DNA from: an uncultured bacterium
Lineage (GTDB): Bacteria; Patescibacteriota; JACMRA01
Length of the DNA: 64,000 bases
Reading direction: 5' to 3'
Assembly: GCA_963704645.1 (NCBI GenBank)
Contig: OY969926.1
Coordinates: 896,001 to 960,000, forward strand
Below, piece after piece: positions 1-64,000 of this stretch. The notes under the pieces are model-generated. The model was given only the letters and a program-made list of their open reading frames with translations. It was not told where the DNA came from and ran no database searches. Numbering within the stretch: the first letter of the stretch is position 1; each line of letters opens with the position of its first letter. Position numbers and translations under genes: made by a program.

Positions 1-1
1 T

Positions 2-376
2 TTAAGTGAATTCGCTGAATATGAAGAAGTTTACGAAGGTAAATTTTACGGAACTTTAAAAGCAGAAATTGCTAGAATTCACAATTTAGGCAAAATCCCA
101 GTTTTTGATATAGATTACGTGGGCGGTTTAAGTTTAAAAAAGTTGTATCCACAGGCCATTGATATATTTTTACTTCCACCAAGCCAAGCAATTTTAGAAC
201 AACGTTTAAGGGGCAGGGGAACAGAAACCGAGCAAGAAATTCAAACCCGTTTAGCTAAGGCCAACCTAGAAATTCAGCATCAAAATGAGTTTACTCACAA
301 ATTAGTTAATAATGAGTGGGAGGAAACTATTGTTGAATTGGATGAGATTTTGAGGAACAAGGAATTGTTGGTTTAA
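2..376 (+). CDS. gmk: Guanylate kinase (5' end outside window)
   Basis: Frame open from window start: EYEEVYEGKFYGT...DIDYVG...IFLLPPS..LEQRLRGRGTE...RLAKA. Confidence 0.93.
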   Translation, partial: LSEFAEYEEVYEGKFYGTLKAEIARIHNLGKIPVFDIDYVGGLSLKKLYPQAIDIFLLPPSQAILEQRLRGRGTETEQEIQTRLAKANLEIQHQNEFTHKLVNNEWEETIVELDEILRNKELLV

Positions 377-433
377 AAATTATTCCATAAATTAAGGCCT
401 GTCTTTCAACAGGCTTTGTAGGGCTTAAGTTTT

Positions 434-682
434 TTATGTGACCCAGTTTAGATCAATTACTTCAGTTAGAAAAACTGGTGTTGGAGAGTTTATACTTGAT
501 TCAATAAGAACACCTCCCTCACAAACAAAATTTCTATTTCTAGCCTCATAATCCAAGAAAACCTCTTCACCAACTTCAGGAGGCTCTCCATATTTTGGAA
601 TGTCAAAGAATACAGGCTGATTATCTGGTGTTACGGTATTAACTTTGATTATATATTGAATAGACATTATATTTTTGTCCAA
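434..682 (-). CDS. Hypothetical small protein (ORFan)
   Basis: 82-aa ORF with protein-like composition; hairpin aggcctgt...acaggct at ~397-415 lies downstream. Confidence 0.55.
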   Translation of the reverse strand: MDKNIMSIQYIIKVNTVTPDNQPVFFDIPKYGEPPEVGEEVFLDYEARNRNFVCEGGVLIESSINSPTPVFLTEVIDLNWVT

Positions 683-954
683 AAAAACAACATACTAATC
701 AACTCACAGATTTACACATTTGTAAAATATAATTTGAAACCAGTGTATTAACATACATTTTTAAGAATAAAAGAAATTGGAACTTAAAGGCTAGATAAAA
801 TTTTGTGCAAAAGCGGGTGGCTAAACAAAATCTTTTTAGAAAAAAGTAAGACAAGCAAATTATGAGGCAGATCTTTGACTTTGTATTTCTTTTGTGCTTA
901 GTTGTAGAGGTATTCTTTGATTTCAATCATTAAAATATATAAGGACAAAGGGTT

Positions 955-1323
955 ATGGGTAAAGCTAAGGTTGAAAAAACACTAAGACTAGTTACAACGG
1001 TAGAAGTACAAAATTGCTTGTCTGAAGACACTTTGTTGGCGGAATTCCAAAAGCTAGACAAAGAAGGATTGGAACAGCTACAGCTTTTGAGAGATTCACT
1101 ATTAGGAGCATTGAGTATTAATAAAAATTTTACTCTACTTTCTGCTTCAGGAATTGTTTTCTATCAGAACATGGAATTCAATTTCAAACTTTTTGAAGAG
1201 TGCTGCCTGAAAATCTCTGGTTTTGAAGAGGAAATCGAAATTCCAATCAAAGCAGGTTTCACATCCACAATTCAATGTCAGCGGGCTAACGGAAGCTACA
1301 CAGCTTATTTAGTTTCCGACTAA
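955..1323 (+). CDS. Hypothetical protein, paralog of 2022..2375
   Basis: Shares GFEE.I.IPI....S....QR.N with 2022..2375; has its own TTGACT promoter and terminator. Confidence 0.75.
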   Translation: MGKAKVEKTLRLVTTVEVQNCLSEDTLLAEFQKLDKEGLEQLQLLRDSLLGALSINKNFTLLSASGIVFYQNMEFNFKLFEECCLKISGFEEEIEIPIKAGFTSTIQCQRANGSYTAYLVSD

Positions 1324-1345
1324 TTAGATCTTTAAGCACTACATT

Positions 1346-1380
1346 TTAGTCTCTTTCCATCTGGACGGAGACTATTTTAA
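1346..1380 (+). terminator. Hairpin terminator, near-identical copy at 2384-2418
   Basis: tagtctctttccatctggacggagactatttt. Confidence 0.7.
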
Positions 1381-1497
1381 TTTATAAAGAATTAAGATTT
1401 AAATTACTTGAAATATGCTCTGCATTTAGGTTTTTATAACGTTTTATATTATTTCCTGTAATTTCTTGACCTCTTCCAGCTTTTTTTAAATGGTTAA

Positions 1498-1956
1498 TTA
1501 GCTTTTTCGGCTTTTATTTTTAATTCTAAGGGGGAATTATTGCTGCAACAACGCAGCCTATCTAAAAAAACTTGGCCTGGGGTTTGGTCGAATTCTTGCT
1601 GCGGTCACCCTACATTGGAAGAAAGTAATGAACAGGCTGCCAAAAGAAGATTGCAATTTGAATTAGGCCTGAATGTAGAAAACCTAAAAGAAGTTGCCTA
1701 TTACAAATACTGTTTTACCAGATTTGGTATTATGGAAAACGAAATTTGCCCAATAGTGGTAGGTTTTACAGACACTTTACCAACACCAAACCCAGACGAG
1801 GTAGAAAGTGTTAAATATATTGCCTGGTCAGAGTTTTTAAAAGAAATTAAAACCAACCCACAAAACTGGTCGGAATGGTGCATAGAAGAAGCCCAAATTT
1901 TGGAAGGGAATAAAGAGTTTTTGGCACAGTACAATGGGTTTGTGGAAGCAAATTAA
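1498..1956 (+). pseudogene. idi: Type 1 isopentenyl-diphosphate isomerase, 5'-truncated
   Basis: LAFSAFIFNSKGELLLQQRS..K.TWPGVWSNSCCGHP, ENEICP and PNPDEV are present; in-frame TAA at 1495-1497 where the HLAFS His should be, and the N-terminal ~30 aa are absent. Confidence 0.8.
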
Positions 1957-2021
1957 ATAAATTTTGACCTTAAGGCTTTTTTATGAATTAATTAATTGTG
2001 TTTTAGATGTAGGTAAATTAA

Positions 2022-2375
2022 ATGGCAGAAAGTTACAAACTAACAAAAAAAGGAAATATTGAGGTTTCGTATCATTTGACTATATACCAAGATGCTATGA
2101 AAGTAGATAAAAATAAGCTTGAAGAGCTTGTTAACTTAATTTATAGTAATCTGAATTGCGATTCTGAAAATTTAAATATTATGTCTGCAGTCGGAATAAT
2201 TTTCTTAGAGGGTAAACCATGGCACTCATTCGAGGCTTTTGGTAATTTCGATATTGTGATTACCGGCTTCGAAGAGGTAATTAAAATTCCAATTAGAAAC
2301 TCCGAAGTTTCATCTTTGATAGTTCAGCGTATTAATGATAATTGTATTGCATTCTTTACTACAACTTACAATTAA
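2022..2375 (+). CDS. Hypothetical protein, paralog of 955..1323
   Basis: GFEEVIKIPI...QRIN; TTGACC promoter at ~1966. Confidence 0.75.
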   Translation: MAESYKLTKKGNIEVSYHLTIYQDAMKVDKNKLEELVNLIYSNLNCDSENLNIMSAVGIIFLEGKPWHSFEAFGNFDIVITGFEEVIKIPIRNSEVSSLIVQRINDNCIAFFTTTYN

Positions 2376-2383
2376 AAAGTTTT

Positions 2384-2418
2384 TAGTCTCTTTCCATCTG
2401 GAGGGAGGCTATTTTAAT
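2384..2418 (+). terminator. Hairpin terminator, copy of 1346-1380
   Basis: tagtctctttccatctggagggaggctatttt. Confidence 0.65.
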
Positions 2419-2555
2419 TTAAGAAATTTTGGGATTAATTGAGGGTTGGGGGTTATATTTTATTTTTTATAATGAGGCATATTTTATACCCGAAATGCGC
2501 CTCTTTCCTTGGACTTTTGTCAAAATTAACTTTTAAAACGCTGCACATAGAATAC

Positions 2556-2586
2556 TTTGACATATTGTATAATATTGTATACAATT
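2556..2586 (+). promoter_or_regulatory. sigma70-like promoter with overlapping operator-like repeats, upstream of TA pair
   Basis: TTGACA followed by atattgtata x2 and the palindrome attgtatacaat. Confidence 0.55.
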
Positions 2587-2614
2587 TAAGCATATTTAAT
2601 AAATTTATATTTTT

Positions 2615-2893
2615 ATGCAAAAAACTACAATTAAAGCTGCGGGTAGGTGGCAAGTTACCCTTCCAAAAAATACTGCTTTAGATAACCGTATTAATAGCCT
2701 TTTAAAAAGATATGAAGGCATGAACTTAACCGAAATTACTAAACTTGCCCTTATTGAACTAGATAAAAAAGAAGCTGAAGAAAATTATCCAATAGATAAA
2801 GTTTTAGATGACTATTACGCTGGAAAACTTAAAACAACCAAAGTTAATTCTAGCAAAGAGCTTGAAGCATTATTAGCTAAAATGGCTGAATAA
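2615..2893 (+). CDS. Putative type II antitoxin
   Basis: Small ORF directly upstream of a RelE-like toxin; C-terminal 'NSSKELEALL' is typical of such antitoxins. Confidence 0.6.
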   Translation: MQKTTIKAAGRWQVTLPKNTALDNRINSLLKRYEGMNLTEITKLALIELDKKEAEENYPIDKVLDDYYAGKLKTTKVNSSKELEALLAKMAE

Positions 2894-2895
2894 TT

Positions 2896-3138
2896 ATGTA
2901 TAGTATAGAATTTTTAAATGATTTCTGGAAAGTATACAATAAACTTGCAAAAGGAAACTCTGTTCTGCAAAAAAAGTTTTTTAATTGTTTAGATAAAATG
3001 GCAGTCGATCCGTTTTATAGTTCTTTAAAAACCCATAAAGTAGATAGTAAAAAATACAAAAATGTATATTCAAGCTGGGTAAGTAGCTATGTTAGAATAA
3101 AATATGGTTTATGGGAAGAAGATTGGCTGAAGTGTTAA
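2896..3138 (+). CDS. RelE/YafQ-superfamily toxin, possibly C-terminally altered
   Basis: F.K.Y.KL...DPFYSSLKTHKV...YSSWV. Confidence 0.7.
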   Translation: MYSIEFLNDFWKVYNKLAKGNSVLQKKFFNCLDKMAVDPFYSSLKTHKVDSKKYKNVYSSWVSSYVRIKYGLWEEDWLKC

Positions 3139-3141
3139 AAT

Positions 3142-3558
3142 CTACCGCACCAAACCTGGTTTCTTTTCAGCTTCCAATAAAACTTTTTTCAACACATCCA
3201 AATTTACACCTTCCAAGCTTTTAATATTTATACAACTTTTGCCAACCTTCACCTTTCCAAGTTCTTTAGCGTGCATTTCGGCAGTATATTCACCATTATT
3301 TAAAGCACAAACATATAAGCTAATATAGTTTTTCTGATTGGCAAGTGAAATTACAGGCCAAGAAAGAACTTGTTTTTTGGAATTAGTATAAGGAAAAGAC
3401 CCATAACCAATCATATTAATGGCAAAATGTGGCTGTAGAGTAGGTACAGTTTGAATTATGAAATTGTGCAAAAATTCAAAATCCGCCTTGCGTTCAGTAG
3501 GCACACCGGCGATGTAATCTGGGATGTTTGTGGCTTTGGAGGGTTTGAACATGTTCAT
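3142..3558 (-). CDS. DUF1801 (YdhG-like) protein
   Basis: MIGYG.F.Y, WPVISLANQKNYISLY, LGKVKVGKSCI. Confidence 0.85.
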   Translation of the reverse strand: MNMFKPSKATNIPDYIAGVPTERKADFEFLHNFIIQTVPTLQPHFAINMIGYGSFPYTNSKKQVLSWPVISLANQKNYISLYVCALNNGEYTAEMHAKELGKVKVGKSCINIKSLEGVNLDVLKKVLLEAEKKPGLVR

Positions 3559-3570
3559 AGCGAAGAAGGG

Positions 3571-4119
3571 TTACTCAAAATTTAAACAAAACAATTCGAG
3601 TAAAATTTTGAATTCTGTGTTTGCAAATAAATGCTTATTTGAATTTATCAACTTCTTTGAAAGTTTTTCATCATAGAAATCTTCGAGAGGAGTGTTATTA
3701 AGTAATTTTTTGAATTTTTCTTTCAGCCTACCACAGTTTTTTCTTTCAAATCCAGATGTATCACCGAAAAATAAGGCCAAATTGATAGCCTCAATGCAAG
3801 GTTCATTTATTACCAGGATTAATTCATGATTTAGACCTTTTTTCTTTTCATTTACAATTTTATCGAAGTCTTCTCTTCTAGCTATCTTGTCACCATCAAG
3901 AACACAATATCGAACATCAAAATCGCCATCTTCACTCAGACAATTATTTAAAATAACTTCAGGCGTAGAACCATTCCCCTGTCTTATGCTAAAACTAGTT
4001 TGATAAACTCTCTGGATCGTTTTTAACAAAACACTCTCACATTTACCCTCAGTAAAAATAAGTATTCGTGGTTTAAATTCAACTCTATGTTCGATTCTAT
4101 ATTCGTGGCTTGGCTCCAT
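3571..4119 (-). CDS. RloB-like (TOPRIM-fold) protein; start uncertain
   Basis: IFTEGKCE, CVLDGD and NEPCIE motifs; overlaps the 3' end of the AAA ATPase. Confidence 0.75.
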   Translation of the reverse strand: MEPSHEYRIEHRVEFKPRILIFTEGKCESVLLKTIQRVYQTSFSIRQGNGSTPEVILNNCLSEDGDFDVRYCVLDGDKIARREDFDKIVNEKKKGLNHELILVINEPCIEAINLALFFGDTSGFERKNCGRLKEKFKKLLNNTPLEDFYDEKLSKKLINSNKHLFANTEFKILLELFCLNFE

Positions 4120-5278
4120 ATGCACCTGCAATATATTTATTATAAAAATTATCATCAGTACGAACCCCCTCAATATCGTTTAGTTTAAAAACTTCTGTTG
4201 ATCCATTAATAATGTTTTTCTCAGCAAAAAATATTTGATTTTTATCTAACTTCTTCATGATTGCTAATGAATGTGAACTAAAAATTAATTGACTTTCTAC
4301 TTCAGAATCAATAAACATATCTATAATTTCTCTTAGAATATCAGGATGTAAAAAAGCCTCTAATTCGTCCATAATTAACGGTGATTTGCTTTTTATTGAA
4401 GCCAATATATACCTCATGACTAAAAGAAGTCTTTTTGTTCCGTTGGAAGAGTAGTTAATATCATTACTGTATATTTTGTCACCAAAATTATGATTTTCAA
4501 CAACATCCTGTATAGTAACACTGTTATCCTGTTCTTCAGTTTTAAATTTAATACTATCAAATCCTAAATCAAACCTTCTCAGCATTTTCTCAACATTTAC
4601 TTTCTCATCAGGAAAAATATGAAAAGAAGCTAAGCTTTCCATAATTTCTAAAGGATTATTACCGCCATAGCCTGTTTCTTGGATATTGGTATTTAAATTA
4701 TTCCAATAATTAAAGATCTCAATTGATTTAGAGTCATTAAACTGCCTACCAATAGCAAGCAAAGAGACGTTTGTTCGATCTAATACTTCAGGCTTGTACG
4801 AAGTAAAACTAAGGTTTGAATCTTTATAAATATATTTTCCTTTATTATAATCCAAGTTCCTACTAAAAATAATTTTTGTTGTCCTTCTTTCATTTACTAG
4901 ACTTTTAGATAATAATTCTTCGCTTATAATTTTTTTCCGTGTAAGCTCAACTTTGTAAGTATACAGCGTTTCCTTAATTGCAAAAGCTACTTCAAAAATT
5001 GTATTTTCATTATTTTCAAAAAAATTTTTAAACGGTAGTAAAGCATCAGGTTCAATATCAAAAGATTTACATATTAGCCATTTAATAAATGCAAAAGACT
5101 TGAGGAAGTTAGTCTTCCCAGATGCATTTGAACCCACAAACATATTTACTTTGGAAATTTTCTCCTGTGCAGACTCAAGATAACTGTTGTTGTAAGGCTC
5201 AGAACGGTCAGATATAAAGCTAACTGCCTGCTCATCTCTTATTGAATAAAAATTTTTAACTTTTAAATAATGAATCAT
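4097..5278 (-). CDS. AAA_21/RloA-like ABC-type ATPase
   Basis: NFYSI, Walker A GSNASGKTN, SNGTKR, Walker B LIMDELEAFLHP, QLIFSSH, C-terminal Y..G.YGA.P. Confidence 0.9.
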   Translation of the reverse strand: MIHYLKVKNFYSIRDEQAVSFISDRSEPYNNSYLESAQEKISKVNMFVGSNASGKTNFLKSFAFIKWLICKSFDIEPDALLPFKNFFENNENTIFEVAFAIKETLYTYKVELTRKKIISEELLSKSLVNERRTTKIIFSRNLDYNKGKYIYKDSNLSFTSYKPEVLDRTNVSLLAIGRQFNDSKSIEIFNYWNNLNTNIQETGYGGNNPLEIMESLASFHIFPDEKVNVEKMLRRFDLGFDSIKFKTEEQDNSVTIQDVVENHNFGDKIYSNDINYSSNGTKRLLLVMRYILASIKSKSPLIMDELEAFLHPDILREIIDMFIDSEVESQLIFSSHSLAIMKKLDKNQIFFAEKNIINGSTEVFKLNDIEGVRTDDNFYNKYIAGAYGAKPRI

Positions 5279-5414
5279 AAATTAATAATAACATTTTTTT
5301 AAAATAAGGTCAATATTTTACAAATGATTGGTTTATTTTACTTTTAAATCTAAAAGAATTATGATTTAAGTTTAATCAACCCTCTTGCATTGCACTTCAT
5401 TTAATGATCATATT

Positions 5415-6095
5415 TTATGACATCATCCCTACATTTTTCATACTAGTATAACCATTTATAGAAACCACAATATGATCTGCAACTGTAATTCCTAAAATCC
5501 TCCCAGCTTCAACAAGCCTTCTTGTGGTTAAAATATCATCATTTGAAGGTGTATGATCCCCTGATGGGTGGTTGTGTGCAACTATTATATGCGAAGAATT
5601 ATACAGAATTGCCTTTTGGAAAACCTCTCTGGGGTGAACTAAACTGGCATTTAGTGTACCAACTGATATTTCATCAACAATAAGTTTATTTTTGGTGTCC
5701 AAATACAGAATTACAAAATTTTCTTTTTTTGAGTTACCAATCTTTGCTTTTAAATAGGCATATACTGCTTCTGGTGAATCTAATAGTGTACTATCTTTGA
5801 TTGCTTCTTTGTTGTATCTAATTAATAATTCATGAAAAAGAATAATAGCAAAAGCATTTGAAGGGCCTATTCCATCCACTTGTTGTAGCTCTTCATTTGA
5901 GGCGCTCAAAACATTTGTTAAGCCTTCAAACTTTGAAATTGCAGCTTTTGCAATTTGTTTGCAATCTTTTCTTGGTGTACCTAAAATTAAAAGTAGTTCA
6001 ACAATTTCATAATCTAAAAAACCTTCTAATCCAGATTGTAAAAGTCTGTCTTTAAGTCTTTGTCTATGTCCTATATTTTTGTTTAATTCATCCAT
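5415..6095 (-). CDS. radC: RadC (HhH + JAB domain) protein
   Basis: GHRQRLK, VHPREVF, AHNHPSGD.TPS..D, DHIVV. Confidence 0.93.
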   Translation of the reverse strand: MDELNKNIGHRQRLKDRLLQSGLEGFLDYEIVELLLILGTPRKDCKQIAKAAISKFEGLTNVLSASNEELQQVDGIGPSNAFAIILFHELLIRYNKEAIKDSTLLDSPEAVYAYLKAKIGNSKKENFVILYLDTKNKLIVDEISVGTLNASLVHPREVFQKAILYNSSHIIVAHNHPSGDHTPSNDDILTTRRLVEAGRILGITVADHIVVSINGYTSMKNVGMMS

Positions 6096-6096
6096 A

Positions 6097-8007
6097 TTAG
6101 TTAATTATGGAAATACCATCTGGTATATCTGAATAATTGCTAACAACTTTTGAGTTATTTTTCAAGTTATTTTTGAAATACTCCCTTGTTTCCTCATCAG
6201 TACAATAAATATAGCAACCCTTCATTCCTCTTGTCATTAAAGTTCTATAGGTATTTTTAATAATCATATCTGCCGTTTCTTTGGCTATTTCTGGGTTTTC
6301 TTTAAGCATCTTTTTATAACCAAAAATAGATTTATCCGTGCTTGCTCGTTTTGAAGCATCAGTAAGTATTTTACCATTTCTAACCATTAAATCTGGCCCA
6401 ATGATAACACCTGCATAATCTAGCTCTAAACCTTGGCAAGTGTGAATGCAACCAACTTCATTAACTGAATTTTTATGTACAATCCAAGCTTGTCCGTGCT
6501 CATTTAAATTCCATTTTGCAGAATAATCATCTATAATAATATCTTTTAATTCTGGTTGGGTTTTGCTAACCCATTTCCAACAATAGCCAGCCAAAATTCT
6601 AGATTTATTATTAAATTCATTTTTTTGAATAATTTTTTCATGAACTGATGAAGGGTTATCAATTACTTGGAAATCATAGTTTACTTCTTCAAGTGTATTA
6701 TTTGCTGTTGGCCTTATTTGTAAAACGTTATCAATCCAAGCTAAATAACCATCTGAACCATTACACCTAAACTGTGAAGCTAACTCAAGGGTATGTACTT
6801 TTGCACCTAAAATTTTTGCCCAACTTACAATTTCAGACTTTTGACCAATATCATTTAGCGTAACCCTTTGATCTTCATCTACGAAGAAAATGCTTAATTT
6901 AGCCGATTTAATAAGCTCCTTCACTTGATTCTCTCCAAGATGATTAAAAAGGCCAGATTTGGCATTTAGCCTGTGTGCTTCATCAACAATTAATGAATCA
7001 AAAGTATTTGGCTCTAAACTATGAAATGATCCAGAAGAACTAAATAAATTCTGAATTCTTGTTTTGGTAAATTTACCAGTTAATTTTACTTGATAAACCT
7101 CCCTAGGTGCTGAATTTTTTGTAACATACTGAGTCGCATCTCCTCTTTTTGTTAATTCTGTAAGTAAATTTATTGCTACAACAGATTTACCTGTTCCGGG
7201 CCCACCTTCAACAATTAAAACATTTTTATTATCTTCAGTTGATTCTTTTGCTAGTTTTAAAGCAGTTTCATAAACCAGTTTTTGCTCATCAATAAGAGTA
7301 AATTCAGCATTGCCATCTAACATTGAAGCAAGGTTGTCTGCCAAGGCTTTAGATGGTCGAATTTTGCCATGTTCTATTAAATAAATTGCATCGCCATTAT
7401 CTCCTTTTTTTACAAACTTCTTTATAAAATCTCTAAGCTTGATTGCGTCAGGCTTTAAAAAAATTGGGGCTCTATCCAGGTACTCTTTATAAAACTTGTT
7501 TGTTATTACTTCATCTGGTTCATAATTATGTAAATATGCACAAGGTGAAAGTAAAATTTCTTCTGTTTGTACATTACTATTATAATCTTCAATAAGACTT
7601 GCGTAAGACCAAACCTGATAAGATGGGTGGCAAACTTCACGAACATTTCCACCAACAAAGGTTTTAACCATGCCGTCTAAATCTGTTATATCCGCTGTCT
7701 CCCACTGTTTTAATTCTACTAATACAACTGACTTTTGCTTATTCTCATTTGTACCTGTTATTATAAAGTCTATCCTTTTGGAGTTTTGAGGAACCTTATA
7801 TTCAATTGCAATCCCTGCATTATCAGGAATTTGAGAATCGGAAATAATCTTGTCCATGTACATCATTGAGTTTTTCCACGAAGCAATCTCTGCCCTTCCA
7901 GTTGCATAACCCATTTCACGAACAAAAGAAGTTAAAATTTCCGTCTCAATTCTATTATTCAGCACATCTTCCATGAATAACTTTTTTGTAGATGAATAAA
8001 TAATCAT
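6097..8007 (-). CDS. DUF2075-family nuclease-helicase (N-terminal PD-(D/E)xK-like domain + SF1-like helicase)
   Basis: EY..P...RIDFII...VELKQW; GGPGTGKS; VDEAHRL; QFRC.G; HTCQGLELDY; YRTLMTRG. Confidence 0.88.
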   Translation of the reverse strand: MIIYSSTKKLFMEDVLNNRIETEILTSFVREMGYATGRAEIASWKNSMMYMDKIISDSQIPDNAGIAIEYKVPQNSKRIDFIITGTNENKQKSVVLVELKQWETADITDLDGMVKTFVGGNVREVCHPSYQVWSYASLIEDYNSNVQTEEILLSPCAYLHNYEPDEVITNKFYKEYLDRAPIFLKPDAIKLRDFIKKFVKKGDNGDAIYLIEHGKIRPSKALADNLASMLDGNAEFTLIDEQKLVYETALKLAKESTEDNKNVLIVEGGPGTGKSVVAINLLTELTKRGDATQYVTKNSAPREVYQVKLTGKFTKTRIQNLFSSSGSFHSLEPNTFDSLIVDEAHRLNAKSGLFNHLGENQVKELIKSAKLSIFFVDEDQRVTLNDIGQKSEIVSWAKILGAKVHTLELASQFRCNGSDGYLAWIDNVLQIRPTANNTLEEVNYDFQVIDNPSSVHEKIIQKNEFNNKSRILAGYCWKWVSKTQPELKDIIIDDYSAKWNLNEHGQAWIVHKNSVNEVGCIHTCQGLELDYAGVIIGPDLMVRNGKILTDASKRASTDKSIFGYKKMLKENPEIAKETADMIIKNTYRTLMTRGMKGCYIYCTDEETREYFKNNLKNNSKVVSNYSDIPDGISIIN

Positions 8008-8009
8008 AT

Positions 8010-8390
8010 TTAATTTAGTTCTGTATATTTTTTTGAAGAACCTACAGTCTTTTCAACTGGATATTTAACTGAATTTTTTTCAATTTTATTTTTAGCAATA
8101 TCAAGTAAATTAACATTTAGAACATCCGCTAAATTGATTAAATAAATCAAAATATCTGCCATCTCTTCCTTTATTCCTGTTATTTTGTCAGTTTTTATTA
8201 AATTTTCAACGTCTTGAGATTTCACCCATTGAAAACACTCCATCAATTCTGCAGCTTCAATTGATATTGAAATTGCTAAATCTTTTGGATTATGAAATTG
8301 TTTCCAATCTCGATCATCACGAAATTTGATGATTTTTTTAACTAATTCGTCATAAGAACTAGCATTAGTATTATTTGAATTTATAGACAT
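8010..8390 (-). CDS. MazG-like nucleotide pyrophosphohydrolase
   Basis: FRDDRDWKQFHNPKDLA.SI..EAAEL.E.FQW, EEMAD, KYP. Confidence 0.92.
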   Translation of the reverse strand: MSINSNNTNASSYDELVKKIIKFRDDRDWKQFHNPKDLAISISIEAAELMECFQWVKSQDVENLIKTDKITGIKEEMADILIYLINLADVLNVNLLDIAKNKIEKNSVKYPVEKTVGSSKKYTELN

Positions 8391-8396
8391 TTAGAG

Positions 8397-8489
8397 CAAC
8401 TAAATTAATACCCTAAAATTACACTTAAACCCTTCCTTTTGGCAAATATGGGTAGTACAAGCTTTGGTCTGAAAATAAACGGTTAAAAG
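8397..8489. repeat. ~93-bp direct repeat copy 1, containing a minus-strand TTGCCA promoter
   Basis: caactaaattaataccctaaaattacacttaaaccct-ccttttggcaaatatgggtag... matches 10126-10218. Confidence 0.9.
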
Positions 8490-8513
8490 ATCTAAACTCT
8501 ATAATACTTAATT

Positions 8514-8954
8514 CTAGCTTTCTTTGCTTAAGGCTTTAAATAATTTAAACAGCCACTCATCGTCAGTATCAGTTTCAGTTATAATTCTTAAAATGAACTC
8601 TTGTAAAAGCTCTTTGTCTATTTTATTTTCAGCCACTTCTACTACAATATTTTCCATTTCAATAAGAAACTTTTCTGCTAGGTTTTTACTAAAATTTAAA
8701 CTAATAAAGTAGGTTCCAAGGGCTAAAGCTGTTCTTTTGTTGCCATCATTAAAACAGTGAAATTTAACCAGTGCAAAAAATAAATGGGTAATTTTATCTA
8801 AAAAATTGGGATAATATATATCGTTTTGGATATGCGTTAAAATGCTTTCTATTTGCCCCAAATCTTTCACACCTTTTAGTCCAGACTCTTTTTCTAAAAT
8901 TCTTGTATGAACAAAAATGGCTTTTTCCAAACTAATATAAACAATTCTTTCCAT
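8514..8954 (-). CDS. Doc/Fic-family toxin
   Basis: HCFNDGNKRTA (Doc-type Fic motif). Confidence 0.9.
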   Translation of the reverse strand: MERIVYISLEKAIFVHTRILEKESGLKGVKDLGQIESILTHIQNDIYYPNFLDKITHLFFALVKFHCFNDGNKRTALALGTYFISLNFSKNLAEKFLIEMENIVVEVAENKIDKELLQEFILRIITETDTDDEWLFKLFKALSKES

Positions 8955-8956
8955 AT

Positions 8957-10069
8957 TTATCTATCTTTTAGTCTTTTAAAAATATCTTCGTGGTTATCTA
9001 TTAGCTTAATAAATTCTTCAGTTTTTTGCTCTATTTGTTCACTTTCTTCAGACAAAAACTTTTGATATTCTTCTTCAGACAGTGATGACAAATATGGCTC
9101 TAGGGCTTCGTGTAAAATATCTCTAAAAGCTTTATCACGGCTGGCCATTAACATTCTTGCGGTGTCTTTAATTGGTTTTAAAAAGGGAGAATTGAAACAA
9201 AATTTAAAAACTTCCTCGGCCTCGTCTTGTAATAAAGGTCTTTTCTGGTCTTCATATTTTTGCTTTAAAGCTTCAGTTATGCCATTTTCATAACCGGAAA
9301 CTACATCTAATATCTCTCTGTAAAGTGTGTGCCTAAGGTTATCTCTTGCCCCTAATTTAAGCAGTTGTCTATATTCTCTGGCGTTTTCACCGAATAAGTC
9401 TTTATATATTAAATCTGTAAAATATGGATACTTAAAATTTCCCAGCTCTGGTGAAAGATAGTCTTTTAAACCATCTGTAAAAGCTTTTCTATAGTCTTTG
9501 TTTTGCAAATAGCTTTGTGTAAAAGTTTCGTCTCGCTGATTAATATATTTGGTTTTACCACCTGTTTTAGATCTCATCACATCTACTACAATATCTAATA
9601 TCTTAGATCTTAATTCTTGTGCTACTAAACTATTTTTAAGAAGCATTCCAACGTTTAGAAAAGCTCTAAAATCAAAAACACCCAAGACAGTAGTTTTGGT
9701 ACCTGCAGGTTTGCGGTTCACATCTGGGTTTGTGTCTATTTCATCAGCTTTTGACGTAAAATTAGAATTATCACTTTTGGTACCGACATTGTTGTCGCTC
9801 ACATACTTATTTTTGGCTATTTTAAGGCGTTTTCCCGTAAGAATTTCGTAGCCATTTTTTCGTAGTTCTTGCTCGTTTTCTTCTATCATCCTTTCCAAAG
9901 TTCTCTCATCAACTTGATAAAAATCTGCTACATCTTGTTTTAGAATATAAATTTTACCTTCCATTTCAAAATAAGGAAAATTTTTCACTTCTTCCTGAAT
10001 TTTAGACAAAGCAAAGGGGTTATTTAGTATATTTTGCCGGTCAATGTTAGATTGTGTTATATCTGGCAT
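8957..10069 (-). CDS. DNA-binding protein of the type found with Doc/Fic toxins
   Basis: DRQNILNN, VADFYQVDERT.ER, FLNVGMLL..S..A..LR, YINQRD, MASRD. Confidence 0.75.
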   Translation of the reverse strand: MPDITQSNIDRQNILNNPFALSKIQEEVKNFPYFEMEGKIYILKQDVADFYQVDERTLERMIEENEQELRKNGYEILTGKRLKIAKNKYVSDNNVGTKSDNSNFTSKADEIDTNPDVNRKPAGTKTTVLGVFDFRAFLNVGMLLKNSLVAQELRSKILDIVVDVMRSKTGGKTKYINQRDETFTQSYLQNKDYRKAFTDGLKDYLSPELGNFKYPYFTDLIYKDLFGENAREYRQLLKLGARDNLRHTLYREILDVVSGYENGITEALKQKYEDQKRPLLQDEAEEVFKFCFNSPFLKPIKDTARMLMASRDKAFRDILHEALEPYLSSLSEEEYQKFLSEESEQIEQKTEEFIKLIDNHEDIFKRLKDR

Positions 10070-10125
10070 AGCTTGAAGGTTTTATTTTGTTTATAGCTTA
10101 ATCTTTCATTATATATAGAAATGTA

Positions 10126-10218
10126 CAACTAAATTAATACCCTAAAATTACACTTAAACCCTACCTTTTGGCAAATATGGGTAGCCAAAGCTTCAGTCTG
10201 AAAATATATGCTTAAAAA
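10126..10218. repeat. ~93-bp direct repeat copy 2
   Basis: Matches 8397-8489; the first ~59 bp differ at one base. Confidence 0.9.
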
Positions 10219-10317
10219 GGTTAGAGTAGGGCAGTGTAACTTTCATTGCCAAACCCTAAAAACTGTGCTTTTCTATAAGTATTGTTTCAATTTTGAACAA
10301 TTTAAGGAGTAAAAGTA

Positions 10318-10569
10318 ATGGATCCCAGATTTGAAAAGTATAGAAATGAAACTTATTTTCTAGCTGTAGTTTGCGGCGTAACAATAACCTTAACAAAAAA
10401 TGAGGTAAGACCCATTGCCAAGAAAATTACAGGACTTTCTGACAAGCCCTTCTTTCCAGAGACCATTGTGGATATCGCTCCAACTGACGTTGCTTACGGT
10501 GGTTTAATAGTTTTAGTTTCAACGCTAGTCTTTGCTTTCGGTGTGCTAACTTTTGGAAAGAGGGGGTGA
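10318..10569 (+). CDS. Small 2-TM membrane protein, paralog of 12906..13142 (cassette 1)
   Basis: TLT....RPI.K.ITGLSDK....V.IAPTD.AY shared; AAGGAG SD. Confidence 0.8.
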   Translation: MDPRFEKYRNETYFLAVVCGVTITLTKNEVRPIAKKITGLSDKPFFPETIVDIAPTDVAYGGLIVLVSTLVFAFGVLTFGKRG

Positions 10570-10595
10570 GTTTTTTTGTTCAGTACAAATATTTA

Positions 10596-10623
10596 AATAG
10601 CTTGAGTGACACAGGCTATTTTT
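10596..10623 (+). terminator. Cassette terminator AATAGCTTGA..CACAGGCTATTTTT
   Basis: Recurs at 11970-11995 and 12763-12790. Confidence 0.75.
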
Positions 10624-10656
10624 CTTTGCTCTAAAATCTCTCATTTCTTGGGCTAA

Positions 10657-11626
10657 TTAAGTAAAAAACCTATCAAAGGCCAAATCAATTTGCTTTCTAA
10701 ACTCTGGAAATTCGCTTTTCGACATTATTTGTATGGCAAACAACAGCTTAATTTCGTTTTCAAAGTTTTCATCCCAAAGTTCTGGATATTGGTTTATAAA
10801 CACATCAAAAACGTGTGGCATTTGTGTGGTATAAAACTTTTTAAGCTGTGCTGGAACAACGGCCGTGGGTAGGAAAGTAAATAAAAATACTGCAAGTAAT
10901 TCTCTAAATCTTGGGGCAAAGTGTGAATAATCAAAATCTATAAAAATTTAAGTTTAAGTTTTCATCAATCAAAATATTTTCTAGGTGAACATCGCAGTGA
11001 ATTAAAAATATTTCTTGGCTAATTAATTTTTCAGAGGTATTTTTTCTAATTTCTTGGAAGGTTTGTCTTATATTTTCAGGCAAATGTTTGCCGTCTTTAG
11101 CTATTGTTCTATCAAATTCATCTAAAATTCGCTTGGTGGAATATTCAAAGTTAAATATTGGCTGGTGAAAATCTTTTAATTTATCAATAACTTTTACAAT
11201 TGTTTTAATTTGGTCTTCGGAATTTAATTTGTAGAAAAAATCAACTAGCGGTTTAGACTTAGTGTAATACTCACTCACTACCACAGCAGTTCCTAATGCT
11301 TCATCATATTCAGTAAAAAACAGAATTCCTAAACTTGTTAACGAAATTTTAGATTCAGCTAAATCTGTATAATTTTGAATTAGTCTTTGCTTATAAACCC
11401 CCTCATTTCTTAGCTGGTTTTTATATTTAGGAACAAAAATTTTCACAATTATTTCTTGCCCAATAAGAACGGTTAGGGTGGTTTGTCCACCTTCCATAAT
11501 TTTAATTGGCTCATTAACTAATTTAGGGTAATTTTGTGAAATCCAATGCGGTAATACTTCCAGTTTCTCTAAAGAAATTTCCGATAAAGATAGTAAAAAC
11601 TGAGGATTAACAATATTTTTTAGCAT
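10657..11626 (-). pseudogene. APH/choline-kinase-like phosphotransferase, frameshifted
   Basis: HCDVHLENIL motif; the IDFD motif appears only after a 1-nt shift at the A5 run (~10942), and a second shift near 10760 restores a C-terminus ending at 10657. Confidence 0.7.
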
Positions 11627-11756
11627 ATTTTCTTATCATTTAAAAGCGGTATAAAGCCAAGCTTGTCAAAACGTTGTGGTAAAAGAAATTGGTGGGTTAC
11701 AATTGCCAAATGCCAAAAACTGTGCTTTTATGTAAGTAGAACTTTTGGATTAAATA

Positions 11757-11960
11757 ATGTTGTATAAAAACATTTACCGCTATGGTTTGGGTTTGACATC
11801 GATCATCGTAGTTTTACTGTTAGCTATTCTTTTCATCCCAGAGCTTGGAACTAAGACAAGTAAAGATCCTAAGAATGATAACATAATTTACATACTTATT
11901 TGGACTGGAAGTGCATCAGCCTTAGCCACATTTTGGGCAAGGGGGAAACTAGAAGGATGA
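11757..11960 (+). CDS. Small 2-TM membrane protein (cassette 2)
   Basis: Two hydrophobic segments; flanked by the conserved promoter (11703) and terminator (11970). Confidence 0.7.
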   Translation: MLYKNIYRYGLGLTSIIVVLLLAILFIPELGTKTSKDPKNDNIIYILIWTGSASALATFWARGKLEG

Positions 11961-12076
11961 CTTATAAAGAATAGCTTGAACCACAGGCTATTTTTCTATG
12001 GGAGTCTTAAATTGCCAAATGCCAAAAAGCATGCCTTAATTAGTTGTTATTCTATTTTAGAACAAACTGAGGAAAA

Positions 12077-12328
12077 ATGTCTCAAAAGAATACGGATTAT
12101 TTATTGCCAGCTATATATCTTCTAGTTGTGTGGATGTTTGTAAACTCCACTTGGAGGTTTTTTGGAGATCTAATTTCAAACATGTTTGGGTTATCCAACC
12201 AACCCAATTTTTACGAAGTAGGTAATATTTTTAGAATAATATTGCCATCGCAGGCTGCATTACCATATGTTTTTATGGTTGGAATGTTGTCCGGGTGGGT
12301 ATATTATAAATATATAGATAGAATTTAA
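12077..12328 (+). CDS. Small 2-TM membrane protein (cassette 3)
   Basis: Promoter at 12012, GAGG SD, hairpin at 12334-12356. Confidence 0.7.
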   Translation: MSQKNTDYLLPAIYLLVVWMFVNSTWRFFGDLISNMFGLSNQPNFYEVGNIFRIILPSQAALPYVFMVGMLSGWVYYKYIDRI

Positions 12329-12437
12329 TTTTAATTGCCCTGCAAGCCAGGGTGATATTTTTTTAGAAAAGGTTTGCTAAAATTATTAAACTGTGCCTAA
12401 ATAAGAAAGTTGCTGAAATTATAACAATGGAGATAAA

Positions 12438-12755
12438 ATGATTCTAATTCAATTTGTGGTAGGCATTCTGATATCAATATTTGCAGAATATCTTCTGAAG
12501 AATATTATAACTTCAACTAGCGAAACAACCTTTGTTTTATTGTTTGCCATTTTTTTTCTAGTAGGTTTGGCAGTTACTTTTATTTGTGTACCACGTAAAA
12601 TGCTGTTCAATTTTTTCGCATCAGCATTTCTAGGGTATGTTTTTAGTATCAGTTATTTTGCACTGATAGGCTCAGTGCTTACGCTAGATAAGACATTTCT
12701 TTTACTTTTTTACTTCGTAATTTTATATATATACGTGCTGGGCGTGACAGCCTAA
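12438..12755 (+). CDS. Small multi-TM membrane protein (cassette 4)
   Basis: Highly hydrophobic; GGAG SD; terminator at 12763. Confidence 0.7.
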   Translation: MILIQFVVGILISIFAEYLLKNIITSTSETTFVLLFAIFFLVGLAVTFICVPRKMLFNFFASAFLGYVFSISYFALIGSVLTLDKTFLLLFYFVILYIYVLGVTA

Positions 12756-12905
12756 TTTTAATAATAGCTTGAGTTACACAGGCTATTTTTCTTATTCTAA
12801 ATTTTTTGCACATTATTTTTTCTTGTTTTTAAAAATATTTGCCAAACATTAAAATATTTAGCTTCTTATTTACATAGTTCAATTTGAAACAATTTAGAGG
12901 AAATA

Positions 12906-13142
12906 ATGAATTTGAGACTAAGGAACTATGAAAAAAAAGTAAATTTAACAGCTCTGTTTTTCGGAGTCTTCGCCACTCTTACCAGGGAAGCAGCAAGACC
13001 AATTGTTAAAAGTATAACAGGTTTGTCTGATAAAATTTATGAAGGTTTGGTTGTTGAAATTGCGCCAACTGATATTGCGTATATTGGTGTAATTGCGCTT
13101 ATTGTTTGCAGTGCTTTATTTCTGCTCAACCAGCGCAAGTAG
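12906..13142 (+). CDS. Small 2-TM membrane protein, paralog of 10318..10569 (cassette 5)
   Basis: ITGLSDK...IAPTDIAY; GAGG SD; hairpin at 13185-13208. Confidence 0.8.
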   Translation: MNLRLRNYEKKVNLTALFFGVFATLTREAARPIVKSITGLSDKIYEGLVVEIAPTDIAYIGVIALIVCSALFLLNQRK

Positions 13143-13215
13143 TGAAGCTAAACTAATTCAATTTGTGTTGTAAATAATATTCTGCACCCTAAATAATAGG
13201 GTGTTTTTCTTTGCC

Positions 13216-14184
13216 CTAAAACCTTTTTGCCCAACCCTGCCTGTTTATTTTTATAAATCTTAAAATGTTAATAATTATAAGTAATTCTTTCACAATGTCT
13301 AAAATTTGCTTGTAGTCTGTGGCTTTTAAATAAATTTTAGGGTCGAACAAATTAACTGGTTCTGGTGAAATTTTGTTTGTGCTTACTGGTTTCCAGCTAA
13401 AAAATATTTTTCGATCATTCACTATTAAGGTAATTTTCTGGTTGAATCTTTGGTGCAAATCTAGCAAATAATCCATAACCGCAGGGTTTAAAATGAACCT
13501 GGCAAATACTTCATCGTTACTGTAAAAATCGTATATTTCAGCTAATCTTGGGCTTTCTAAGTTAATTTTTAGCAATTCAGGAAACTTTCTAAACTTGGTT
13601 TTTTCAACCACATGCAAAATTCCACCATAAGTAGAATAATTTAAGTCCATAAAACCCAATAAACCTTTAAATGTAGTTGTTTTTGTTAAATTAAAATTGG
13701 CATGTGTCGTATTTTCGCTTATAAAAATTTCAGACATTTCAAAAGGCATGCCATCAATATTTGTAATTACCAAGTCTTCCCCAGAAATAATTGTGTCTGG
13801 TGTATAGTTTAAATCTAAAATTCTAGAAGACAATATTGCATCTATTTCCAAGTGTCTTTCCGGGTAATAAGACATATTGGGGAAAATTGCCTGAAATAAT
13901 GGTTGAATAATTTCGTTTTTGTATCTTTTTTTGTATGGTTTTTGCCCAAGAAATACCATAGCCAAACTTCCAAAGATAAAATATGAACAAGCAAAAGCCA
14001 AATCAAAGTCACGCTCGAACGGAGCCACAAAAAGTAAAAGCAAAGTGAAAATTAAGGCTATTCCAGCTGCAATTCTAGTTGTACTCCAAATAATCTTTCT
14101 AAGCTTTTCAAGCTCAACTAATTTGTGTTCTAAGTTTTGTGCAACAAAGTCCTCCACCTGCTTAAAATATTCGTCCGAGTTCAT
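13216..14184 (-). CDS. DUF3137-like membrane-anchored protein
   Basis: Two N-terminal TMs, YK..YK.EII, GED, FKGL, LES..F/L...YS.D...AR.IL.P..M..L. Confidence 0.75.
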   Translation of the reverse strand: MNSDEYFKQVEDFVAQNLEHKLVELEKLRKIIWSTTRIAAGIALIFTLLLLFVAPFERDFDLAFACSYFIFGSLAMVFLGQKPYKKRYKNEIIQPLFQAIFPNMSYYPERHLEIDAILSSRILDLNYTPDTIISGEDLVITNIDGMPFEMSEIFISENTTHANFNLTKTTTFKGLLGFMDLNYSTYGGILHVVEKTKFRKFPELLKINLESPRLAEIYDFYSNDEVFARFILNPAVMDYLLDLHQRFNQKITLIVNDRKIFFSWKPVSTNKISPEPVNLFDPKIYLKATDYKQILDIVKELLIIINILRFIKINRQGWAKRF

Positions 14185-14192
14185 ACTTAGTA

Positions 14193-14222
14193 TTAAAACA
14201 AATGTTTTGGGTTTAGCCTAAT
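14193..14222 (-). repeat. Copy of the priA 3' end (IRLNPKHLF*)
   Basis: att agg cta aac cca aaa cat ttg ttt taa versus priA gtt agg cta aac cct aag cat ttg ttt tag. Confidence 0.88.
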
Positions 14223-14349
14223 TCGAAATATCTTTTAATAACCGAACAAGGTTTTTAAATCTTCATTTAAATTGCATAAAAAAAGAGCCTAAAAAATTCT
14301 AAACTCTAGTTTGTATTTTATTTGTTTCTACCGGCGTATTGTTGCCAAA

Positions 14350-14802
14350 TTAGTTTGAATAACCAATAGCTTCCGATAGATCAGCACCATTGAGATTTAC
14401 CCGATCAAGTATTGCACCAGTTAGATTAGCATCAGATAGATCAGCATCTGTTAAATCTGTGTTTTGCAAACATGCCCAACTTAATGTTGAATTAGTCATG
14501 ATTGCTCTACACAGAATAGCCCCTGATAGATCCGCATTATTCAGAACAAGAAAGGATTCTGAAGTAATATCAGAAAAGTTTGCTCCTGTTAAATTTCCAT
14601 ATTGCAGGTTTGTTCTAGTCAGAATAGCTCTAGAAAGATCAGCTCTATTCAAATTAGCTCCGCCTGATATGTCTGCCCTCGAGAGATCTGCTTCCGAAAG
14701 ATTCGCGCCTTCCAAATTTGCTTTAAACAACTTTGCATTTGTCAGATTCGTGCGTTGAAGATTCGCACCAGAAAAATTAACACCATTCAGAAAAGCTTCA
14801 GT
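14350..14802 (-). pseudogene. Pentapeptide-repeat protein, apparently 5'-truncated
   Basis: A(D/N)LxxA repeats run in frame up to the priA-tail copy at 14805 with no proper start; the track's TTG at 14730 is mid-repeat. Confidence 0.75.
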
Positions 14803-14804
14803 TT

Positions 14805-14833
14805 TTAAAACAAATGTTTGGGTTTAAGCTAAT
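14805..14833 (-). repeat. Second, decayed copy of the priA 3' end
   Basis: att agc tta aac cca aa- cat ttg ttt taa (1-nt deletion). Confidence 0.85.
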
Positions 14834-14935
14834 TTTGTTGATTCACATAAATAAATCTTAGGATGTTAAGAATTGTTCACAATTAATTTAATGGCTGGTT
14901 AATAAATTCAATCTAAGTTATAATTTGCTCATTCT

Positions 14936-15745
14936 ATGATAGAAGACTCGTATAACCAAAGAAGTGAATTTGAGCTGAGAAGCACTATAGAATACTTTGA
15001 AAACAGAAAAGAGCAAATAACCATGCAAGAACTTTCTGATTTTTTTGGAGTAATTTTAGTCCATTCGCTTCCCGATGACACCGAAGATCAGGTGCTAAAT
15101 GATAAAATTAAAGACTATACTAGCTATCAATTGTTAGAAATCGCTTTAGATAAATGTTTAAATAATCCAATTGAAAATTTGGCTTTCTGCTCTGTGCAAA
15201 GAGGTGATGATTACAACCGATGGTTTGGCAGATTTTTTGGTGTAGTTACCTTGAGCGGAAAAATTGTACAGACTTCTGTAAGCGACGCAAATTCTTGGCA
15301 TAAAGAGCATGGGCATTATGAAGAGACATCAACCAATAAAGACATTTTAGCCGCCATTAGACCAGGTAAAAGTTCCAAAAAAAATGAAATAAATATTAGA
15401 ACTGAGCCAAATCTTCTTCTACCTTTTTTAGACTTAGACCATGTTTTAGGAAGCCTAAAGTGGGGTGCTCAAACAAAAGAACGCCTTACAAATTTATCTG
15501 TAGTTGATCAATTCTTTAGGTTTAAAAAACTTATGGATGAACGGAATCTTCCTTATATTGGCTTATACAAAGGGAGTGTGGTTGAATTTGTACCTGAAGT
15601 AATGGCTGAAGAAATTAGTGGTTTTGAAGAAATAACTGAAGAAAATTATCAAAAATGGAGAAGCAATATGGCTATGCTAAAGGTTAAGATGAATTATTTA
15701 AAACCATTAACTTTTGACCAGCTCACTAACTTTACAAAGCTTTAG
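14936..15745 (+). CDS. Hypothetical protein
   Basis: 269-aa ORF between two priA tails, bracketed by ~22-bp imperfect inverted repeats. Confidence 0.75.
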   Translation: MIEDSYNQRSEFELRSTIEYFENRKEQITMQELSDFFGVILVHSLPDDTEDQVLNDKIKDYTSYQLLEIALDKCLNNPIENLAFCSVQRGDDYNRWFGRFFGVVTLSGKIVQTSVSDANSWHKEHGHYEETSTNKDILAAIRPGKSSKKNEINIRTEPNLLLPFLDLDHVLGSLKWGAQTKERLTNLSVVDQFFRFKKLMDERNLPYIGLYKGSVVEFVPEVMAEEISGFEEITEENYQKWRSNMAMLKVKMNYLKPLTFDQLTNFTKL

Positions 15746-15771
15746 CAAATTTTTTGTGTGAATCATTCAAG

Positions 15772-16935
15772 CTAAAACAAATGCTTAGGGTTTAGCCTAA
15801 CTTGCAGGCGTTTTTGTAAAGCTAAAGTTCCTATAGTTTGCCTTAGTGTACTAAATTTAGTGTATCCTTTAGGGTATCTTATCAATATATGGAAGGAATA
15901 CATGTTTTTTCGTCTTAAAAAACGTGCAGGGTAGGGTGAACCTACTTCAATTTCTGGCATTTCTGCTTTAACTGTGAAAATATAGTTTTTCAAATCTTGC
16001 AGAACGTTTAAGGCCACACTTTTGTCTTTTTCTTGGGAAGTAATTAGTAGAAGATTATAAAATGGAGGAAACTTAAATTTTTCACGCAAACGTTTTTCTT
16101 CTTCCAAAAAAGTATTGTACCAATTTAAAATGGTTTGATATTGCGGGTGAATTCTGTTCAACCTTAAAACTTCTTTAAAAAAACTATTCTCTGGGTTGGT
16201 TGTATCAAAATATATATGACAAGCTGGGTTTACCTGGTTTAAAACCTCGGCCAACTGCTTGTGCACGTCTTCTTGAACCAGATAATCTGGGCTGGCTAAC
16301 AAATTATCGGCTTGAACAAAAACAATTTTATTGAAAATAGAATAATTAATTTGTGGGTCATAAACCCTTACACTTACAGCATTTTGGCCATCTACAAGGG
16401 CTTCTAAAGTATCACTTAAAATGTTAGATTTTCTTTTATTTTCGCTAATTTGTATTATAAAACTGTCTTGTTTCTGTAAAAATTCTATATTTTCCTCATC
16501 AATTACACCATTAGGCATTGCTGAAAGTAGTGTTTCAAAATTTGCCCCCTCATCTGATTTTTCATCTTTTGGAAGATTATCGATCGTATTCTTGTCTTTT
16601 CTTTTGGAAACTTTTTCTGTTTTTAACCAATCTGGAGTAGGGGACTTTCCTGCAAAATTATATGTTTTAGTTTCGCTTAAATTGTCTAAAACGTTAATAA
16701 GCTCATCAATTCCGGCAAAAATAGAAGAAAAGTTTTGGCCATGACAACTTGGACACTTGTTTGGATAGTTATAAAAAGTTTGGCATTGGTGACAAACCAA
16801 CTCTAATTTATAAGGCGAAGTTCTATAAGTTACTAAATTAGCATCACAATTTTGACATTGAAAATTATGCCCACAATCTTGGCAACGTGTTAACTGAAAA
16901 AGCCCTCTTCGGGGGTGAATGTATAAGGTTGGCAT
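15772..16935 (-). CDS. priA: Primosomal protein N' (PriA), C-terminal half
   Basis: RRG..C..C...C..C...C..C...C..C Cys-rich region; R...KFPPF; C-terminal RLNP. Confidence 0.85.
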   Translation of the reverse strand: MPTLYIHPRRGLFQLTRCQDCGHNFQCQNCDANLVTYRTSPYKLELVCHQCQTFYNYPNKCPSCHGQNFSSIFAGIDELINVLDNLSETKTYNFAGKSPTPDWLKTEKVSKRKDKNTIDNLPKDEKSDEGANFETLLSAMPNGVIDEENIEFLQKQDSFIIQISENKRKSNILSDTLEALVDGQNAVSVRVYDPQINYSIFNKIVFVQADNLLASPDYLVQEDVHKQLAEVLNQVNPACHIYFDTTNPENSFFKEVLRLNRIHPQYQTILNWYNTFLEEEKRLREKFKFPPFYNLLLITSQEKDKSVALNVLQDLKNYIFTVKAEMPEIEVGSPYPARFLRRKNMYSFHILIRYPKGYTKFSTLRQTIGTLALQKRLQVRLNPKHLF

Positions 16936-16970
16936 TTTGAATTACTTTGGTGTCTTCTAAACTTTGAGCC

Positions 16971-17047
16971 TGTCATACCGATCTTGTTTCAGAGTCTAAA
17001 ACTTAATCTTGTCTCATTCATGTATGGCTCGCAAGCTTCGCTGCTAC
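16971..17047. repeat. Composite palindromic repeats (degenerate TGTCA-type + GTAG-type REP)
   Basis: tgtcataccgatcttgtttcagagtcta; tggctcgcaagcttcgctgctac. Confidence 0.7.
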
Positions 17048-17148
17048 TTTATATGTTCTCAATCAAGCAAATACTGGTCAAATTGACTTTTGGGATAAAG
17101 TGTGATTCCAATGTATAAGGAAAAAGTTTAATCTGAGGCATAATTATT

Positions 17149-17544
17149 TTGGAAAAAATTGAAGTTGGAGCTGATGGTATTATTGCATATTTGTTGAAGA
17201 GCAGGAAAGCAGGGAAATATATATTTTTTAACAATACTCCAGTGTCGGTATTTATTTCTAGGTGGGAAGACAACGAAGGCCAAGTTTTAAAAGATATTGA
17301 AATTTTACCTCGTGAATTTGGCTTAGAACCAATTGATTTCACTTCAGAAAATGAAATTTCTTCTCTATTTGATAACTCGACATTAAATATTTATATACTA
17401 CAACTATTTGTAGTGGTCGATGATCCATCTTGTAATAAACTAGTAAAAAAGTTTTACCGTTCTTGTCAGTTTGGTGACGTTCTAGTAAGTTATTTCTCAC
17501 CTATAGACTTCTACGAACATTTTCAATTTAATGATGATCTGTAA
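17149..17544 (+). CDS. Hypothetical ORFan cassette between the two priA halves
   Basis: 131-aa ORF, TTGACT upstream, hairpin ctctcaa...ttgagag + T-run downstream. Confidence 0.6.
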   Translation: MEKIEVGADGIIAYLLKSRKAGKYIFFNNTPVSVFISRWEDNEGQVLKDIEILPREFGLEPIDFTSENEISSLFDNSTLNIYILQLFVVVDDPSCNKLVKKFYRSCQFGDVLVSYFSPIDFYEHFQFNDDL

Positions 17545-17692
17545 TTTGGATATGTAAGATTAGCTCTCAACACCTTGCTTGAGAGTTTTTTTGTTGCAAG
17601 ATGAAAGTAATATAATATGGAAGCCATATCATCTATCTTAAAAAGCATATATTTTATTTGAAATAGGAGATAATCTCCACTCGCTGTTTTAT

Positions 17693-18745
17693 TTAATGGT
17701 TTGTTGTAGAAGACTTTGCCAAATCTGAAAACCTAACTGAGGGGAAATTACTTTGATAATATAAATCCGAACCAAATTGCGAAGCTAAAATATAAGAAGT
17801 TTCACGTACATCAAAATATAATCCACCTTGTTCTTGAATATGCATTGAATTACTTTCGTCTATAACAAAAATTGCTGAAATTTGGTTATAAGGTAAAAAT
17901 AATCCAGCTCTGGTTGTAAAATATACATTTTTCTTTATATTTTTTGAATCTGGAAGCAAAAGGCTTTTTATTGTAGCTTTAGAGGCTTTATCTTTCCCAG
18001 AGGTAAAACTATATAGATGAACATCTGAAAACTCCTTTAAATTGATTTGTGAAAGCCATTTTTTTAAAAGTTTAATTTCTGGAAAGATAATTAGGGTATT
18101 TTTATACTGTACGTTTCGTATAAGGTACATTATACGTAGTATACTTTCTATATCCCCGTTTTTATCTTTATCTGTAATATTTTCATTATTAAAGTGTAAA
18201 TATTCAGTTTTACCAATTTTAATGGAATCAGGTTTTTGTGAAACTCCAAAATTATTATTTGGGCTGGAATTTTCATTTTTTGCTAAAATTTTATTATTGT
18301 AATTTTCTGTGATAATTTTCCAATCGGCTTTTATTAACAAATTAAAACTTTCAAGGCCGGCAGATAAAACTCTGTTCATGCTACTGAAATTGTTAAAAGC
18401 AACACTTTGCCAAAAATTCATTAAGTTGGATGAAAAAATGTATGGTAAAATATTTTCAATTGGTTTAACTTCGTATTTAGACTTCGCTATTTCCTCTGAA
18501 GGCAACGTTTGGGCAGATTCAACTTCTTTAGGGAAATTACCAATCAACTCTGAAGTTTCATCGTTATCTACAATTTTAGTCGTTTCCTTGCTCTCCACCC
18601 TACTCTGTTTGAAAATAACCCCTTTTTCTAAAGTATTTCTTATAGAGACTTCAACTAGCTGGCCAATTGCTAAATCTTCCTGTGAAGAATAGGTTAAAAA
18701 GCTGATAGGTAAAAGCTTTTCGGTTAAAACAGCATAATGATACAT
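17693..18745 (-). CDS. priA: PriA N-terminal half (3'-DNA-binding domain + degenerate helicase lobe 1)
   Basis: LTY...LAIGQLVEV..R....GVI; IIFPEI; TRAGLFLP...IFVIDESN...QEQ..Y..RE; no GSGKT. Confidence 0.75.
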   Translation of the reverse strand: MYHYAVLTEKLLPISFLTYSSQEDLAIGQLVEVSIRNTLEKGVIFKQSRVESKETTKIVDNDETSELIGNFPKEVESAQTLPSEEIAKSKYEVKPIENILPYIFSSNLMNFWQSVAFNNFSSMNRVLSAGLESFNLLIKADWKIITENYNNKILAKNENSSPNNNFGVSQKPDSIKIGKTEYLHFNNENITDKDKNGDIESILRIMYLIRNVQYKNTLIIFPEIKLLKKWLSQINLKEFSDVHLYSFTSGKDKASKATIKSLLLPDSKNIKKNVYFTTRAGLFLPYNQISAIFVIDESNSMHIQEQGGLYFDVRETSYILASQFGSDLYYQSNFPSVRFSDLAKSSTTNH

Positions 18746-18796
18746 TACCCAAATTGTCTATTTTTAGGCGTTATTTGTCAAAGCTAATTTAAAATT

Positions 18797-19372
18797 TTAT
18801 TTTGCATTTTTCAGTATTAAATCAGCAAATTTGGGCGTAACGTCCGTAAGTTCAAAACTGTTTTCTGATATTTTAACCGAAGACACAAGTAAATCTTGTA
18901 TAGACTTTTTTAACTTATTACTCAAAAACTTTATTCCTAGTTGTTTTCCATCTTTATAATTAGTTATGAAGTATTCAGAGATGAAACTTTCAGTTATTAT
19001 TTGCAAATTATCCTTTGAAAGCTTAGAATCTATCCACTCTCCATAATAATCAAGTACAATAACTGCAATTCTGTTGGCAATTTCTTTCTCTGTTTCAGTA
19101 TTATCAAGTTTTTTATCTTTTAGGTTTGTAATTTCTTCCAAAATATAATCCTCTTCGAAATCTTCTAAGCTAAAGCCAATTTTAGCAGCTGTACTATAAG
19201 CATATTTTAAAATATCTTCATCATTACTAAAATTATATTCAACTGCCTCTGGAATATATTCAACTAAATCGCCTTCCTCGCCATCAACCGCCACAAAACC
19301 TGGAATTTGTTCTATATCTTCATCGTTATGATTCGTTTCAGCCTGATCAACTATTTTTTTTAGAGATGCCAC
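18797..19372 (-). CDS. Acidic hypothetical protein
   Basis: 191-aa ORF overlapping the giant ORF; resembles its C-terminal repeats. Confidence 0.7.
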   Translation of the reverse strand: MASLKKIVDQAETNHNDEDIEQIPGFVAVDGEEGDLVEYIPEAVEYNFSNDEDILKYAYSTAAKIGFSLEDFEEDYILEEITNLKDKKLDNTETEKEIANRIAVIVLDYYGEWIDSKLSKDNLQIITESFISEYFITNYKDGKQLGIKFLSNKLKKSIQDLLVSSVKISENSFELTDVTPKFADLILKNAK

Positions 19373-22300
19373 TGTCTAATTCCTTAAACAAGTTTGCTAT
19401 TGCTTCAATTTTTTGCCTACTTTCTGTTAGTTTAAAAACAAAGTTACCAGTTGGGTCAGTTAGTACAGTTGTTGCAACTAACATATTTCCTAGTGATACT
19501 TGTTCTGACGGGCTTAAAGCGAAGTTATTTTTAAGAAATTCATTTGCAGCATTAGGACTTTGTTCTGGTTTTACATCGTTAGTATTTAAGTAATCAATGA
19601 ACTTTTGGGCAATAATTTCCGCAGAAACATTATACATTGTATTTTCAATTTCTTCGTTACTTAAATTAATTTTTAATACAGACACACCCTGAATATTTTT
19701 TTCAAATAAACTATCTGTAGTCTTTTCAATTTTTTCTTTGTCTGCAGATTCAATAAATTTTCTATTATTTACAAATTTAGTAAAGAAATCATACGCTAAG
19801 TCATCAATCTTATCAGCATATGTATATCTTAGTTGTTCCTTACTTATATCTTCTGTAGAAGTTGTTATACCTACATTTTTGATTGCTGAAATTAACAAAA
19901 AATGGGAGGGTTTTGTCTCTTTATTCTGTTGAGTTAGTTGTGCAATTTCTAGTAAAGCTGATTGTATTGGTATTATACTTTGCTGGTTAAAATTGTTCTT
20001 ACAAAATTCAGCAACAATATCATTAATAGCCTCTTTTTCTGTAGTTGGCTTTACTACTTCTTTTAAACTTATAATTATATCTTCCACTACTATATTTAGT
20101 GTAGTTTGGTTAATACCATCAGATTCTGACATTGCATTACTTTCATCTATCTGTCTGTTAAAACGAAGAATAAATTCTGATTCCTGAAGTTTGGGTTTAT
20201 ATCCAATTTTGTTTACTAAACCAGCAAAAACTTTCAAAGCTTCATCTGTAGCAGCATTTTCCCATGGGGCTGGCAACGGAACTACGTCTGACTGATAATT
20301 TTGTAGGAATTCATGAGCTAAATCAGTATTGAAAACTATATATTTACCATCACCTTCCAATACAGAAAGAGCGAGTATTGTTTTAAGACTCGATGCGTTA
20401 ATATTCGTTAAATTTGTACGTTCCCTTATAAACATCTCTGCGGCAACATTTACATTTAAAGCTGCGGTACTATTATCATTTAGATATTCTGTAAACTTTG
20501 CTAGCAATTCTGTACTCGCTAAATCTAAAGAAGCTTCATCAATATTGCTAACTAATTTATCGTCAATCAAGTCCAATGCTTTGGCACTAAGATTTGTTTC
20601 TTCATCACCTTGTAGAACATATCCAATAGAACTTAGAATGTTTTTTGATTTTTCTGAAAGATCGCTGGAATTAATAGACTCTGCTGATGACAAGTTTAAA
20701 TTCATATTTGGATTCGAAATTTCAACTTTAGGTTCAATTACAATAGCTGGATTAGGCAATACTGGCTCTAAACCATCTACTAAACCTTCGCTTTTAGGTT
20801 TTGGTTTAACTTCTAAACTATTATCAATATCAATAATTGGTTTTACTGGAGATGGTGTTGTTTCTGAAGAATTAACTACTGGTTTTTTTTCTTCATTAGA
20901 AGTTGATTGAGCTGCACTGCCCTCAAACTGTTCTTTTAATTTTGAAGTTATAAATTTTTTGTAGTCATCTTCTAGACCAACAACAGTATCATCGCCGAAT
21001 TTAGATCCAATAATTAAATCTGTAAAAGCATTTCTTGTTTGAACATCTTTAATATTAGTGCAAAATTGTGACATAAAACCACGAACGATCGCTTGCCTCT
21101 GAACAGTGGTGTTGTTTGTTGAGTTATAAATAACTTCAGCATTTACCTTAATTTTATTGTCAATAAATAATCTTCCTTGAAGTGCTAGTTCCTCTGTTAA
21201 TGTTTTCAAAAGAACATCGTTCATTTTTTCTACATTATAATTACCATTATTATCAATAATTACTTCCTGCATCCATTTTCCATTTTTATATTTATCGCTT
21301 ACTAAGTTAGGGTCTAAACCAATTTGCTTTAGCCTATCACTAAACATGTTATTGTATAGTTCTTTAACTTCTTTTTGTTTTTCTAAACCTTTCTTAATTT
21401 CATCTTGCTTTTTTTCGATTGCATATTGTGCTAACTCCTTATTTTGGAGCATATCATAATATTTTTCTTGAACCTTTTTGCCCACATCAGCAGATGTTAA
21501 TTGTTCTGTTGAATTAACCATTTCGTAAATAAAAGGGGCAAATTTAATCTCTTTATTTTGATCTAGCCAATCTTTTGTGAATATCTTCCTATCGCCTCCA
21601 ATTGAAAATAGTTCAGCTTCTGCTTGATCTATTATACCTTCTTTCAACCACTCTTTAACCCAAGCTTCTTTTAATTTATCTTTCATGTTTTTAATTTCAT
21701 TACCCAGCCTATGATTAAGTTGCTCTTGAGTTCTCACATTTAGGTTATTTTCAGAATATATCATCTTGAAGCGAGGTGAAACATCGGTATGGGTTAAACC
21801 AAGCACTTTATCTAAAATATCATAGGGGTCTACATTTTCATCTAAATCTCCTTTTGATTCAATACTATCTTTTAAATCTCGATATCTTTCTTTGATTGCA
21901 TCTTCCTTGCTTTGAGGCGCTTTGGGAATTAATATGGCTTTTGGTAAATCTGCGTCAGCGTTTTCTGGCACATCAATTAAATTTTGAGGATTATCAACGA
22001 TTTCTGTTTTAATATCTTCCTTAATTTCTACCACAACAGTTTCAGATGTCTCAGTATCTTTTGTTTCTGGTATAATAACATCAAGCGTCTCTATAGTTTT
22101 TTTGTTTATTAATTCTAAATCTAAATTTTCAGCTGGTGGTATAAGTGTTTCCGCAATACTAGATCCAATTTCATTGATAACTGGAGGTGCAACAACTAAA
22201 TCTTCCTCAATTTGTTGGGGTGGTTGTGCCACTTCTGGTATTTTGTATTTAGCTATTGTATAACTTCCATCATTTGCAGCACATAAAATTCTATTTCCTT

Positions 22301-23456
22301 GCAATGGTAAAAGTGCGTAGAAATCTTTACCTTCTTTACTAAAGGCAAATTGACCTGGAGTTAAAATACCACCATTTTCAACTTTGACTCTTTTACCCTC
22401 TAAAGCTTTAACTGCATTAGAAAGATATTCTCTAACTGTGTCTGGATTTGCTCTTTCACCTATAAAATAACGCTCTTTTTCTGAGTCAATAAACAGTGGA
22501 TTTCCGTTATCAAAATGAGTTAAATTTATTAAATTTGGGTTAGCTGCAATTTTTTCTAAAACATCAAAAGCTTTTGCAGTAGGTGGTAATTCTCTTGTAT
22601 ATTCTAAGCCTGTTAAAAATAGATCTGCATATTGCTGCATTTCTAGAGCCGATCTATTAAGCTTCTTAAATTCCTTTAAAACCAGTAATAAAATTTTAGG
22701 ATCAGCTTGAATGTTGTGTTGTTTGAAATATTTTGACACTTGGTCAACAGTATCTAAATAAAAAAGTGATTGATTTTTTTCAATAATTTTAGTTTGTTCT
22801 ACCATTGCTTTACGGTCGAAACCTATATTTTTTAGGGCTGAATAAAAATTAGTACATGAATTATTATACTTTTCTATAACAAGCTCTTTTGCTGCTTCAG
22901 CTTGTTGCCTTTTTTTTAAATTCTTAGTATCTTCACTTTCATAACCAAATCTAGAGGCGACTGCATTATACGCATTACCTACCATCTTATCAAATTTACC
23001 TTTTTTTGGTTCAGGTTTTGCAACAAAAGATATTTCTATTTTTAATTGTTCTGGGTTATTAACAAAATTTTCTGGTGTGTTATTTTCTGGTGATGTTGTA
23101 GGCCTGATATCTTTGTTAATATTTACTCCTTGTTTCTGTGAATTTTGTCCGTCAGCAATTAGTTTATCAAGATAAGATAATTGTGCATAAGGAATCTCTG
23201 CGGAATTTGGTCTTTCTATTTGAACACTTTCACTTGCCACTGCTCCAGCACTTTCAACACCAATATGTTCTGGAACTTCATTTTCTTCAATAATTCCAAT
23301 CTGACTAGATTTTTCTGCTTTGGAATTTCGCGCTTCTGTAGCTCTCTCAATAATTTTTTCAAGTTCGGGATTTGGCTCTGTTTTACCTACCACACTTGAA
23401 CCAACTACCTTTGTATCTACTGTGTTGTAAATTTGTGGTTCTCTTGGCTCTGGCAT
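19347..23456 (-). CDS. Giant hypothetical protein with low-complexity linkers and C-terminal helical repeats
   Basis: 1369-aa uninterrupted ORF; no recognised motif. Confidence 0.85.
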   Translation of the reverse strand: MPEPREPQIYNTVDTKVVGSSVVGKTEPNPELEKIIERATEARNSKAEKSSQIGIIEENEVPEHIGVESAGAVASESVQIERPNSAEIPYAQLSYLDKLIADGQNSQKQGVNINKDIRPTTSPENNTPENFVNNPEQLKIEISFVAKPEPKKGKFDKMVGNAYNAVASRFGYESEDTKNLKKRQQAEAAKELVIEKYNNSCTNFYSALKNIGFDRKAMVEQTKIIEKNQSLFYLDTVDQVSKYFKQHNIQADPKILLLVLKEFKKLNRSALEMQQYADLFLTGLEYTRELPPTAKAFDVLEKIAANPNLINLTHFDNGNPLFIDSEKERYFIGERANPDTVREYLSNAVKALEGKRVKVENGGILTPGQFAFSKEGKDFYALLPLQGNRILCAANDGSYTIAKYKIPEVAQPPQQIEEDLVVAPPVINEIGSSIAETLIPPAENLDLELINKKTIETLDVIIPETKDTETSETVVVEIKEDIKTEIVDNPQNLIDVPENADADLPKAILIPKAPQSKEDAIKERYRDLKDSIESKGDLDENVDPYDILDKVLGLTHTDVSPRFKMIYSENNLNVRTQEQLNHRLGNEIKNMKDKLKEAWVKEWLKEGIIDQAEAELFSIGGDRKIFTKDWLDQNKEIKFAPFIYEMVNSTEQLTSADVGKKVQEKYYDMLQNKELAQYAIEKKQDEIKKGLEKQKEVKELYNNMFSDRLKQIGLDPNLVSDKYKNGKWMQEVIIDNNGNYNVEKMNDVLLKTLTEELALQGRLFIDNKIKVNAEVIYNSTNNTTVQRQAIVRGFMSQFCTNIKDVQTRNAFTDLIIGSKFGDDTVVGLEDDYKKFITSKLKEQFEGSAAQSTSNEEKKPVVNSSETTPSPVKPIIDIDNSLEVKPKPKSEGLVDGLEPVLPNPAIVIEPKVEISNPNMNLNLSSAESINSSDLSEKSKNILSSIGYVLQGDEETNLSAKALDLIDDKLVSNIDEASLDLASTELLAKFTEYLNDNSTAALNVNVAAEMFIRERTNLTNINASSLKTILALSVLEGDGKYIVFNTDLAHEFLQNYQSDVVPLPAPWENAATDEALKVFAGLVNKIGYKPKLQESEFILRFNRQIDESNAMSESDGINQTTLNIVVEDIIISLKEVVKPTTEKEAINDIVAEFCKNNFNQQSIIPIQSALLEIAQLTQQNKETKPSHFLLISAIKNVGITTSTEDISKEQLRYTYADKIDDLAYDFFTKFVNNRKFIESADKEKIEKTTDSLFEKNIQGVSVLKINLSNEEIENTMYNVSAEIIAQKFIDYLNTNDVKPEQSPNAANEFLKNNFALSPSEQVSLGNMLVATTVLTDPTGNFVFKLTESRQKIEAIANLFKELDSGISKKNS

Positions 23457-23730
23457 ATTTTAAATAACTGGTTAATTTTTTATTAATTATATTTGCATTG
23501 TAGCACAGGGTTTTGAAGTTGACAAACATATTTGGCGGCGTAATATTTAGGCTTGTAAGAAAGGTTGTGAACTTGTGATTAGTTTTATATTCTAGAACAA
23601 ATTATGCAGGTTAGAATGTTTGTCTTTTTTTTGGGATCAAAGTATGCTTATGTAAGGTTTAAAGCTTTTCTGTAGCAATTAGAACTTAGTAGTTTTAAAA
23701 AAAATTTACGATTGTCACCAGCTCTGAGGT

Positions 23731-23760
23731 TTAGACCCTGAAACAAGTTCAGGGTGACAG
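23731..23760. repeat. Palindromic repeat TAGACCCTGAAACAAGTTCAGGGTGACA
   Basis: CCCTGAA/TTCAGGG stem; related copies at 16971, 37745, 38849, 46128, 58924. Confidence 0.85.
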
Positions 23761-23905
23761 TTCTCAAAAGTTCGGTTATATAAATTCAAGAATTGAAATT
23801 TATTTTTATCTCATTAAAATTCAAGATGACTGCTGGAGCTCTAACTTTCAGATTAACCCTTTTTACTAATCAAAATTTTCATTCCACTTTCCCAAACACA
23901 ACCAT

Positions 23906-24958
23906 ATGCCTGAAATTCAAGAGAATATCATTTTAGCTCCGTATACAACTTGGGGAATTGGGGGAGCTGCTGAATATTTTTTGGAAGCTAAAACTTCGTA
24001 CGAAATAATTGAAGCCTTAAATTGGGCTAAGCAGAAAAACTTAAAATACTATATTTTAGGGAATGGTTCTAATGTTTTAATTCCAGACGAAGGTTTAAAA
24101 GGCTTGGTAATTGTGAACAAAACAAAGGAGATTATTATTTTGGGAGAGAACATTTTAAAACAAAATGACGAGGTAGGAGTGGATGCTATCAACATGGAAA
24201 TGACAAATGCCAGTACGTCTGGAGGAGTGCAGGTTCCACATAGACATAATGAAACAGGAGATGAAAACTTTTTAAAATTTGCCGATTTAGATTATGAAGA
24301 AAGTGGTAATATTGTTCAAGTTCACTTCGATTCTGGGGTGGACATTGGTTTTGCCATAGCCTGGTGCTTAAAAAATAATTTATCTGGTTTACAGTGGTAC
24401 GCTGGTATTCCAAGTACAATGGGCGGCGCTTTGTTTAACAATATTCATGGAGGAACACATCATCTTTCGGAAAGATTTGAGTGCGCAATAATCATAGATG
24501 AAAATGGAGAAGTTAGAGAAGTTAAGGCAGATTTTTTTAATTTTGGTTACGATCAAAGCGTTTTAAGGGAAAACTCAAAAATTGTGGTACTTTCTGTAAC
24601 TTTAAATTTGTTTGAAGGCGATGTAGAAAGATCTAAACTTGTTGCTATGGACTGGCTTAGACGTAAAAAAGTTCAGCCAAGAAAAAGTTGTGGTAGCGTG
24701 TTTAAAAACTTAACTGAAGAGAACAGAGCAAAATTAAACTTGCCTACACCAAGCGCAGGGTATGTTATAGATAAACTTTTGGGTTTGCGCGGATACCAAG
24801 TGGGAAATATGCAAATACCAGAAACCCATGGTAATTTTATTGTGAACTTGGGTGGAGGAACAGCCAAAGAAACCTTGGAAATTATTAATAAGGTTAAGAG
24901 TGATGCCTTAGAAAAGTTAGGTCTAGTTATGGTGGAGGAGGTTAAGATTATGGGGTAA
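23906..24958 (+). CDS. murB: UDP-N-acetylmuramate dehydrogenase
   Basis: LAPYTTWGIGGAA, LGNGSNVL..D, GIPSTMGGA..NN, SCGSVFKN, HGNFIVN. Confidence 0.95.
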   Translation: MPEIQENIILAPYTTWGIGGAAEYFLEAKTSYEIIEALNWAKQKNLKYYILGNGSNVLIPDEGLKGLVIVNKTKEIIILGENILKQNDEVGVDAINMEMTNASTSGGVQVPHRHNETGDENFLKFADLDYEESGNIVQVHFDSGVDIGFAIAWCLKNNLSGLQWYAGIPSTMGGALFNNIHGGTHHLSERFECAIIIDENGEVREVKADFFNFGYDQSVLRENSKIVVLSVTLNLFEGDVERSKLVAMDWLRRKKVQPRKSCGSVFKNLTEENRAKLNLPTPSAGYVIDKLLGLRGYQVGNMQIPETHGNFIVNLGGGTAKETLEIINKVKSDALEKLGLVMVEEVKIMG

Positions 24959-24970
24959 AGCGATTATATT

Positions 24971-24993
24971 GTAGCGGCGAAGTTTACGAGCCA
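24971..24993 (+). repeat. GTAG-type REP-like palindrome
   Basis: gtagcggcgaagtttacgagcca. Confidence 0.75.
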
Positions 24994-25286
24994 CAATGCA
25001 TGAGTAGAGTTCACGAGCCAAATTATGGGGTAAATTGTGGCATAAAAAAAGTAGGCAACCAATGCGCCTACTCTGAATCCTTTAATTTTTCAGTATCAAA
25101 ATCAAAGGCTGCAAGCATTGCAAATAGAGAGGGGAAGGTTTTCAGACTAAGAATTTCGATTAAACAGACTGAAATAATGTTTAAAGCTTTGGACGCAGGG
25201 ATTCTGTATAGTCCAATAGAGACTTTTTGTCCTGCACTGGCATAAGTAAGTCCAACATGAGCGTATGTTTGGCAAATATAATTTCC

Positions 25287-26996
25287 CTACCCCTGTTTCC
25301 ATTTTAAATAATAATCTTGTAATTCTGGGTTTTGGAAGAAAATTATGGTATTGTTATCTATAAAACTGGAAATGGATTCTAACCATAGTTGTGATGTTTG
25401 CTGGCTTTGTTTAATATTTTCTGTAATTAATTCTAGTTCATTTTGATTTCGTATAATATATTCCTCTATATTATTGTCTATTAAATCTTCTGGTAGCACT
25501 ACTTTTAGCAATTTATAAAGTACATCCAATTTATTTTCAGTGTAATTATTTAAATACAGGGCAATTAAATTCTGCCATGAAACAAGTATTCTTTGGTATT
25601 TTTCAGTCTTAGATTTGTTAACAAAACTAGAAATTTCAGGAACAGCTTCTTCCTCAGGAAAATTATTATTGGAAATACTTTTGGTTATCTTTTCTAGCTG
25701 GGAAGACAACGAAGCTACAGAAAGCTTTGTAATGTTGCTAAGTTTAATTAAATATTGTTCCTTACTAATATCGTCTAAACTTGAGGCTAGGTCTAAAATA
25801 TACAATATTGTTTGCTTTTGAATTTCTGCGTGCTTGCTTAATAAATTGGCTGATTGAGCACTTAGAATATAGTCTAAATAGAGTTTGGTTTCTAAATTAA
25901 TATTAGCAGCTGGCACTCCAGCAAATTCAGATTTTAAATATTCGTCTAAATCTTTGTAATTTTGAGGAATTATTACTTTTTGAACAGACAAATTATTCTG
26001 ACTGGCTAATTTGAAAAACTTATCTGAGCTTAATTTTCCAGCTTCATCGTTATCGAAGGCTAACCAAACAGTTTTGGTTATTGTAGAAAGCATTTTTACC
26101 TGAGCTGGTGTAAAAGAGGTTCCCTGAGAAGCCATTGTGTATTGCAAACCAGCTTGAAAACTTGCTACTACATCCATGTTTCCTTCAACAACAATAGCTT
26201 TCTTTTCTTGCAAAATGTGGGTTCTGGCCAAATGCCAACCGTACCAAATTTGGCTTTTATTAAACCAATTGTTTTGTGGAGAGTTTAAATATTTAGGTCT
26301 TTCAACTTTATCTGGCGGAATTGATCTACCTGTAAAACCAATCACCCTACCCGTTTTATCCCAAATTGGAAGCATTAAACGGTCTGTAAATTTGTCTTTA
26401 ATATTTTTAGCATCTGTTTTAACATCTGCTGTTTCTACTTCTTTTAATAGCCCAATATCTAATAATATTTGATTATCTAGTCCGTGTTTCTGCCCTAATT
26501 TTAACAAAAAATTATTTGTAGGTGCATAGCCTATTTGAAATTGGTTAATAATTTCCATAGTCAGTCCACGGGATAAACAATATTGGGTAATTCTGTTATC
26601 TTTGTCTTGCAAAAGCTTAAGCAAAATTTTATGATAAGTGGTTGCTCCAAATTCTAAATATTTAAAACCTTGTTCTTGTTGGTTAATTTGTTGCGGCGAA
26701 ATTTGCTTACGCTCTATTTTTTCTAGTTCTACACCTGCTTTTTTGGCTAAAATTTGAAGTGCTTCAGACTTAGTAATATGCTCGAACTCTTCCACAAATT
26801 TAAAAATATCTCCACCAACCCCACAGCCGAAACAATGCCAAATTCCTTTTTGCGGACTAATAATTAATGACGGGCTTTTTTCTTTATGAAACGGACAAAC
26901 ACAGCGGTAATTACCACCATTACTTTGTATAGGTATGTAAGCCGAAATAACCTCGTCTACGCTTAGCCTATTTTTAACATTTTCCCAGATGTTCAC
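25287..26996 (-). CDS. dnaG: DNA primase
   Basis: CPFHKEKSPS..WHCFGC Zn finger, KYLNSP, VEGNMDV, FDNDEAG, KDLDE. Confidence 0.97.
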   Translation of the reverse strand: MNIWENVKNRLSVDEVISAYIPIQSNGGNYRCVCPFHKEKSPSLIISPQKGIWHCFGCGVGGDIFKFVEEFEHITKSEALQILAKKAGVELEKIERKQISPQQINQQEQGFKYLEFGATTYHKILLKLLQDKDNRITQYCLSRGLTMEIINQFQIGYAPTNNFLLKLGQKHGLDNQILLDIGLLKEVETADVKTDAKNIKDKFTDRLMLPIWDKTGRVIGFTGRSIPPDKVERPKYLNSPQNNWFNKSQIWYGWHLARTHILQEKKAIVVEGNMDVVASFQAGLQYTMASQGTSFTPAQVKMLSTITKTVWLAFDNDEAGKLSSDKFFKLASQNNLSVQKVIIPQNYKDLDEYLKSEFAGVPAANINLETKLYLDYILSAQSANLLSKHAEIQKQTILYILDLASSLDDISKEQYLIKLSNITKLSVASLSSQLEKITKSISNNNFPEEEAVPEISSFVNKSKTEKYQRILVSWQNLIALYLNNYTENKLDVLYKLLKVVLPEDLIDNNIEEYIIRNQNELELITENIKQSQQTSQLWLESISSFIDNNTIIFFQNPELQDYYLKWKQG

Positions 26997-27072
26997 AATT
27001 AAATAGAGCTTGAAACAAGCTAAATGTCAATATTTTGCCAATCTTAATTTGATGGGTTACACTGTAAACAAC

Positions 27073-28131
27073 ATGATAAAGTTTGAAGGAATTAAATTTA
27101 GGCTTACAGCTTTAGCACTAATTATAACCAGTTTGTTTAATTGGTCTGTTTCTGTGTCTGCCCAAACTGCTAGCCAGCTAAGCTCTTTAGCCATACCTGC
27201 AACTGGTGGTAACAACCCCACAACCAATATTAATGAGCTTGAACTTAGAGACAGCTTGTTAGAGCTAGGCGGCAAATTTTTGCTATATTTCGCCTTGGTT
27301 TTTAGCTATTGGCTAATTTTAAAACTAATTAATTGGGCAGTTAATAAAACTATAAAAAGTGTAGTTGTAGTTAAATTAATAAAAGTACTTACTACTTCCA
27401 TATTTATTATTTCGGCTTTGGTTACAATTTTATTTGCTTTCGTAGGAAACTTAACCTTTCTAATTACCTCTTTTGGTGTTCTTTCTGCAGCTTTGGTTGT
27501 GGCTTTACAAGATTTTGTATCGTCTTTTTTTGCTTGGATGATGATAAAAATTAAGCAGCAATATAAGGTTGGCGATATTATAGAATTGAATAGTTCCAAA
27601 GGAGCTTTTACTGGAAGAGTAATAGAAATTGGTATTTTTAGAACAACTTTAAAAGAGAAAATTGGTGGAGAAGATATTGATAAAGAATTTTACACCGGGA
27701 AAATTAACTCTTTCCCCAACAACTTAATTTTAAAAGAGGGTGTTGTTAACCATACCTTAGACAACAAAATTTTGTGGAACGCCATAGATATAACAGTTAC
27801 TTTTGAATCTGATTACGAAAAAGCCAAAATAATTTTAGAAGAAATTGCCAACAAACAATTTTTATACGCCCTGGACCATAAAGACACCATGCTGGACGAT
27901 GTTTTTAATTTGAAAACACTGTACAAACCAAAAATTTACATGAGCATCGGGCTGGACGGAGTTGAATTTACAATATGGTTTGCCACCAGAATTGGCCAAT
28001 ACCGTGACAGTTTAGAAGAATATTCCAGACAAATTATGCATAAATTTAAAGCTGCAGATGTTCACCTGGCTTACAAAACCCACAGGGTTATATCTTCCCC
28101 AATGCACCAGCCTGTAGCCAGTGGCGGGTAA
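27073..28131 (+). CDS. mscS: Small-conductance mechanosensitive channel (start approximate)
   Basis: Three TMs, ALQD..S.FAW, YKVGD.I, G.V.EIG, PN. Confidence 0.88.
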   Translation: MIKFEGIKFRLTALALIITSLFNWSVSVSAQTASQLSSLAIPATGGNNPTTNINELELRDSLLELGGKFLLYFALVFSYWLILKLINWAVNKTIKSVVVVKLIKVLTTSIFIISALVTILFAFVGNLTFLITSFGVLSAALVVALQDFVSSFFAWMMIKIKQQYKVGDIIELNSSKGAFTGRVIEIGIFRTTLKEKIGGEDIDKEFYTGKINSFPNNLILKEGVVNHTLDNKILWNAIDITVTFESDYEKAKIILEEIANKQFLYALDHKDTMLDDVFNLKTLYKPKIYMSIGLDGVEFTIWFATRIGQYRDSLEEYSRQIMHKFKAADVHLAYKTHRVISSPMHQPVASGG

Positions 28132-28162
28132 ATTACCCAAAATAAATCTGTTCAGTTGAACT

Positions 28163-28185
28163 GTAGAGGCGAAGCTTGCGAGCAA
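28163..28185 (+). repeat. GTAG-type REP-like palindrome
   Basis: gtagaggcgaagcttgcgagcaa. Confidence 0.75.
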
Positions 28186-28308
28186 AAGTCTTTGAAATTC
28201 AATTAGTGCAAACATCAGGCAGGCATTTTTTCCGCAAATTGAATTGTTGACCCAACCAAAATTTTGTGCTATAAATAAAGAATTCTGTACCTTTATACAA
28301 ACAGAATT

Positions 28309-28731
28309 TTGGAGGAAATTTTGAGTACTTTAGTCTTTAACCCGCAAAAAAATGATGAGCTGGAGAATGTTGAAGAAGATGAAATGGGCATCTCGATAAA
28401 AATAAGCAAATTCGCTATTCAGGATTTCACAGACTCAAAAGTTGCTAAATATATAACTCCTGATGACGAAACTATTTCTGATTTAATTTACCAAAATCTT
28501 ACTGAAGATGAGGTAAAATTTGTTGTTGTTCCATTTGCCACTGAACCTTGTGAAATAATAGCAATTATGGAGGCTTGGCCCAGCATCAGAATTCTAAGTT
28601 TCTCACATCCATCTACTGTTAGATATGAAAATTTGCTCTACGAAGTAAGAGGTGAAGGGTACTCATTTCTTCAAGAATGGCTACCAAACACAATTACTGG
28701 CGGAGTTAAACTTTCTAGTTTCATCCCTTAA
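28309..28731 (+). CDS. Acidic hypothetical ORFan cassette
   Basis: TTGACC...TGTGCTATAAAT promoter; GGAGG suggests a TTG start at 28321; downstream hairpin + T-run. Confidence 0.65.
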   Translation: MEEILSTLVFNPQKNDELENVEEDEMGISIKISKFAIQDFTDSKVAKYITPDDETISDLIYQNLTEDEVKFVVVPFATEPCEIIAIMEAWPSIRILSFSHPSTVRYENLLYEVRGEGYSFLQEWLPNTITGGVKLSSFIP

Positions 28732-28902
28732 AAAAATAGTAATAACTACTCAAAGCAAATCTCGCTGGGGTAATTATTTTTTTTGGGGAATTAAGACTTA
28801 TTAAACTTCCCAACCCGCCAGCTCCTAAGCTGGTTTTTAATAACATAAATAAATGGTTTATTTAGTATTAAGACATGTTTGGAGTAATCCACTAGCAGCC
28901 GC

Positions 28903-30717
28903 CTAACTAGGCGGTATGTTTTTTTCCTTATTATTTAAAACTACCTGACACAATAACAAAATTATATGAAATAGCATATTTGATGCCTTATAATTAAAAA
29001 ATTGTTCTTTATTTATCCCATGTGCAAAATCATTTCTTAAATTAAAGCCAAAATTTTCAGTTAAAACTAACTTAAAGTAAAATGATGCTTCATTATCTAC
29101 AATTGCAAAAACGTAATCTATAATCTTATCGTATTCCTCTAGCAAGACACTCAAAGATTTAACTTGATACCCTCCATTTTTAGAAATAAAAGATAAATAG
29201 TGACCGCCATTTAATTTCACAAGTTTTCGAATTCCAGTTTCAATGATTGGTATAAAGAGATGAGAAGAAACTATAAAATCATTTTCCCAAAAAGCCCTTA
29301 TAGCTCTATTTAAATACTCAATATTTTCTTTTTCAAAAAGTACTGTAGATCTAATTATATTAACCAGCTCTTGCGCTGTAAAATGTTTTTTGAATCTAAT
29401 AATTGCCATTTCTAAGAAAAATGATCTGACACTCAAATCTTGAGACGAATTTTTAACAAAATGATGTTTTTTTGACTTTTCATTATCTATGCCTAGTATA
29501 GTACCACTTATAAATCCCTCATCTGAAATTATTTGAGTTGGAAACATAAACAACAGGGAGTGTTTTGCAACGATATCATTAAATTGTTTTTCTAATTCCT
29601 CTTTTTTTGGCATAAAATTAATGGCCAACTTCATAATCACCAGTTTTAACTTTTCTTCTTCAGCAACACCCTCCGTATTAAAAAGTGAATTTAAAAAATT
29701 CTCTATATCTTTAGTTGGGATTTCTAATTTTGTTTCAATTTTCTGCATGCTGTTACTCCAATCTAAATCTAAATTATTAATTTCTTTTGTTATCCTATCT
29801 ACATCATGCTTGAACACACTAAAACCTTTGTCTTGATATAATTTATAAATTTCCCTTATCTTATCATAAGAATTGTTTTGTAATATTGGTTCAGAACTTA
29901 ATCTTTTATCTAGTTTATATGAATCCTCCAAAGTTTTTAGAACCCTTGTTAAATTTATCTCATCTTTAATACTTGCATAAAACTCCGCAAGTAAACCTAC
30001 AGCATGTTGAGTTAGATGTGGATCCACACTTATTCTTTGAAGTCTTAACTCTAAATTTTCAATTATTTTGATTTTAATTGCCTTATCTAAAACTAAAGTA
30101 TTGTTTTTTTCCAAAATCAGCCAATCGAAAGCAAAACCCCATAATCCTGGCAAGCCATCTTCTCCTATTTTTTCTTCTAGGACAATAATCTTATTAATTA
30201 TATTGGTTAGATCTATTTTTTTGTTATCTTTAAAACTTAATGCTAAATCTAAGCACCTTTTTATTTTTGTTTTACAATGGATCTGATCTAATAATAACTT
30301 ATCGCATATTTCTAAATTTGAGTTTATTACTGTTAAAATTAGATCAATAATGTTTTCTGGATTTCTTCCTGTTATTTTTTTATAAAAATCTATTACCAAA
30401 TCAGCATATCGTGCAGATAGAACTGGATTCTTCACTTCTTGTGATCTTTGTCTCCAGTAATTAAGTGTTTCTAATGTTATTTTTTGAATACTTGGGTATT
30501 GCCCATAATAACAGCCCCAGCCCGTTTCTTTATTACTATAATTTTCTATAAATTCAAATGCTATCTGCTCATACATCTCTTCCGAAGTCGGTTCGTAATC
30601 ATTTAAGTTTTTTAGTATTCTATTAATATTACTTGATATTTGATACTCCGCTAGAAATTCATTATTACTTTGAGAGCCTAAATCATTAAGAAATTCAGAC
30701 AAATTTTCATGAATCAT
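28903..30717 (-). CDS. DUF4209-like protein with C-terminal HEPN RxxxxH motif
   Basis: ARYAD near the N-terminus; HL..P.IE..IR; GFNLRNDFAHG. Confidence 0.78.
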   Translation of the reverse strand: MIHENLSEFLNDLGSQSNNEFLAEYQISSNINRILKNLNDYEPTSEEMYEQIAFEFIENYSNKETGWGCYYGQYPSIQKITLETLNYWRQRSQEVKNPVLSARYADLVIDFYKKITGRNPENIIDLILTVINSNLEICDKLLLDQIHCKTKIKRCLDLALSFKDNKKIDLTNIINKIIVLEEKIGEDGLPGLWGFAFDWLILEKNNTLVLDKAIKIKIIENLELRLQRISVDPHLTQHAVGLLAEFYASIKDEINLTRVLKTLEDSYKLDKRLSSEPILQNNSYDKIREIYKLYQDKGFSVFKHDVDRITKEINNLDLDWSNSMQKIETKLEIPTKDIENFLNSLFNTEGVAEEEKLKLVIMKLAINFMPKKEELEKQFNDIVAKHSLLFMFPTQIISDEGFISGTILGIDNEKSKKHHFVKNSSQDLSVRSFFLEMAIIRFKKHFTAQELVNIIRSTVLFEKENIEYLNRAIRAFWENDFIVSSHLFIPIIETGIRKLVKLNGGHYLSFISKNGGYQVKSLSVLLEEYDKIIDYVFAIVDNEASFYFKLVLTENFGFNLRNDFAHGINKEQFFNYKASNMLFHIILLLCQVVLNNKEKNIPPS

Positions 30718-30722
30718 AATAT

Positions 30723-30998
30723 CTATTTGTTTTCCCTTACGTTATCCTCAAAATTCCATTTTATAATAAAATTTGAAGTTGCACCATTGTTCATATTTAC
30801 TTCAAAAACAGCTAATTTATCATCAGAATCAATAAAATTTTCTAAATGATTAGCTACTTCAAACGGAGTTAAATTCGTATTTATAAGCCAGCTCGAACTT
30901 AGAAGTTTTGTAGGTGTAAGTTTCTCTATTTCTTGAATTAATCTTGTATAATCTTTGGTTTTAATTAGGTCGTATTCGACCATTAATGTTTTGTTCAT
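30723..30998 (-). CDS. Small Cas2/VapD-like ferredoxin-fold protein
   Basis: VEYDL...DY..L...I...S.WLI.T......NHL..FIDSDDKL.V. Confidence 0.6.
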   Translation of the reverse strand: MNKTLMVEYDLIKTKDYTRLIQEIEKLTPTKLLSSSWLINTNLTPFEVANHLENFIDSDDKLAVFEVNMNNGATSNFIIKWNFEDNVRENK

Positions 30999-31124
30999 AA
31001 TGAATTATTTGATTTTTGTTTAGAATTGGACTAAACTCTTTTAATTAAATGAACCAAAATTAATTTGTCAAGTCATTTATGCTATATTATATAATAAATA
31101 ATAGTATTAAAACTTTATATTATT

Positions 31125-31761
31125 CTATTTAAGGATAAAATCGTCACTTATATCTTCTTGGGTTAACGCACTTAATTTAATCAGACCTTTTTCAAAACTA
31201 AGTAAATCTTTAAGTTGTGAATTTGAATATTTTACTTTATCATTAAGAACAGAATCTATAATCTCCATGTCTGATCTAGAAACATCAGCAAAATATAACT
31301 CATCAGTTGAAATTGGTGCTAGACCAAAAGACTTAAATTTATTAAAAACTTCGATATGAATTGGGCCAAACTCAGAAATCTTAAAGTCGTTACTAAACAA
31401 TTGTTTTTTATTTTTAAGACCTTCTTTGTATACAAAATATAAAATACGGTTTAGTTTTAAGTTACTAATATCAAACTCATTATTCAAAATTTGCTTGCTT
31501 TTATCTAGAATATAGTTTGCTACTTGAAAAGTTTTATCAGATTTTTGATCAACTAGTTTAATTGTAATGTTTAGTGTCTTAAATAATCTTTCCATTGTAC
31601 TAGCCGAAGGTGACATCTCGCCCTTTTCAAGCCTTGCAACAGTTGACTGTGGTACATTCATTTTGGCCGCCAGTTCATACTGAGACATTCCTAAAGATTC
31701 TCTTTTTTGCTTTACTGTATCTGAAATTAGTTTAACCAATGCCGTTGTGTTTGTGTTATCC
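31125..31761 (-). CDS. Cro/C1 HTH + Panacea (DUF4065/SocA)-like fusion; start approximate
   Basis: GMSQYELA.KM...QSTVARLE.G; VANYIL...ISNLKL.RILYF...GPI. Confidence 0.8.
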
Positions 31762-31937
31762 ATATTTCCTAAAATTAATTTACTTGTTAAACGTTGCACC
31801 AATTTTCTTTAAAGTCAATGAATATACTTAATTAAATAAGAATTAAATATTTTTACGTATTCGTAAATTCTAATGTCCAAACTCCTGACCCACCCACCCT
31901 ATTGACAAAGCAAACCCATAAAAGAAGGCTGAATACA

Positions 31938-33140
31938 ATGACTAACAAAAAAATTACTAAACTTAAATTGAATCAAGCCAGGCAATGGCCTAGTTGGTTT
32001 AGCATAGCACTTTTTTCCATAATAGTATCTGGGCTATTTATTTTTAATTATGCTTATTTAACACCTTTACTTCTTGGTTTTATTTTTGCAACCTTAACTT
32101 ACCCTATTTACACTTTTCTACAGAGCAAAATTAAATTTGAGAAACTAAAAGGTTCCTTTGCGGCTATAGTTACTATAATTGCTATTTCAGCAGGTATAAT
32201 TAGCTTGCTAAATGTTATGACCAGAGAATTAATTAAGGAAGTTCCAACCTTTGCCACCTCTTTAATTGAATTTTTAGATGAAGTTCCTACTAATACCACA
32301 ATTGTAAACATAAGTGCCAATTTCGGTTTAAACCAAGACGATTTAAGATCTATAGTTGATGAGTTAAAAGCTGAAACACCAGACACAAGCGCTTTAACAG
32401 GAAGCGAGACTGACGGTAAAAAGTTTACGGAACTGTTCAGCCAAGAAAATATATCTGCGGCTTTAGATGTTAGTAGACAAGCTTTTAGCTATATTTTTAA
32501 CCAATTAATTTACTTAGTCATATTTTTCCTAGCTTGGTTCAACGGTCTAGTTTTTGGTAAACTGTGGCTAGACGATTTGTTTGAAATTACACCTTTGGAA
32601 GACGACGAAATTTTCCACATAAAGAAAGATTTAAAAACTGGTATACGTAATGTTATATACGCAAGTTTACTTTCTGGCGCAATTCACACAGTTGTTACAA
32701 TTATAATTATGTTGGCTTTTGGTTTGCCAAATGTAAGTATAGTGGCAATTGCTGTTTTCTTAATTGGTATGCTTCCTGTTTCCCCATCGGAAATTGGCTA
32801 TGCAATTCCAATTTTACTATTATTCCCTGTTAACCCAATGGCGGCATTAATTTTAATACCTATTTGTGAACTAATTATACTTTATGTGAACTATGTTTTG
32901 CTACCTAAAGTAATAGCAGGTGGAGACGAAGGAAACCCATTATTAATTTTAACCAGCATTTTTTCTGGACTAGTAATTTTTGGAATAATGGGCTTTATTA
33001 TTGCTCCAGTTCTAATGATTTTAATTCAAACTTTATACAAAATTTTAGTTGAAAGAATTAGAATTCAAAAAGAAGAACTGCAAGAAATGAACGATTTACT
33101 AGAATCTGAAGAAACATCTTCACACCAAGCTAAAGCATAA
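31938..33140 (+). CDS. AI-2E (PerM) family permease
   Basis: Multi-TM; NPLLILTSIFSG...FG.MGFIIAP. Confidence 0.85.
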   Translation: MTNKKITKLKLNQARQWPSWFSIALFSIIVSGLFIFNYAYLTPLLLGFIFATLTYPIYTFLQSKIKFEKLKGSFAAIVTIIAISAGIISLLNVMTRELIKEVPTFATSLIEFLDEVPTNTTIVNISANFGLNQDDLRSIVDELKAETPDTSALTGSETDGKKFTELFSQENISAALDVSRQAFSYIFNQLIYLVIFFLAWFNGLVFGKLWLDDLFEITPLEDDEIFHIKKDLKTGIRNVIYASLLSGAIHTVVTIIIMLAFGLPNVSIVAIAVFLIGMLPVSPSEIGYAIPILLLFPVNPMAALILIPICELIILYVNYVLLPKVIAGGDEGNPLLILTSIFSGLVIFGIMGFIIAPVLMILIQTLYKILVERIRIQKEELQEMNDLLESEETSSHQAKA

Positions 33141-33147
33141 TAATTTT

Positions 33148-35385
33148 ATGGATGAGATTGAAGCTAAACAAAAAGCTATAATTGAAGGGCTTAACGCTCA
33201 ACAATATAAGGCTGTTCAAAGTATTACTGGCTCTACACTGGTTATTGCTGGGGCTGGTAGCGGAAAAACTGCTGTATTAACTAGAAGAGTGGCTTATTTA
33301 ATAGCTAATAACCAAATGCCAGGAAGTATATTGTGTCTTACCTTTACTAACAAGGCTGCTAAAGAAATGAATAGAAGGGTAAAAGATTTGCTTACAGAAG
33401 TTGGCATTTACCTACCCGAAATACCTATTTGGAAGGAAGATTATGTGCAAAACCCACTATTAGCTACTTTCCATAGCTTAGGTGTTAGGTTATTGCGTGA
33501 ATTTGGCTATGCAATTGAACTTAAAAAGGAATTTAGTATTTTAGATTCAGATGAACAGAAAAAAATTGTTAGGGAAATTTTGAAGGAATTAGATATTAGC
33601 GAAAAAAATGTACAGCCAAGTTTGGTTTTGTACTTTATTTCCCAGTGTAAACAGGAGCTGTTGGACGCGAGCAATAGCAGAAAATTAATTAAAGATTTCT
33701 TACCAATTTTCCACCAAATTTATGCAAAATATGAAAAGCGTTTAAAGCAAAGCCAAAGTGTAGATTTTGATGATTTGCTAATGCTTCCCTATATTATTTT
33801 GCGAGATAACAGTGATATTTTAGAAATTTTAAGACAGCGTTGGTGGCATATAATGATTGATGAGTTCCAAGATACCAACAGTGCTCAATTTAACTTGGTA
33901 AAGCTTCTTTGCCCATTAGAAATGTTGAATAAAGAGTTAGTAAATCCCCTTGGCCAACCAGCCCAAAGATCGTTGTTTGTAGTAGGTGACGATGCCCAAA
34001 GTATTTATGCTTTCAGAGGTTCTAAAATAGAAATTATTTTGAATTTTGAAAATGAGTACCAAAACACAACTGAAATTGTTTTGAACCAGAATTACCGTTC
34101 TACCCAACCAATTTTAGATTTAGCCGAAAAAATTCTAACCCACAACCCAAGGCAGAAGAAGAAACATTTATTCACCGAAAACAAAGATTCTTTGAAGGTA
34201 AATTATTACATGGCCAAAAACGAAAAAGATGAAGGTGAGTATATAATTAGGCAGTTATTTGAACAATACGCCAACAATAAAAGTACGGAGGTTCAAGCTG
34301 AAGAAGGAGATGTAAGCTTCCAACCAGATTCTTCGGTGGGTTTTGATGATTCAGTTCAATTCAGTCCAAGCAATATAAAAGTTAAAAATGACGACCCAGT
34401 TTCTAGAATGTTTGATGTTTACTTAGACGATGCAAGTTTTAGCCCAACCAGTTACGCCTTGCAAAGTTATTCACCCAGCAGCTGGCGGGTTCCTGAATAT
34501 AATTGGCAGAACCTTAAAGAATTAGATAAATGCGTTGTATTATACCGTACTCACGCCCAAAGTAGAAGTTTAGAAGAAACATTTTTGAAGTATCACCTAC
34601 CCTACAAATTGGTTAGCGGAGTAAGGTTTTTAGATAGAAGAGAAATAAAAGACATAATGTCTATTTTGAAGTTTATTGCTAACGGGGACGATAAAATTTC
34701 TTTAAGCCGCTTTTTACCTATTGTAATTGAAGGTGTTGGACCTAAAACTTTAGAAAAAATTCTAGCTTATTTAGAAGATTATAATTACCCGCTTGCTCCA
34801 AAATTTCAGGAAATATTGTTTAGCTTAATTGAAAAAATTCAAACTTGTTGGACTAATAGCACCAGTTTAATAGATTTAACAAAGCAATTGTTAGTTGTTA
34901 CAGGCTACGGCAGATATTTGAAGGCTCAGTTTCCTGCAAAAGAAGAATTTGAAGCCAGAATGGAAAATATTGGCGAACTGTACTCGCTTATGTTTCCTTT
35001 TGACGAAGATACAAGTGTAAGCATGCAAGAAAGACTAACCAACTTTTTAGCCCAAATTGCCCTAATGGGAGCTGTAGATGCAGAAGATTCTGAGAGTGCA
35101 CCTAAAATTAGTTTAATGAGCTTGCACCAAAGTAAAGGGTTAGAATTTGAAACTGTTTTCTTAGTAGGAATTGAAGATGGGCTTTTGCCTCATATGAATA
35201 GCTTTATGGAACCCGCTGGCATGGAAGAAGAAGTTCGTCTTGCCTATGTAGGTGTAACCAGAGCAAAGAAGTATTTACACCTTATTAACGCCGAAAGCAG
35301 AATTCAGTTCGGCCAAATAAAAGCAAATCCAATTTCCAGAATTTTCCGCCCATTCCTAGACAGCCACACCACCAGAAAAGTATAA
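33148..35385 (+). CDS. pcrA: PcrA/UvrD SF1 DNA helicase
   Basis: AGAGSGKT, TFTNKAA.EM, DEFQDTN, VGDDAQSIY.FRG, QNYRST, HQSKGLEF, EEVRLAYVGVTRA. Confidence 0.95.
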   Translation: MDEIEAKQKAIIEGLNAQQYKAVQSITGSTLVIAGAGSGKTAVLTRRVAYLIANNQMPGSILCLTFTNKAAKEMNRRVKDLLTEVGIYLPEIPIWKEDYVQNPLLATFHSLGVRLLREFGYAIELKKEFSILDSDEQKKIVREILKELDISEKNVQPSLVLYFISQCKQELLDASNSRKLIKDFLPIFHQIYAKYEKRLKQSQSVDFDDLLMLPYIILRDNSDILEILRQRWWHIMIDEFQDTNSAQFNLVKLLCPLEMLNKELVNPLGQPAQRSLFVVGDDAQSIYAFRGSKIEIILNFENEYQNTTEIVLNQNYRSTQPILDLAEKILTHNPRQKKKHLFTENKDSLKVNYYMAKNEKDEGEYIIRQLFEQYANNKSTEVQAEEGDVSFQPDSSVGFDDSVQFSPSNIKVKNDDPVSRMFDVYLDDASFSPTSYALQSYSPSSWRVPEYNWQNLKELDKCVVLYRTHAQSRSLEETFLKYHLPYKLVSGVRFLDRREIKDIMSILKFIANGDDKISLSRFLPIVIEGVGPKTLEKILAYLEDYNYPLAPKFQEILFSLIEKIQTCWTNSTSLIDLTKQLLVVTGYGRYLKAQFPAKEEFEARMENIGELYSLMFPFDEDTSVSMQERLTNFLAQIALMGAVDAEDSESAPKISLMSLHQSKGLEFETVFLVGIEDGLLPHMNSFMEPAGMEEEVRLAYVGVTRAKKYLHLINAESRIQFGQIKANPISRIFRPFLDSHTTRKV

Positions 35386-35386
35386 C

Positions 35387-35523
35387 GTAGCGGCGACCAC
35401 TGCGTCGCCATTGTGGAAATTCAATCATTCAATGTAGGGGCGATGTTTACCATCGCCTTTCACGTTTTACCAAGAAAAATTTGAATTCAAACAGTTCAAA
35501 GTAGCGGCGAAGCTTGCGAGCCA
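35387..35523 (+). repeat. Cluster of three GTAG-type REP-like palindromes
   Basis: gtagcggcgaccactgcgtcgcc; gtaggggcgatgtttaccatcgcc; gtagcggcgaagcttgcgagcca. Confidence 0.85.
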
Positions 35524-35572
35524 AAAATGTACAAGCCAAATAAAATATTAAATAAGAGTTAATAGAATATTC

Positions 35573-35905
35573 CTACACCCCCACCACCCAACTATACTTT
35601 CCCATATCCACAGTACTCTCCAGAATTTCCACTCCCTCAGCTCGCAGTAATTCAATTTGTAAATTTCCTCTAAAACCTAGCTTTAAAGCCGAAATATAGC
35701 CCTGTTTATTCACAACCCTCTGCCAAGCGTATTCTTTCATTTCCTCCTCTGTCATTCCAGACAAAATTCGCCCAGCAATCCAACCCGAAATTCCAACTTT
35801 TCCTCCTATTTCCCCATAACTTAACACTTTTCCAACAGGAATTTTATTGATTTCGTATAACAATTGTTGTTTTATATCGGTGGGTGAAACAGTATTTAAT
35901 GACAT
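35573..35905 (-). CDS. Alkyltransferase-like (ATL, MGMT family) protein
   Basis: IPVGKVLSYG.I; AWQRVVN (Trp replaces the catalytic Cys); Q..LL.AEGV. Confidence 0.88.
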   Translation of the reverse strand: MSLNTVSPTDIKQQLLYEINKIPVGKVLSYGEIGGKVGISGWIAGRILSGMTEEEMKEYAWQRVVNKQGYISALKLGFRGNLQIELLRAEGVEILESTVDMGKYSWVVGV

Positions 35906-36023
35906 TGAAAAATTAATTTTAATTACTAAACCTAAAATTTATTTAAAGAAATGGGCAAGTATTTTGACAATGGACGTCAATAAATTCACCATATTATTAC
36001 AGTTACAAATTTAGGTAAATAAA

Positions 36024-36239
36024 ATGAGAGTATCTTGTCACATATACTGCACGGAAAAACCCGATGATTACGGAAGTTTAAAGTGGGATAATTTTATTTC
36101 AAATGCATTATTCCCAGCTGAACCAATGATAGGAGATGTAATTGGAACCCAAATTACTCAGCTAAATGTTAGAGTAAAAGTGTGGGGTAGAGCCATGGAA
36201 ACCAACACGAAAATTAATTTGTACGTTACAGAATGCTAA
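36024..36239 (+). CDS. Hypothetical ORFan cassette
   Basis: TTGACA upstream, AGGT SD, terminator agtccg...cggactatttt. Confidence 0.65.
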   Translation: MRVSCHIYCTEKPDDYGSLKWDNFISNALFPAEPMIGDVIGTQITQLNVRVKVWGRAMETNTKINLYVTEC

Positions 36240-36277
36240 ACTTCTTAAGTCCGCTAAAAACGGACTATTTTTATGGC

Positions 36278-37558
36278 TTAATACCACCAATTCAACCCAT
36301 CAACTAAATTCTGACGATAATTGTTAATTTCCTCTTCAGTCATTTTATCTAAAATAAATTTGGAAATGTTTTGCCCTAGCTCATAACATTGTTGTGTTGT
36401 TATTCCTCTACTAGTCATAGCTGCTGTGCCAAAACGTAGCCCGGAAGGACGCCAGGCTGTTTTTGTATCGAAGGGAATTAGATTACGGTTACAAATAATA
36501 TTCACACTTTCTAGCTTCCTCTGAATTTCTAAGCTGTCTAAATTGTCTGGCAACTTTATTAAACATAGGTGGTTTTGAGTTGGATTGGCTATTTCCAAAC
36601 CTCCAGACAAAAGACCTAGTTCAAGCTGTTTGCAATTTTCTATAACTATTTCAGCATAATCTTTAAAACTAATACCATCTGGATACTTATCTTCCCCTAA
36701 AATTTCCATTAAGCCCTGACCTATTGCTGCAATTTGGTTTACATGCGGACCACCACTTGTACCTGGGAAAACCGTTTTGTTAAACTTAACCAAATGTTCT
36801 TTTTTAGCGAACACCATAGCTCCACGCCCTGCCCTTAAGGTTTTGTGGGTTGTCATAGAAACAAAATCTGCTCCGCTTTCGCCAGCTTTAAAAGGGGAAT
36901 CATGCAGGCCTGCTGCAACTAAACCGTTAATGTGAGCAATATCGGCTAGCACTAAAGCCCCATGTTGATGAGCAATTTCACAAAGTTTAGCAAATTCAAA
37001 TTTACGAGGATAAGCTGAAAAACCCAAAATTACTAACTTTGGTTTAAATTCTATTAACTTATTCGTAAAGTCTTCTTCATCAATTTCAAAAATTGTACTT
37101 CCAGAAACAACATCCAAACCTTCCTTTAAATCGTAATTAACTAAATTAAAAAACTTCAAATAAGCCGAAGTAGCATGCAAATGGGAAAGATGTCCACCAT
37201 TAGCCAAACTTAAACTTAATATTGTATCTCCAGCTTCTAAAATTGATAAAAACACCATGGCATTAGCAGGAGAGCCAGATAGAACCTGAACATTTACACC
37301 ATATTCTCCTTCACCATTTTCTTTTGTTTTATCGAATACCTGCAAAGCCAACTCTTGAACCTTGGTTTCTAATTGATCAGCGTAAACTTGGCCGGCATAG
37401 TAACGTTTCCCAGGATAACCTTCAGAATATTTATCACTCCAAATTGAACCCATTAAGGCTAAAGTTTTTGGGGAAGGATAATTATCTGAAGCAATTAAAT
37501 GAATGCTATTTTTTTGGCGAAGGGTTTCGGCGGAAGTAAGTTCAAAAAGCTGGTTCAT
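36278..37558 (-). CDS. glyA: Serine hydroxymethyltransferase
   Basis: LIASDNY, KYSEGYPGKRYY, GGHLSH, DIAH, TTHKTLR, FPG.SGGP, SGLRFGT. Confidence 0.96.
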   Translation of the reverse strand: MNQLFELTSAETLRQKNSIHLIASDNYPSPKTLALMGSIWSDKYSEGYPGKRYYAGQVYADQLETKVQELALQVFDKTKENGEGEYGVNVQVLSGSPANAMVFLSILEAGDTILSLSLANGGHLSHLHATSAYLKFFNLVNYDLKEGLDVVSGSTIFEIDEEDFTNKLIEFKPKLVILGFSAYPRKFEFAKLCEIAHQHGALVLADIAHINGLVAAGLHDSPFKAGESGADFVSMTTHKTLRAGRGAMVFAKKEHLVKFNKTVFPGTSGGPHVNQIAAIGQGLMEILGEDKYPDGISFKDYAEIVIENCKQLELGLLSGGLEIANPTQNHLCLIKLPDNLDSLEIQRKLESVNIICNRNLIPFDTKTAWRPSGLRFGTAAMTSRGITTQQCYELGQNISKFILDKMTEEEINNYRQNLVDGLNWWY

Positions 37559-37660
37559 ACAATAATTATAGTTTTTAGAATAAATATTAAGTTAAATAAA
37601 TAACAATCTTCTAAAGTTTGCTGTCAATTCCCACTAGAACTTGCTGTGTTAATTAGTGGG

Positions 37661-37770
37661 TGGCTCGCAAGCTTCGCCGCTACTTGTGATGAGGGATTGC
37701 TAACTGTAGGCTTCAAGCCCTGTCACTGAATAAGTTGACATATACACCCCTGAACTTGTTTCTTGGTCTA
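37661..37770. repeat. GTAG REP plus degenerate TGTCA-type palindrome
   Basis: tggctcgcaagcttcgccgctac; cccctgaacttgtttcttggtcta. Confidence 0.75.
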
Positions 37771-37922
37771 AGCCAAAGAGAGACACTTAATCTTTCCAAA
37801 GAAAAAAGCAAGTTCAAAACTTGCCTTGGACTTCGGTTACATACTTAAACCAAATGGTTCACCAAATGTGAGCTGATTAAGTTGAAAATGCCTGTGTTCC
37901 GATTCTAAAGGAGGTCGTCCTA

Positions 37923-38204
37923 TCATATAATAGTAGCCTCCGATTGCCGACTTTGGAACATTAGCTGTAAAAGACAAATTTCCACAGGGAATAGTGCTTG
38001 GACTATCTCGAAAATCTTGTTCGCTGTAAATGAAATGATTGGTGTGTCCAACAATACAAAAAAAGAATGTCCATGTTCGTTAGGCTCTTCAATTTCACCA
38101 GTATGAACAACCACTCCTGGAAAGTTTGCTTTAAACATTGCTTCAATTTCAGCGATTTTATCATCATTTCCGTTTAATACAATTGCCAGGTAATTAACTA
38201 CCAT
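37923..38204 (-). CDS. Hypothetical ORFan cassette, possibly frameshifted near its 3' end
   Basis: TTGACA upstream; an alternative frame continues to 37837, just before the terminator hairpin. Confidence 0.6.
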   Translation of the reverse strand: MVVNYLAIVLNGNDDKIAEIEAMFKANFPGVVVHTGEIEEPNEHGHSFFVLLDTPIISFTANKIFEIVQALFPVEICLLQLMFQSRQSEATII

Positions 38205-38280
38205 TATTTTATTTAATCAGATTAGTACAACCCAAATGTACCCTTATATTGCCCTAAATGTCAAAGGTTTTATCGACCAG

Positions 38281-38694
38281 CTACACCAACCTAAACCCAA
38301 ACGAATAACCCACCACTTCAACAATTAATAATGTTCCCCAACCTACAGCCAAAGTTAAAACTGCTGCTGCGGCTATGTCTTTAATAATTCTAACCCTCTC
38401 ATCCCTTTCTGGTTGAATTAAATCGCACAATCTTTCTATTGCTGTGTTAAACATTTCACCACTCATAACTAAAATTGTCATCATGAAGTTAATTATAGCC
38501 AAAGAATAACTTTGTAAAAGTAAACTAATTATAATAGTGGCTAAGCCAAGTGAAAATTGTATTTTCAAACTATGCTCTAAACGTAAAGCATCGTAAAACC
38601 CACGAATAGCATATAAATGGTTAGTAACGGGGTGGTAAGGCTTCTTTCTTTTAACCGAATTTGCATTTACAGTTGAAAGGTTTTCTGAACTCAT
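38281..38694 (-). CDS. dgkA: Diacylglycerol/undecaprenol kinase
   Basis: E.FNTAIERLCD, IKDIAAAAV. Confidence 0.9.
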   Translation of the reverse strand: MSSENLSTVNANSVKRKKPYHPVTNHLYAIRGFYDALRLEHSLKIQFSLGLATIIISLLLQSYSLAIINFMMTILVMSGEMFNTAIERLCDLIQPERDERVRIIKDIAAAAVLTLAVGWGTLLIVEVVGYSFGFRLV

Positions 38695-38797
38695 ACTTCT
38701 ATAAAATACAGGTTAAAATGGAATGTCAAACTTGGCTAACCGGGAATTATAGATTTATTAACCTAGACTTTAAAACAAACCCTGTCTTGCACGTGTA

Positions 38798-38876
38798 TGG
38801 CTCGCAAGCTTCGCCGCTACTTGTTCGCCATATTGAATTTGTGAGTACTGTCACCCTGAATTTATTTCAGGTTCTA
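38798..38876. repeat. GTAG REP + TGTCA-type palindrome composite
   Basis: tggctcgcaagcttcgccgctac; tgtcaccctgaatttatttcaggttcta. Confidence 0.85.
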
Positions 38877-39009
38877 AACGTGGAGCAGCTTAAAAGCCAA
38901 AAAGTTAAGTAAAATTTCCTCTCTTCAAAATTATAAAACAACCTTTCCCCCAAACTAAAATAGCTCCTTAATAAAAAGAAGCTAGGAATATTTTATGTGC
39001 AAATTTATT

Positions 39010-39231
39010 CTACATCTCCATGCGTAATAAAGATGTAACACCAAAGAATACTGTTGATACACCAGAAAGAACCATAAATCTTGTTTGTTCAATACTAGTA
39101 AATTGTTCACTCCATGACATATTCTTCTTTTCAATACCACAGGAAGAAAAAAGAAAAATTATAAAAAAGAACATTGATACGAAAAACAAAAAATTGCAAA
39201 CGTCTTTAGGAAGAAATCTCATCCATTTCAT
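39010..39231 (-). CDS. Small 2-TM membrane protein
   Basis: Own TTGACA promoter and terminator; resembles 39648..39857. Confidence 0.65.
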   Translation of the reverse strand: MKWMRFLPKDVCNFLFFVSMFFFIIFLFSSCGIEKKNMSWSEQFTSIEQTRFMVLSGVSTVFFGVTSLLRMEM

Positions 39232-39340
39232 AACTTAAATCCAAACTACAACTACTTAAACTAAGTTATACGCCAAGTTTAATGTCAAAGAATTTAAGAA
39301 ATAAAATAGACTCCTTAATTGGAGCCTATACAATTCAAAA

Positions 39341-39574
39341 TTATCTGCCTTCTTCTAAAGAAAACAAGATTGAAAGAATTGCTGTTGTGATAGCAAAAGA
39401 TATTGTATAACCCAAGGAGGGAACTTTATTGAATATCTCCATGGGTTCCATATATTTAAGGCTTTCTTTTAAAGCAGAATTAGTTTCCAAAGTAGAAAAC
39501 ACAATCCAAGCATTCCACAAAAGTAGAACAATTGAAGCCAACCAAGCGTATTTCAGAATATTCTTCTTTGACAT
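39341..39574 (-). CDS. Small 2-TM membrane protein
   Basis: GAGG SD; terminator taggctcc...ggagtcta. Confidence 0.65.
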   Translation of the reverse strand: MSKKNILKYAWLASIVLLLWNAWIVFSTLETNSALKESLKYMEPMEIFNKVPSLGYTISFAITTAILSILFSLEEGR

Positions 39575-39647
39575 CTAACCCTCAAATAATTTTTTACAAT
39601 TGAAAATGAAGTACAAATTAAATTTGTTTAGTCTTAAAACTTTGCAT

Positions 39648-39857
39648 CTACGATCGTCCTTTAAACTCTTCGTTCAAAGTCAAACCCGCAAAAACAATTG
39701 CAACTGCCAACGATCCAACTAAGTTTCTGGATGGCTCAATTTGAGCTATAATTTGAAAAAAGTTCATTCCAGTTTTATCTACTTTTACTGAATCATTCCA
39801 AAAAAATACAGAGGCAATTAAACAAACTACTGTGATGCACAAATAAACATTTTTCAT
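39648..39857 (-). CDS. Small 2-TM membrane protein
   Basis: TTGACA promoter; (D/E)K..M......IE..R shared with 39010..39231. Confidence 0.65.
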   Translation of the reverse strand: MKNVYLCITVVCLIASVFFWNDSVKVDKTGMNFFQIIAQIEPSRNLVGSLAVAIVFAGLTLNEEFKGRS

Positions 39858-39922
39858 GAAATTTTAGTAATTCTACTAAACTGCAATTCAATATAAGTCA
39901 CATAAAAAAACCTATGTCAAAA

Positions 39923-41257
39923 CTACACGAAGGCCAACACAAACATTACGGAGTAAAATGCTACACAAGCCCATACTGAAACTATGTTAAACAGTTTTGG
40001 TCTTACCGCTTCGGGTAGTTGTTGGTTAAGACCAAGTAAAAGCGGAGGGTACAAAGCCATAATTAAAGCAGAAGTTGAGGCAGAAATTTGCAACAAACTA
40101 GCTGGCTGATTAAAACCTGGTATTACTGCAGTAAAAAATAGAATTATAATTCCTAGAAAAGCTGCAAATTGGCTTAAGCGTTCTGGTTTTGTGTTTTCGA
40201 AAAGTTTATTACCTGTACTTTTAAGTAGCCTTCCAATAGCATCGAGAATAGTTAATTGTGCCATAAAGAAAAGTATAAAAATACCCAAAGCCCAAGCAAA
40301 ACCAACACCATAAAATAGGGAATTTAATTTATCTACTTCAAAAGTTAAAATTCCAAAACCTACCCGCCCAGAGCCTGGCAACAACACCGCTGAAACTATG
40401 GCAATAAGCCCAATTCCTATAAAATTGCCAATATAAAAAAGTATGAAATGCTCTTTCCAAATTAAATTCCACCAGTTTTTAAAGTTTTGAATACTTTCGC
40501 TGTTCCACAATATTGCTGAATTTTGCAATTGAGACTTTGCAGGTGATTCCGTGGATAATTGGAACTTGTCCTCCGAGCGAGTTTCTCCCGATTTTAACTC
40601 TGTGTTAATTCCATAACCTTTATTTATGACCCAATTACTTTGCACCAAGTTTAAAACCCCAGCCACACCACCAAAAGCCAAAGCAGAAAGAAATAGAATT
40701 TTATCTGAATTGGTAGGCCAAAAACCAGTTGGACTTAGTTTTATTTGCAACACTTCTGGCCACAAACGAATAATTACAAATATTCCAATCCCCAGAATGA
40801 CCAACAGCCCAGCCCTAGCTATATTTTCTAGAATTTCGTAACTTCTCTTGCTTTGCCACACCAAAATTTGCAAAGCTAAAACCAATATTGCCAACCACGC
40901 TCCTGCAGCTGGAACACCTCCAACATATGCTAAAATATTCCCGGAAACCGAAGCCCAAGCAGGCCAAGCCAAGCTTACAATAATTCCAAAAATAAACAAA
41001 GCCGACAACCAAGAACTTTTTTGAATCATTCCAGCCAATGTATTTTTACCGGTTACTATTGAGTATCTCTCAATTTCCAAATTTACCATGAATTGTAAAA
41101 ATAAAATAAGCGGCACCGCCCACAAAATTGTTAAGCTATATCTTCCCACTAAGTCTGGCCACAAAAGGGTTTCTCCACCGTTTAAGCTTAGGGCTACAAA
41201 TACTACGGAAGGGCCAATTAATTGCCACAATGTTTTTTTAGCTGCGGGGAAAATCAT
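39923..41257 (-). CDS. Nramp-like (APC superfamily) transporter
   Basis: GPSVVFVALSLNGGE.LLWP, EIERY...TG, ~11 TMs. Confidence 0.75.
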   Translation of the reverse strand: MIFPAAKKTLWQLIGPSVVFVALSLNGGETLLWPDLVGRYSLTILWAVPLILFLQFMVNLEIERYSIVTGKNTLAGMIQKSSWLSALFIFGIIVSLAWPAWASVSGNILAYVGGVPAAGAWLAILVLALQILVWQSKRSYEILENIARAGLLVILGIGIFVIIRLWPEVLQIKLSPTGFWPTNSDKILFLSALAFGGVAGVLNLVQSNWVINKGYGINTELKSGETRSEDKFQLSTESPAKSQLQNSAILWNSESIQNFKNWWNLIWKEHFILFYIGNFIGIGLIAIVSAVLLPGSGRVGFGILTFEVDKLNSLFYGVGFAWALGIFILFFMAQLTILDAIGRLLKSTGNKLFENTKPERLSQFAAFLGIIILFFTAVIPGFNQPASLLQISASTSALIMALYPPLLLGLNQQLPEAVRPKLFNIVSVWACVAFYSVMFVLAFV

Positions 41258-41326
41258 GAAATAAGCCTAATTTATATATATATTTTGGGCAAGAAAAGAA
41301 GGGTGTGTAAGACCCTCCTCTGTGTT

Positions 41327-41698
41327 TTAAGTTCTATTAGCAGTTGCTAACAATTCAAGCCATGAATCTTTGGAGTCATCTCCAAACTGAATTTCGGCCA
41401 CCCAGCAAACAGTTTTTAATTCATCAGTATTTTGACTGCAAAACTCTGTTCCATGATGAACTTCTTCACCAGTATAAACCATACAGTCTTCGCAGGGTAA
41501 AAGAGATGAAACTGCATTAAACGCTACACCAACGTGTTGGTAGTCCTCACAAGTAACTTTTAATTTCAGTTTTGCAGTAAGAACTTTAGACTGTATATTA
41601 AAAAGCTTTGATAACTTTTCAGTCTCCAAAGGGTTATTATCTTGCCAAATTAGAAGTGATTTTCGTGCAACTGAATGACTAATCAGAATTGAAAACAT
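41327..41698 (-). CDS. Hypothetical ORFan cassette
   Basis: GAGG SD; terminator gagggtcttacacacccttctttt. Confidence 0.6.
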   Translation of the reverse strand: MFSILISHSVARKSLLIWQDNNPLETEKLSKLFNIQSKVLTAKLKLKVTCEDYQHVGVAFNAVSSLLPCEDCMVYTGEEVHHGTEFCSQNTDELKTVCWVAEIQFGDDSKDSWLELLATANRT

Positions 41699-41771
41699 TA
41701 ATGTCCTCGGATAATTGAACTTACAAACTACTTATAAATAAACTCAGAATTTCTGGGTTTTGTAAAGTAAC

Positions 41772-43559
41772 TTACCCGCCAACTTTCTTTTTATCAACTT
41801 CTGTAACTTTCATAGAAATTGCTGTTCCTTGGAAGTTAAACTGCTTTCTAACTACATTTTCTAGAAATCTAACGTAAGACCAATGAACTGTGGTTTTGTC
41901 TTTAATTAGAAGCTCGAAGGTTGGTGGTTTAGATTTGGAATATATTAAATCGTAAATAACGGCACGTTTTTTGTTAGCCACCTTGTTTGGCGGTTTTTTC
42001 TTCATTAAATAGTTGAACAGCTTTCTTAATTCGGCTTTATCAATTTGTTTTTCACGGTTAGCCAAAGATTCATCAATTTTTTCCCATATTTTATACAAAT
42101 TGGTCTTATTTATAGCCGAAACCCAAACGAAATCGTCTAGTTTTAAGAACACGAATTTATGCAAAAATGCTTTAATGAAGGCTTGCTTTTGCTCTTCATC
42201 AATTAAATCTGATTTGTTAGCAATAACTACCATCCCCTTTTTAGCTTGTTTACAAATTCCTGCCACAACCTGATCTTGATGAGAAATTGGTACAGAAGCA
42301 TCTACCACCAAACAAATTACGTCTGCCTGGTAAGCACTTTCCACGGTTCTAAAAGTGGCAAAAGTTTCAGCTCCAGTAGTCCGCTGCCCTGGCTTTCTAA
42401 TTCCAGTTGAATCTAGCAAAATGTATTCTTTATCAATCCATTCATATTCTGGTTTTGACTCTGCCTTTTGTGGAACTTTTTCTGAAATTTCTTTTTTAGC
42501 TAAAACTTTTTTAGGAAGATTAACTTCGCTTAGCTCTTCATCATCATCAGAATAAACTTCTTCGACCACTTCCTCATTATCTTCATATAATTCAGCTGCT
42601 TCATTAATTTCAGCAATATCTTCCAACATTTCTTCCGCTTCGAAACTGTCTAAATCTAATTCATCTAAATTAGCAGCTTCTTCTACTTTCTTTAAAACCT
42701 TAACTTTTCTGGTAAGTAATGTGTCGTTTACGCTTAAAGTTGTTCCTGGAATATCTGTAACAATTTGAATTTCACTTCCAATCATAGCATTGAACAAAGA
42801 GCTTTTTCCAACATTTGGTTTACCCAACAACAAAATTTTTGGCTTTTGTGGTTCTTTGTCTTGCTCATCAGCGCTATCTGGATCTATTCCTTCATCTTCC
42901 AAGACTACTTCGTACAAACCAGGACCGTCTTCGTTGTTTTCTCTGGTAACATAATAAGATCCATCATTCAGCATTTTTACAATGCCGGCTTTTTCACGCT
43001 TTTTCTTTTTGTGATCTAAAATTTTAAATGGTTCTTCCGGGCTTTTTTCGTAACCCATGGCCAAACATTTTTCCACCAAAGCATCAAGCAAATCGTTAAT
43101 TCCATAACTGTTGGTAGCACTAACGTTTACAAAAGCAAAGCCACCTAATCTGGCGTAATCGGCCACACTTTTTTCTAAATTAGGGTCGTCTACTTTGTTA
43201 ACTGCTACCATGAACGGCTTTCCCACTTTCCACAGTTTTTGTAACAATTTCTGAGGAATATTTTCCGGGTTCTGCCTTCTATCTATTACCCAAACCAAAA
43301 TGTCGGCTTCGGCTAAAGCCCCAAAAGATTTTATCTGAATTTCTTTCTGAATTTTATCTTCAGGGTCTGGAACTAAACCACCTGTGTCCACAAATTGCAT
43401 GTACATGTTGTCCCACTCGGTTTCTGACCAGTTTAAATCTCGGGTTGTATGCTCTTCTTTAGCTGTAATGGCTTTCTTGGTTCCACAAACACGGTTTAAC
43501 AAAGTACTTTTACCAGAATTTGGTAGCCCAAAAAAGGCTATAGTTGGTATTGCTTTCAT
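41772..43559 (-). CDS. der: Ribosome biogenesis GTPase Der (EngA) with acidic insertions
   Basis: Two G-domains (GLPNSGKS/TTRD/DTGG/NKVD; GKPNVGKS/DSTG/NKSD) and a KH-like end SYVRFLEN..R..F.F.GT. Confidence 0.93.
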   Translation of the reverse strand: MKAIPTIAFFGLPNSGKSTLLNRVCGTKKAITAKEEHTTRDLNWSETEWDNMYMQFVDTGGLVPDPEDKIQKEIQIKSFGALAEADILVWVIDRRQNPENIPQKLLQKLWKVGKPFMVAVNKVDDPNLEKSVADYARLGGFAFVNVSATNSYGINDLLDALVEKCLAMGYEKSPEEPFKILDHKKKKREKAGIVKMLNDGSYYVTRENNEDGPGLYEVVLEDEGIDPDSADEQDKEPQKPKILLLGKPNVGKSSLFNAMIGSEIQIVTDIPGTTLSVNDTLLTRKVKVLKKVEEAANLDELDLDSFEAEEMLEDIAEINEAAELYEDNEEVVEEVYSDDDEELSEVNLPKKVLAKKEISEKVPQKAESKPEYEWIDKEYILLDSTGIRKPGQRTTGAETFATFRTVESAYQADVICLVVDASVPISHQDQVVAGICKQAKKGMVVIANKSDLIDEEQKQAFIKAFLHKFVFLKLDDFVWVSAINKTNLYKIWEKIDESLANREKQIDKAELRKLFNYLMKKKPPNKVANKKRAVIYDLIYSKSKPPTFELLIKDKTTVHWSYVRFLENVVRKQFNFQGTAISMKVTEVDKKKVGG

Positions 43560-43674
43560 GTTTACAATCAAATCTGTATGTTTAGGCTTTGTCAAAACAA
43601 CTTACTTAAACAACAATCTTGCCAGTTTTCCCCCAACAAAAAAGAGTAATGGCATAACCAAAACTCTTCTAAGT

Positions 43675-44103
43675 TTATGTGGAGGTTTTTTTCTGAAAAA
43701 AGGGCAATGCAAAATATACAAACATTCCGAACAAATTTACTCCAAAAACTGGAATTCCAAAGCTCCAATTTTGTCCAAGGAAGTAACCAATGTTGCATGC
43801 TATTATATATAGCATTGGGTAAGAAAAATAGGGATGTTCGTTACCATCGTTTATAAACACAATCGCCAATACAGCTAGAGCAATTAGTATTGCTATGTGC
43901 ATAACATTTAAATACCAACCATTTCTACCAAGGAAGTTCATGGTTAGAAAGAACAGTCCATTTGAGAGGCAATAACTTACAAGATAAATTCCAAAGTTAT
44001 CGGAAAATTTTTCATCATACAAAGCACGTACCGTAAGAAAACAACAGACAATCTGTGAAATAAACAAGCATAAAGCTGCAACCATTGCCAAATCTTCAAG
44101 CAT
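43675..44103 (-). CDS. Hypothetical multi-TM protein
   Basis: Hydrophobic; TTGACT...TGTGCTA promoter; possible frameshift at the T7 run 43686-43692. Confidence 0.65.
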   Translation of the reverse strand: MLEDLAMVAALCLFISQIVCCFLTVRALYDEKFSDNFGIYLVSYCLSNGLFFLTMNFLGRNGWYLNVMHIAILIALAVLAIVFINDGNEHPYFSYPMLYIIACNIGYFLGQNWSFGIPVFGVNLFGMFVYFALPFFQKKTST

Positions 44104-44250
44104 AATTTAATTTTGCCAATAATACTAACTACCATTTATAAATAGCACATAAATCACCAAAAGTCAAAGTTTGAAAGGTTTAGATTTAACTTGACAAATA
44201 GCTATTTTTACGGCTATTAAAAGTAAGTTGTTGTTGTTTTAATCAAATTT

Positions 44251-44682
44251 ATGGGTGGGAATTTTGATTTAGCTATTTTTTTTAAATTAGACAAACTTCC
44301 ATGTGATTTAATTGCGACTCTGGAATTGAATAGGATTAAAATTTATTTACCAGTTACTTGTGTTGCTCATCAAGCTAATCCCTTGTGTTTCATGGTGATA
44401 TCTGTAAATGAAAGAATTATCTTAGAAATTGGTCACTATTTAAAATTTTTAGGCTTTGATGTCTTCACAACTTATGTTTATGACGATGATCTGCAGGTTA
44501 AGATGTCCGTAGTTCAAGGATCATACATTTACAGCTCATCATACAATATGTTGGATATTGTATCTGATTTATACTGTAAAGAAACAATGGAGGAAATATT
44601 TAAATTTCTTTCTATTGGAACTTCTAACAATGAAATGAGTCATTTTGTAGACTTTGTTCATAAATGGATGGCCTTAGAATAA
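44251..44682 (+). CDS. Hypothetical ORFan cassette
   Basis: TTGACA at 44191; terminator ccgtct...agacgg. Confidence 0.6.
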   Translation: MGGNFDLAIFFKLDKLPCDLIATLELNRIKIYLPVTCVAHQANPLCFMVISVNERIILEIGHYLKFLGFDVFTTYVYDDDLQVKMSVVQGSYIYSSSYNMLDIVSDLYCKETMEEIFKFLSIGTSNNEMSHFVDFVHKWMALE

Positions 44683-44822
44683 CCACAAACCCGTCTTTTT
44701 AGACGGACTTTCTTTTGTGAAAAATTAGGAGAATTGAGTTAACGTAAAACCTCTTCCCAAAATTTGACATTACAAGCCCTAACCACCAAGTTTAGTTGTT
44801 TAAAAAATTCAAACAGCACAAT

Positions 44823-46070
44823 ATGAAACAAAAGCTTGCTTTCACAGTTACAGGAATAATTATAATTGCCGCTTCTGCCATTCTGCTTATTAATAGTTAC
44901 GGAAATTTTAAGGATCAAACAAAGCAGGAAAATAATAATGCGTTAAAAGCAAACAGTGTTTTGGATACACCATCAACCAAAAACGAAGACTCAACATCAA
45001 CCCAAATTCCTAATAAGGCTGAGGTAAAAACCAAAATAGAATTAGTGGCCAAAAACTTGTTTGTGCCCTGGGCTATTACTTTTACAAGTCAAGATAGAAT
45101 GTTGTTTACAGAAAGAAACGGTAAAATTAGGGAAATTAAAAATAGCGTTTTAAACCCAAACCCGCTAAAAGTTTTTCAGAATATTTCTGCTTTGTCTGAA
45201 GAGGGTTTAATGGGAATTACAATAGACCCAAATTACCAAGAAAACAAGTTTATTTATACTGTTTATGCCTACCCTAAAGATAATGCTTACGCAGTTAAAG
45301 TTGTTCGTTTAAAAGATAATGAAACCAGCTTAGACGATGAAAAAGTTATTTTAGATAATATTCCAGGTTCAAGGTATCATGTTGGAGGAAGGCTAAAATT
45401 TGGTCCAGATAAAAAGCTGTATTTAACAACAGGCGAAAACACTAACCCCGAAACTACTCAAGATAAAAACACTTTAGCAGGTAAAATTTTAAGAATGAAC
45501 TCAGACGGAAGCGTTCCCGAAGATAACCCATTTCCTAATTCATTAATATATTCTTTTGGTCACCGAAACCCACAAGGCATAGATTGGCACCCAGTTTCTG
45601 GACTAATGGTTGAAACAGAACACGGTCCTTCTGGTTATGACGGCAGGCGTGGCGGAGACGAGGTAAATATTATTCAAAAGGGTAAAAACTATGGCTGGCC
45701 AACAATTTCTTACGAACAAAAACAAGACGGCTTATTAAGTCCAAATATTGTGTATTTCGACTCCATCGCTCCTGGTTCAGGCTCTTTTTATAATAGTTCA
45801 GCTATTCCTCAGTTTCAAAATAATTATTTTATTGGAGCTTTAAGAGGTGAAGCAATTTACCAAGTATTTTTTGACGAAGCTGGCCAGAAAATTTTAAAAA
45901 ACGAAAAACTAGAAGGAATTAACTTTGGTAGAATAAGAGAAGTAATTATCGGCCCAGACGGAGCTTTGTACTTTAGCACCAGCAATAAGGACGGCAATGG
46001 TAAGCCTGGAAGTGAGGATGATAGGATATATAGAATAATTGCGGACAATATCAAAGTGGAGAACCGATAG
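44823..46070 (+). CDS. PQQ-dependent sugar dehydrogenase (GSDH beta-propeller)
   Basis: PWAITF, EEGLMGI, HVGGRLKFGPD..LY.TTGE, GHRNPQG, EHGP, DEVN, NYGWP, GRIR. Confidence 0.92.
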   Translation: MKQKLAFTVTGIIIIAASAILLINSYGNFKDQTKQENNNALKANSVLDTPSTKNEDSTSTQIPNKAEVKTKIELVAKNLFVPWAITFTSQDRMLFTERNGKIREIKNSVLNPNPLKVFQNISALSEEGLMGITIDPNYQENKFIYTVYAYPKDNAYAVKVVRLKDNETSLDDEKVILDNIPGSRYHVGGRLKFGPDKKLYLTTGENTNPETTQDKNTLAGKILRMNSDGSVPEDNPFPNSLIYSFGHRNPQGIDWHPVSGLMVETEHGPSGYDGRRGGDEVNIIQKGKNYGWPTISYEQKQDGLLSPNIVYFDSIAPGSGSFYNSSAIPQFQNNYFIGALRGEAIYQVFFDEAGQKILKNEKLEGINFGRIREVIIGPDGALYFSTSNKDGNGKPGSEDDRIYRIIADNIKVENR

Positions 46071-46127
46071 TATTTTACTGGCTTAAATAGAAGACCTATG
46101 AATGTTGAAAAATAGGCATTCATTAGT

Positions 46128-46152
46128 TTAGACCCTGATACAAGGGTGACAG
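46128..46152. repeat. Shortened TGTCA-type palindrome
   Basis: tagaccctgatacaagggtgacag. Confidence 0.7.
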
Positions 46153-46256
46153 CCTCGATTGCTGAGCTTTGTAGTGTAATATTCTTAGTATTGTGTTTCG
46201 TATGCTATCTCCCTCATTTGCCTAAAACAAATTAAAAATAGAAGATTAAAATAAAT

Positions 46257-47477
46257 ATGTTAAAGGCTTTAATTTTTGACTCTTACTTTGATAAACACAG
46301 GGGCGTAATTGCTTTTATTAGGCTATTTAATGGAACACTAAAGCCAGGAGATACAATTTATTTTTTACAAACCAGTACCAAGGTAAATGTATTGGAAGTT
46401 GGAATTTTCAAGCCAGATTTACAACCAATAGACGTTTTAAGTAGTGGTGAAGTTGGTTATGTGGTAACCGGTTTAAAAGAGCTGGAAAAAGTAAAAGTTG
46501 GTGACACCATAACCCACACAGATAACTTAAGCTTGGCATTACACGGTTATAAAGAAGTTGAGCCAAAGGTTTATTCTAGTATTTTTCCTACAGATGCTTC
46601 AGACTATCCTAAATTACGCGAAGCAATTGCTAAATTAAAACTAAGTGACGCTTCTTTGCAATATCAAACTGAAAACATTCCAGCCCTTGGCTTTGGCTTT
46701 AGATGTGGCTTTCTAGGCCTTTTACACATGGATATTGTACAAGAAAGACTTAGTCGGGAATTTGATTTGGATCTTGTTTTAACCACTCCGTCTGTTCAAT
46801 ACCAAATAGAGGAATTTAACGGAGAAACTTATACAATACACACACCTTCCTTGCTTCCAGACCCAAGTAAAATTAAAAATATTTACGAACCGTGGATTAA
46901 AATTGAAATTATTACCCCAGATATTTACATTGGTAAAATTATTGAATTAATTACTGGTAAACGTGGCAGTTACAGCTCTATTTCGCCATTAGCCCAAGAT
47001 CAAGTACAAATTACTGGCGAATTACCCCTGGCAGAAATGATTGTAGATTTTTACGATGAATTGAAATCATCCACCAAAGGTTTTGCCACTATGTCTTACG
47101 AAATTATTGGCTTTAAGGAAGGCGATTTAGTAAAAATTGATATTTTAGTAAACAAGAAAGTTGTTGATCCACTTTCGGTAATGACTCACCGTGCACAATC
47201 TGAAGAAAAAGGTAGAGAAATTTGTGAGAAATTAAAAGAGCTTATTCCTAGGCAGCAATTCGATATTGCCATTCAAGCTTCAATTGGAGCCAGAGTTATT
47301 GCCAGAGAAAGCATTAAACCATTCAGGAAAGATGTTACGGCCAAGCTGTACGGAGGTGACCCTAGTCGAAGAATGAAGCTTTTGGATAAACAAAAAGCAG
47401 GAAAAAAGAAGATGAAAATGGTAGGAAACGTAGAAATTCCTCAGTCTGCCTTCTTAAATGTTTTGAAAAAGAGTTAG
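46257..47477 (+). CDS. lepA: Elongation factor 4 (LepA), domains II to CTD only, no G-domain
   Basis: Begins LKALIFDS.FD..RGV; LGFGFRCGFLGLLHM; IPRQQF; RKDVTAKLYGGD..R..KLL.KQK.GKK. Confidence 0.93.
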   Translation: MLKALIFDSYFDKHRGVIAFIRLFNGTLKPGDTIYFLQTSTKVNVLEVGIFKPDLQPIDVLSSGEVGYVVTGLKELEKVKVGDTITHTDNLSLALHGYKEVEPKVYSSIFPTDASDYPKLREAIAKLKLSDASLQYQTENIPALGFGFRCGFLGLLHMDIVQERLSREFDLDLVLTTPSVQYQIEEFNGETYTIHTPSLLPDPSKIKNIYEPWIKIEIITPDIYIGKIIELITGKRGSYSSISPLAQDQVQITGELPLAEMIVDFYDELKSSTKGFATMSYEIIGFKEGDLVKIDILVNKKVVDPLSVMTHRAQSEEKGREICEKLKELIPRQQFDIAIQASIGARVIARESIKPFRKDVTAKLYGGDPSRRMKLLDKQKAGKKKMKMVGNVEIPQSAFLNVLKKS

Positions 47478-47506
47478 AATGGATTTTTAACACCTAGACT
47501 TTAATT

Positions 47507-47905
47507 TTAAAGAACTGAAACTAAAATTTCAGGCGGATAAAATTTATCAAAAGAGGCTATTTTATAATTAAAGTGTTTAGCTTGAACTAAGCAGGCAATA
47601 TCAAAAAAGGATTGATTTTTATTTAAACTCTGTTTATAAAGCCTTATAACTTCTTTTTCAAAAACTGTATCGAAATCAAATTGTTCAGTAAATAGTTGTT
47701 CAAATAACTCTATGGCTTGAACTGCAAAGCTTTGCTCTAATTTTCTAGACAGCACTGTCATAAGCTCATATTTGGTAAGATTAGAATAAATAAAGTCACA
47801 GTCTGAGTGATCTAGTGCTAATTTTCTAGCCTTGGCATGATTGGAATCTTCGGCAATTAGTAAAGCTATAAAAAAATCTGCATCGCACAAAATTTTCTTA
47901 ATCAT
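47507..47905 (-). CDS. vapC: PIN-domain VapC toxin
   Basis: ILCDADFFIA...D.NH, E, SFFD, ASFD. Confidence 0.85.
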   Translation of the reverse strand: MIKKILCDADFFIALLIAEDSNHAKARKLALDHSDCDFIYSNLTKYELMTVLSRKLEQSFAVQAIELFEQLFTEQFDFDTVFEKEVIRLYKQSLNKNQSFFDIACLVQAKHFNYKIASFDKFYPPEILVSVL

Positions 47906-48158
47906 AAATGTCGTTGTGGCTGCTAGATAAATTTAGAACTGTTTTCGAACCTGTTTGAATGGGCTTGAAGGTTTGTATTTTGTTTTTAAAAACTTGTTTT
48001 TGGTTAGTGATTTCTATTTTCTGATCTCCTAAAGAAATGAGTACTTCCCCATTGTTTTTTAAATCTAGTTTATCTAAAAATGCCTTAGGCAAGGTAATTT
48101 GACCTTTGCTGGATATTTTAACCTGTTTAGATTTTATTGCCAAAGATTTTGTGTTCAT
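47898..48158 (-). CDS. AbrB/MazE-family antitoxin
   Basis: KISSKGQITLPK; overlaps the PIN gene. Confidence 0.85.
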   Translation of the reverse strand: MNTKSLAIKSKQVKISSKGQITLPKAFLDKLDLKNNGEVLISLGDQKIEITNQKQVFKNKIQTFKPIQTGSKTVLNLSSSHNDIYD

Positions 48159-48205
48159 ACTCTACATTTTATAAAAGTAAAGAATATATGTCAAGTAAAG
48201 AATTA

Positions 48206-50044
48206 CTAGAAATAGCCTCGCCAAGAAATTATTGCCGCCTTAGTTACTTCCCCAAAATAACCAGTTGATCCACCTGCGTGATTAAACGTTCCTGCACTTT
48301 TCATACAATCTTGCAACTGGCGAACACGACTACTTGTTTCCCCAAAATTATAGGTTTGAGATTTTAAATCTGCACATGAAAACTGTGGTGTGGCAGAACC
48401 TTTGAACTTAGCAAAAGCCTCTGCTGTTACTGGGCCGAAATAGCCAGTATTGCTTGGCCAGTTGAACAAACCTACAGCCTTCAAACATTCTTGTAGTTTT
48501 ACAATTTCGCTGCCTGTTTGACCAATAGTATAACTTTTTTGTTTAAAATCATTACATGAACTTACTTCAGCATTAGCGGTGGTTTGGGCGGTGGAAGTGG
48601 TGGGCTGTGTGGAAGCGGAGCTTTGAGCTAACCAACTTTTTAATGCAGTTTGGGTTACTGGACCAAAATAGCCTGTATTAGAAGGGTAGCTAAATAAGCC
48701 AATAGCCCTCATACAACCTTGCAAAGTTTTTACTCTGTCACTTACTTCACCAAGAGTATAACTTTGAGTTTTTAAACTATCGCAGCTATTATTGTCTGCA
48801 GTGGTGGATGTATCTGATGTTTTTGTTCCACTTGGGGTTTGAGCTTGTTTTTTTGCAGCCGCAGTAATTTCTCCAAAATAGCCTGTATTACTTGGCCAAT
48901 TGAAAAGACCCATTGTTCTTAAACATTGTTGTAAACTTCTAATGTCTTCACTAACATCCCCTATATTGTAATTGGCATTAATTAAAGCAGAACATCTATC
49001 AGCGTTATCTTTAGAAGTAATTCCTAATTTCTTATCACGAATATAATTTTGCAATGCCTGATCAGTTACAACACCGTATAAACCGGTAATTTCCCTGGTC
49101 ATATAGTAACCTTCTTGCCTTAAATAAGTTTGAACAAGTTTAATGTTATCACTGCTTTGGCCAATAGAATAGCTTTTTGTTAACAAATCTTTAACCTGAT
49201 CATAAGAAACACTGGTAGCAGGAGCTGGAACAAGACCATCTTTATTCACCAGGTTTTTTGCGTCTAAATCTGCTCTAGGGTAAGTGCTGGAATCTACTCC
49301 CCAACCGTTAGATACAATAATAGCCCACAAATTATAGTTTCCCCAATAAACATGAGGTGTATACCTATAATTAGCAGCAGTTGCAGCATTGGTTAAAAAT
49401 ACATTATATTCGTCTAGGGTGGTAATTGTTTTATTTAGAATATATGGAGCCACCAATTGGTTACCTGATGAAGCTAAGTTGTAATTAAATTGTAACTGAT
49501 ACGCCGCCCAATTAACTTGATTTGCAAAGCCAAAATATTCTGTTGCGCATGCAGAAGTGTCTGGACAGCCATAGCCCATCGCTGTTTTTATTCTACTTTC
49601 AGGATCTCTACTTGTGTCGTAGCTGCTTAGAGACAATAAAGACTGCTCCTTTTCTAAGTAGGCTAAAATTAGACCAGGGTTTAAATTAGGAACTACTCCC
49701 CATTTGCTACTAGTTTGCCCTCTAGCTGAAGCAAAAATCCAGTAACTAGCACGCTTACCCTGTTCAGTATAGTTTTTTAAAGGGGAATTTACACTGTCTA
49801 AATAGCTTTGCACTTTAGCTTCCGTATCAAATACTCTAGTTGAGCTAAAGGTTTGGTCACTAACTATAAAATTTTTATCAAATTGTGGGGTGTTAGAATA
49901 GGCTCCTAAAACCGAATCTGGTGGGTTTACTATTTTTGCAATATCAACTTTAGCACTATAAAAATTAAATACAGCTAAGCTGGCTAACAATAAGTTAACA
50001 AGTATTAAACCAAAGGTTAATTTCAATATATTATTCCTAGCCAT
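48206..50044 (-). CDS. Secreted protein with five peptidoglycan-binding-like repeats
   Basis: N-terminal TM; LEKEQSL...AMGYGCPD...YTPH domain; repeats LQ.C....G.F..PSNTGYFG.VT. Confidence 0.8.
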   Translation of the reverse strand: MARNNILKLTFGLILVNLLLASLAVFNFYSAKVDIAKIVNPPDSVLGAYSNTPQFDKNFIVSDQTFSSTRVFDTEAKVQSYLDSVNSPLKNYTEQGKRASYWIFASARGQTSSKWGVVPNLNPGLILAYLEKEQSLLSLSSYDTSRDPESRIKTAMGYGCPDTSACATEYFGFANQVNWAAYQLQFNYNLASSGNQLVAPYILNKTITTLDEYNVFLTNAATAANYRYTPHVYWGNYNLWAIIVSNGWGVDSSTYPRADLDAKNLVNKDGLVPAPATSVSYDQVKDLLTKSYSIGQSSDNIKLVQTYLRQEGYYMTREITGLYGVVTDQALQNYIRDKKLGITSKDNADRCSALINANYNIGDVSEDIRSLQQCLRTMGLFNWPSNTGYFGEITAAAKKQAQTPSGTKTSDTSTTADNNSCDSLKTQSYTLGEVSDRVKTLQGCMRAIGLFSYPSNTGYFGPVTQTALKSWLAQSSASTQPTTSTAQTTANAEVSSCNDFKQKSYTIGQTGSEIVKLQECLKAVGLFNWPSNTGYFGPVTAEAFAKFKGSATPQFSCADLKSQTYNFGETSSRVRQLQDCMKSAGTFNHAGGSTGYFGEVTKAAIISWRGYF

Positions 50045-50220
50045 TTTTGTTTTTGTTTTATTCCAGCACGATATTATAGCAATCTTAATTATTATAGCTA
50101 TTAAAACTATTTATGACAACACTAAGTTACCTTGCTTCGTAAATTATAAATTAGTCTGGCAAAATGACACATAAAGTCGCTCTTAGTATTTTCTAAAAGT
50201 ATAGGAAGAAACACTGCTAA

Positions 50221-51681
50221 CTAACTTTTATGCTTAAAGAAAAAGACAACCAAAGGGGTTTTAAACAATATCCATAAATCTTGCCAGAAGCTCCAGTTTT
50301 CCAAATAATAAACATCTAGTAAAACTTCTTCCTCAAAACTTAAATTACTTCTGCCGTTAACCTGGGCCATTCCAGTAATACCGGGCTTAATATTTAAAAC
50401 TTTTAAATGATGAGTTTTGTATTTCGCCACTTCCCTAGGCTGATGCGGACGAGGGCCAACTAAAGACATACTTCCCAAAAAAACGTTAATAAGCTGAGGT
50501 AATTCGTCTAAGCTATATTTTTCAATAAACTTTCCTACCTTAGTACTTCTTGGGTCATCTTTAATTTTGTACAAAATATCATCTCGCATGTTTTGCTTTT
50601 TAATTAGTTCTGCTTCAAATTGCAAGGCTTCTTTACTGCTTGGATTGCTTTCTGAAGTGTTAAACTGATTATAGTAACGCCTGAACTTCCACAGTTTGAA
50701 CACTCGCCCATCTGGACCAATTCTTTCGCTTAAATAGAAAACATTACCTTTAGATTCAATAATAATAGCCAAACTAATTATAATCCAAGCTGGGAAAGTA
50801 ATTATTATTAAAGCCAACGAGCCAAAAATATCGAACAGGCGTTTCCAAATTAACATCCATCCATCTAAATTAGTATGTTTAAGTTCAAGGAAAAAAGTTT
50901 TGTGAATTTCTTGAAACTTGGTACTATAAGCCCCATATTTTTCTAAACCAGACGGGTGAACCAAAAACACCACTTTGTGTAATTCAGCCAAGCTAGCCAG
51001 CCTGGTTTCTAAAGCACTGTTGTTAGAAAACAAATATATTTCAGAAACTTGCCCGTATTTAATTAGGTCGGAAACTGCCAAAAAACTATCTGCATCTAGT
51101 TCGGAATAATTGTATATTGTGCCAACTTCCTGCTTGCTAGCCAGCCATTTACCAATTTCAGGATCTTTTCCAATTAGAACAACTTTGGTTTTCCAAAAAC
51201 TTAGTTTGTACATTATTTGGTCCAAAGCCCACATAGCAAGCCTTGCCAAAACTACGCAGTAAAAAATTACAAACCCTCCTGTTCCCAAAATAAATCTGCT
51301 AATAGGAACACCTACCGGTAACACTTCCCTGTTATATTCGTTAAAGAAGAAATATGTAATAACAGCCAATAAAATAGAGAAAATACCTAAAAATAATTCA
51401 AAAAAAGTTAGCAGCCATTTTTGTTTTCTATTGACTTCGTATAACCCAAGAAGACTGTAAATAACTACAATAGTAACACCCAAAAACAAGCTGAAATAGA
51501 AATAATCTATTCTATCAATTTGTTTATTTTCCGAAAGTTGAAAACCCAATAATGTGTCATCGTTAAACCACCTGTATCTAATTAAATACACCAAACCGCA
51601 GCCAAAAACTATGCTAAAAAAATCTAGAATAGGTTGAAAGGCAGTCTTCCAAATTTTTCTTGTATTAGTATTGAACAACAT
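50221..51681 (-). CDS. Polyprenyl glycosylphosphotransferase (WcaJ/WbaP-type sugar transferase)
   Basis: KRLFD, KFR, DDPR.T.VG, SLDELPQL.NV..G.MSLVGPRP, KPGITG.AQV.GR, D..Y..NWS. Confidence 0.93.
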   Translation of the reverse strand: MLFNTNTRKIWKTAFQPILDFFSIVFGCGLVYLIRYRWFNDDTLLGFQLSENKQIDRIDYFYFSLFLGVTIVVIYSLLGLYEVNRKQKWLLTFFELFLGIFSILLAVITYFFFNEYNREVLPVGVPISRFILGTGGFVIFYCVVLARLAMWALDQIMYKLSFWKTKVVLIGKDPEIGKWLASKQEVGTIYNYSELDADSFLAVSDLIKYGQVSEIYLFSNNSALETRLASLAELHKVVFLVHPSGLEKYGAYSTKFQEIHKTFFLELKHTNLDGWMLIWKRLFDIFGSLALIIITFPAWIIISLAIIIESKGNVFYLSERIGPDGRVFKLWKFRRYYNQFNTSESNPSSKEALQFEAELIKKQNMRDDILYKIKDDPRSTKVGKFIEKYSLDELPQLINVFLGSMSLVGPRPHQPREVAKYKTHHLKVLNIKPGITGMAQVNGRSNLSFEEEVLLDVYYLENWSFWQDLWILFKTPLVVFFFKHKS

Positions 51682-51685
51682 TTTA

Positions 51686-52057
51686 CTAAATCTTATTTTC
51701 TACAAAAACTAGCATAGAAGCCAAAAAATAATACATTCCCACAATTGAAATTACGAAGAAAAGAACGCTTAAAACCAAGCTAACCATGCCTTTATTTTGC
51801 ATCTGCTTAGGAAAAAACAGATTTAAAAACTTTTCCGCCAGCATTATGCAACCAGTGAATACGCCAAAAACAAGAACACCAAGAATTAAAGCCGAAACGT
51901 ATTCATTAATGCTTTTTACAAAGGTATTAATTTTAAGAAGATCTACTATCAAAATAAATACAAAACAAGATATGCTGAACAGTGAAGTAAAAACCCACAA
52001 GGCCGTTGATAGAACCAAAAAATTTATACTGCTAAGGCTCTTGCTTTCTTCTGACAT
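51686..52057 (-). CDS. Hypothetical 3-TM protein (start approximate)
   Basis: Hydrophobic ORF ending 4 bp before the sugar transferase start. Confidence 0.65.
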   Translation of the reverse strand: MSEESKSLSSINFLVLSTALWVFTSLFSISCFVFILIVDLLKINTFVKSINEYVSALILGVLVFGVFTGCIMLAEKFLNLFFPKQMQNKGMVSLVLSVLFFVISIVGMYYFLASMLVFVENKI

Positions 52058-52176
52058 TTGTTTAAAAATATAGATTTGGGGGAAATTTGTCAACCTTAAC
52101 ATGGTTATAAACCAACCTGAAAAATTAGCATTTGATGTTTGAAACACAACATAGAATTTTTATAGTACCAATTGTG

Positions 52177-52854
52177 TTAAAACTCAATAACTGTATTTCT
52201 ACCTTTTGCTATAGCTTTTTTCCAAATATCTAATTTATGCGTTTCTAGCTCAAGTTCTTTTGCTGAAAGGTTAATATTGGTTTTTATTGATTGATCTATT
52301 GTTTTTTTAATTGCTTCTGGAAGAGTAATTTTCAAAATGCTTTCTTTAATAGAATCTCTGCCAAAGCCTTTGTACCTATGATATAAATCTGGATAAACTG
52401 GACCATGCTCCCAAGCTTGCAGAGTAAAATTGAAATACCTAAAACCCAATTCATCAAACAATTCTTTATCTATGAAAAACAATAGTTTGTTAATTTTTAA
52501 GTTGGAAATATCAAAATTGTCTCCTAAAAGTTTTTCACCTTGTCCTAGAATATAATTAGCAATTTCAAAAATTGATAAACTGCCTGCTGGTTTTATAAAG
52601 TCTAGTTCAAGCCCTGTAGCTTTGCAAAACTTAGCAATTGTACCAGTTGTAATTCCACCATCAAGGCTTTCAATACGGGAAATTACAGTTTGGGTTACAC
52701 CCATTTTTTCAGCAAGTTCAAGCTGAGTAAGGCCAAGTTCAAGTCTGTGTTTTTTAATTTTTAAGGCAACTTCAATTTCCTCGGTGCGTTTGGCAATAGC
52801 AGTAGTAAACTCTGGGGAAGAGATTATTTCTTGAAGTTTTTTTACGTTAGACAT
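52177..52854 (-). CDS. HigA-like HTH + Panacea (DUF4065) antitoxin fusion
   Basis: GLTQLELA.KMG..Q.VISRIE; IANYIL...ISNLKINKLLFF...QAWEHGPVYP.LY...TH...W. Confidence 0.85.
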   Translation of the reverse strand: MSNVKKLQEIISSPEFTTAIAKRTEEIEVALKIKKHRLELGLTQLELAEKMGVTQTVISRIESLDGGITTGTIAKFCKATGLELDFIKPAGSLSIFEIANYILGQGEKLLGDNFDISNLKINKLLFFIDKELFDELGFRYFNFTLQAWEHGPVYPDLYHRYKGFGRDSIKESILKITLPEAIKKTIDQSIKTNINLSAKELELETHKLDIWKKAIAKGRNTVIEF

Positions 52855-53242
52855 ATGGAAAAAGTATTTTAAATTTGGTGTTTTGATAAATTACAAGATT
52901 GTTTTCTCCTTTTTTTATTTCTTTAGTCTCAGTTTTTTGAGTTTTTTTGGTAAATCCGTGGAGAACTACAAAATTTGGTTTTTCTATAGTATAAAAAAAT
53001 CTACAAATATTATTTCCACTTTTTACCCTTAATTCAAAACAACGAAAGTTACCATGAACAAAATGTTTTATATCTGTAAAACTAGCATGCTCATCTGGCA
53101 AGGATTTTATACGGGAAATGGCTTTAACAAAGAGTTCTTTATTAGTTTTTGAAAGATCAATAAGGTAGTCTGCAACTGGTGAGTTTATTCCATCGTCGCT
53201 AACTAAATAAACCTTAAAATTTTCAAATACATTTGTTGCCAT
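52847..53242 (-). CDS. RelE/HigB (Gp49-like) toxin; start approximate
   Basis: SPV.DYL, FELRVK, R.FY, VLHGF.KKTQKT..KEI. Confidence 0.88.
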   Translation of the reverse strand: MATNVFENFKVYLVSDDGINSPVADYLIDLSKTNKELFVKAISRIKSLPDEHASFTDIKHFVHGNFRCFELRVKSGNNICRFFYTIEKPNFVVLHGFTKKTQKTETKEIKKGENNLVIYQNTKFKILFPYV

Positions 53243-53325
53243 ATACAATCCAATTATAAAATATAGCAAAATTGTAATATTGTCAAAAGGGGTATAGCAA
53301 AATATTCAAAACGAAAGTAAGATTC

Positions 53326-53916
53326 CTATATATTTTTAGGTTTAATTTTTGCTGGATATTCGTATACAAACTTTAATATCATTTCAATCATAGTAATCAA
53401 ATCTTCCGCATCTTCTTTTAAAATAGACGGTATTTCATGGGTTGCTTCATTTCCTTTGTTTCTAATATGGTCTACCCAGACTTTAGAGTTAGGTGGTGTA
53501 TAATGATTATCATCTAGCCACTTAACATACTCAGCAAACTTTAGTCCAGTATCTACACCCTGCGATACAGCAATATTCATCAACAATTTTCTGCTACCTA
53601 ATACTGAAAGAGTGTAAGCACCTACAGAAAAAGATTGCCTTGTTTCATTATAAAGCTCATGAACAGTGCTGTCTAAGTTACCAATATCATCTCCAATAAT
53701 TGGCCCAGGAATTTGTTTATCATCTTCATTAAAGAAAGTTGGATTAAAGCAATGCGGACAAGTGTATATTAAGCTTTCTCTGCTTGACCTTCCATTTTTT
53801 AATACATCTGCTACATAAGATTTATCTGATGATATAGTGTTCGAACAATATCCACATTTAAAACTTTTTCCTGTTACTGAAATTGGATTATGCCAACTAT
53901 GAATTTTAGAATACAT
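53326..53916 (-). CDS. DUF4145 (HEPN) protein with Zn ribbon
   Basis: CGYC...CPHC; LY.E...RKLL; IRNKGNEATH. Confidence 0.85.
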   Translation of the reverse strand: MYSKIHSWHNPISVTGKSFKCGYCSNTISSDKSYVADVLKNGRSSRESLIYTCPHCFNPTFFNEDDKQIPGPIIGDDIGNLDSTVHELYNETRQSFSVGAYTLSVLGSRKLLMNIAVSQGVDTGLKFAEYVKWLDDNHYTPPNSKVWVDHIRNKGNEATHEIPSILKEDAEDLITMIEMILKFVYEYPAKIKPKNI

Positions 53917-53933
53917 ATTTTTTAGTATAGATT

Positions 53934-54527
53934 TTACTTATTTAAGTAATTAATTAGTTGATTAATTATACTTGGGTTAAGAATTATTGAAGAAACAATA
54001 TTTGCTAAAACATTATCACCCAAAGTTTTTATAAATTTTGCAGCTTTAGTGAAATTATTAGTTGTCTTATATTCTGTTAAAGCATCTTTGAGATTTTCTT
54101 TTTGCTCGTCGTCTAAATCTGTTTCTAATATATCTACAAATATTTCAAAGCTTATGATTTGACTTTGTTGCTGTGACTGGTTTTGGGTATTATTAATAAT
54201 TACACCAGATTGTGAGTTACCAAGCTCTTGCTTATTTCCTTTTACTACTGTTAAACCAAAAATTTTTATCTGTTCTATAATAGCTTTTAGGCATTGCCTG
54301 GCTCTTTCATTTTTTTGTTCATAAAAATTACCTGGTTGAGTACTTAAACCAGTGTATGATTCATTTTTAAAATAACTAACAATGTGATGGTCTTCTCCAA
54401 AAATGGTATTTAGTAAATGTAAAGATTCTTTGTACCAAGGAATATAGTCTGCTTTAATGTTTGTAAAATCATTAGACCTTGTTATTCTTGTCTGAATTGA
54501 CTCTATTATTAAGTTATCATTTAGCAT
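53934..54527 (-). CDS. Hypothetical protein
   Basis: 197-aa ORF with an N/Q-rich linker (NNTQNQSQQQSQ) in the defence cluster. Confidence 0.7.
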   Translation of the reverse strand: MLNDNLIIESIQTRITRSNDFTNIKADYIPWYKESLHLLNTIFGEDHHIVSYFKNESYTGLSTQPGNFYEQKNERARQCLKAIIEQIKIFGLTVVKGNKQELGNSQSGVIINNTQNQSQQQSQIISFEIFVDILETDLDDEQKENLKDALTEYKTTNNFTKAAKFIKTLGDNVLANIVSSIILNPSIINQLINYLNK

Positions 54528-54598
54528 AGCAATGTATTTGAATAAGCAATCATATCACCCTTTTTGTTAATTTAATCAGCATTAACCCCTACCCCAAA

Positions 54599-54973
54599 TT
54601 AAACCAAAGCAATATCAAACAAATCTTTGTATTTAAATTCCATTTTTATATCGGCACTTAATACTTTTGCCTTGTTTCTTTTTGCCACACATAGTTCAAT
54701 ACAGTCCTCTATATCATCTATGTTTTTAGCCAAATTAAAGGCTAAATGACAGTCTGCAGGGTTAATTTCTTGCAGTTCAAAATTACTTAAAAAACTATAA
54801 ATCTCTTCTTTGGTATAATCCTTTCTTAAAATATAAAAGCAAGTAGCAAAAGTATGTGTAGAAATAGAAAGTATATCAAAATTCTTTAAAATTTCTAAAA
54901 TTTTAGGCTTCCTTTCCCTTCCAGCAATTATATCAATTACAATATTTTTATCTAATAAAAGGTTATTTTTCAT
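54599..54973 (-). CDS. vapC: PIN-domain toxin
   Basis: LLDKNIVID, DIEDC, SAD. Confidence 0.8.
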   Translation of the reverse strand: MKNNLLLDKNIVIDIIAGRERKPKILEILKNFDILSISTHTFATCFYILRKDYTKEEIYSFLSNFELQEINPADCHLAFNLAKNIDDIEDCIELCVAKRNKAKVLSADIKMEFKYKDLFDIALV

Positions 54974-55250
54974 ATACGCCAGCAGTTAATTTTCTAAAAT
55001 TTTCTTTTTCTTTAGCAGGATCGGCTTCATTAAATATTGGGCTAGTTAATTTTTTGGAAGGTAAATTTTCAAAATACTCAACTGCTTTTTGGCTTTGAGT
55101 TTTATTTTTTGATGCATCATTATTTACAGGCACAATTTGAAACAATTTCCCATAATAATCTAGGAAAAAGTCTTTTTCGTTGCCGCTATATATTTTTTCT
55201 AAAATTTCTTTAAGATTTTCACGAAACTGTACTGTTTTTACAATAGTCAT
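54963..55250 (-). CDS. Putative Phd/YefM-like antitoxin
   Basis: QFRENL.EIL; overlaps the PIN gene; upstream repeat atattaaaggtt x2. Confidence 0.65.
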   Translation of the reverse strand: MTIVKTVQFRENLKEILEKIYSGNEKDFFLDYYGKLFQIVPVNNDASKNKTQSQKAVEYFENLPSKKLTSPIFNEADPAKEKENFRKLTAGVYEK

Positions 55251-55304
55251 ATATTAAAGGTTTAATATTAATATTAAAGGTTAAACTTTATAAACTGTCA
55301 ACCC

Positions 55305-55616
55305 CTACCCAACCTTCAGCTCAACCTTCAAATGGCTATACCCAGAATACAACTTTTCCTCAAAAATAGAACAATTAGTTTTTAAGAAGGCCAGCATGGT
55401 TTTGTTCTCGCATTGAATTTTAATGTTCAACAGGGTTTGATCTTCGTCTAACTTAATGAATATTTTAACTTGCTCTATCTCGGCTTCGTCTAAATTTAGA
55501 TCTTTTAGAATGGAAACTATATCTTCCCGAATTGTGAAATTAAGAAAGGCAAGCTGTTTTAACTTGCCCATTCCTGTTTGTTGAATTTTATCGCTTAGTT
55601 TGTATGGTTTGGCCAT
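55305..55616 (-). CDS. Hypothetical protein, weakly DciA/DUF721-like
   Basis: Directly downstream of rnj; C-terminal L.I.C.N......LK......KL pattern. Confidence 0.5.
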   Translation of the reverse strand: MAKPYKLSDKIQQTGMGKLKQLAFLNFTIREDIVSILKDLNLDEAEIEQVKIFIKLDEDQTLLNIKIQCENKTMLAFLKTNCSIFEEKLYSGYSHLKVELKVG

Positions 55617-55629
55617 GGCTAGCGAATTT

Positions 55630-57771
55630 TTAAACCTGAACAATTACTGGAATAATCATTGGGTCTTTATCGGTTTTTTGGGCAATAAAGTCTTTGGTGA
55701 TGTTCTTAATTTGCTGACGCATTTCAGTCCAATAAGTTTTAGATTCTGGGTCTAAATTAATTCTTTCAAATTTAGCTCTAATTTCTTCTCTTATTTGGTC
55801 GAATAAATCTACACTGGTTTTCATGTATACAAAACCACGACTAATTAATTCTGGGCCGCCAACAAGTTTCTTTTGTTTGTTAACTAATAGCACCACAATT
55901 ACGCTACCTTGCTTGCTCATTTGTCTTCGTTCTTCTAAAACTAGTTCAGAAACTGCACCAACTCCTGTTCCGTCTACTAATAAATAGCTTTCGGTAACAA
56001 CGTCGTCGGTTAATACAACTTCTTTAGAACGTAATTCTACAATTCTACCGTTTTCGCCAATTAAACAGTGTTCTGCTGGAATACCCATTCCTGCTCCAAG
56101 TTCTCCAACTTTCTTCAACATGTAGTGGCTACCGTGAATTGGTTGTAAATAGTCTGGTCTAGTTAAAGCAAACAATAATTTCAAATCTTCTTGGCAAGCA
56201 TGTCCGGAAACATGTAATCTAAATTCTGATGGGGAAAATACAGTTACACCTTTTCTAGAAAGTTGGGCAATTAAAGCTTGAATAGAATCTTCGTTACCAG
56301 GAATAGTTGTAGAGCTAAAAATAACTGCATCACCGCCTTGTAATCTAATTTGGTCGTGTTCGTCACGTGACATTCTGCTTAAACCAGCCAATTCTTCACC
56401 TTGTGAACCTGTTGCTAAAATACAAACTTGGTTATCTTGTAATTTACCAATTTCGTTCATTTCAATAATTAAACCTTGTGGAACTTTCAAATAACCTAGC
56501 TCGAAACAAGCCTTAAAGTTATTTACCATAGATCTTCCAACCAACGCCAGCCTTCTGTTATATTTAACACAGGCATCAATAACTAATTGTGCTCTAGAAA
56601 TTGAAGAAGCAAAGGTTGTAAAAATTATACGTCCTTCACATTCGCCAAAAATTCTAGAAATTGTCTGGCCAATTACCTTTTCTGAAATTTGGTAACCTGG
56701 TTTTAAAACACCTAATGAATCGGTAAGCAAAAGCCTTACACCTTCATCTCCTAATTCGGCTAATTTTCCGTAATCGCTTAAATGTCCGTCAATTGGGGTA
56801 TTATCGAACTTCCAATCTGTAGCGTAAACAATTCTACCCATTGGTGTGTCTATTGCTAAACCAACTACGTCTGGAATGGAGTGATTTAATCTGAAGAATT
56901 GGAATCTGAAAACACCTAAACTTAGTGGTTGTTCTAAATTAATAATTCTTGCTACAAGTTTGTCGGCTAATTCAAATTCTTGAAGTCTGTTTTTTAGAAG
57001 TGCCAAAGTAAGCGGCATGCTAAAAATTGGGATTGGGCCTAATTTAGGCAAAATGTAAGGAGCAGCACCAATATGATCTAAGTGACCATGAGTGTAAATT
57101 AAACCTCTAATTTTGTGCCTATTTTGTTCAATGTAAGCAGTGTCAGGAATAATGTAGTCAACACCTGGGAATCTTTCGCCACCTCCAAAACCAAGACCGC
57201 TGTCAATTAATACAATGTCATCACCGCATTCAATAGCTGTCATGTTCATTCCTACTTCGTTTGTTCCACCTAAAGGAATTAATTTAACAATATTGCCTTC
57301 AGGAAAAACTGGAGCGGAATTTGTAGCAATTAATGGACCAGTATTAAAAGAAGGGGAAACAGTGGCGTGACCTAAGTTGCCTTTTGTCATCATTCCTGTT
57401 TTCTTGTTGAATCTACCACCTGGGTTAGGACCTCCGCTAGAAATTTCAAAAGTTCCAGGTTCGTTCTGATTTTCGTTTCTTCTAGTCATGAAATGTGACC
57501 TATCTGAAGTTACAGCAGAAGTTCTTGGCTCAGTTGAAACTGGTCTTCTGTTTCCGCCATTTCGCCTTTGTTGGCCTTGGCCAGAATTGCCACCACCAGA
57601 ATTATTATTTCTTTGTTGAGGCCTAGGTGGTTGCTTGAAAGCGTTCACCCTTGGAACAGGGTTGCTTGGTTTTTTGTTTAAATTTGCAGGCTCGCTATAA
57701 TTGATAGCCAAACCTTTATTAATTTCCGCAGAATTTGTCTGAGGAACGTTTGAGTTGTTTTCGTTTAACAT
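55630..57771 (-). CDS. rnj: Ribonuclease J with long disordered N-terminal extension
   Basis: PLGG..EVG.NM, THGHLDHIG, HSIPD, TDWKFD, TGSQGE, HVSGHA, PIHG, SRGFVY. Confidence 0.96.
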   Translation of the reverse strand: MLNENNSNVPQTNSAEINKGLAINYSEPANLNKKPSNPVPRVNAFKQPPRPQQRNNNSGGGNSGQGQQRRNGGNRRPVSTEPRTSAVTSDRSHFMTRRNENQNEPGTFEISSGGPNPGGRFNKKTGMMTKGNLGHATVSPSFNTGPLIATNSAPVFPEGNIVKLIPLGGTNEVGMNMTAIECGDDIVLIDSGLGFGGGERFPGVDYIIPDTAYIEQNRHKIRGLIYTHGHLDHIGAAPYILPKLGPIPIFSMPLTLALLKNRLQEFELADKLVARIINLEQPLSLGVFRFQFFRLNHSIPDVVGLAIDTPMGRIVYATDWKFDNTPIDGHLSDYGKLAELGDEGVRLLLTDSLGVLKPGYQISEKVIGQTISRIFGECEGRIIFTTFASSISRAQLVIDACVKYNRRLALVGRSMVNNFKACFELGYLKVPQGLIIEMNEIGKLQDNQVCILATGSQGEELAGLSRMSRDEHDQIRLQGGDAVIFSSTTIPGNEDSIQALIAQLSRKGVTVFSPSEFRLHVSGHACQEDLKLLFALTRPDYLQPIHGSHYMLKKVGELGAGMGIPAEHCLIGENGRIVELRSKEVVLTDDVVTESYLLVDGTGVGAVSELVLEERRQMSKQGSVIVVLLVNKQKKLVGGPELISRGFVYMKTSVDLFDQIREEIRAKFERINLDPESKTYWTEMRQQIKNITKDFIAQKTDKDPMIIPVIVQV

Positions 57772-58130
57772 AAATGTAAATGGATTATGAATAATCTCTT
57801 GCTCTAAAGAATTCCCTAAGGAATTAGAACTTTGAACCAGACGAAAAAGTAAATTAAATTTGCAGAAATTAAAGTATTTCTAAGTTATTAAAACTTTACC
57901 CTCTCGCTTGCCTCCCAGCTGTATTTATTTTTATTAAAGGAAGTTTCGCCTTTTGAAACTTATTTGAAATTAGTATACTATAATGTTTAAGTAATCATCT
58001 AAATGTAAACCTCTCTGTAGAAATGAAAATCTGTTACTTTGAATTTATATTAAAGTTTTGAATTAACAATATCTAGGACAAATTAAATTTGGAATGAATG
58101 TAGTATTTGTTTTTTGTTTGAATTTTATTG

Positions 58131-58205
58131 TGGTGCCGAAGGTCAGAATCGGACTGACGACACGAGGCTCTTCAGGCCACTGCTCTACCACTGAGCTACT
58201 TCGGC
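58131..58205 (-). tRNA. tRNA-Phe(GAA), CCA encoded
   Basis: GCCGAAG/CTTCGGC acceptor, GCTC/GAGC D-stem, anticodon loop CTGAAGA, GTCAG/CTGAC T-stem. Confidence 0.93.
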
Positions 58206-58273
58206 ATATAGCTTTACTATATTAACCAACTAAGTTAATACAAGTAAAACTAATATTTTAATAAATGTAAATC

Positions 58274-58639
58274 TTATTTAGTTTTATTGGCTAAATTTTG
58301 AAATAATTTTCTTACTGATGGTAAGACTTCGTTTTCTATCTCTGTCAACCCTAATTGTAATAATTTTGGACTTTTTACTTGTAAAATGCAGCTTAAATTA
58401 TTGGGTAACCTATCCTGAAAATTTAACTTTGAAAAAATGCTGTGTACTTTTCTTCGTAGTCTGTTTCTTTTGTTTGCTCTTCTTAAAACCTTCTTAGAAA
58501 TAACTACTAATAATTTAAAATCGTGACTTGCACTTGGACTTAAATATGTTTGAAATAAACTATTTTTATCTCTAAATTTAGTGCGGTAAACAGACTTAAT
58601 TTCTTTTTCTTGAATAATTCTGTTGGTTTTAGGAAGCAC
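58274..58639 (-). CDS. rnpA: RNase P protein component
   Basis: LPK.NRI, VISKKV..RA.KRNRLRR; follows rpmH. Confidence 0.9.
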   Translation of the reverse strand: MLPKTNRIIQEKEIKSVYRTKFRDKNSLFQTYLSPSASHDFKLLVVISKKVLRRANKRNRLRRKVHSIFSKLNFQDRLPNNLSCILQVKSPKLLQLGLTEIENEVLPSVRKLFQNLANKTK

Positions 58640-58666
58640 TGCAAAGTAAATTTAACTTGGAATTAT

Positions 58667-58810
58667 TTATTTAACAGAAGCTTGGAAAGCTAATCTCCAT
58701 CTTCCTTTTGCCCTTCTACTTTTTAGAATATGGGGGGCGTTTTTTAATCTGGCACGGAATCCAGCTTTTCTTGCTCTTTGCCTCTTTTTTGGCTGATAGG
58801 TAACAGACAT
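58667..58810 (-). CDS. rpmH: 50S ribosomal protein L34 (not in the ORF track)
   Basis: MSVTYQPKKRQRARKAGFRARLKNAPHILKSRRAKGRWRLAFQASVK. Confidence 0.93.
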   Translation of the reverse strand: MSVTYQPKKRQRARKAGFRARLKNAPHILKSRRAKGRWRLAFQASVK

Positions 58811-58923
58811 CTTTAAACACTGTTAAAAAGAGTTGTTTTAATGTCAAGCAAAATGCGTAAGATTGGGATAACCTGCTGTTGAGACATGATAATCGACCAC
58901 TCGCTATCAAGAGCTTAAGATGA

Positions 58924-58952
58924 CTGTTGCCCTGAACTTGTTTCAGGGTCTA
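58924..58952. repeat. TGTCA-type palindrome
   Basis: ctgttgccctgaacttgtttcagggtcta. Confidence 0.8.
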
Positions 58953-59163
58953 AGCTGCTGAGCCACTCAAATTCGAGTATATTTACCCTATTTAAAAAGA
59001 AAACAACGAACATTGAGAGTATAAAAATACTACACCTCAACACTCCACAATATAAATTTTACCAAACCCAAGCGCTTCCTGCAAGTCCCTTGCAATTTAC
59101 AAAATTATATGCTTAGTTTAGCAGGATTGGAGTAAATTTATCAAATTACTGGAGATTAAAGTT

Positions 59164-59430
59164 ATGAGTTTAGCAGTTATTAACATTGCACCAATTCTGA
59201 ATCTACTGCCTCCTTGGGGGTGGATGATAATTGTAGCTGTAATTGGCTTCATTCTAATCTTTATCATTAAGATTAAATCCAATAGTGGAAAGCCTTTTGT
59301 CTTAGCGCTGGGCTTATCTGCTTGTGTTATTGCGCTAGTATTTAGCCACGACATCGATCCACTGCTTTGGCTAACTGGATTAGATGTGATTTTAGCAATA
59401 ATTCTCTTTCTCACACCCTACTCTGATTAA
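59164..59430 (+). CDS. Small 3-TM protein, paralog of 59698..59928
   Basis: LPP...DP.L.L...D.IL; duplicated flanks. Confidence 0.75.
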   Translation: MSLAVINIAPILNLLPPWGWMIIVAVIGFILIFIIKIKSNSGKPFVLALGLSACVIALVFSHDIDPLLWLTGLDVILAIILFLTPYSD

Positions 59431-59697
59431 AGTTGAGTGAAGTGAAAAATATACGCCCTGCTAAGCTCGGCGTATTTATATTTTCCAAAGAATTTAAGAA
59501 TGGAGAGCTGTCTTATTTCAATAATTTATTCGGTATATCTATTTTGATATTGGTGGTATTGTTTTTTACGGATATTATTCCGTTTGTATTAATTTAGTAA
59601 CACGAAGCTGAGACAAAATAATTCTTGTAATTTACAAAATTGTATGCTTAGACTGAGAAGGTATAAGTAAATATATCAAATTTTGGAGATGAAATTT

Positions 59698-59928
59698 ATG
59701 TTGAGATTACCACCAATAGTCTTGTTTGTCATATTGGTTGCAGTTGCAGTACTTTGCATTATTGCAATTCACAGAGGAATCAAAAAGATGTCCTCAACAC
59801 ATTTTATTGTGTTCGCAATAATTGCGATGGCGGGACTAGCACTAAAACTAGCAGGATTCGACCCAGTGATTCTTCTGGGGTTGATGGATGCAGTGCTTAT
59901 ACTTCTGGTTGCTTTTATCTATAAATAA
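59698..59928 (+). CDS. Small 3-TM protein, paralog of 59164..59430
   Basis: LPP...DPVILLGLMDAVL; GGAG SD in the duplicated leader. Confidence 0.75.
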   Translation: MLRLPPIVLFVILVAVAVLCIIAIHRGIKKMSSTHFIVFAIIAMAGLALKLAGFDPVILLGLMDAVLILLVAFIYK

Positions 59929-60061
59929 AATCCTTAAAATACGCCTGGTTATGCTTGGCGTATTTATATTTTCCAAAAAATTTAGGAATGTAGGGGTGTC
60001 TTTCTCAAAAAAAATTCTTAATGACGATTGTAAAATTGGTTGTTTAAACTCAAAACGTGGA

Positions 60062-60127
60062 TGGCGAGACAGGCTCGCCGCTACATTATTTTTTAAACGA
60101 TAATGGAGACACGGAGGTCTCCGCTAC
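60062..60127 (-). repeat. Two GTAG-type REP-like palindromes
   Basis: tggcgagacaggctcgccgctac; tggagacacggaggtctccgctac. Confidence 0.75.
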
Positions 60128-60147
60128 GAATTTGTTGAGATGTAGCC

Positions 60148-61887
60148 TTATTTCAATACCCAAATTGAATATCTTCCGCTTACTTGCTCTATTAAATTGT
60201 ATTTTTGGGGAAGGTAGACTAGCAGCTTTTTAGATAAACCTGATTGTGAATCTGTTAGAATTAACTTTGTCTTCTTTTCCACTAATAATTTGTACAAACC
60301 TTCTTCGTTCAAATCTATTAGCGGGTGGTAATCTACAACGTACTTATAGGCATTTAGTCTGTCTGAAACTGGGTAAATTTCTGGCATTGTTGAGGCTATA
60401 AAAATATTGTCGTTTGAATTAGTATATTTTTGAACAATTGGAACTAAAAGCCTAGTTTTATCTACGGTGTTGGCATCAAAACTGCGTTGCCAACTGGCTA
60501 AGCTTTGGTTGCCAGTAATAACTGTATTAAAACCATTTTTGCCCCAATATTGATCTATATTAAAGTAATTTAAAACTCCACTTCCCCCAGTAAAATTTGT
60601 TAAAAGGATTTGGTAAAAAACTAAACTAGCAACAATTGCTGTAAATTTCGAGCTTAAATTAAGGTTTTTCAAAGACCATAAGCTAACAAGCCAAGCCACC
60701 AAAATAGCTGAAATTGGTAATATTTGCTGAAGATAATGAGGATAATTTCGTTCTGCTATTAAGACACTAAAGGTAGCTACACAAAGCCAGTTAATAATTA
60801 TAAATCCATTTTGACCCAAATTAGACTGATTAATATTTTCAGATAGTTTATTATATTCTTTATTAGATTTCAGATCAACTCTTTGAAAAAGCGAGACTGT
60901 GGTTAAAGCTAATACTGAAATTAACAACAAAGCCCTGAAATACAAAGATTTTATAGGTAAAGTAAAACCAAACAATACTGGGTTAGAATTTTCTGGTAAA
61001 TAATACTGGTTGTTATATTGCCAAACTGCAAACCAAAGTTCGGAAAAATAGCCATTTATATAGTATACAAAGGCAATAACAATTGGCAAAAATGCAATTG
61101 AAATTACAAGCAATAAAGCCGAAAACCATACACGCTTTATTTTCAAAAATTCAACAATGCGTTCGTACCAATTAAGACTTGGCCATTCTCTTCTAAATTT
61201 ATATAATAAAACCAAGTAAATTAAAGCAATTAACCAACCAATTTCAGCCAAAGCGGGAATTTTAGTTAAAATAGCAAGACTCCAAACAAAACCGCCAAGA
61301 ATTATTAAACGAAATTCCTTAAGCAATATTAGAAAATTATTCCACTTAGTATTCCCAATTTCTTCCAGCATTTCTTGAGCTGATATTCCAAAAAAGTTAA
61401 AATCAAAATTCAAAGCTAGTAAATTTTTAGCAACCAAATAAAAACCGAGTAGAACTAGCGGAACAAACAAGTTCTCGGCGTTAAATATTGTTACTTCAAA
61501 ATAAATAGATTGCAGAAAAATGCTAACGAAAAATGCCGAAACCGAAGCCTTTTTAGAAAAATTAAATATTTCCAAGCAAATTTTATACACCAAATAGCAA
61601 ACCAAAAACCCTAATAAAAAGTTAAAAACCCGCAGTGGCCACAGTTCTATTCCAAATAGCCAAACCGAAAAAGCGTAAACATAATACAAAATTGGCGGTT
61701 TATTATCCCAGGCTCCAACGTAAAGCCACTGGCCACCTTTCACCATGCTTTGGGCAACTGCTAAATAATAGTTTTCATCTCCGTACCAAAAAGTTTCGAA
61801 AAAGGAAGGTAGTCTAAAAAACAAAAGTGTAAAAAAACCAACAATTAAGAGTTTAGATTGCCTAGTAAAGTTCTTAAAAAAGTTCAT
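60148..61887 (-). CDS. GT-C fold (ArnT/PMT-like) membrane glycosyltransferase
   Basis: DE..Y..A, LY...WDNKPP, NAE, K, YPHY; many TMs. Confidence 0.85.
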   Translation of the reverse strand: MNFFKNFTRQSKLLIVGFFTLLFFRLPSFFETFWYGDENYYLAVAQSMVKGGQWLYVGAWDNKPPILYYVYAFSVWLFGIELWPLRVFNFLLGFLVCYLVYKICLEIFNFSKKASVSAFFVSIFLQSIYFEVTIFNAENLFVPLVLLGFYLVAKNLLALNFDFNFFGISAQEMLEEIGNTKWNNFLILLKEFRLIILGGFVWSLAILTKIPALAEIGWLIALIYLVLLYKFRREWPSLNWYERIVEFLKIKRVWFSALLLVISIAFLPIVIAFVYYINGYFSELWFAVWQYNNQYYLPENSNPVLFGFTLPIKSLYFRALLLISVLALTTVSLFQRVDLKSNKEYNKLSENINQSNLGQNGFIIINWLCVATFSVLIAERNYPHYLQQILPISAILVAWLVSLWSLKNLNLSSKFTAIVASLVFYQILLTNFTGGSGVLNYFNIDQYWGKNGFNTVITGNQSLASWQRSFDANTVDKTRLLVPIVQKYTNSNDNIFIASTMPEIYPVSDRLNAYKYVVDYHPLIDLNEEGLYKLLVEKKTKLILTDSQSGLSKKLLVYLPQKYNLIEQVSGRYSIWVLK

Positions 61888-62050
61888 AACTGCAGTGTTT
61901 AAACAAATCCTCTTTCCGTCAATTACTAGTTATACTTTAGGGTGATCAAGACTTGCGATTTTTCACTCCAATTTCACCAAAAAAATGCCACCCTATTGGA
62001 TGGACTTTTGGAGAATTTAATAACTTTTGGATAATTTTATAAATACAATG

Positions 62051-62302
62051 TTACCGTGGATGTTTTCTTCTTTCAGGCCTTGTAAAGGCTTGATTGTAAT
62101 TCGGTTGCTCGGCTGGCTGCTCCTCTTGATGTCTATAATTATACATTTCCCCTGTTTGTGCATGATATACTAAACCGCATATTCTACATTGTAAAGTTCC
62201 ATGAGCTTCAGAATTTACACATGAATCGCATTGATTTGAAATAGGATTTTTGTTACAACAATTCGCCGGATTAATTTCTAAAATAGATTCGTTAATTTGC
62301 AT
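62051..62302 (-). CDS. Small Cys-rich hypothetical protein
   Basis: CC..C..C...C..C; GAGG SD, own promoter and terminator. Confidence 0.55.
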   Translation of the reverse strand: MQINESILEINPANCCNKNPISNQCDSCVNSEAHGTLQCRICGLVYHAQTGEMYNYRHQEEQPAEQPNYNQAFTRPERRKHPR

Positions 62303-62431
62303 ATAGAAACCTCTTAAAATTAAAATATGTAATTTGCAATTACGCTTTATAAAACTAGTTTATTTTTCAGGCTCGTCAAATATTATACCTATTTTTGACA
62401 AAACATTCCTAATTTCAGAAGACTTGTTGTT

Positions 62432-63160
62432 ATGAACAAGTACGTGTTAGGCATTGTAATTCCTACATACAAAGAAAGTGAGAATATCTCTGATTTGCTT
62501 AATAAAATTGCTGAAGAAGTAAAAAAAGAACAAATTTCAACCTTGGTTTTGGTTATGGACGATAATTCTCCTGACGGAACTGCAGATTTAGCAAAAGAAA
62601 GAGCCGCCAATCTTAATTCTGAAGGCTTTACTATCGAAGTAAAAGTAAGACCTGGCAAAATGGGTTTGGGTTCTGCCTACATTCAAGGGTTTGAGCATAT
62701 TATGGACAGGGTGGATTTTTTGCAGGAAATGGACGCAGATTTTTCGCATAACCCTAAATATTTAAAAGATTTAGTTCATCAAGCTAAGTCTGGTTATGAC
62801 TACGTTATTGGTTCACGCAACATTAAAGGTGGAAGTGTAGTTGGCTGGGGACCTGTTAGAAACATGGTTAGCAAATTTGGGTCATTGTATTCTAAGCTTA
62901 TTTTAGGAGTGAACATTAACGATTTTACTGGCGGTTTTAATTTATACAAAGCAGAAGTGTTTCAAAAGCTAGATTTAAAAAGTATTAAAGCAGAAGGTTA
63001 TTTATTCCAAATTGAAATGAAGTACAGAGCGGCTAAACTTGGCTTTAAATTTACCGAAATTCCAATTATTTTTACAGACAGGGAAAAAGGCAAAAGCAAA
63101 TTCAACAAAAAAATTGTTTTAGAAGCCTTGCTTGGTGTAATTAGATTAAGACTAAGCTAA
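62432..63160 (+). CDS. Polyprenol monophosphomannose synthase (GT2, DPM1-like)
   Basis: IPTYKE.ENI, DDNSPDGT, GLGSAY, MDADFSH.P, IGSR, FQIE, F.DR..G.SK. Confidence 0.93.
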   Translation: MNKYVLGIVIPTYKESENISDLLNKIAEEVKKEQISTLVLVMDDNSPDGTADLAKERAANLNSEGFTIEVKVRPGKMGLGSAYIQGFEHIMDRVDFLQEMDADFSHNPKYLKDLVHQAKSGYDYVIGSRNIKGGSVVGWGPVRNMVSKFGSLYSKLILGVNINDFTGGFNLYKAEVFQKLDLKSIKAEGYLFQIEMKYRAAKLGFKFTEIPIIFTDREKGKSKFNKKIVLEALLGVIRLRLS

Positions 63161-63161
63161 T

Positions 63162-63632
63162 ATGCTTTCCACCGAGATTTACCGATTGTTTATTTTTACA
63201 GTTTTAGCAGGAGTTAGAACACTTTTAGAACTAATTTTGTGGAAAGGTCTGGTTTTAGGATTAGAAAAATCTGAAAAAATTCAAGGCTGGCTTAAAATTA
63301 TTAAGCTTAATATTTACGCATTTTCCCATTGTATTTCTTTTATTGCCTCGGTTTTAGCTAGTTATTATTTAAATAGATACGTAACTTTTTCAGATACCAA
63401 CCAGCTAACTAATCCACAGGTAGTTTCTAAATTTATTGCTGTAAGTTTAGTCACTTTAATTCTCTCTGTTTGGCTTATTAACTTCCTTACTTCAAATAAA
63501 CGAATTTTAAATGAAGTGAAAAAGTACAAATTAGTAAACAAACATTGGCCGCTACTGGCTAAAATTGGAACAATTGGCGTAACCATGCTTATTAATTACT
63601 TCGGTTACAGGTGGTTTGTATTTCTAGTTTAA
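63162..63632 (+). CDS. GtrA-family flippase-like protein
   Basis: SY.LNR..TF, AK, NYFGYRWFVF; next to the GT2 gene. Confidence 0.82.
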   Translation: MLSTEIYRLFIFTVLAGVRTLLELILWKGLVLGLEKSEKIQGWLKIIKLNIYAFSHCISFIASVLASYYLNRYVTFSDTNQLTNPQVVSKFIAVSLVTLILSVWLINFLTSNKRILNEVKKYKLVNKHWPLLAKIGTIGVTMLINYFGYRWFVFLV

Positions 63633-63724
63633 ATTACCACTTCTCCTTTTAATAATGCTATTTGTCCAACATTTGGATTAAGAAATTTGTTTACAATTGA
63701 AGTTGTTTTAGGCTTGTTTCAATA

Positions 63725-64000
63725 ATGAACTGCATTCTTATTAAAAACGTTAGTAAAAATTACAGATACCCATTAAAAAGTTTTGGTGCTAAAGGTACAG
63801 TCAAACAAGTTAAAGCCTTGATAAACTTTAATTTAGAAATTAAAACGCCAAAAATTGTTGGCATTGTGGGCAAGAAAAATTGCGGGAAAACTACATTGTT
63901 TAAAATATGTACAGGCTCAACAAATGCCAGTTCAGGTGAAGTTAAAATACTTGGATATAAACCCAATGCAAAAGATGCTGAATTTTTACACGAAATTGGT
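63725..64000 (+). CDS. ABC transporter ATP-binding protein (runs off window)
   Basis: NVSKNY...VGIVGKKNCGKTTL.K...SSGEV.ILG. Confidence 0.8.
   Translation, partial: MNCILIKNVSKNYRYPLKSFGAKGTVKQVKALINFNLEIKTPKIVGIVGKKNCGKTTLFKICTGSTNASSGEVKILGYKPNAKDAEFLHEIG

What the first reader, a model, noticed from the sequence alone, without database searches (positions are those of the whole stretch)
14193..15801. Stacked, synonymously diverged copies of the priA 3' end delimit accessory units
Seen: live priA ends gtt agg cta aac cct aag cat ttg ttt tag (VRLNPKHLF*, 15772-15801). The same 10 codons recur at 14193 (att agg cta aac cca aaa cat ttg ttt taa) and 14805 (att agc tta aac cca aa- cat ttg ttt taa). 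Most differences are synonymous or conservative (Pro, Lys, Leu, stop, V/I), so the copies look like former functional tails of other priA alleles. The outermost copy sits 8 bp before the DUF3137 ATG, plausibly the ancestral junction. Each interval (~0.6 and ~1.0 kb) holds one accessory gene, and the pentapeptide gene is cut exactly at a tail. Known: integrative elements can replace a target gene's 3' end, and homology-facilitated illegitimate recombination leaves similar scars. Inference: serial capture of single-gene units at a core-gene terminus, with no integrase nearby.
Basis: partly seen in the sequence, partly recalled or inferred. Interest (0 to 1): 0.8.

Follow-up and report, generated by a model that had tools for sequence, protein, structure and literature searches.

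The report
Displaced priA gene tails mark insertions
Two small accessory DNA units were inserted at the very end of the replication gene priA, each time pushing an old copy of the gene's last ten codons downstream, and the same kind of scar sits behind two other housekeeping genes of this small genome, none with an integrase beside it.

Summary
The last 28-30 nt of the priA C-terminal ORF (15772-15801) recur at 14805-14833 and 14193-14222, same strand, and nowhere else in the 1.27-Mb genome. In a same-genus genome and three metagenome contigs priA's stop lies 7 nt before the DUF3137 start, as copy c1 does (8 nt) here, so c1 is the ancestral junction and 1,579 bp were inserted. The closest relative carries other genes there. 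A genome-wide scan found the same architecture behind a uvrC-like gene (one displaced tail) and an rsmE-like gene (three). Live and displaced tails differ mostly at third codon positions (16 of 22, P=1.8e-4). The units carry no recombinase. The genome has one Xer-like and one large serine recombinase, both distant. Best reading: tail displacement, in which incoming DNA carrying a surrogate gene end plus cargo crosses over with the resident tail. Whether homology or a trans-acting site-specific enzyme does this is unresolved. Known analogues are Rhs C-terminal displacement and ssrA island accretion. It is a new variant of a known kind. Side finding: a dif-like palindrome inside priA.

The parts
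15772..16935 (-). C-terminal ORF of priA (387 aa; zinc-finger region and PriA_C domain), the target gene
   Evidence: ORF. Pfam PriA_C E 6e-9. Homologues in 23 of 24 family genomes. C-terminal peptide Q[VI]RLNP[KR]HLF* or a close variant in 20 of 20 relatives examined.
15772..15801 (-). c3, the live tail (last 9 codons plus stop). Left 14 nt are like relatives; the 3 differences from c1 on the right are CCT, AAG and TAG
14834..15771 (.). unit 2 (938 nt): one gene plus terminal inverted repeats
14936..15745 (+). orf269, convergent with priA. Rare family of unknown function
   Evidence: No Pfam or PHROG hit. 8 proteins (the window's own among them) in 5.8 billion. Found in 2 of 23 other family genomes and 0 of 377 from other families of the phylum. 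AF2 model pLDDT 82.4, 0 PDB matches at E<=0.001. No hit in viral contigs, plasmids or phages.
15750..15765 (.). right arm of the unit-2 terminal inverted repeat, 6 nt from c3
   Evidence: I6: 16 nt, 88% complementary. Such a match in terminal 30-nt windows occurs in 0.0002 of 20,000 random window pairs.
14839..14854 (.). left arm of the unit-2 terminal inverted repeat, 5 nt from c2
14805..14833 (-). c2, the internal displaced tail (29 nt; Arg->Ser, 1-nt deletion). Same left boundary (A|TTAG) as c1
14223..14804 (.). unit 1 (582 nt): pentapeptide-repeat ORF plus 127 nt. No terminal inverted repeat (best 9 of 16)
14350..14823 (-). pentapeptide-repeat ORF with no canonical start before TTG 14730. 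Probably truncated at its 5' end at c2
   Evidence: Pfam PF00805 E 1.3e-39, repeats from residue 5. Frame read. No close homologue.
14193..14222 (-). c1, the outermost displaced tail and the ancestral priA end. 28 of 30 nt identical to the G001 tail
13216..14184 (-). DUF3137 gene, the conserved downstream neighbour of priA in this genus
   Evidence: Pfam PF11335 E 5.8e-16. Orthologue starts 7 nt after the priA stop in G001 and in L053-L055.

Best explanation
These are tail-displacement scars. Ancestrally priA ended at c1, directly in front of DUF3137. Incoming DNA from related bacteria carried a surrogate copy of the last roughly 10 priA codons next to a cargo gene. It recombined with the resident tail by one reciprocal crossover, most simply as a circular molecule in a Campbell-type insertion. 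The gene then ends in the surrogate tail and stays intact, while the old tail is pushed downstream as a dead fragment. Two such units (orf269; pentapeptide fragment) now lie between the live tail c3 and the ancestral tail c1, with c2 as the hybrid site between them. I think the crossover is more likely guided by homology, using the cell's own recombination machinery after DNA uptake, than made by an integrase dedicated to this site. The reasons are that the same scar occurs behind two other housekeeping genes with unrelated repeat sequences of very different length, and that none of the three has a recombinase. What is shown: the three copies, their uniqueness, the ancestral junction, variability of the interval among relatives, recurrence at two other genes, the third-position bias, and the absence of a local recombinase. 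What is inferred: the circular intermediate, the single reciprocal crossover, two separate events, and homology guidance. The confidence given (0.45) is for the homology-guided version. That these are insertion scars with surrogate tails, whatever the enzyme, I hold at about 0.9.
For: (1) Empty site: in G001 and L053-L055 the priA stop is followed after 7 nt by the DUF3137 ATG. c1 has the same arrangement (8 nt) and matches the G001 tail at 28 of 30 nt, against 26 of 30 for c3. (2) Reciprocal pattern: c3 matches relatives on the left (GTTAGGCTAAACC) and differs on the right (CCT, AAG, TAG). c1 differs on the left (A for G, then unrelated DNA) and matches G001 on the right. All three copies share TAAACCC. 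The uvrC-like locus is similar: the left of the live tail and the right of the dead copy resemble G001 (my own reading of the three sequences printed). (3) Recurrence: of 832 ORFs of at least 150 aa scanned, I read only three as having a downstream tail copy that is not a tandem paralogue. These are priA-C (28-30 nt, 2 copies), the uvrC-like gene at 1104251-1105270 (65 nt at 89%, continuing about 40 nt past the stop), and the rsmE-like gene at 811408-812178 (3 copies of about 105 nt of coding tail or more, plus terminator). At rsmE the distal copy and its flank are orthologous to the tail and flank in G001. (4) Live and dead tails differ at third codon positions in 16 of 22 differences (P=1.8e-4), as expected if both evolved as real gene ends. 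(5) There is no recombinase in or beside the units. The genome has one Xer-like tyrosine recombinase (883.3-884.5 kb, among housekeeping genes) and one large serine recombinase (73.6-75.2 kb). No tyrosine recombinase lies next to priA-C in 25 family genomes. (6) ComEC, RecA and DprA are encoded. Natural competence was shown experimentally for Saccharibacteria, the same phylum (PMC10633639, passages read). (7) The units have the genome's GC content (0.325 and 0.357 against 0.334), and orf269 relatives occur only in this bacterial family, so the donors were kin. (8) The same logic, a single crossover with a circular intermediate that shunts the old tip downstream, was proposed for Rhs genes (PMC2935791, passages read).
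Against: The priA repeat is only 28-30 nt, and its longest identical run is 13-15 nt. That is very short for RecA-type recombination. c1 and c2 start at exactly the same nucleotide. Unit 2 has a 14-of-16 inverted repeat right inside its two ends (frequency 2e-4 among random window pairs; noticed post hoc). Both features fit a site-specific enzyme better. At the rsmE-like locus, units 1 and 2 are paralogues (33% aa identity; shared junction and promoter-like motif), so part of that array may be local tandem duplication rather than capture. At rsmE the live tail differs from the copies along its whole length (67-71%), which is not a crossover inside the repeat. G000 and G001 are too diverged (third-position identity mostly 40-65% per 20-codon window) to map any imported tract. 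None of 20 relatives shows priA tail stacking, so this rests on one genome.
Confidence: 0.45

Rival explanations
1. Classical site-specific integration and accretion. Each unit is the remnant of, or a cis-mobilizable passenger of, an integrative element. Its attP mimics the priA 3' end, and its integrase has been lost or acts in trans from a phage, a plasmid or the resident serine recombinase. c3, c2 and c1 are attL, a hybrid att site and attR.
For: Direct repeats of the target's 3' end delimit each unit, and the gene is kept intact. An empty site exists in relatives. c1 and c2 share the same left boundary and a 7-nt TAAACCC common to all three copies. Unit 2 has inverted repeats that would flank the tail in a circular form, roughly centred on the inferred crossover region. 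The orf269 homologue in G014 lies beside tRNA-Gln and a small excisionase-like helix-turn-helix ORF; that label is my reading of the sequence, with no family search. A large serine recombinase next to a T4SS pilin gene and a lytic transglycosylase gene exists at 73.6-75.2 kb. There is a close precedent in the tandem ssrA islands of Dehalococcoides, which are bounded by 20-bp repeats of the ssrA end and sometimes lack integration modules (PMC3146451, passages read).
Against: There is no integrase in the units, in the window or near priA-C in 25 family genomes. The units are 0.58 and 0.94 kb. Three loci with unrelated repeat sequences of about 30, 110 and 165 nt would need three specificities, yet the genome has two recombinases in all. 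At the uvrC-like and rsmE-like genes the repeat runs past the stop through the terminator, like a stretch of inter-strain homology rather than a core site. The tail pattern gave 0 hits in viral contigs and no extra copy in the genome.
Confidence: 0.33
2. Homology-facilitated illegitimate recombination during transformation. Linear DNA from a diverged relative anchors by homology inside priA. Its foreign 3' part is joined illegitimately to the displaced resident strand a few tens of bases before the end of homology, which leaves the resident tail as a short duplicate.
For: It needs no integrase, and ComEC, DprA and RecA are present. Dead copies always cover the end of the homologous region and vary in length: 28-30 nt at priA, about 65 nt of coding tail plus about 40 nt past the stop at uvrC-like, and about 105 nt plus terminator at rsmE-like. 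At rsmE the live tail is foreign-like along its whole length and the dead copies are resident-like. HFIR itself is established (the start of the abstract of PMC3240628 was seen in the search listing; the paper was not read).
Against: Two independent illegitimate joints at the same nucleotide (c1 and c2) are unlikely. The left/right reciprocal pattern at priA and the uvrC-like gene fits a crossover inside the repeat better. From recall rather than any call: HFIR usually gives deletions or simple insertions, not duplications.
Confidence: 0.12
3. Xer/dif-dependent modules (IMEX-like). The tail copies are dif-like sites used by the chromosomal Xer recombinase, and the units are integrase-less passengers stacked at the terminus.
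For: The locus lies in the GC-skew terminus plateau (cumulative maximum 884-920 kb; locus at 910-912 kb). A single Xer-like recombinase is encoded about 26 kb away. Stacking of integrase-less units is typical of IMEX arrays (recalled, not read here).
Against: The family's dif-like site is a different sequence, CGTATAA-N6-TTATACG, 2.3 kb away inside the priA N-terminal ORF. It is present in 23 of 24 family genomes, and the tail has no such arms. The priA tail varies freely at synonymous sites across the family, so it is not a conserved DNA site. The uvrC-like and rsmE-like loci lie 190 and 100 kb from the terminus.
Confidence: 0.03
4. Not a biological insertion. The copies are chance similarity in AT-rich DNA, an assembly mis-join of strain variants, or a purely local tandem duplication.
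For: The genome is 33% GC and comes from a metagenome-type assembly. c2 alone is weak (E 0.046 genome-wide). The rsmE-like array does contain paralogous units.
Against: 0 of 100 shuffles gave 3 matches. The copies are co-oriented, and the distal one reproduces the junction seen in four independent assemblies. The identical runs between copies (13-15 nt at priA, 11 nt at uvrC-like) are too short for k-mer mis-joins; the k-mer sizes are from general knowledge. orf269 and the pentapeptide ORF are unrelated to each other and to their neighbours, so the priA stack is not a tandem duplication.
Confidence: 0.04

Closest known systems
Rhs C-terminal displacement (Jackson et al. 2009, PMC2935791; passages read)
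   Same: An intact gene is followed by an array of dissociated 3' tips. Each tip keeps a fragment of the conserved upstream coding sequence. The array is explained by sequential insertion through a single crossover with a circular intermediate, which shunts the old tip downstream without deleting it. No integrase is involved.
   Different: In Rhs the tips encode different toxin ends with partner genes, and the core fragments within a locus are identical. Here the tails encode the same peptide (isofunctional), are only 79-93% alike, are far shorter (28-30 nt at priA), belong to housekeeping genes (priA, uvrC-like, rsmE-like), and the cargo is unrelated small genes.
Tandem genomic islands at the 3' end of ssrA in Dehalococcoides, and accretion of cis-mobilizable elements (McMurdie et al. 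2011, PMC3146451; passages read)
   Same: Multiple direct repeats of about 20 bp of the target gene's 3' end delimit tandem accessory islands in a small genome. Some islands lack integration genes and are interpreted as cis-mobilizable elements gathered by accretion.
   Different: There the target is an RNA gene, the islands are kilobases long, and 16 carry a conserved integration module with a serine recombinase (dsiB). Here the targets are protein-coding genes, the units are 0.6-1.8 kb, and no recombinase lies at any of the three loci.
IMEX / Xer-dif modules
   Same: Integrase-less units stacked between short repeated sites near the replication terminus, relying on a host recombinase (recalled, not read here).
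   Different: The repeat is not dif-like, and the candidate dif of this family is a different sequence 2.3 kb away. Two of the three loci are far from the terminus.
Integron gene cassettes
   Same: Arrays of single-gene units separated by short recombination sites.
   Different: No integron integrase: the only tyrosine recombinase scores 111 bits against a cut-off of 265 for the integron-integrase model. There is no attI or attC-type site, the separating site is a copy of the neighbouring core gene's end, and cargo orientation is mixed.
Homology-facilitated illegitimate recombination and transformation-triggered duplications (abstract of PMC3784515 read; PMC3240628 seen in listing only)
   Same: Foreign DNA is acquired using one homologous anchor in naturally transformable bacteria. 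Transformation can create duplications bounded by repeats.
   Different: The duplications described are 100-900 kb between IS-like repeats. Short tail duplications flanking single captured genes are not described in what I read.

Membership tests
att-flanked integrative islands / cis-mobilizable elements at a gene 3' end | Each unit is bounded by direct repeats that copy the target gene's 3' end | tested here: met
   c3, c2 and c1 are co-oriented, 28-30 nt, and unique in the genome
att-flanked integrative islands / cis-mobilizable elements at a gene 3' end | The target gene stays intact through an element-borne surrogate end, and an empty site exists in relatives | tested here: met
   The live ORF ends ...VRLNPKHLF*, like 20 of 20 relatives. 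A direct priA-DUF3137 junction is seen in G001 and L053-L055.
att-flanked integrative islands / cis-mobilizable elements at a gene 3' end | A cognate integrase in the array or in an adjacent element | tested here: not met
   PF00589 gives one hit in the genome, 26 kb away and Xer-like. PF00239 gives one hit, 836 kb away. None lies near priA-C in 25 family genomes.
att-flanked integrative islands / cis-mobilizable elements at a gene 3' end | Fixed crossover position within a common core | tested here: inconclusive
   c1 and c2 have the same left boundary, and TAAACCC is shared by all three copies. With only three sites this cannot be told apart from inheritance of one original boundary.
att-flanked integrative islands / cis-mobilizable elements at a gene 3' end | Excision to a circular form | not testable with these tools
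C-terminal displacement by homologous recombination (Rhs model) | An intact gene followed by dissociated tips that each keep a fragment of the conserved coding sequence, with the distal tip ancestral | tested here: met
   priA, the rsmE-like locus and the uvrC-like locus
C-terminal displacement by homologous recombination (Rhs model) | Very high identity between the recombining core fragments | tested here: not met
   c1-c3 93% and c1-c2 79% over 28 nt. uvrC-like 89% over 65 nt. rsmE-like live tail versus copies 67-71% in the first 100 columns.
C-terminal displacement by homologous recombination (Rhs model) | Displaced tips encode different C-termini | tested here: not met
   The priA and uvrC-like tails encode the same or nearly the same peptide. 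Only the last 4-5 residues differ at the rsmE-like gene.
IMEX / Xer-dif modules | The repeated site is dif-like, with two inverted Xer-binding arms around a 6-8-nt spacer | tested here: not met
   The tail lacks the family's CGTATAA-N6-TTATACG palindrome, and no comparable arm symmetry was seen on inspection
Integron cassette array | An integron integrase with an adjacent attI site | tested here: not met
   The only tyrosine recombinase scores 111 bits against a cut-off of 265 for TIGR02249, scores higher against Xer models, and is 26 kb away

The most novel reading that the evidence does not exclude
Patescibacteria may acquire single accessory genes by an integrase-free 'tail displacement' route. 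DNA taken up from kin carries the last few dozen bases of a conserved housekeeping gene next to a cargo gene. It inserts by a short-homology single crossover, so any conserved gene end can serve as a landing pad, and old tails pile up as a readable record of successive captures.
Probability: 0.3. Interest if true: 0.75.

Novelty: new variant of a known kind. Interest (0 to 1): 0.6.

Why it matters
Little is known about how the tiny, streamlined genomes of Patescibacteria gain accessory genes, and few integrated mobile elements have been described in them. This genome has three housekeeping genes (priA, uvrC-like, rsmE-like), each followed by displaced copies of its own end with small cargo units between them and no integrase at any of them. 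If the process is homology-guided, it extends the Rhs 'C-terminal displacement' idea from polymorphic toxins to ordinary core genes, and gives a simple computable signature (downstream copies of gene tails) for finding recent gene gain in uncultured bacteria. If it is site-specific, it points to an unseen helper element that targets protein-gene ends. Either way, the stacked tails preserve ancestral alleles and could be used to reconstruct the history of the locus.

Tried and rejected
Xer/dif idea: the locus sits on the GC-skew terminus plateau, so I looked for dif. The canonical dif pattern gave 0 strict hits. A looser pattern found a palindrome inside the priA N-terminal ORF that is conserved across the family. 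It does not resemble the tails, so Xer involvement was set aside.

Donor or attP search: the tail pattern gave 0 hits in viral contigs. In genome contigs it hit only the priA ends of two relatives. orf269 gave no hit in viral contigs, plasmids or phages.

Mosaic mapping of imported tracts in priA-C, the uvrC-like gene and the rsmE-like gene against G001 failed, because the two genomes are near saturation at third positions.

Function of the cargo: orf269 has no Pfam or PHROG hit and no significant structural match. The pentapeptide ORF has only generic repeat-level homologues. No tRNA-Gln end copy flanks the orf269 homologue in G014, and the unit-2 inverted-repeat motif is absent there.

Inverted repeats at the ends of unit 1 and of the uvrC-like insert were at chance level (9 and 8 of 16).

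The filter applied to the list was my own reading of it, not an automated rule. I dropped reciprocal up/down hits as tandem paralogues, and I dropped hits confined to the 50 nt after the stop.


Full report
OBSERVATION. The window is bases 896,001-960,000 of a single-contig genome of 1,272,640 bp with 33% GC. It is a small Patescibacteria-type genome. A family relative's record title reads 'uncultured Patescibacteria group bacterium', while the same-genus relative's title reads 'Bdellovibrionales bacterium'. On the minus strand a 387-aa ORF (15772..16935) carries the PriA zinc-finger region and the PriA_C domain. Its last 30 nt, GTT AGG CTA AAC CCT AAG CAT TTG TTT TAG, recur at 14193-14222 (c1, 4 substitutions) and at 14805-14833 (c2, 29 nt, further changes and one missing base). 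A degenerate 21-mer finds exactly these three sites in the window, against 0.15 expected, and 0 of 100 shuffles reached three. A blastn-short search of the whole genome finds no further copy of the tail. The three copies are co-oriented. The intervals between them are 582 and 938 nt. The first holds a pentapeptide-repeat ORF, and the second holds a 269-aa ORF on the opposite strand.

THE OUTERMOST COPY IS THE ANCESTRAL JUNCTION. The C-terminal peptide Q[VI]RLNP[KR]HLF*, or a near variant, ends PriA in all 20 family relatives whose loci I fetched. Synonymous sites vary freely among them, so this is a conserved protein end and not a conserved DNA site. None of the 20 has a second tail copy in the 2.9-6.1 kb downstream, at either the nucleotide level (up to 6 errors) or the peptide level. 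In the same-genus genome G001 the priA stop is followed after 7 nt by the ATG of a DUF3137 gene that is 65% identical to the window's. Three metagenome contigs of another species of the genus (L053-L055, 68% PriA-C identity) show the same 7-nt junction. In the window DUF3137 starts 8 nt after c1. c1 matches the G001 tail at 28 of 30 positions, against 26 of 30 for the live tail c3. Upstream of c1 the homology to priA stops (19 of 60 against 50 of 60 for c3). So 1,579 bp were inserted between the body of priA and its old tail, and the gene now ends in a tail that came with the insert. The closest relative found (L052, 82%) has two DUF1801 genes directly after priA, and its contig ends 1.3 kb later. 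The interval therefore differs among close lineages. Beyond DUF3137 the window also carries a block of about 12 kb that is missing from G001 and L053/L055. It holds NUDIX, DUF1801, RloB plus an AAA_21 ATPase, RadC, a Schlafen-like helicase, Fic and ORF6N genes.

ANATOMY OF THE COPIES. c3 is identical to relatives in its left 14 nt. It differs from c1 on the right at CCT/CCA, AAG/AAA and TAG/TAA. c1 differs on the left (A for G, then unrelated DNA) and equals G001 on the right. This is the pattern left by one reciprocal crossover between the resident tail and a tail-like site on the incoming DNA. All three copies share TAAACCC, and c1 and c2 begin at the same nucleotide (A|TTAG). c2 would be the hybrid site between the two units. 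It is decayed, with Arg->Ser and a frameshift. The final structure is the same whichever unit came first, so the order cannot be read from it. Unit 2 has a 16-nt inverted repeat (14 of 16 complementary) 5-6 nt inside its two ends. A match that good between terminal 30-nt windows occurred in 0.0002 of 20,000 random window pairs from this genome, but I noticed it post hoc. Unit 1 has none (9 of 16). The pentapeptide frame is open from inside c2, its repeats begin at once, and the first canonical start is 24 codons further in. I found no close homologue, and most distant ones are longer, so a 5' truncation at c2 is likely but unproven.

THE SAME SCAR AT TWO OTHER HOUSEKEEPING GENES. A first scan used the last 30 nt of each ORF with up to 5 mismatches. 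A second used the last 75 nt plus 50 nt of 832 ORFs of at least 150 aa against the whole genome. After I removed tandem paralogues and hits confined to the 3' untranslated part, three loci remained. The first is priA-C. The second is a uvrC-like gene (UvrC RNase H domain; 1104251-1105270, minus strand). Its last 65 nt recur 1,832 nt downstream at 89% identity and encode the same 18 residues, and the similarity continues about 40 nt past the stop with a 10-nt indel. Three opposite-strand genes (a GNAT acetyltransferase and two unknowns) lie between the copies. The third is an rsmE-like methyltransferase gene (811408-812178, minus strand). It is followed by three dead copies of its last 105 nt or more, each with a terminator hairpin, about 590-610 nt apart. 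One small opposite-strand gene and a conserved promoter-like motif lie behind each copy, the distal one included. At rsmE the distal copy and its flank are orthologous to the G001 tail and flank, which lead into a recF-like gene. The live tail is the most divergent one, and copies 1 and 2 carry a nonsense change and missense changes. A whole-genome protein search found the extra rsmE-like tail fragments only in this genome, among the 25 of 26 family genomes that had a match. That search would be less sensitive to relatives' own diverged copies. Pooled over the three loci, 16 of 22 differences between live and ancestral-type tails fall on third codon positions (binomial P=1.8e-4; priA alone 3 of 4). 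A dead copy drifting after a local duplication would not show this bias. It is expected if both tails evolved as real gene ends in separate lineages.

WHO DOES THE RECOMBINATION. Neither the units nor the window encode a recombinase. The whole genome has one tyrosine recombinase. It is 381 aa, scores best against Xer models but below all their cut-offs, and lies among housekeeping genes at 883.3-884.5 kb. The genome also has one 528-aa serine recombinase at 73.6-75.2 kb, next to a T4SS pilin gene and a lytic transglycosylase gene. In 25 other family genomes no tyrosine recombinase lies next to priA-C, and most have only the Xer-like one. The three loci have unrelated repeats of about 30, 110 and 165 nt. 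At the uvrC-like and rsmE-like genes the repeat runs through the terminator, like a block of inter-strain homology. The genome encodes ComEC, DprA and RecA, and natural competence has been shown for Saccharibacteria of the same phylum (PMC10633639, passages). The units have the genome's base composition, and orf269 has relatives only in this bacterial family: 8 proteins in 5.8 billion (the window's own among them), and 2 of 23 other family genomes. All this makes me favour a homology-guided single crossover with incoming, probably circular, DNA from kin. That is the mechanism Jackson et al. proposed for Rhs 'C-terminal displacement' (PMC2935791, passages). Against it, the priA repeat is very short, c1 and c2 share one boundary, and unit 2 has terminal inverted repeats. 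These features fit a site-specific enzyme acting in trans, as in the tandem ssrA islands of Dehalococcoides, some of which lack integration genes (PMC3146451, passages). I put the homology-guided reading at about 0.45 and the site-specific reading at about 0.33. One-sided homologous plus illegitimate recombination gets about 0.12, and the rest is small. Part of the rsmE-like array is probably local tandem duplication, because its units 1 and 2 are paralogues.

RIVALS SET ASIDE. Xer/dif: the locus does lie on the terminus plateau of the GC skew. But the family's dif-like site is another sequence, described below, and two of the three loci are far from the terminus. Chance or mis-assembly: the shuffles, the co-orientation and the match of the distal junction to four independent assemblies argue against chance. 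Identical runs between copies of 11-15 nt at priA and the uvrC-like gene are too short for k-mer mis-joins; that last point rests on general knowledge. The read-level test could not be run.

SIDE FINDINGS. (1) A palindrome, CGTATAA-N6-TTATACG, lies at window 18117-18136 inside the priA N-terminal ORF, where it codes LRIMYLIR. With up to 1 mismatch it is present in 23 of 24 other family genomes and in the order-level relative, mostly once per genome, while the reversed control pattern is rare. The arms are invariant, including third codon positions and two CGN arginine codons, and the central 6 nt vary. About 97 nt around it are 88-92% identical in three relatives whose PriA-C is only 68-82% identical at the protein level. 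It lies inside the priA N-terminal ORF even in three genomes where that ORF is on a different contig from the C-terminal ORF. In several genomes it is on the same contig as the Xer-like gene. Together with the GC-skew maximum at 884-920 kb, this makes it a candidate chromosomal dif site embedded in a coding sequence. (2) priA is split into separate N- and C-terminal ORFs throughout the family, but is a single 814-aa frame in the order-level relative. (3) orf269 gives a confident AlphaFold model (pLDDT 82.4) with no significant PDB match.

VERDICT. The phenomenon belongs to a known kind, displacement or accretion at a gene's 3' end. It appears here in an unusual form: it involves protein-coding housekeeping genes, very small units and three loci in one small Patescibacteria-type genome, with no integrase. 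Paper supplements were not consulted.

Noticed in passing
window 18117-18136 (G000 914117-914136), inside priA N-terminal ORF 17693..18745 (-): A dif-like palindrome, CGTATAA-N6-TTATACG, embedded in coding sequence (LRIMYLIR). It is present with up to 1 mismatch in 23 of 24 other family genomes plus the order-level relative, mostly once per genome. The arms are invariant and the centre varies. About 97 nt around it are 88-92% identical in three relatives. It lies on the GC-skew terminus plateau and about 30 kb from the only Xer-like recombinase gene. This is a candidate chromosomal dif site inside a gene.
   Followed up: partly
window 15772-18745 (-): priA is split into an N-terminal ORF (350 aa) and a C-terminal ORF (387 aa) in different frames. 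They are separated by 757 nt that hold an opposite-strand 131-aa ORF (17149..17544). C-terminal ORFs of 305-393 aa occur across the family, and in G017, G014 and G006 the N-terminal part is on another contig. The order-level relative has one 814-aa frame.
   Followed up: partly
G000 1102419-1105270 (outside the window; locus L063 4419-7270): A uvrC-like gene whose last 65-69 nt plus about 40 nt of 3' flank are repeated 1,832 nt downstream (89%, same peptide). Between the copies lie a GNAT acetyltransferase gene and two unknown genes on the opposite strand. An ISXO2-like transposase ORF (my reading of its translation, no family search) lies about 2.4 kb further on.
   Followed up: partly
G000 809292-812178 (outside the window; locus L076 3292-6178): An rsmE-like gene followed by three dead copies of its 3' end (about 105 nt or more, plus terminator). 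There are four small opposite-strand genes (112, 128, 125 and 103 aa; no Pfam hit), each with a conserved promoter-like motif TTTGCAAA...TGTGATTAT. Two of the small genes are paralogues (33% identity).
   Followed up: partly
window 400-13200: A block of about 12 kb between guanylate kinase (2-376) and DUF3137. It is absent from G001 and L053/L055, where the gap is 1.3-1.7 kb. It holds NUDIX, DUF1801, RloB plus an AAA_21 ATPase, RadC, a Schlafen-like helicase (DUF2075 type), Fic/DOC, an ORF6N-domain protein, an APH-like fragment and small membrane-like ORFs, so it looks like a defence or accessory island.
   Followed up: partly
G002:C21:15288-16292 (relative genome): A second copy of the dif-like palindrome lies 0.5 kb from a small tyrosine recombinase frame of about 200 aa. 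Such small extra recombinases occur in G002, G003, G012, G019 and G402. They may belong to small elements that carry their own dif-like site.
   Followed up: no
G000 73645-75231 (locus L107 7645-9231): The genome's only large serine recombinase (528 aa) sits next to a T4SS pilin gene and a lytic transglycosylase gene. This may be a remnant of a conjugative element.
   Followed up: no
L059 2038-4766 (G014): The 52%-identical orf269 homologue lies about 1.9 kb from tRNA-Gln, with two small helix-turn-helix ORFs (one excisionase-like, by my reading) between them. I found no repeat of the tRNA end in the 8.8 kb fetched.
   Followed up: partly
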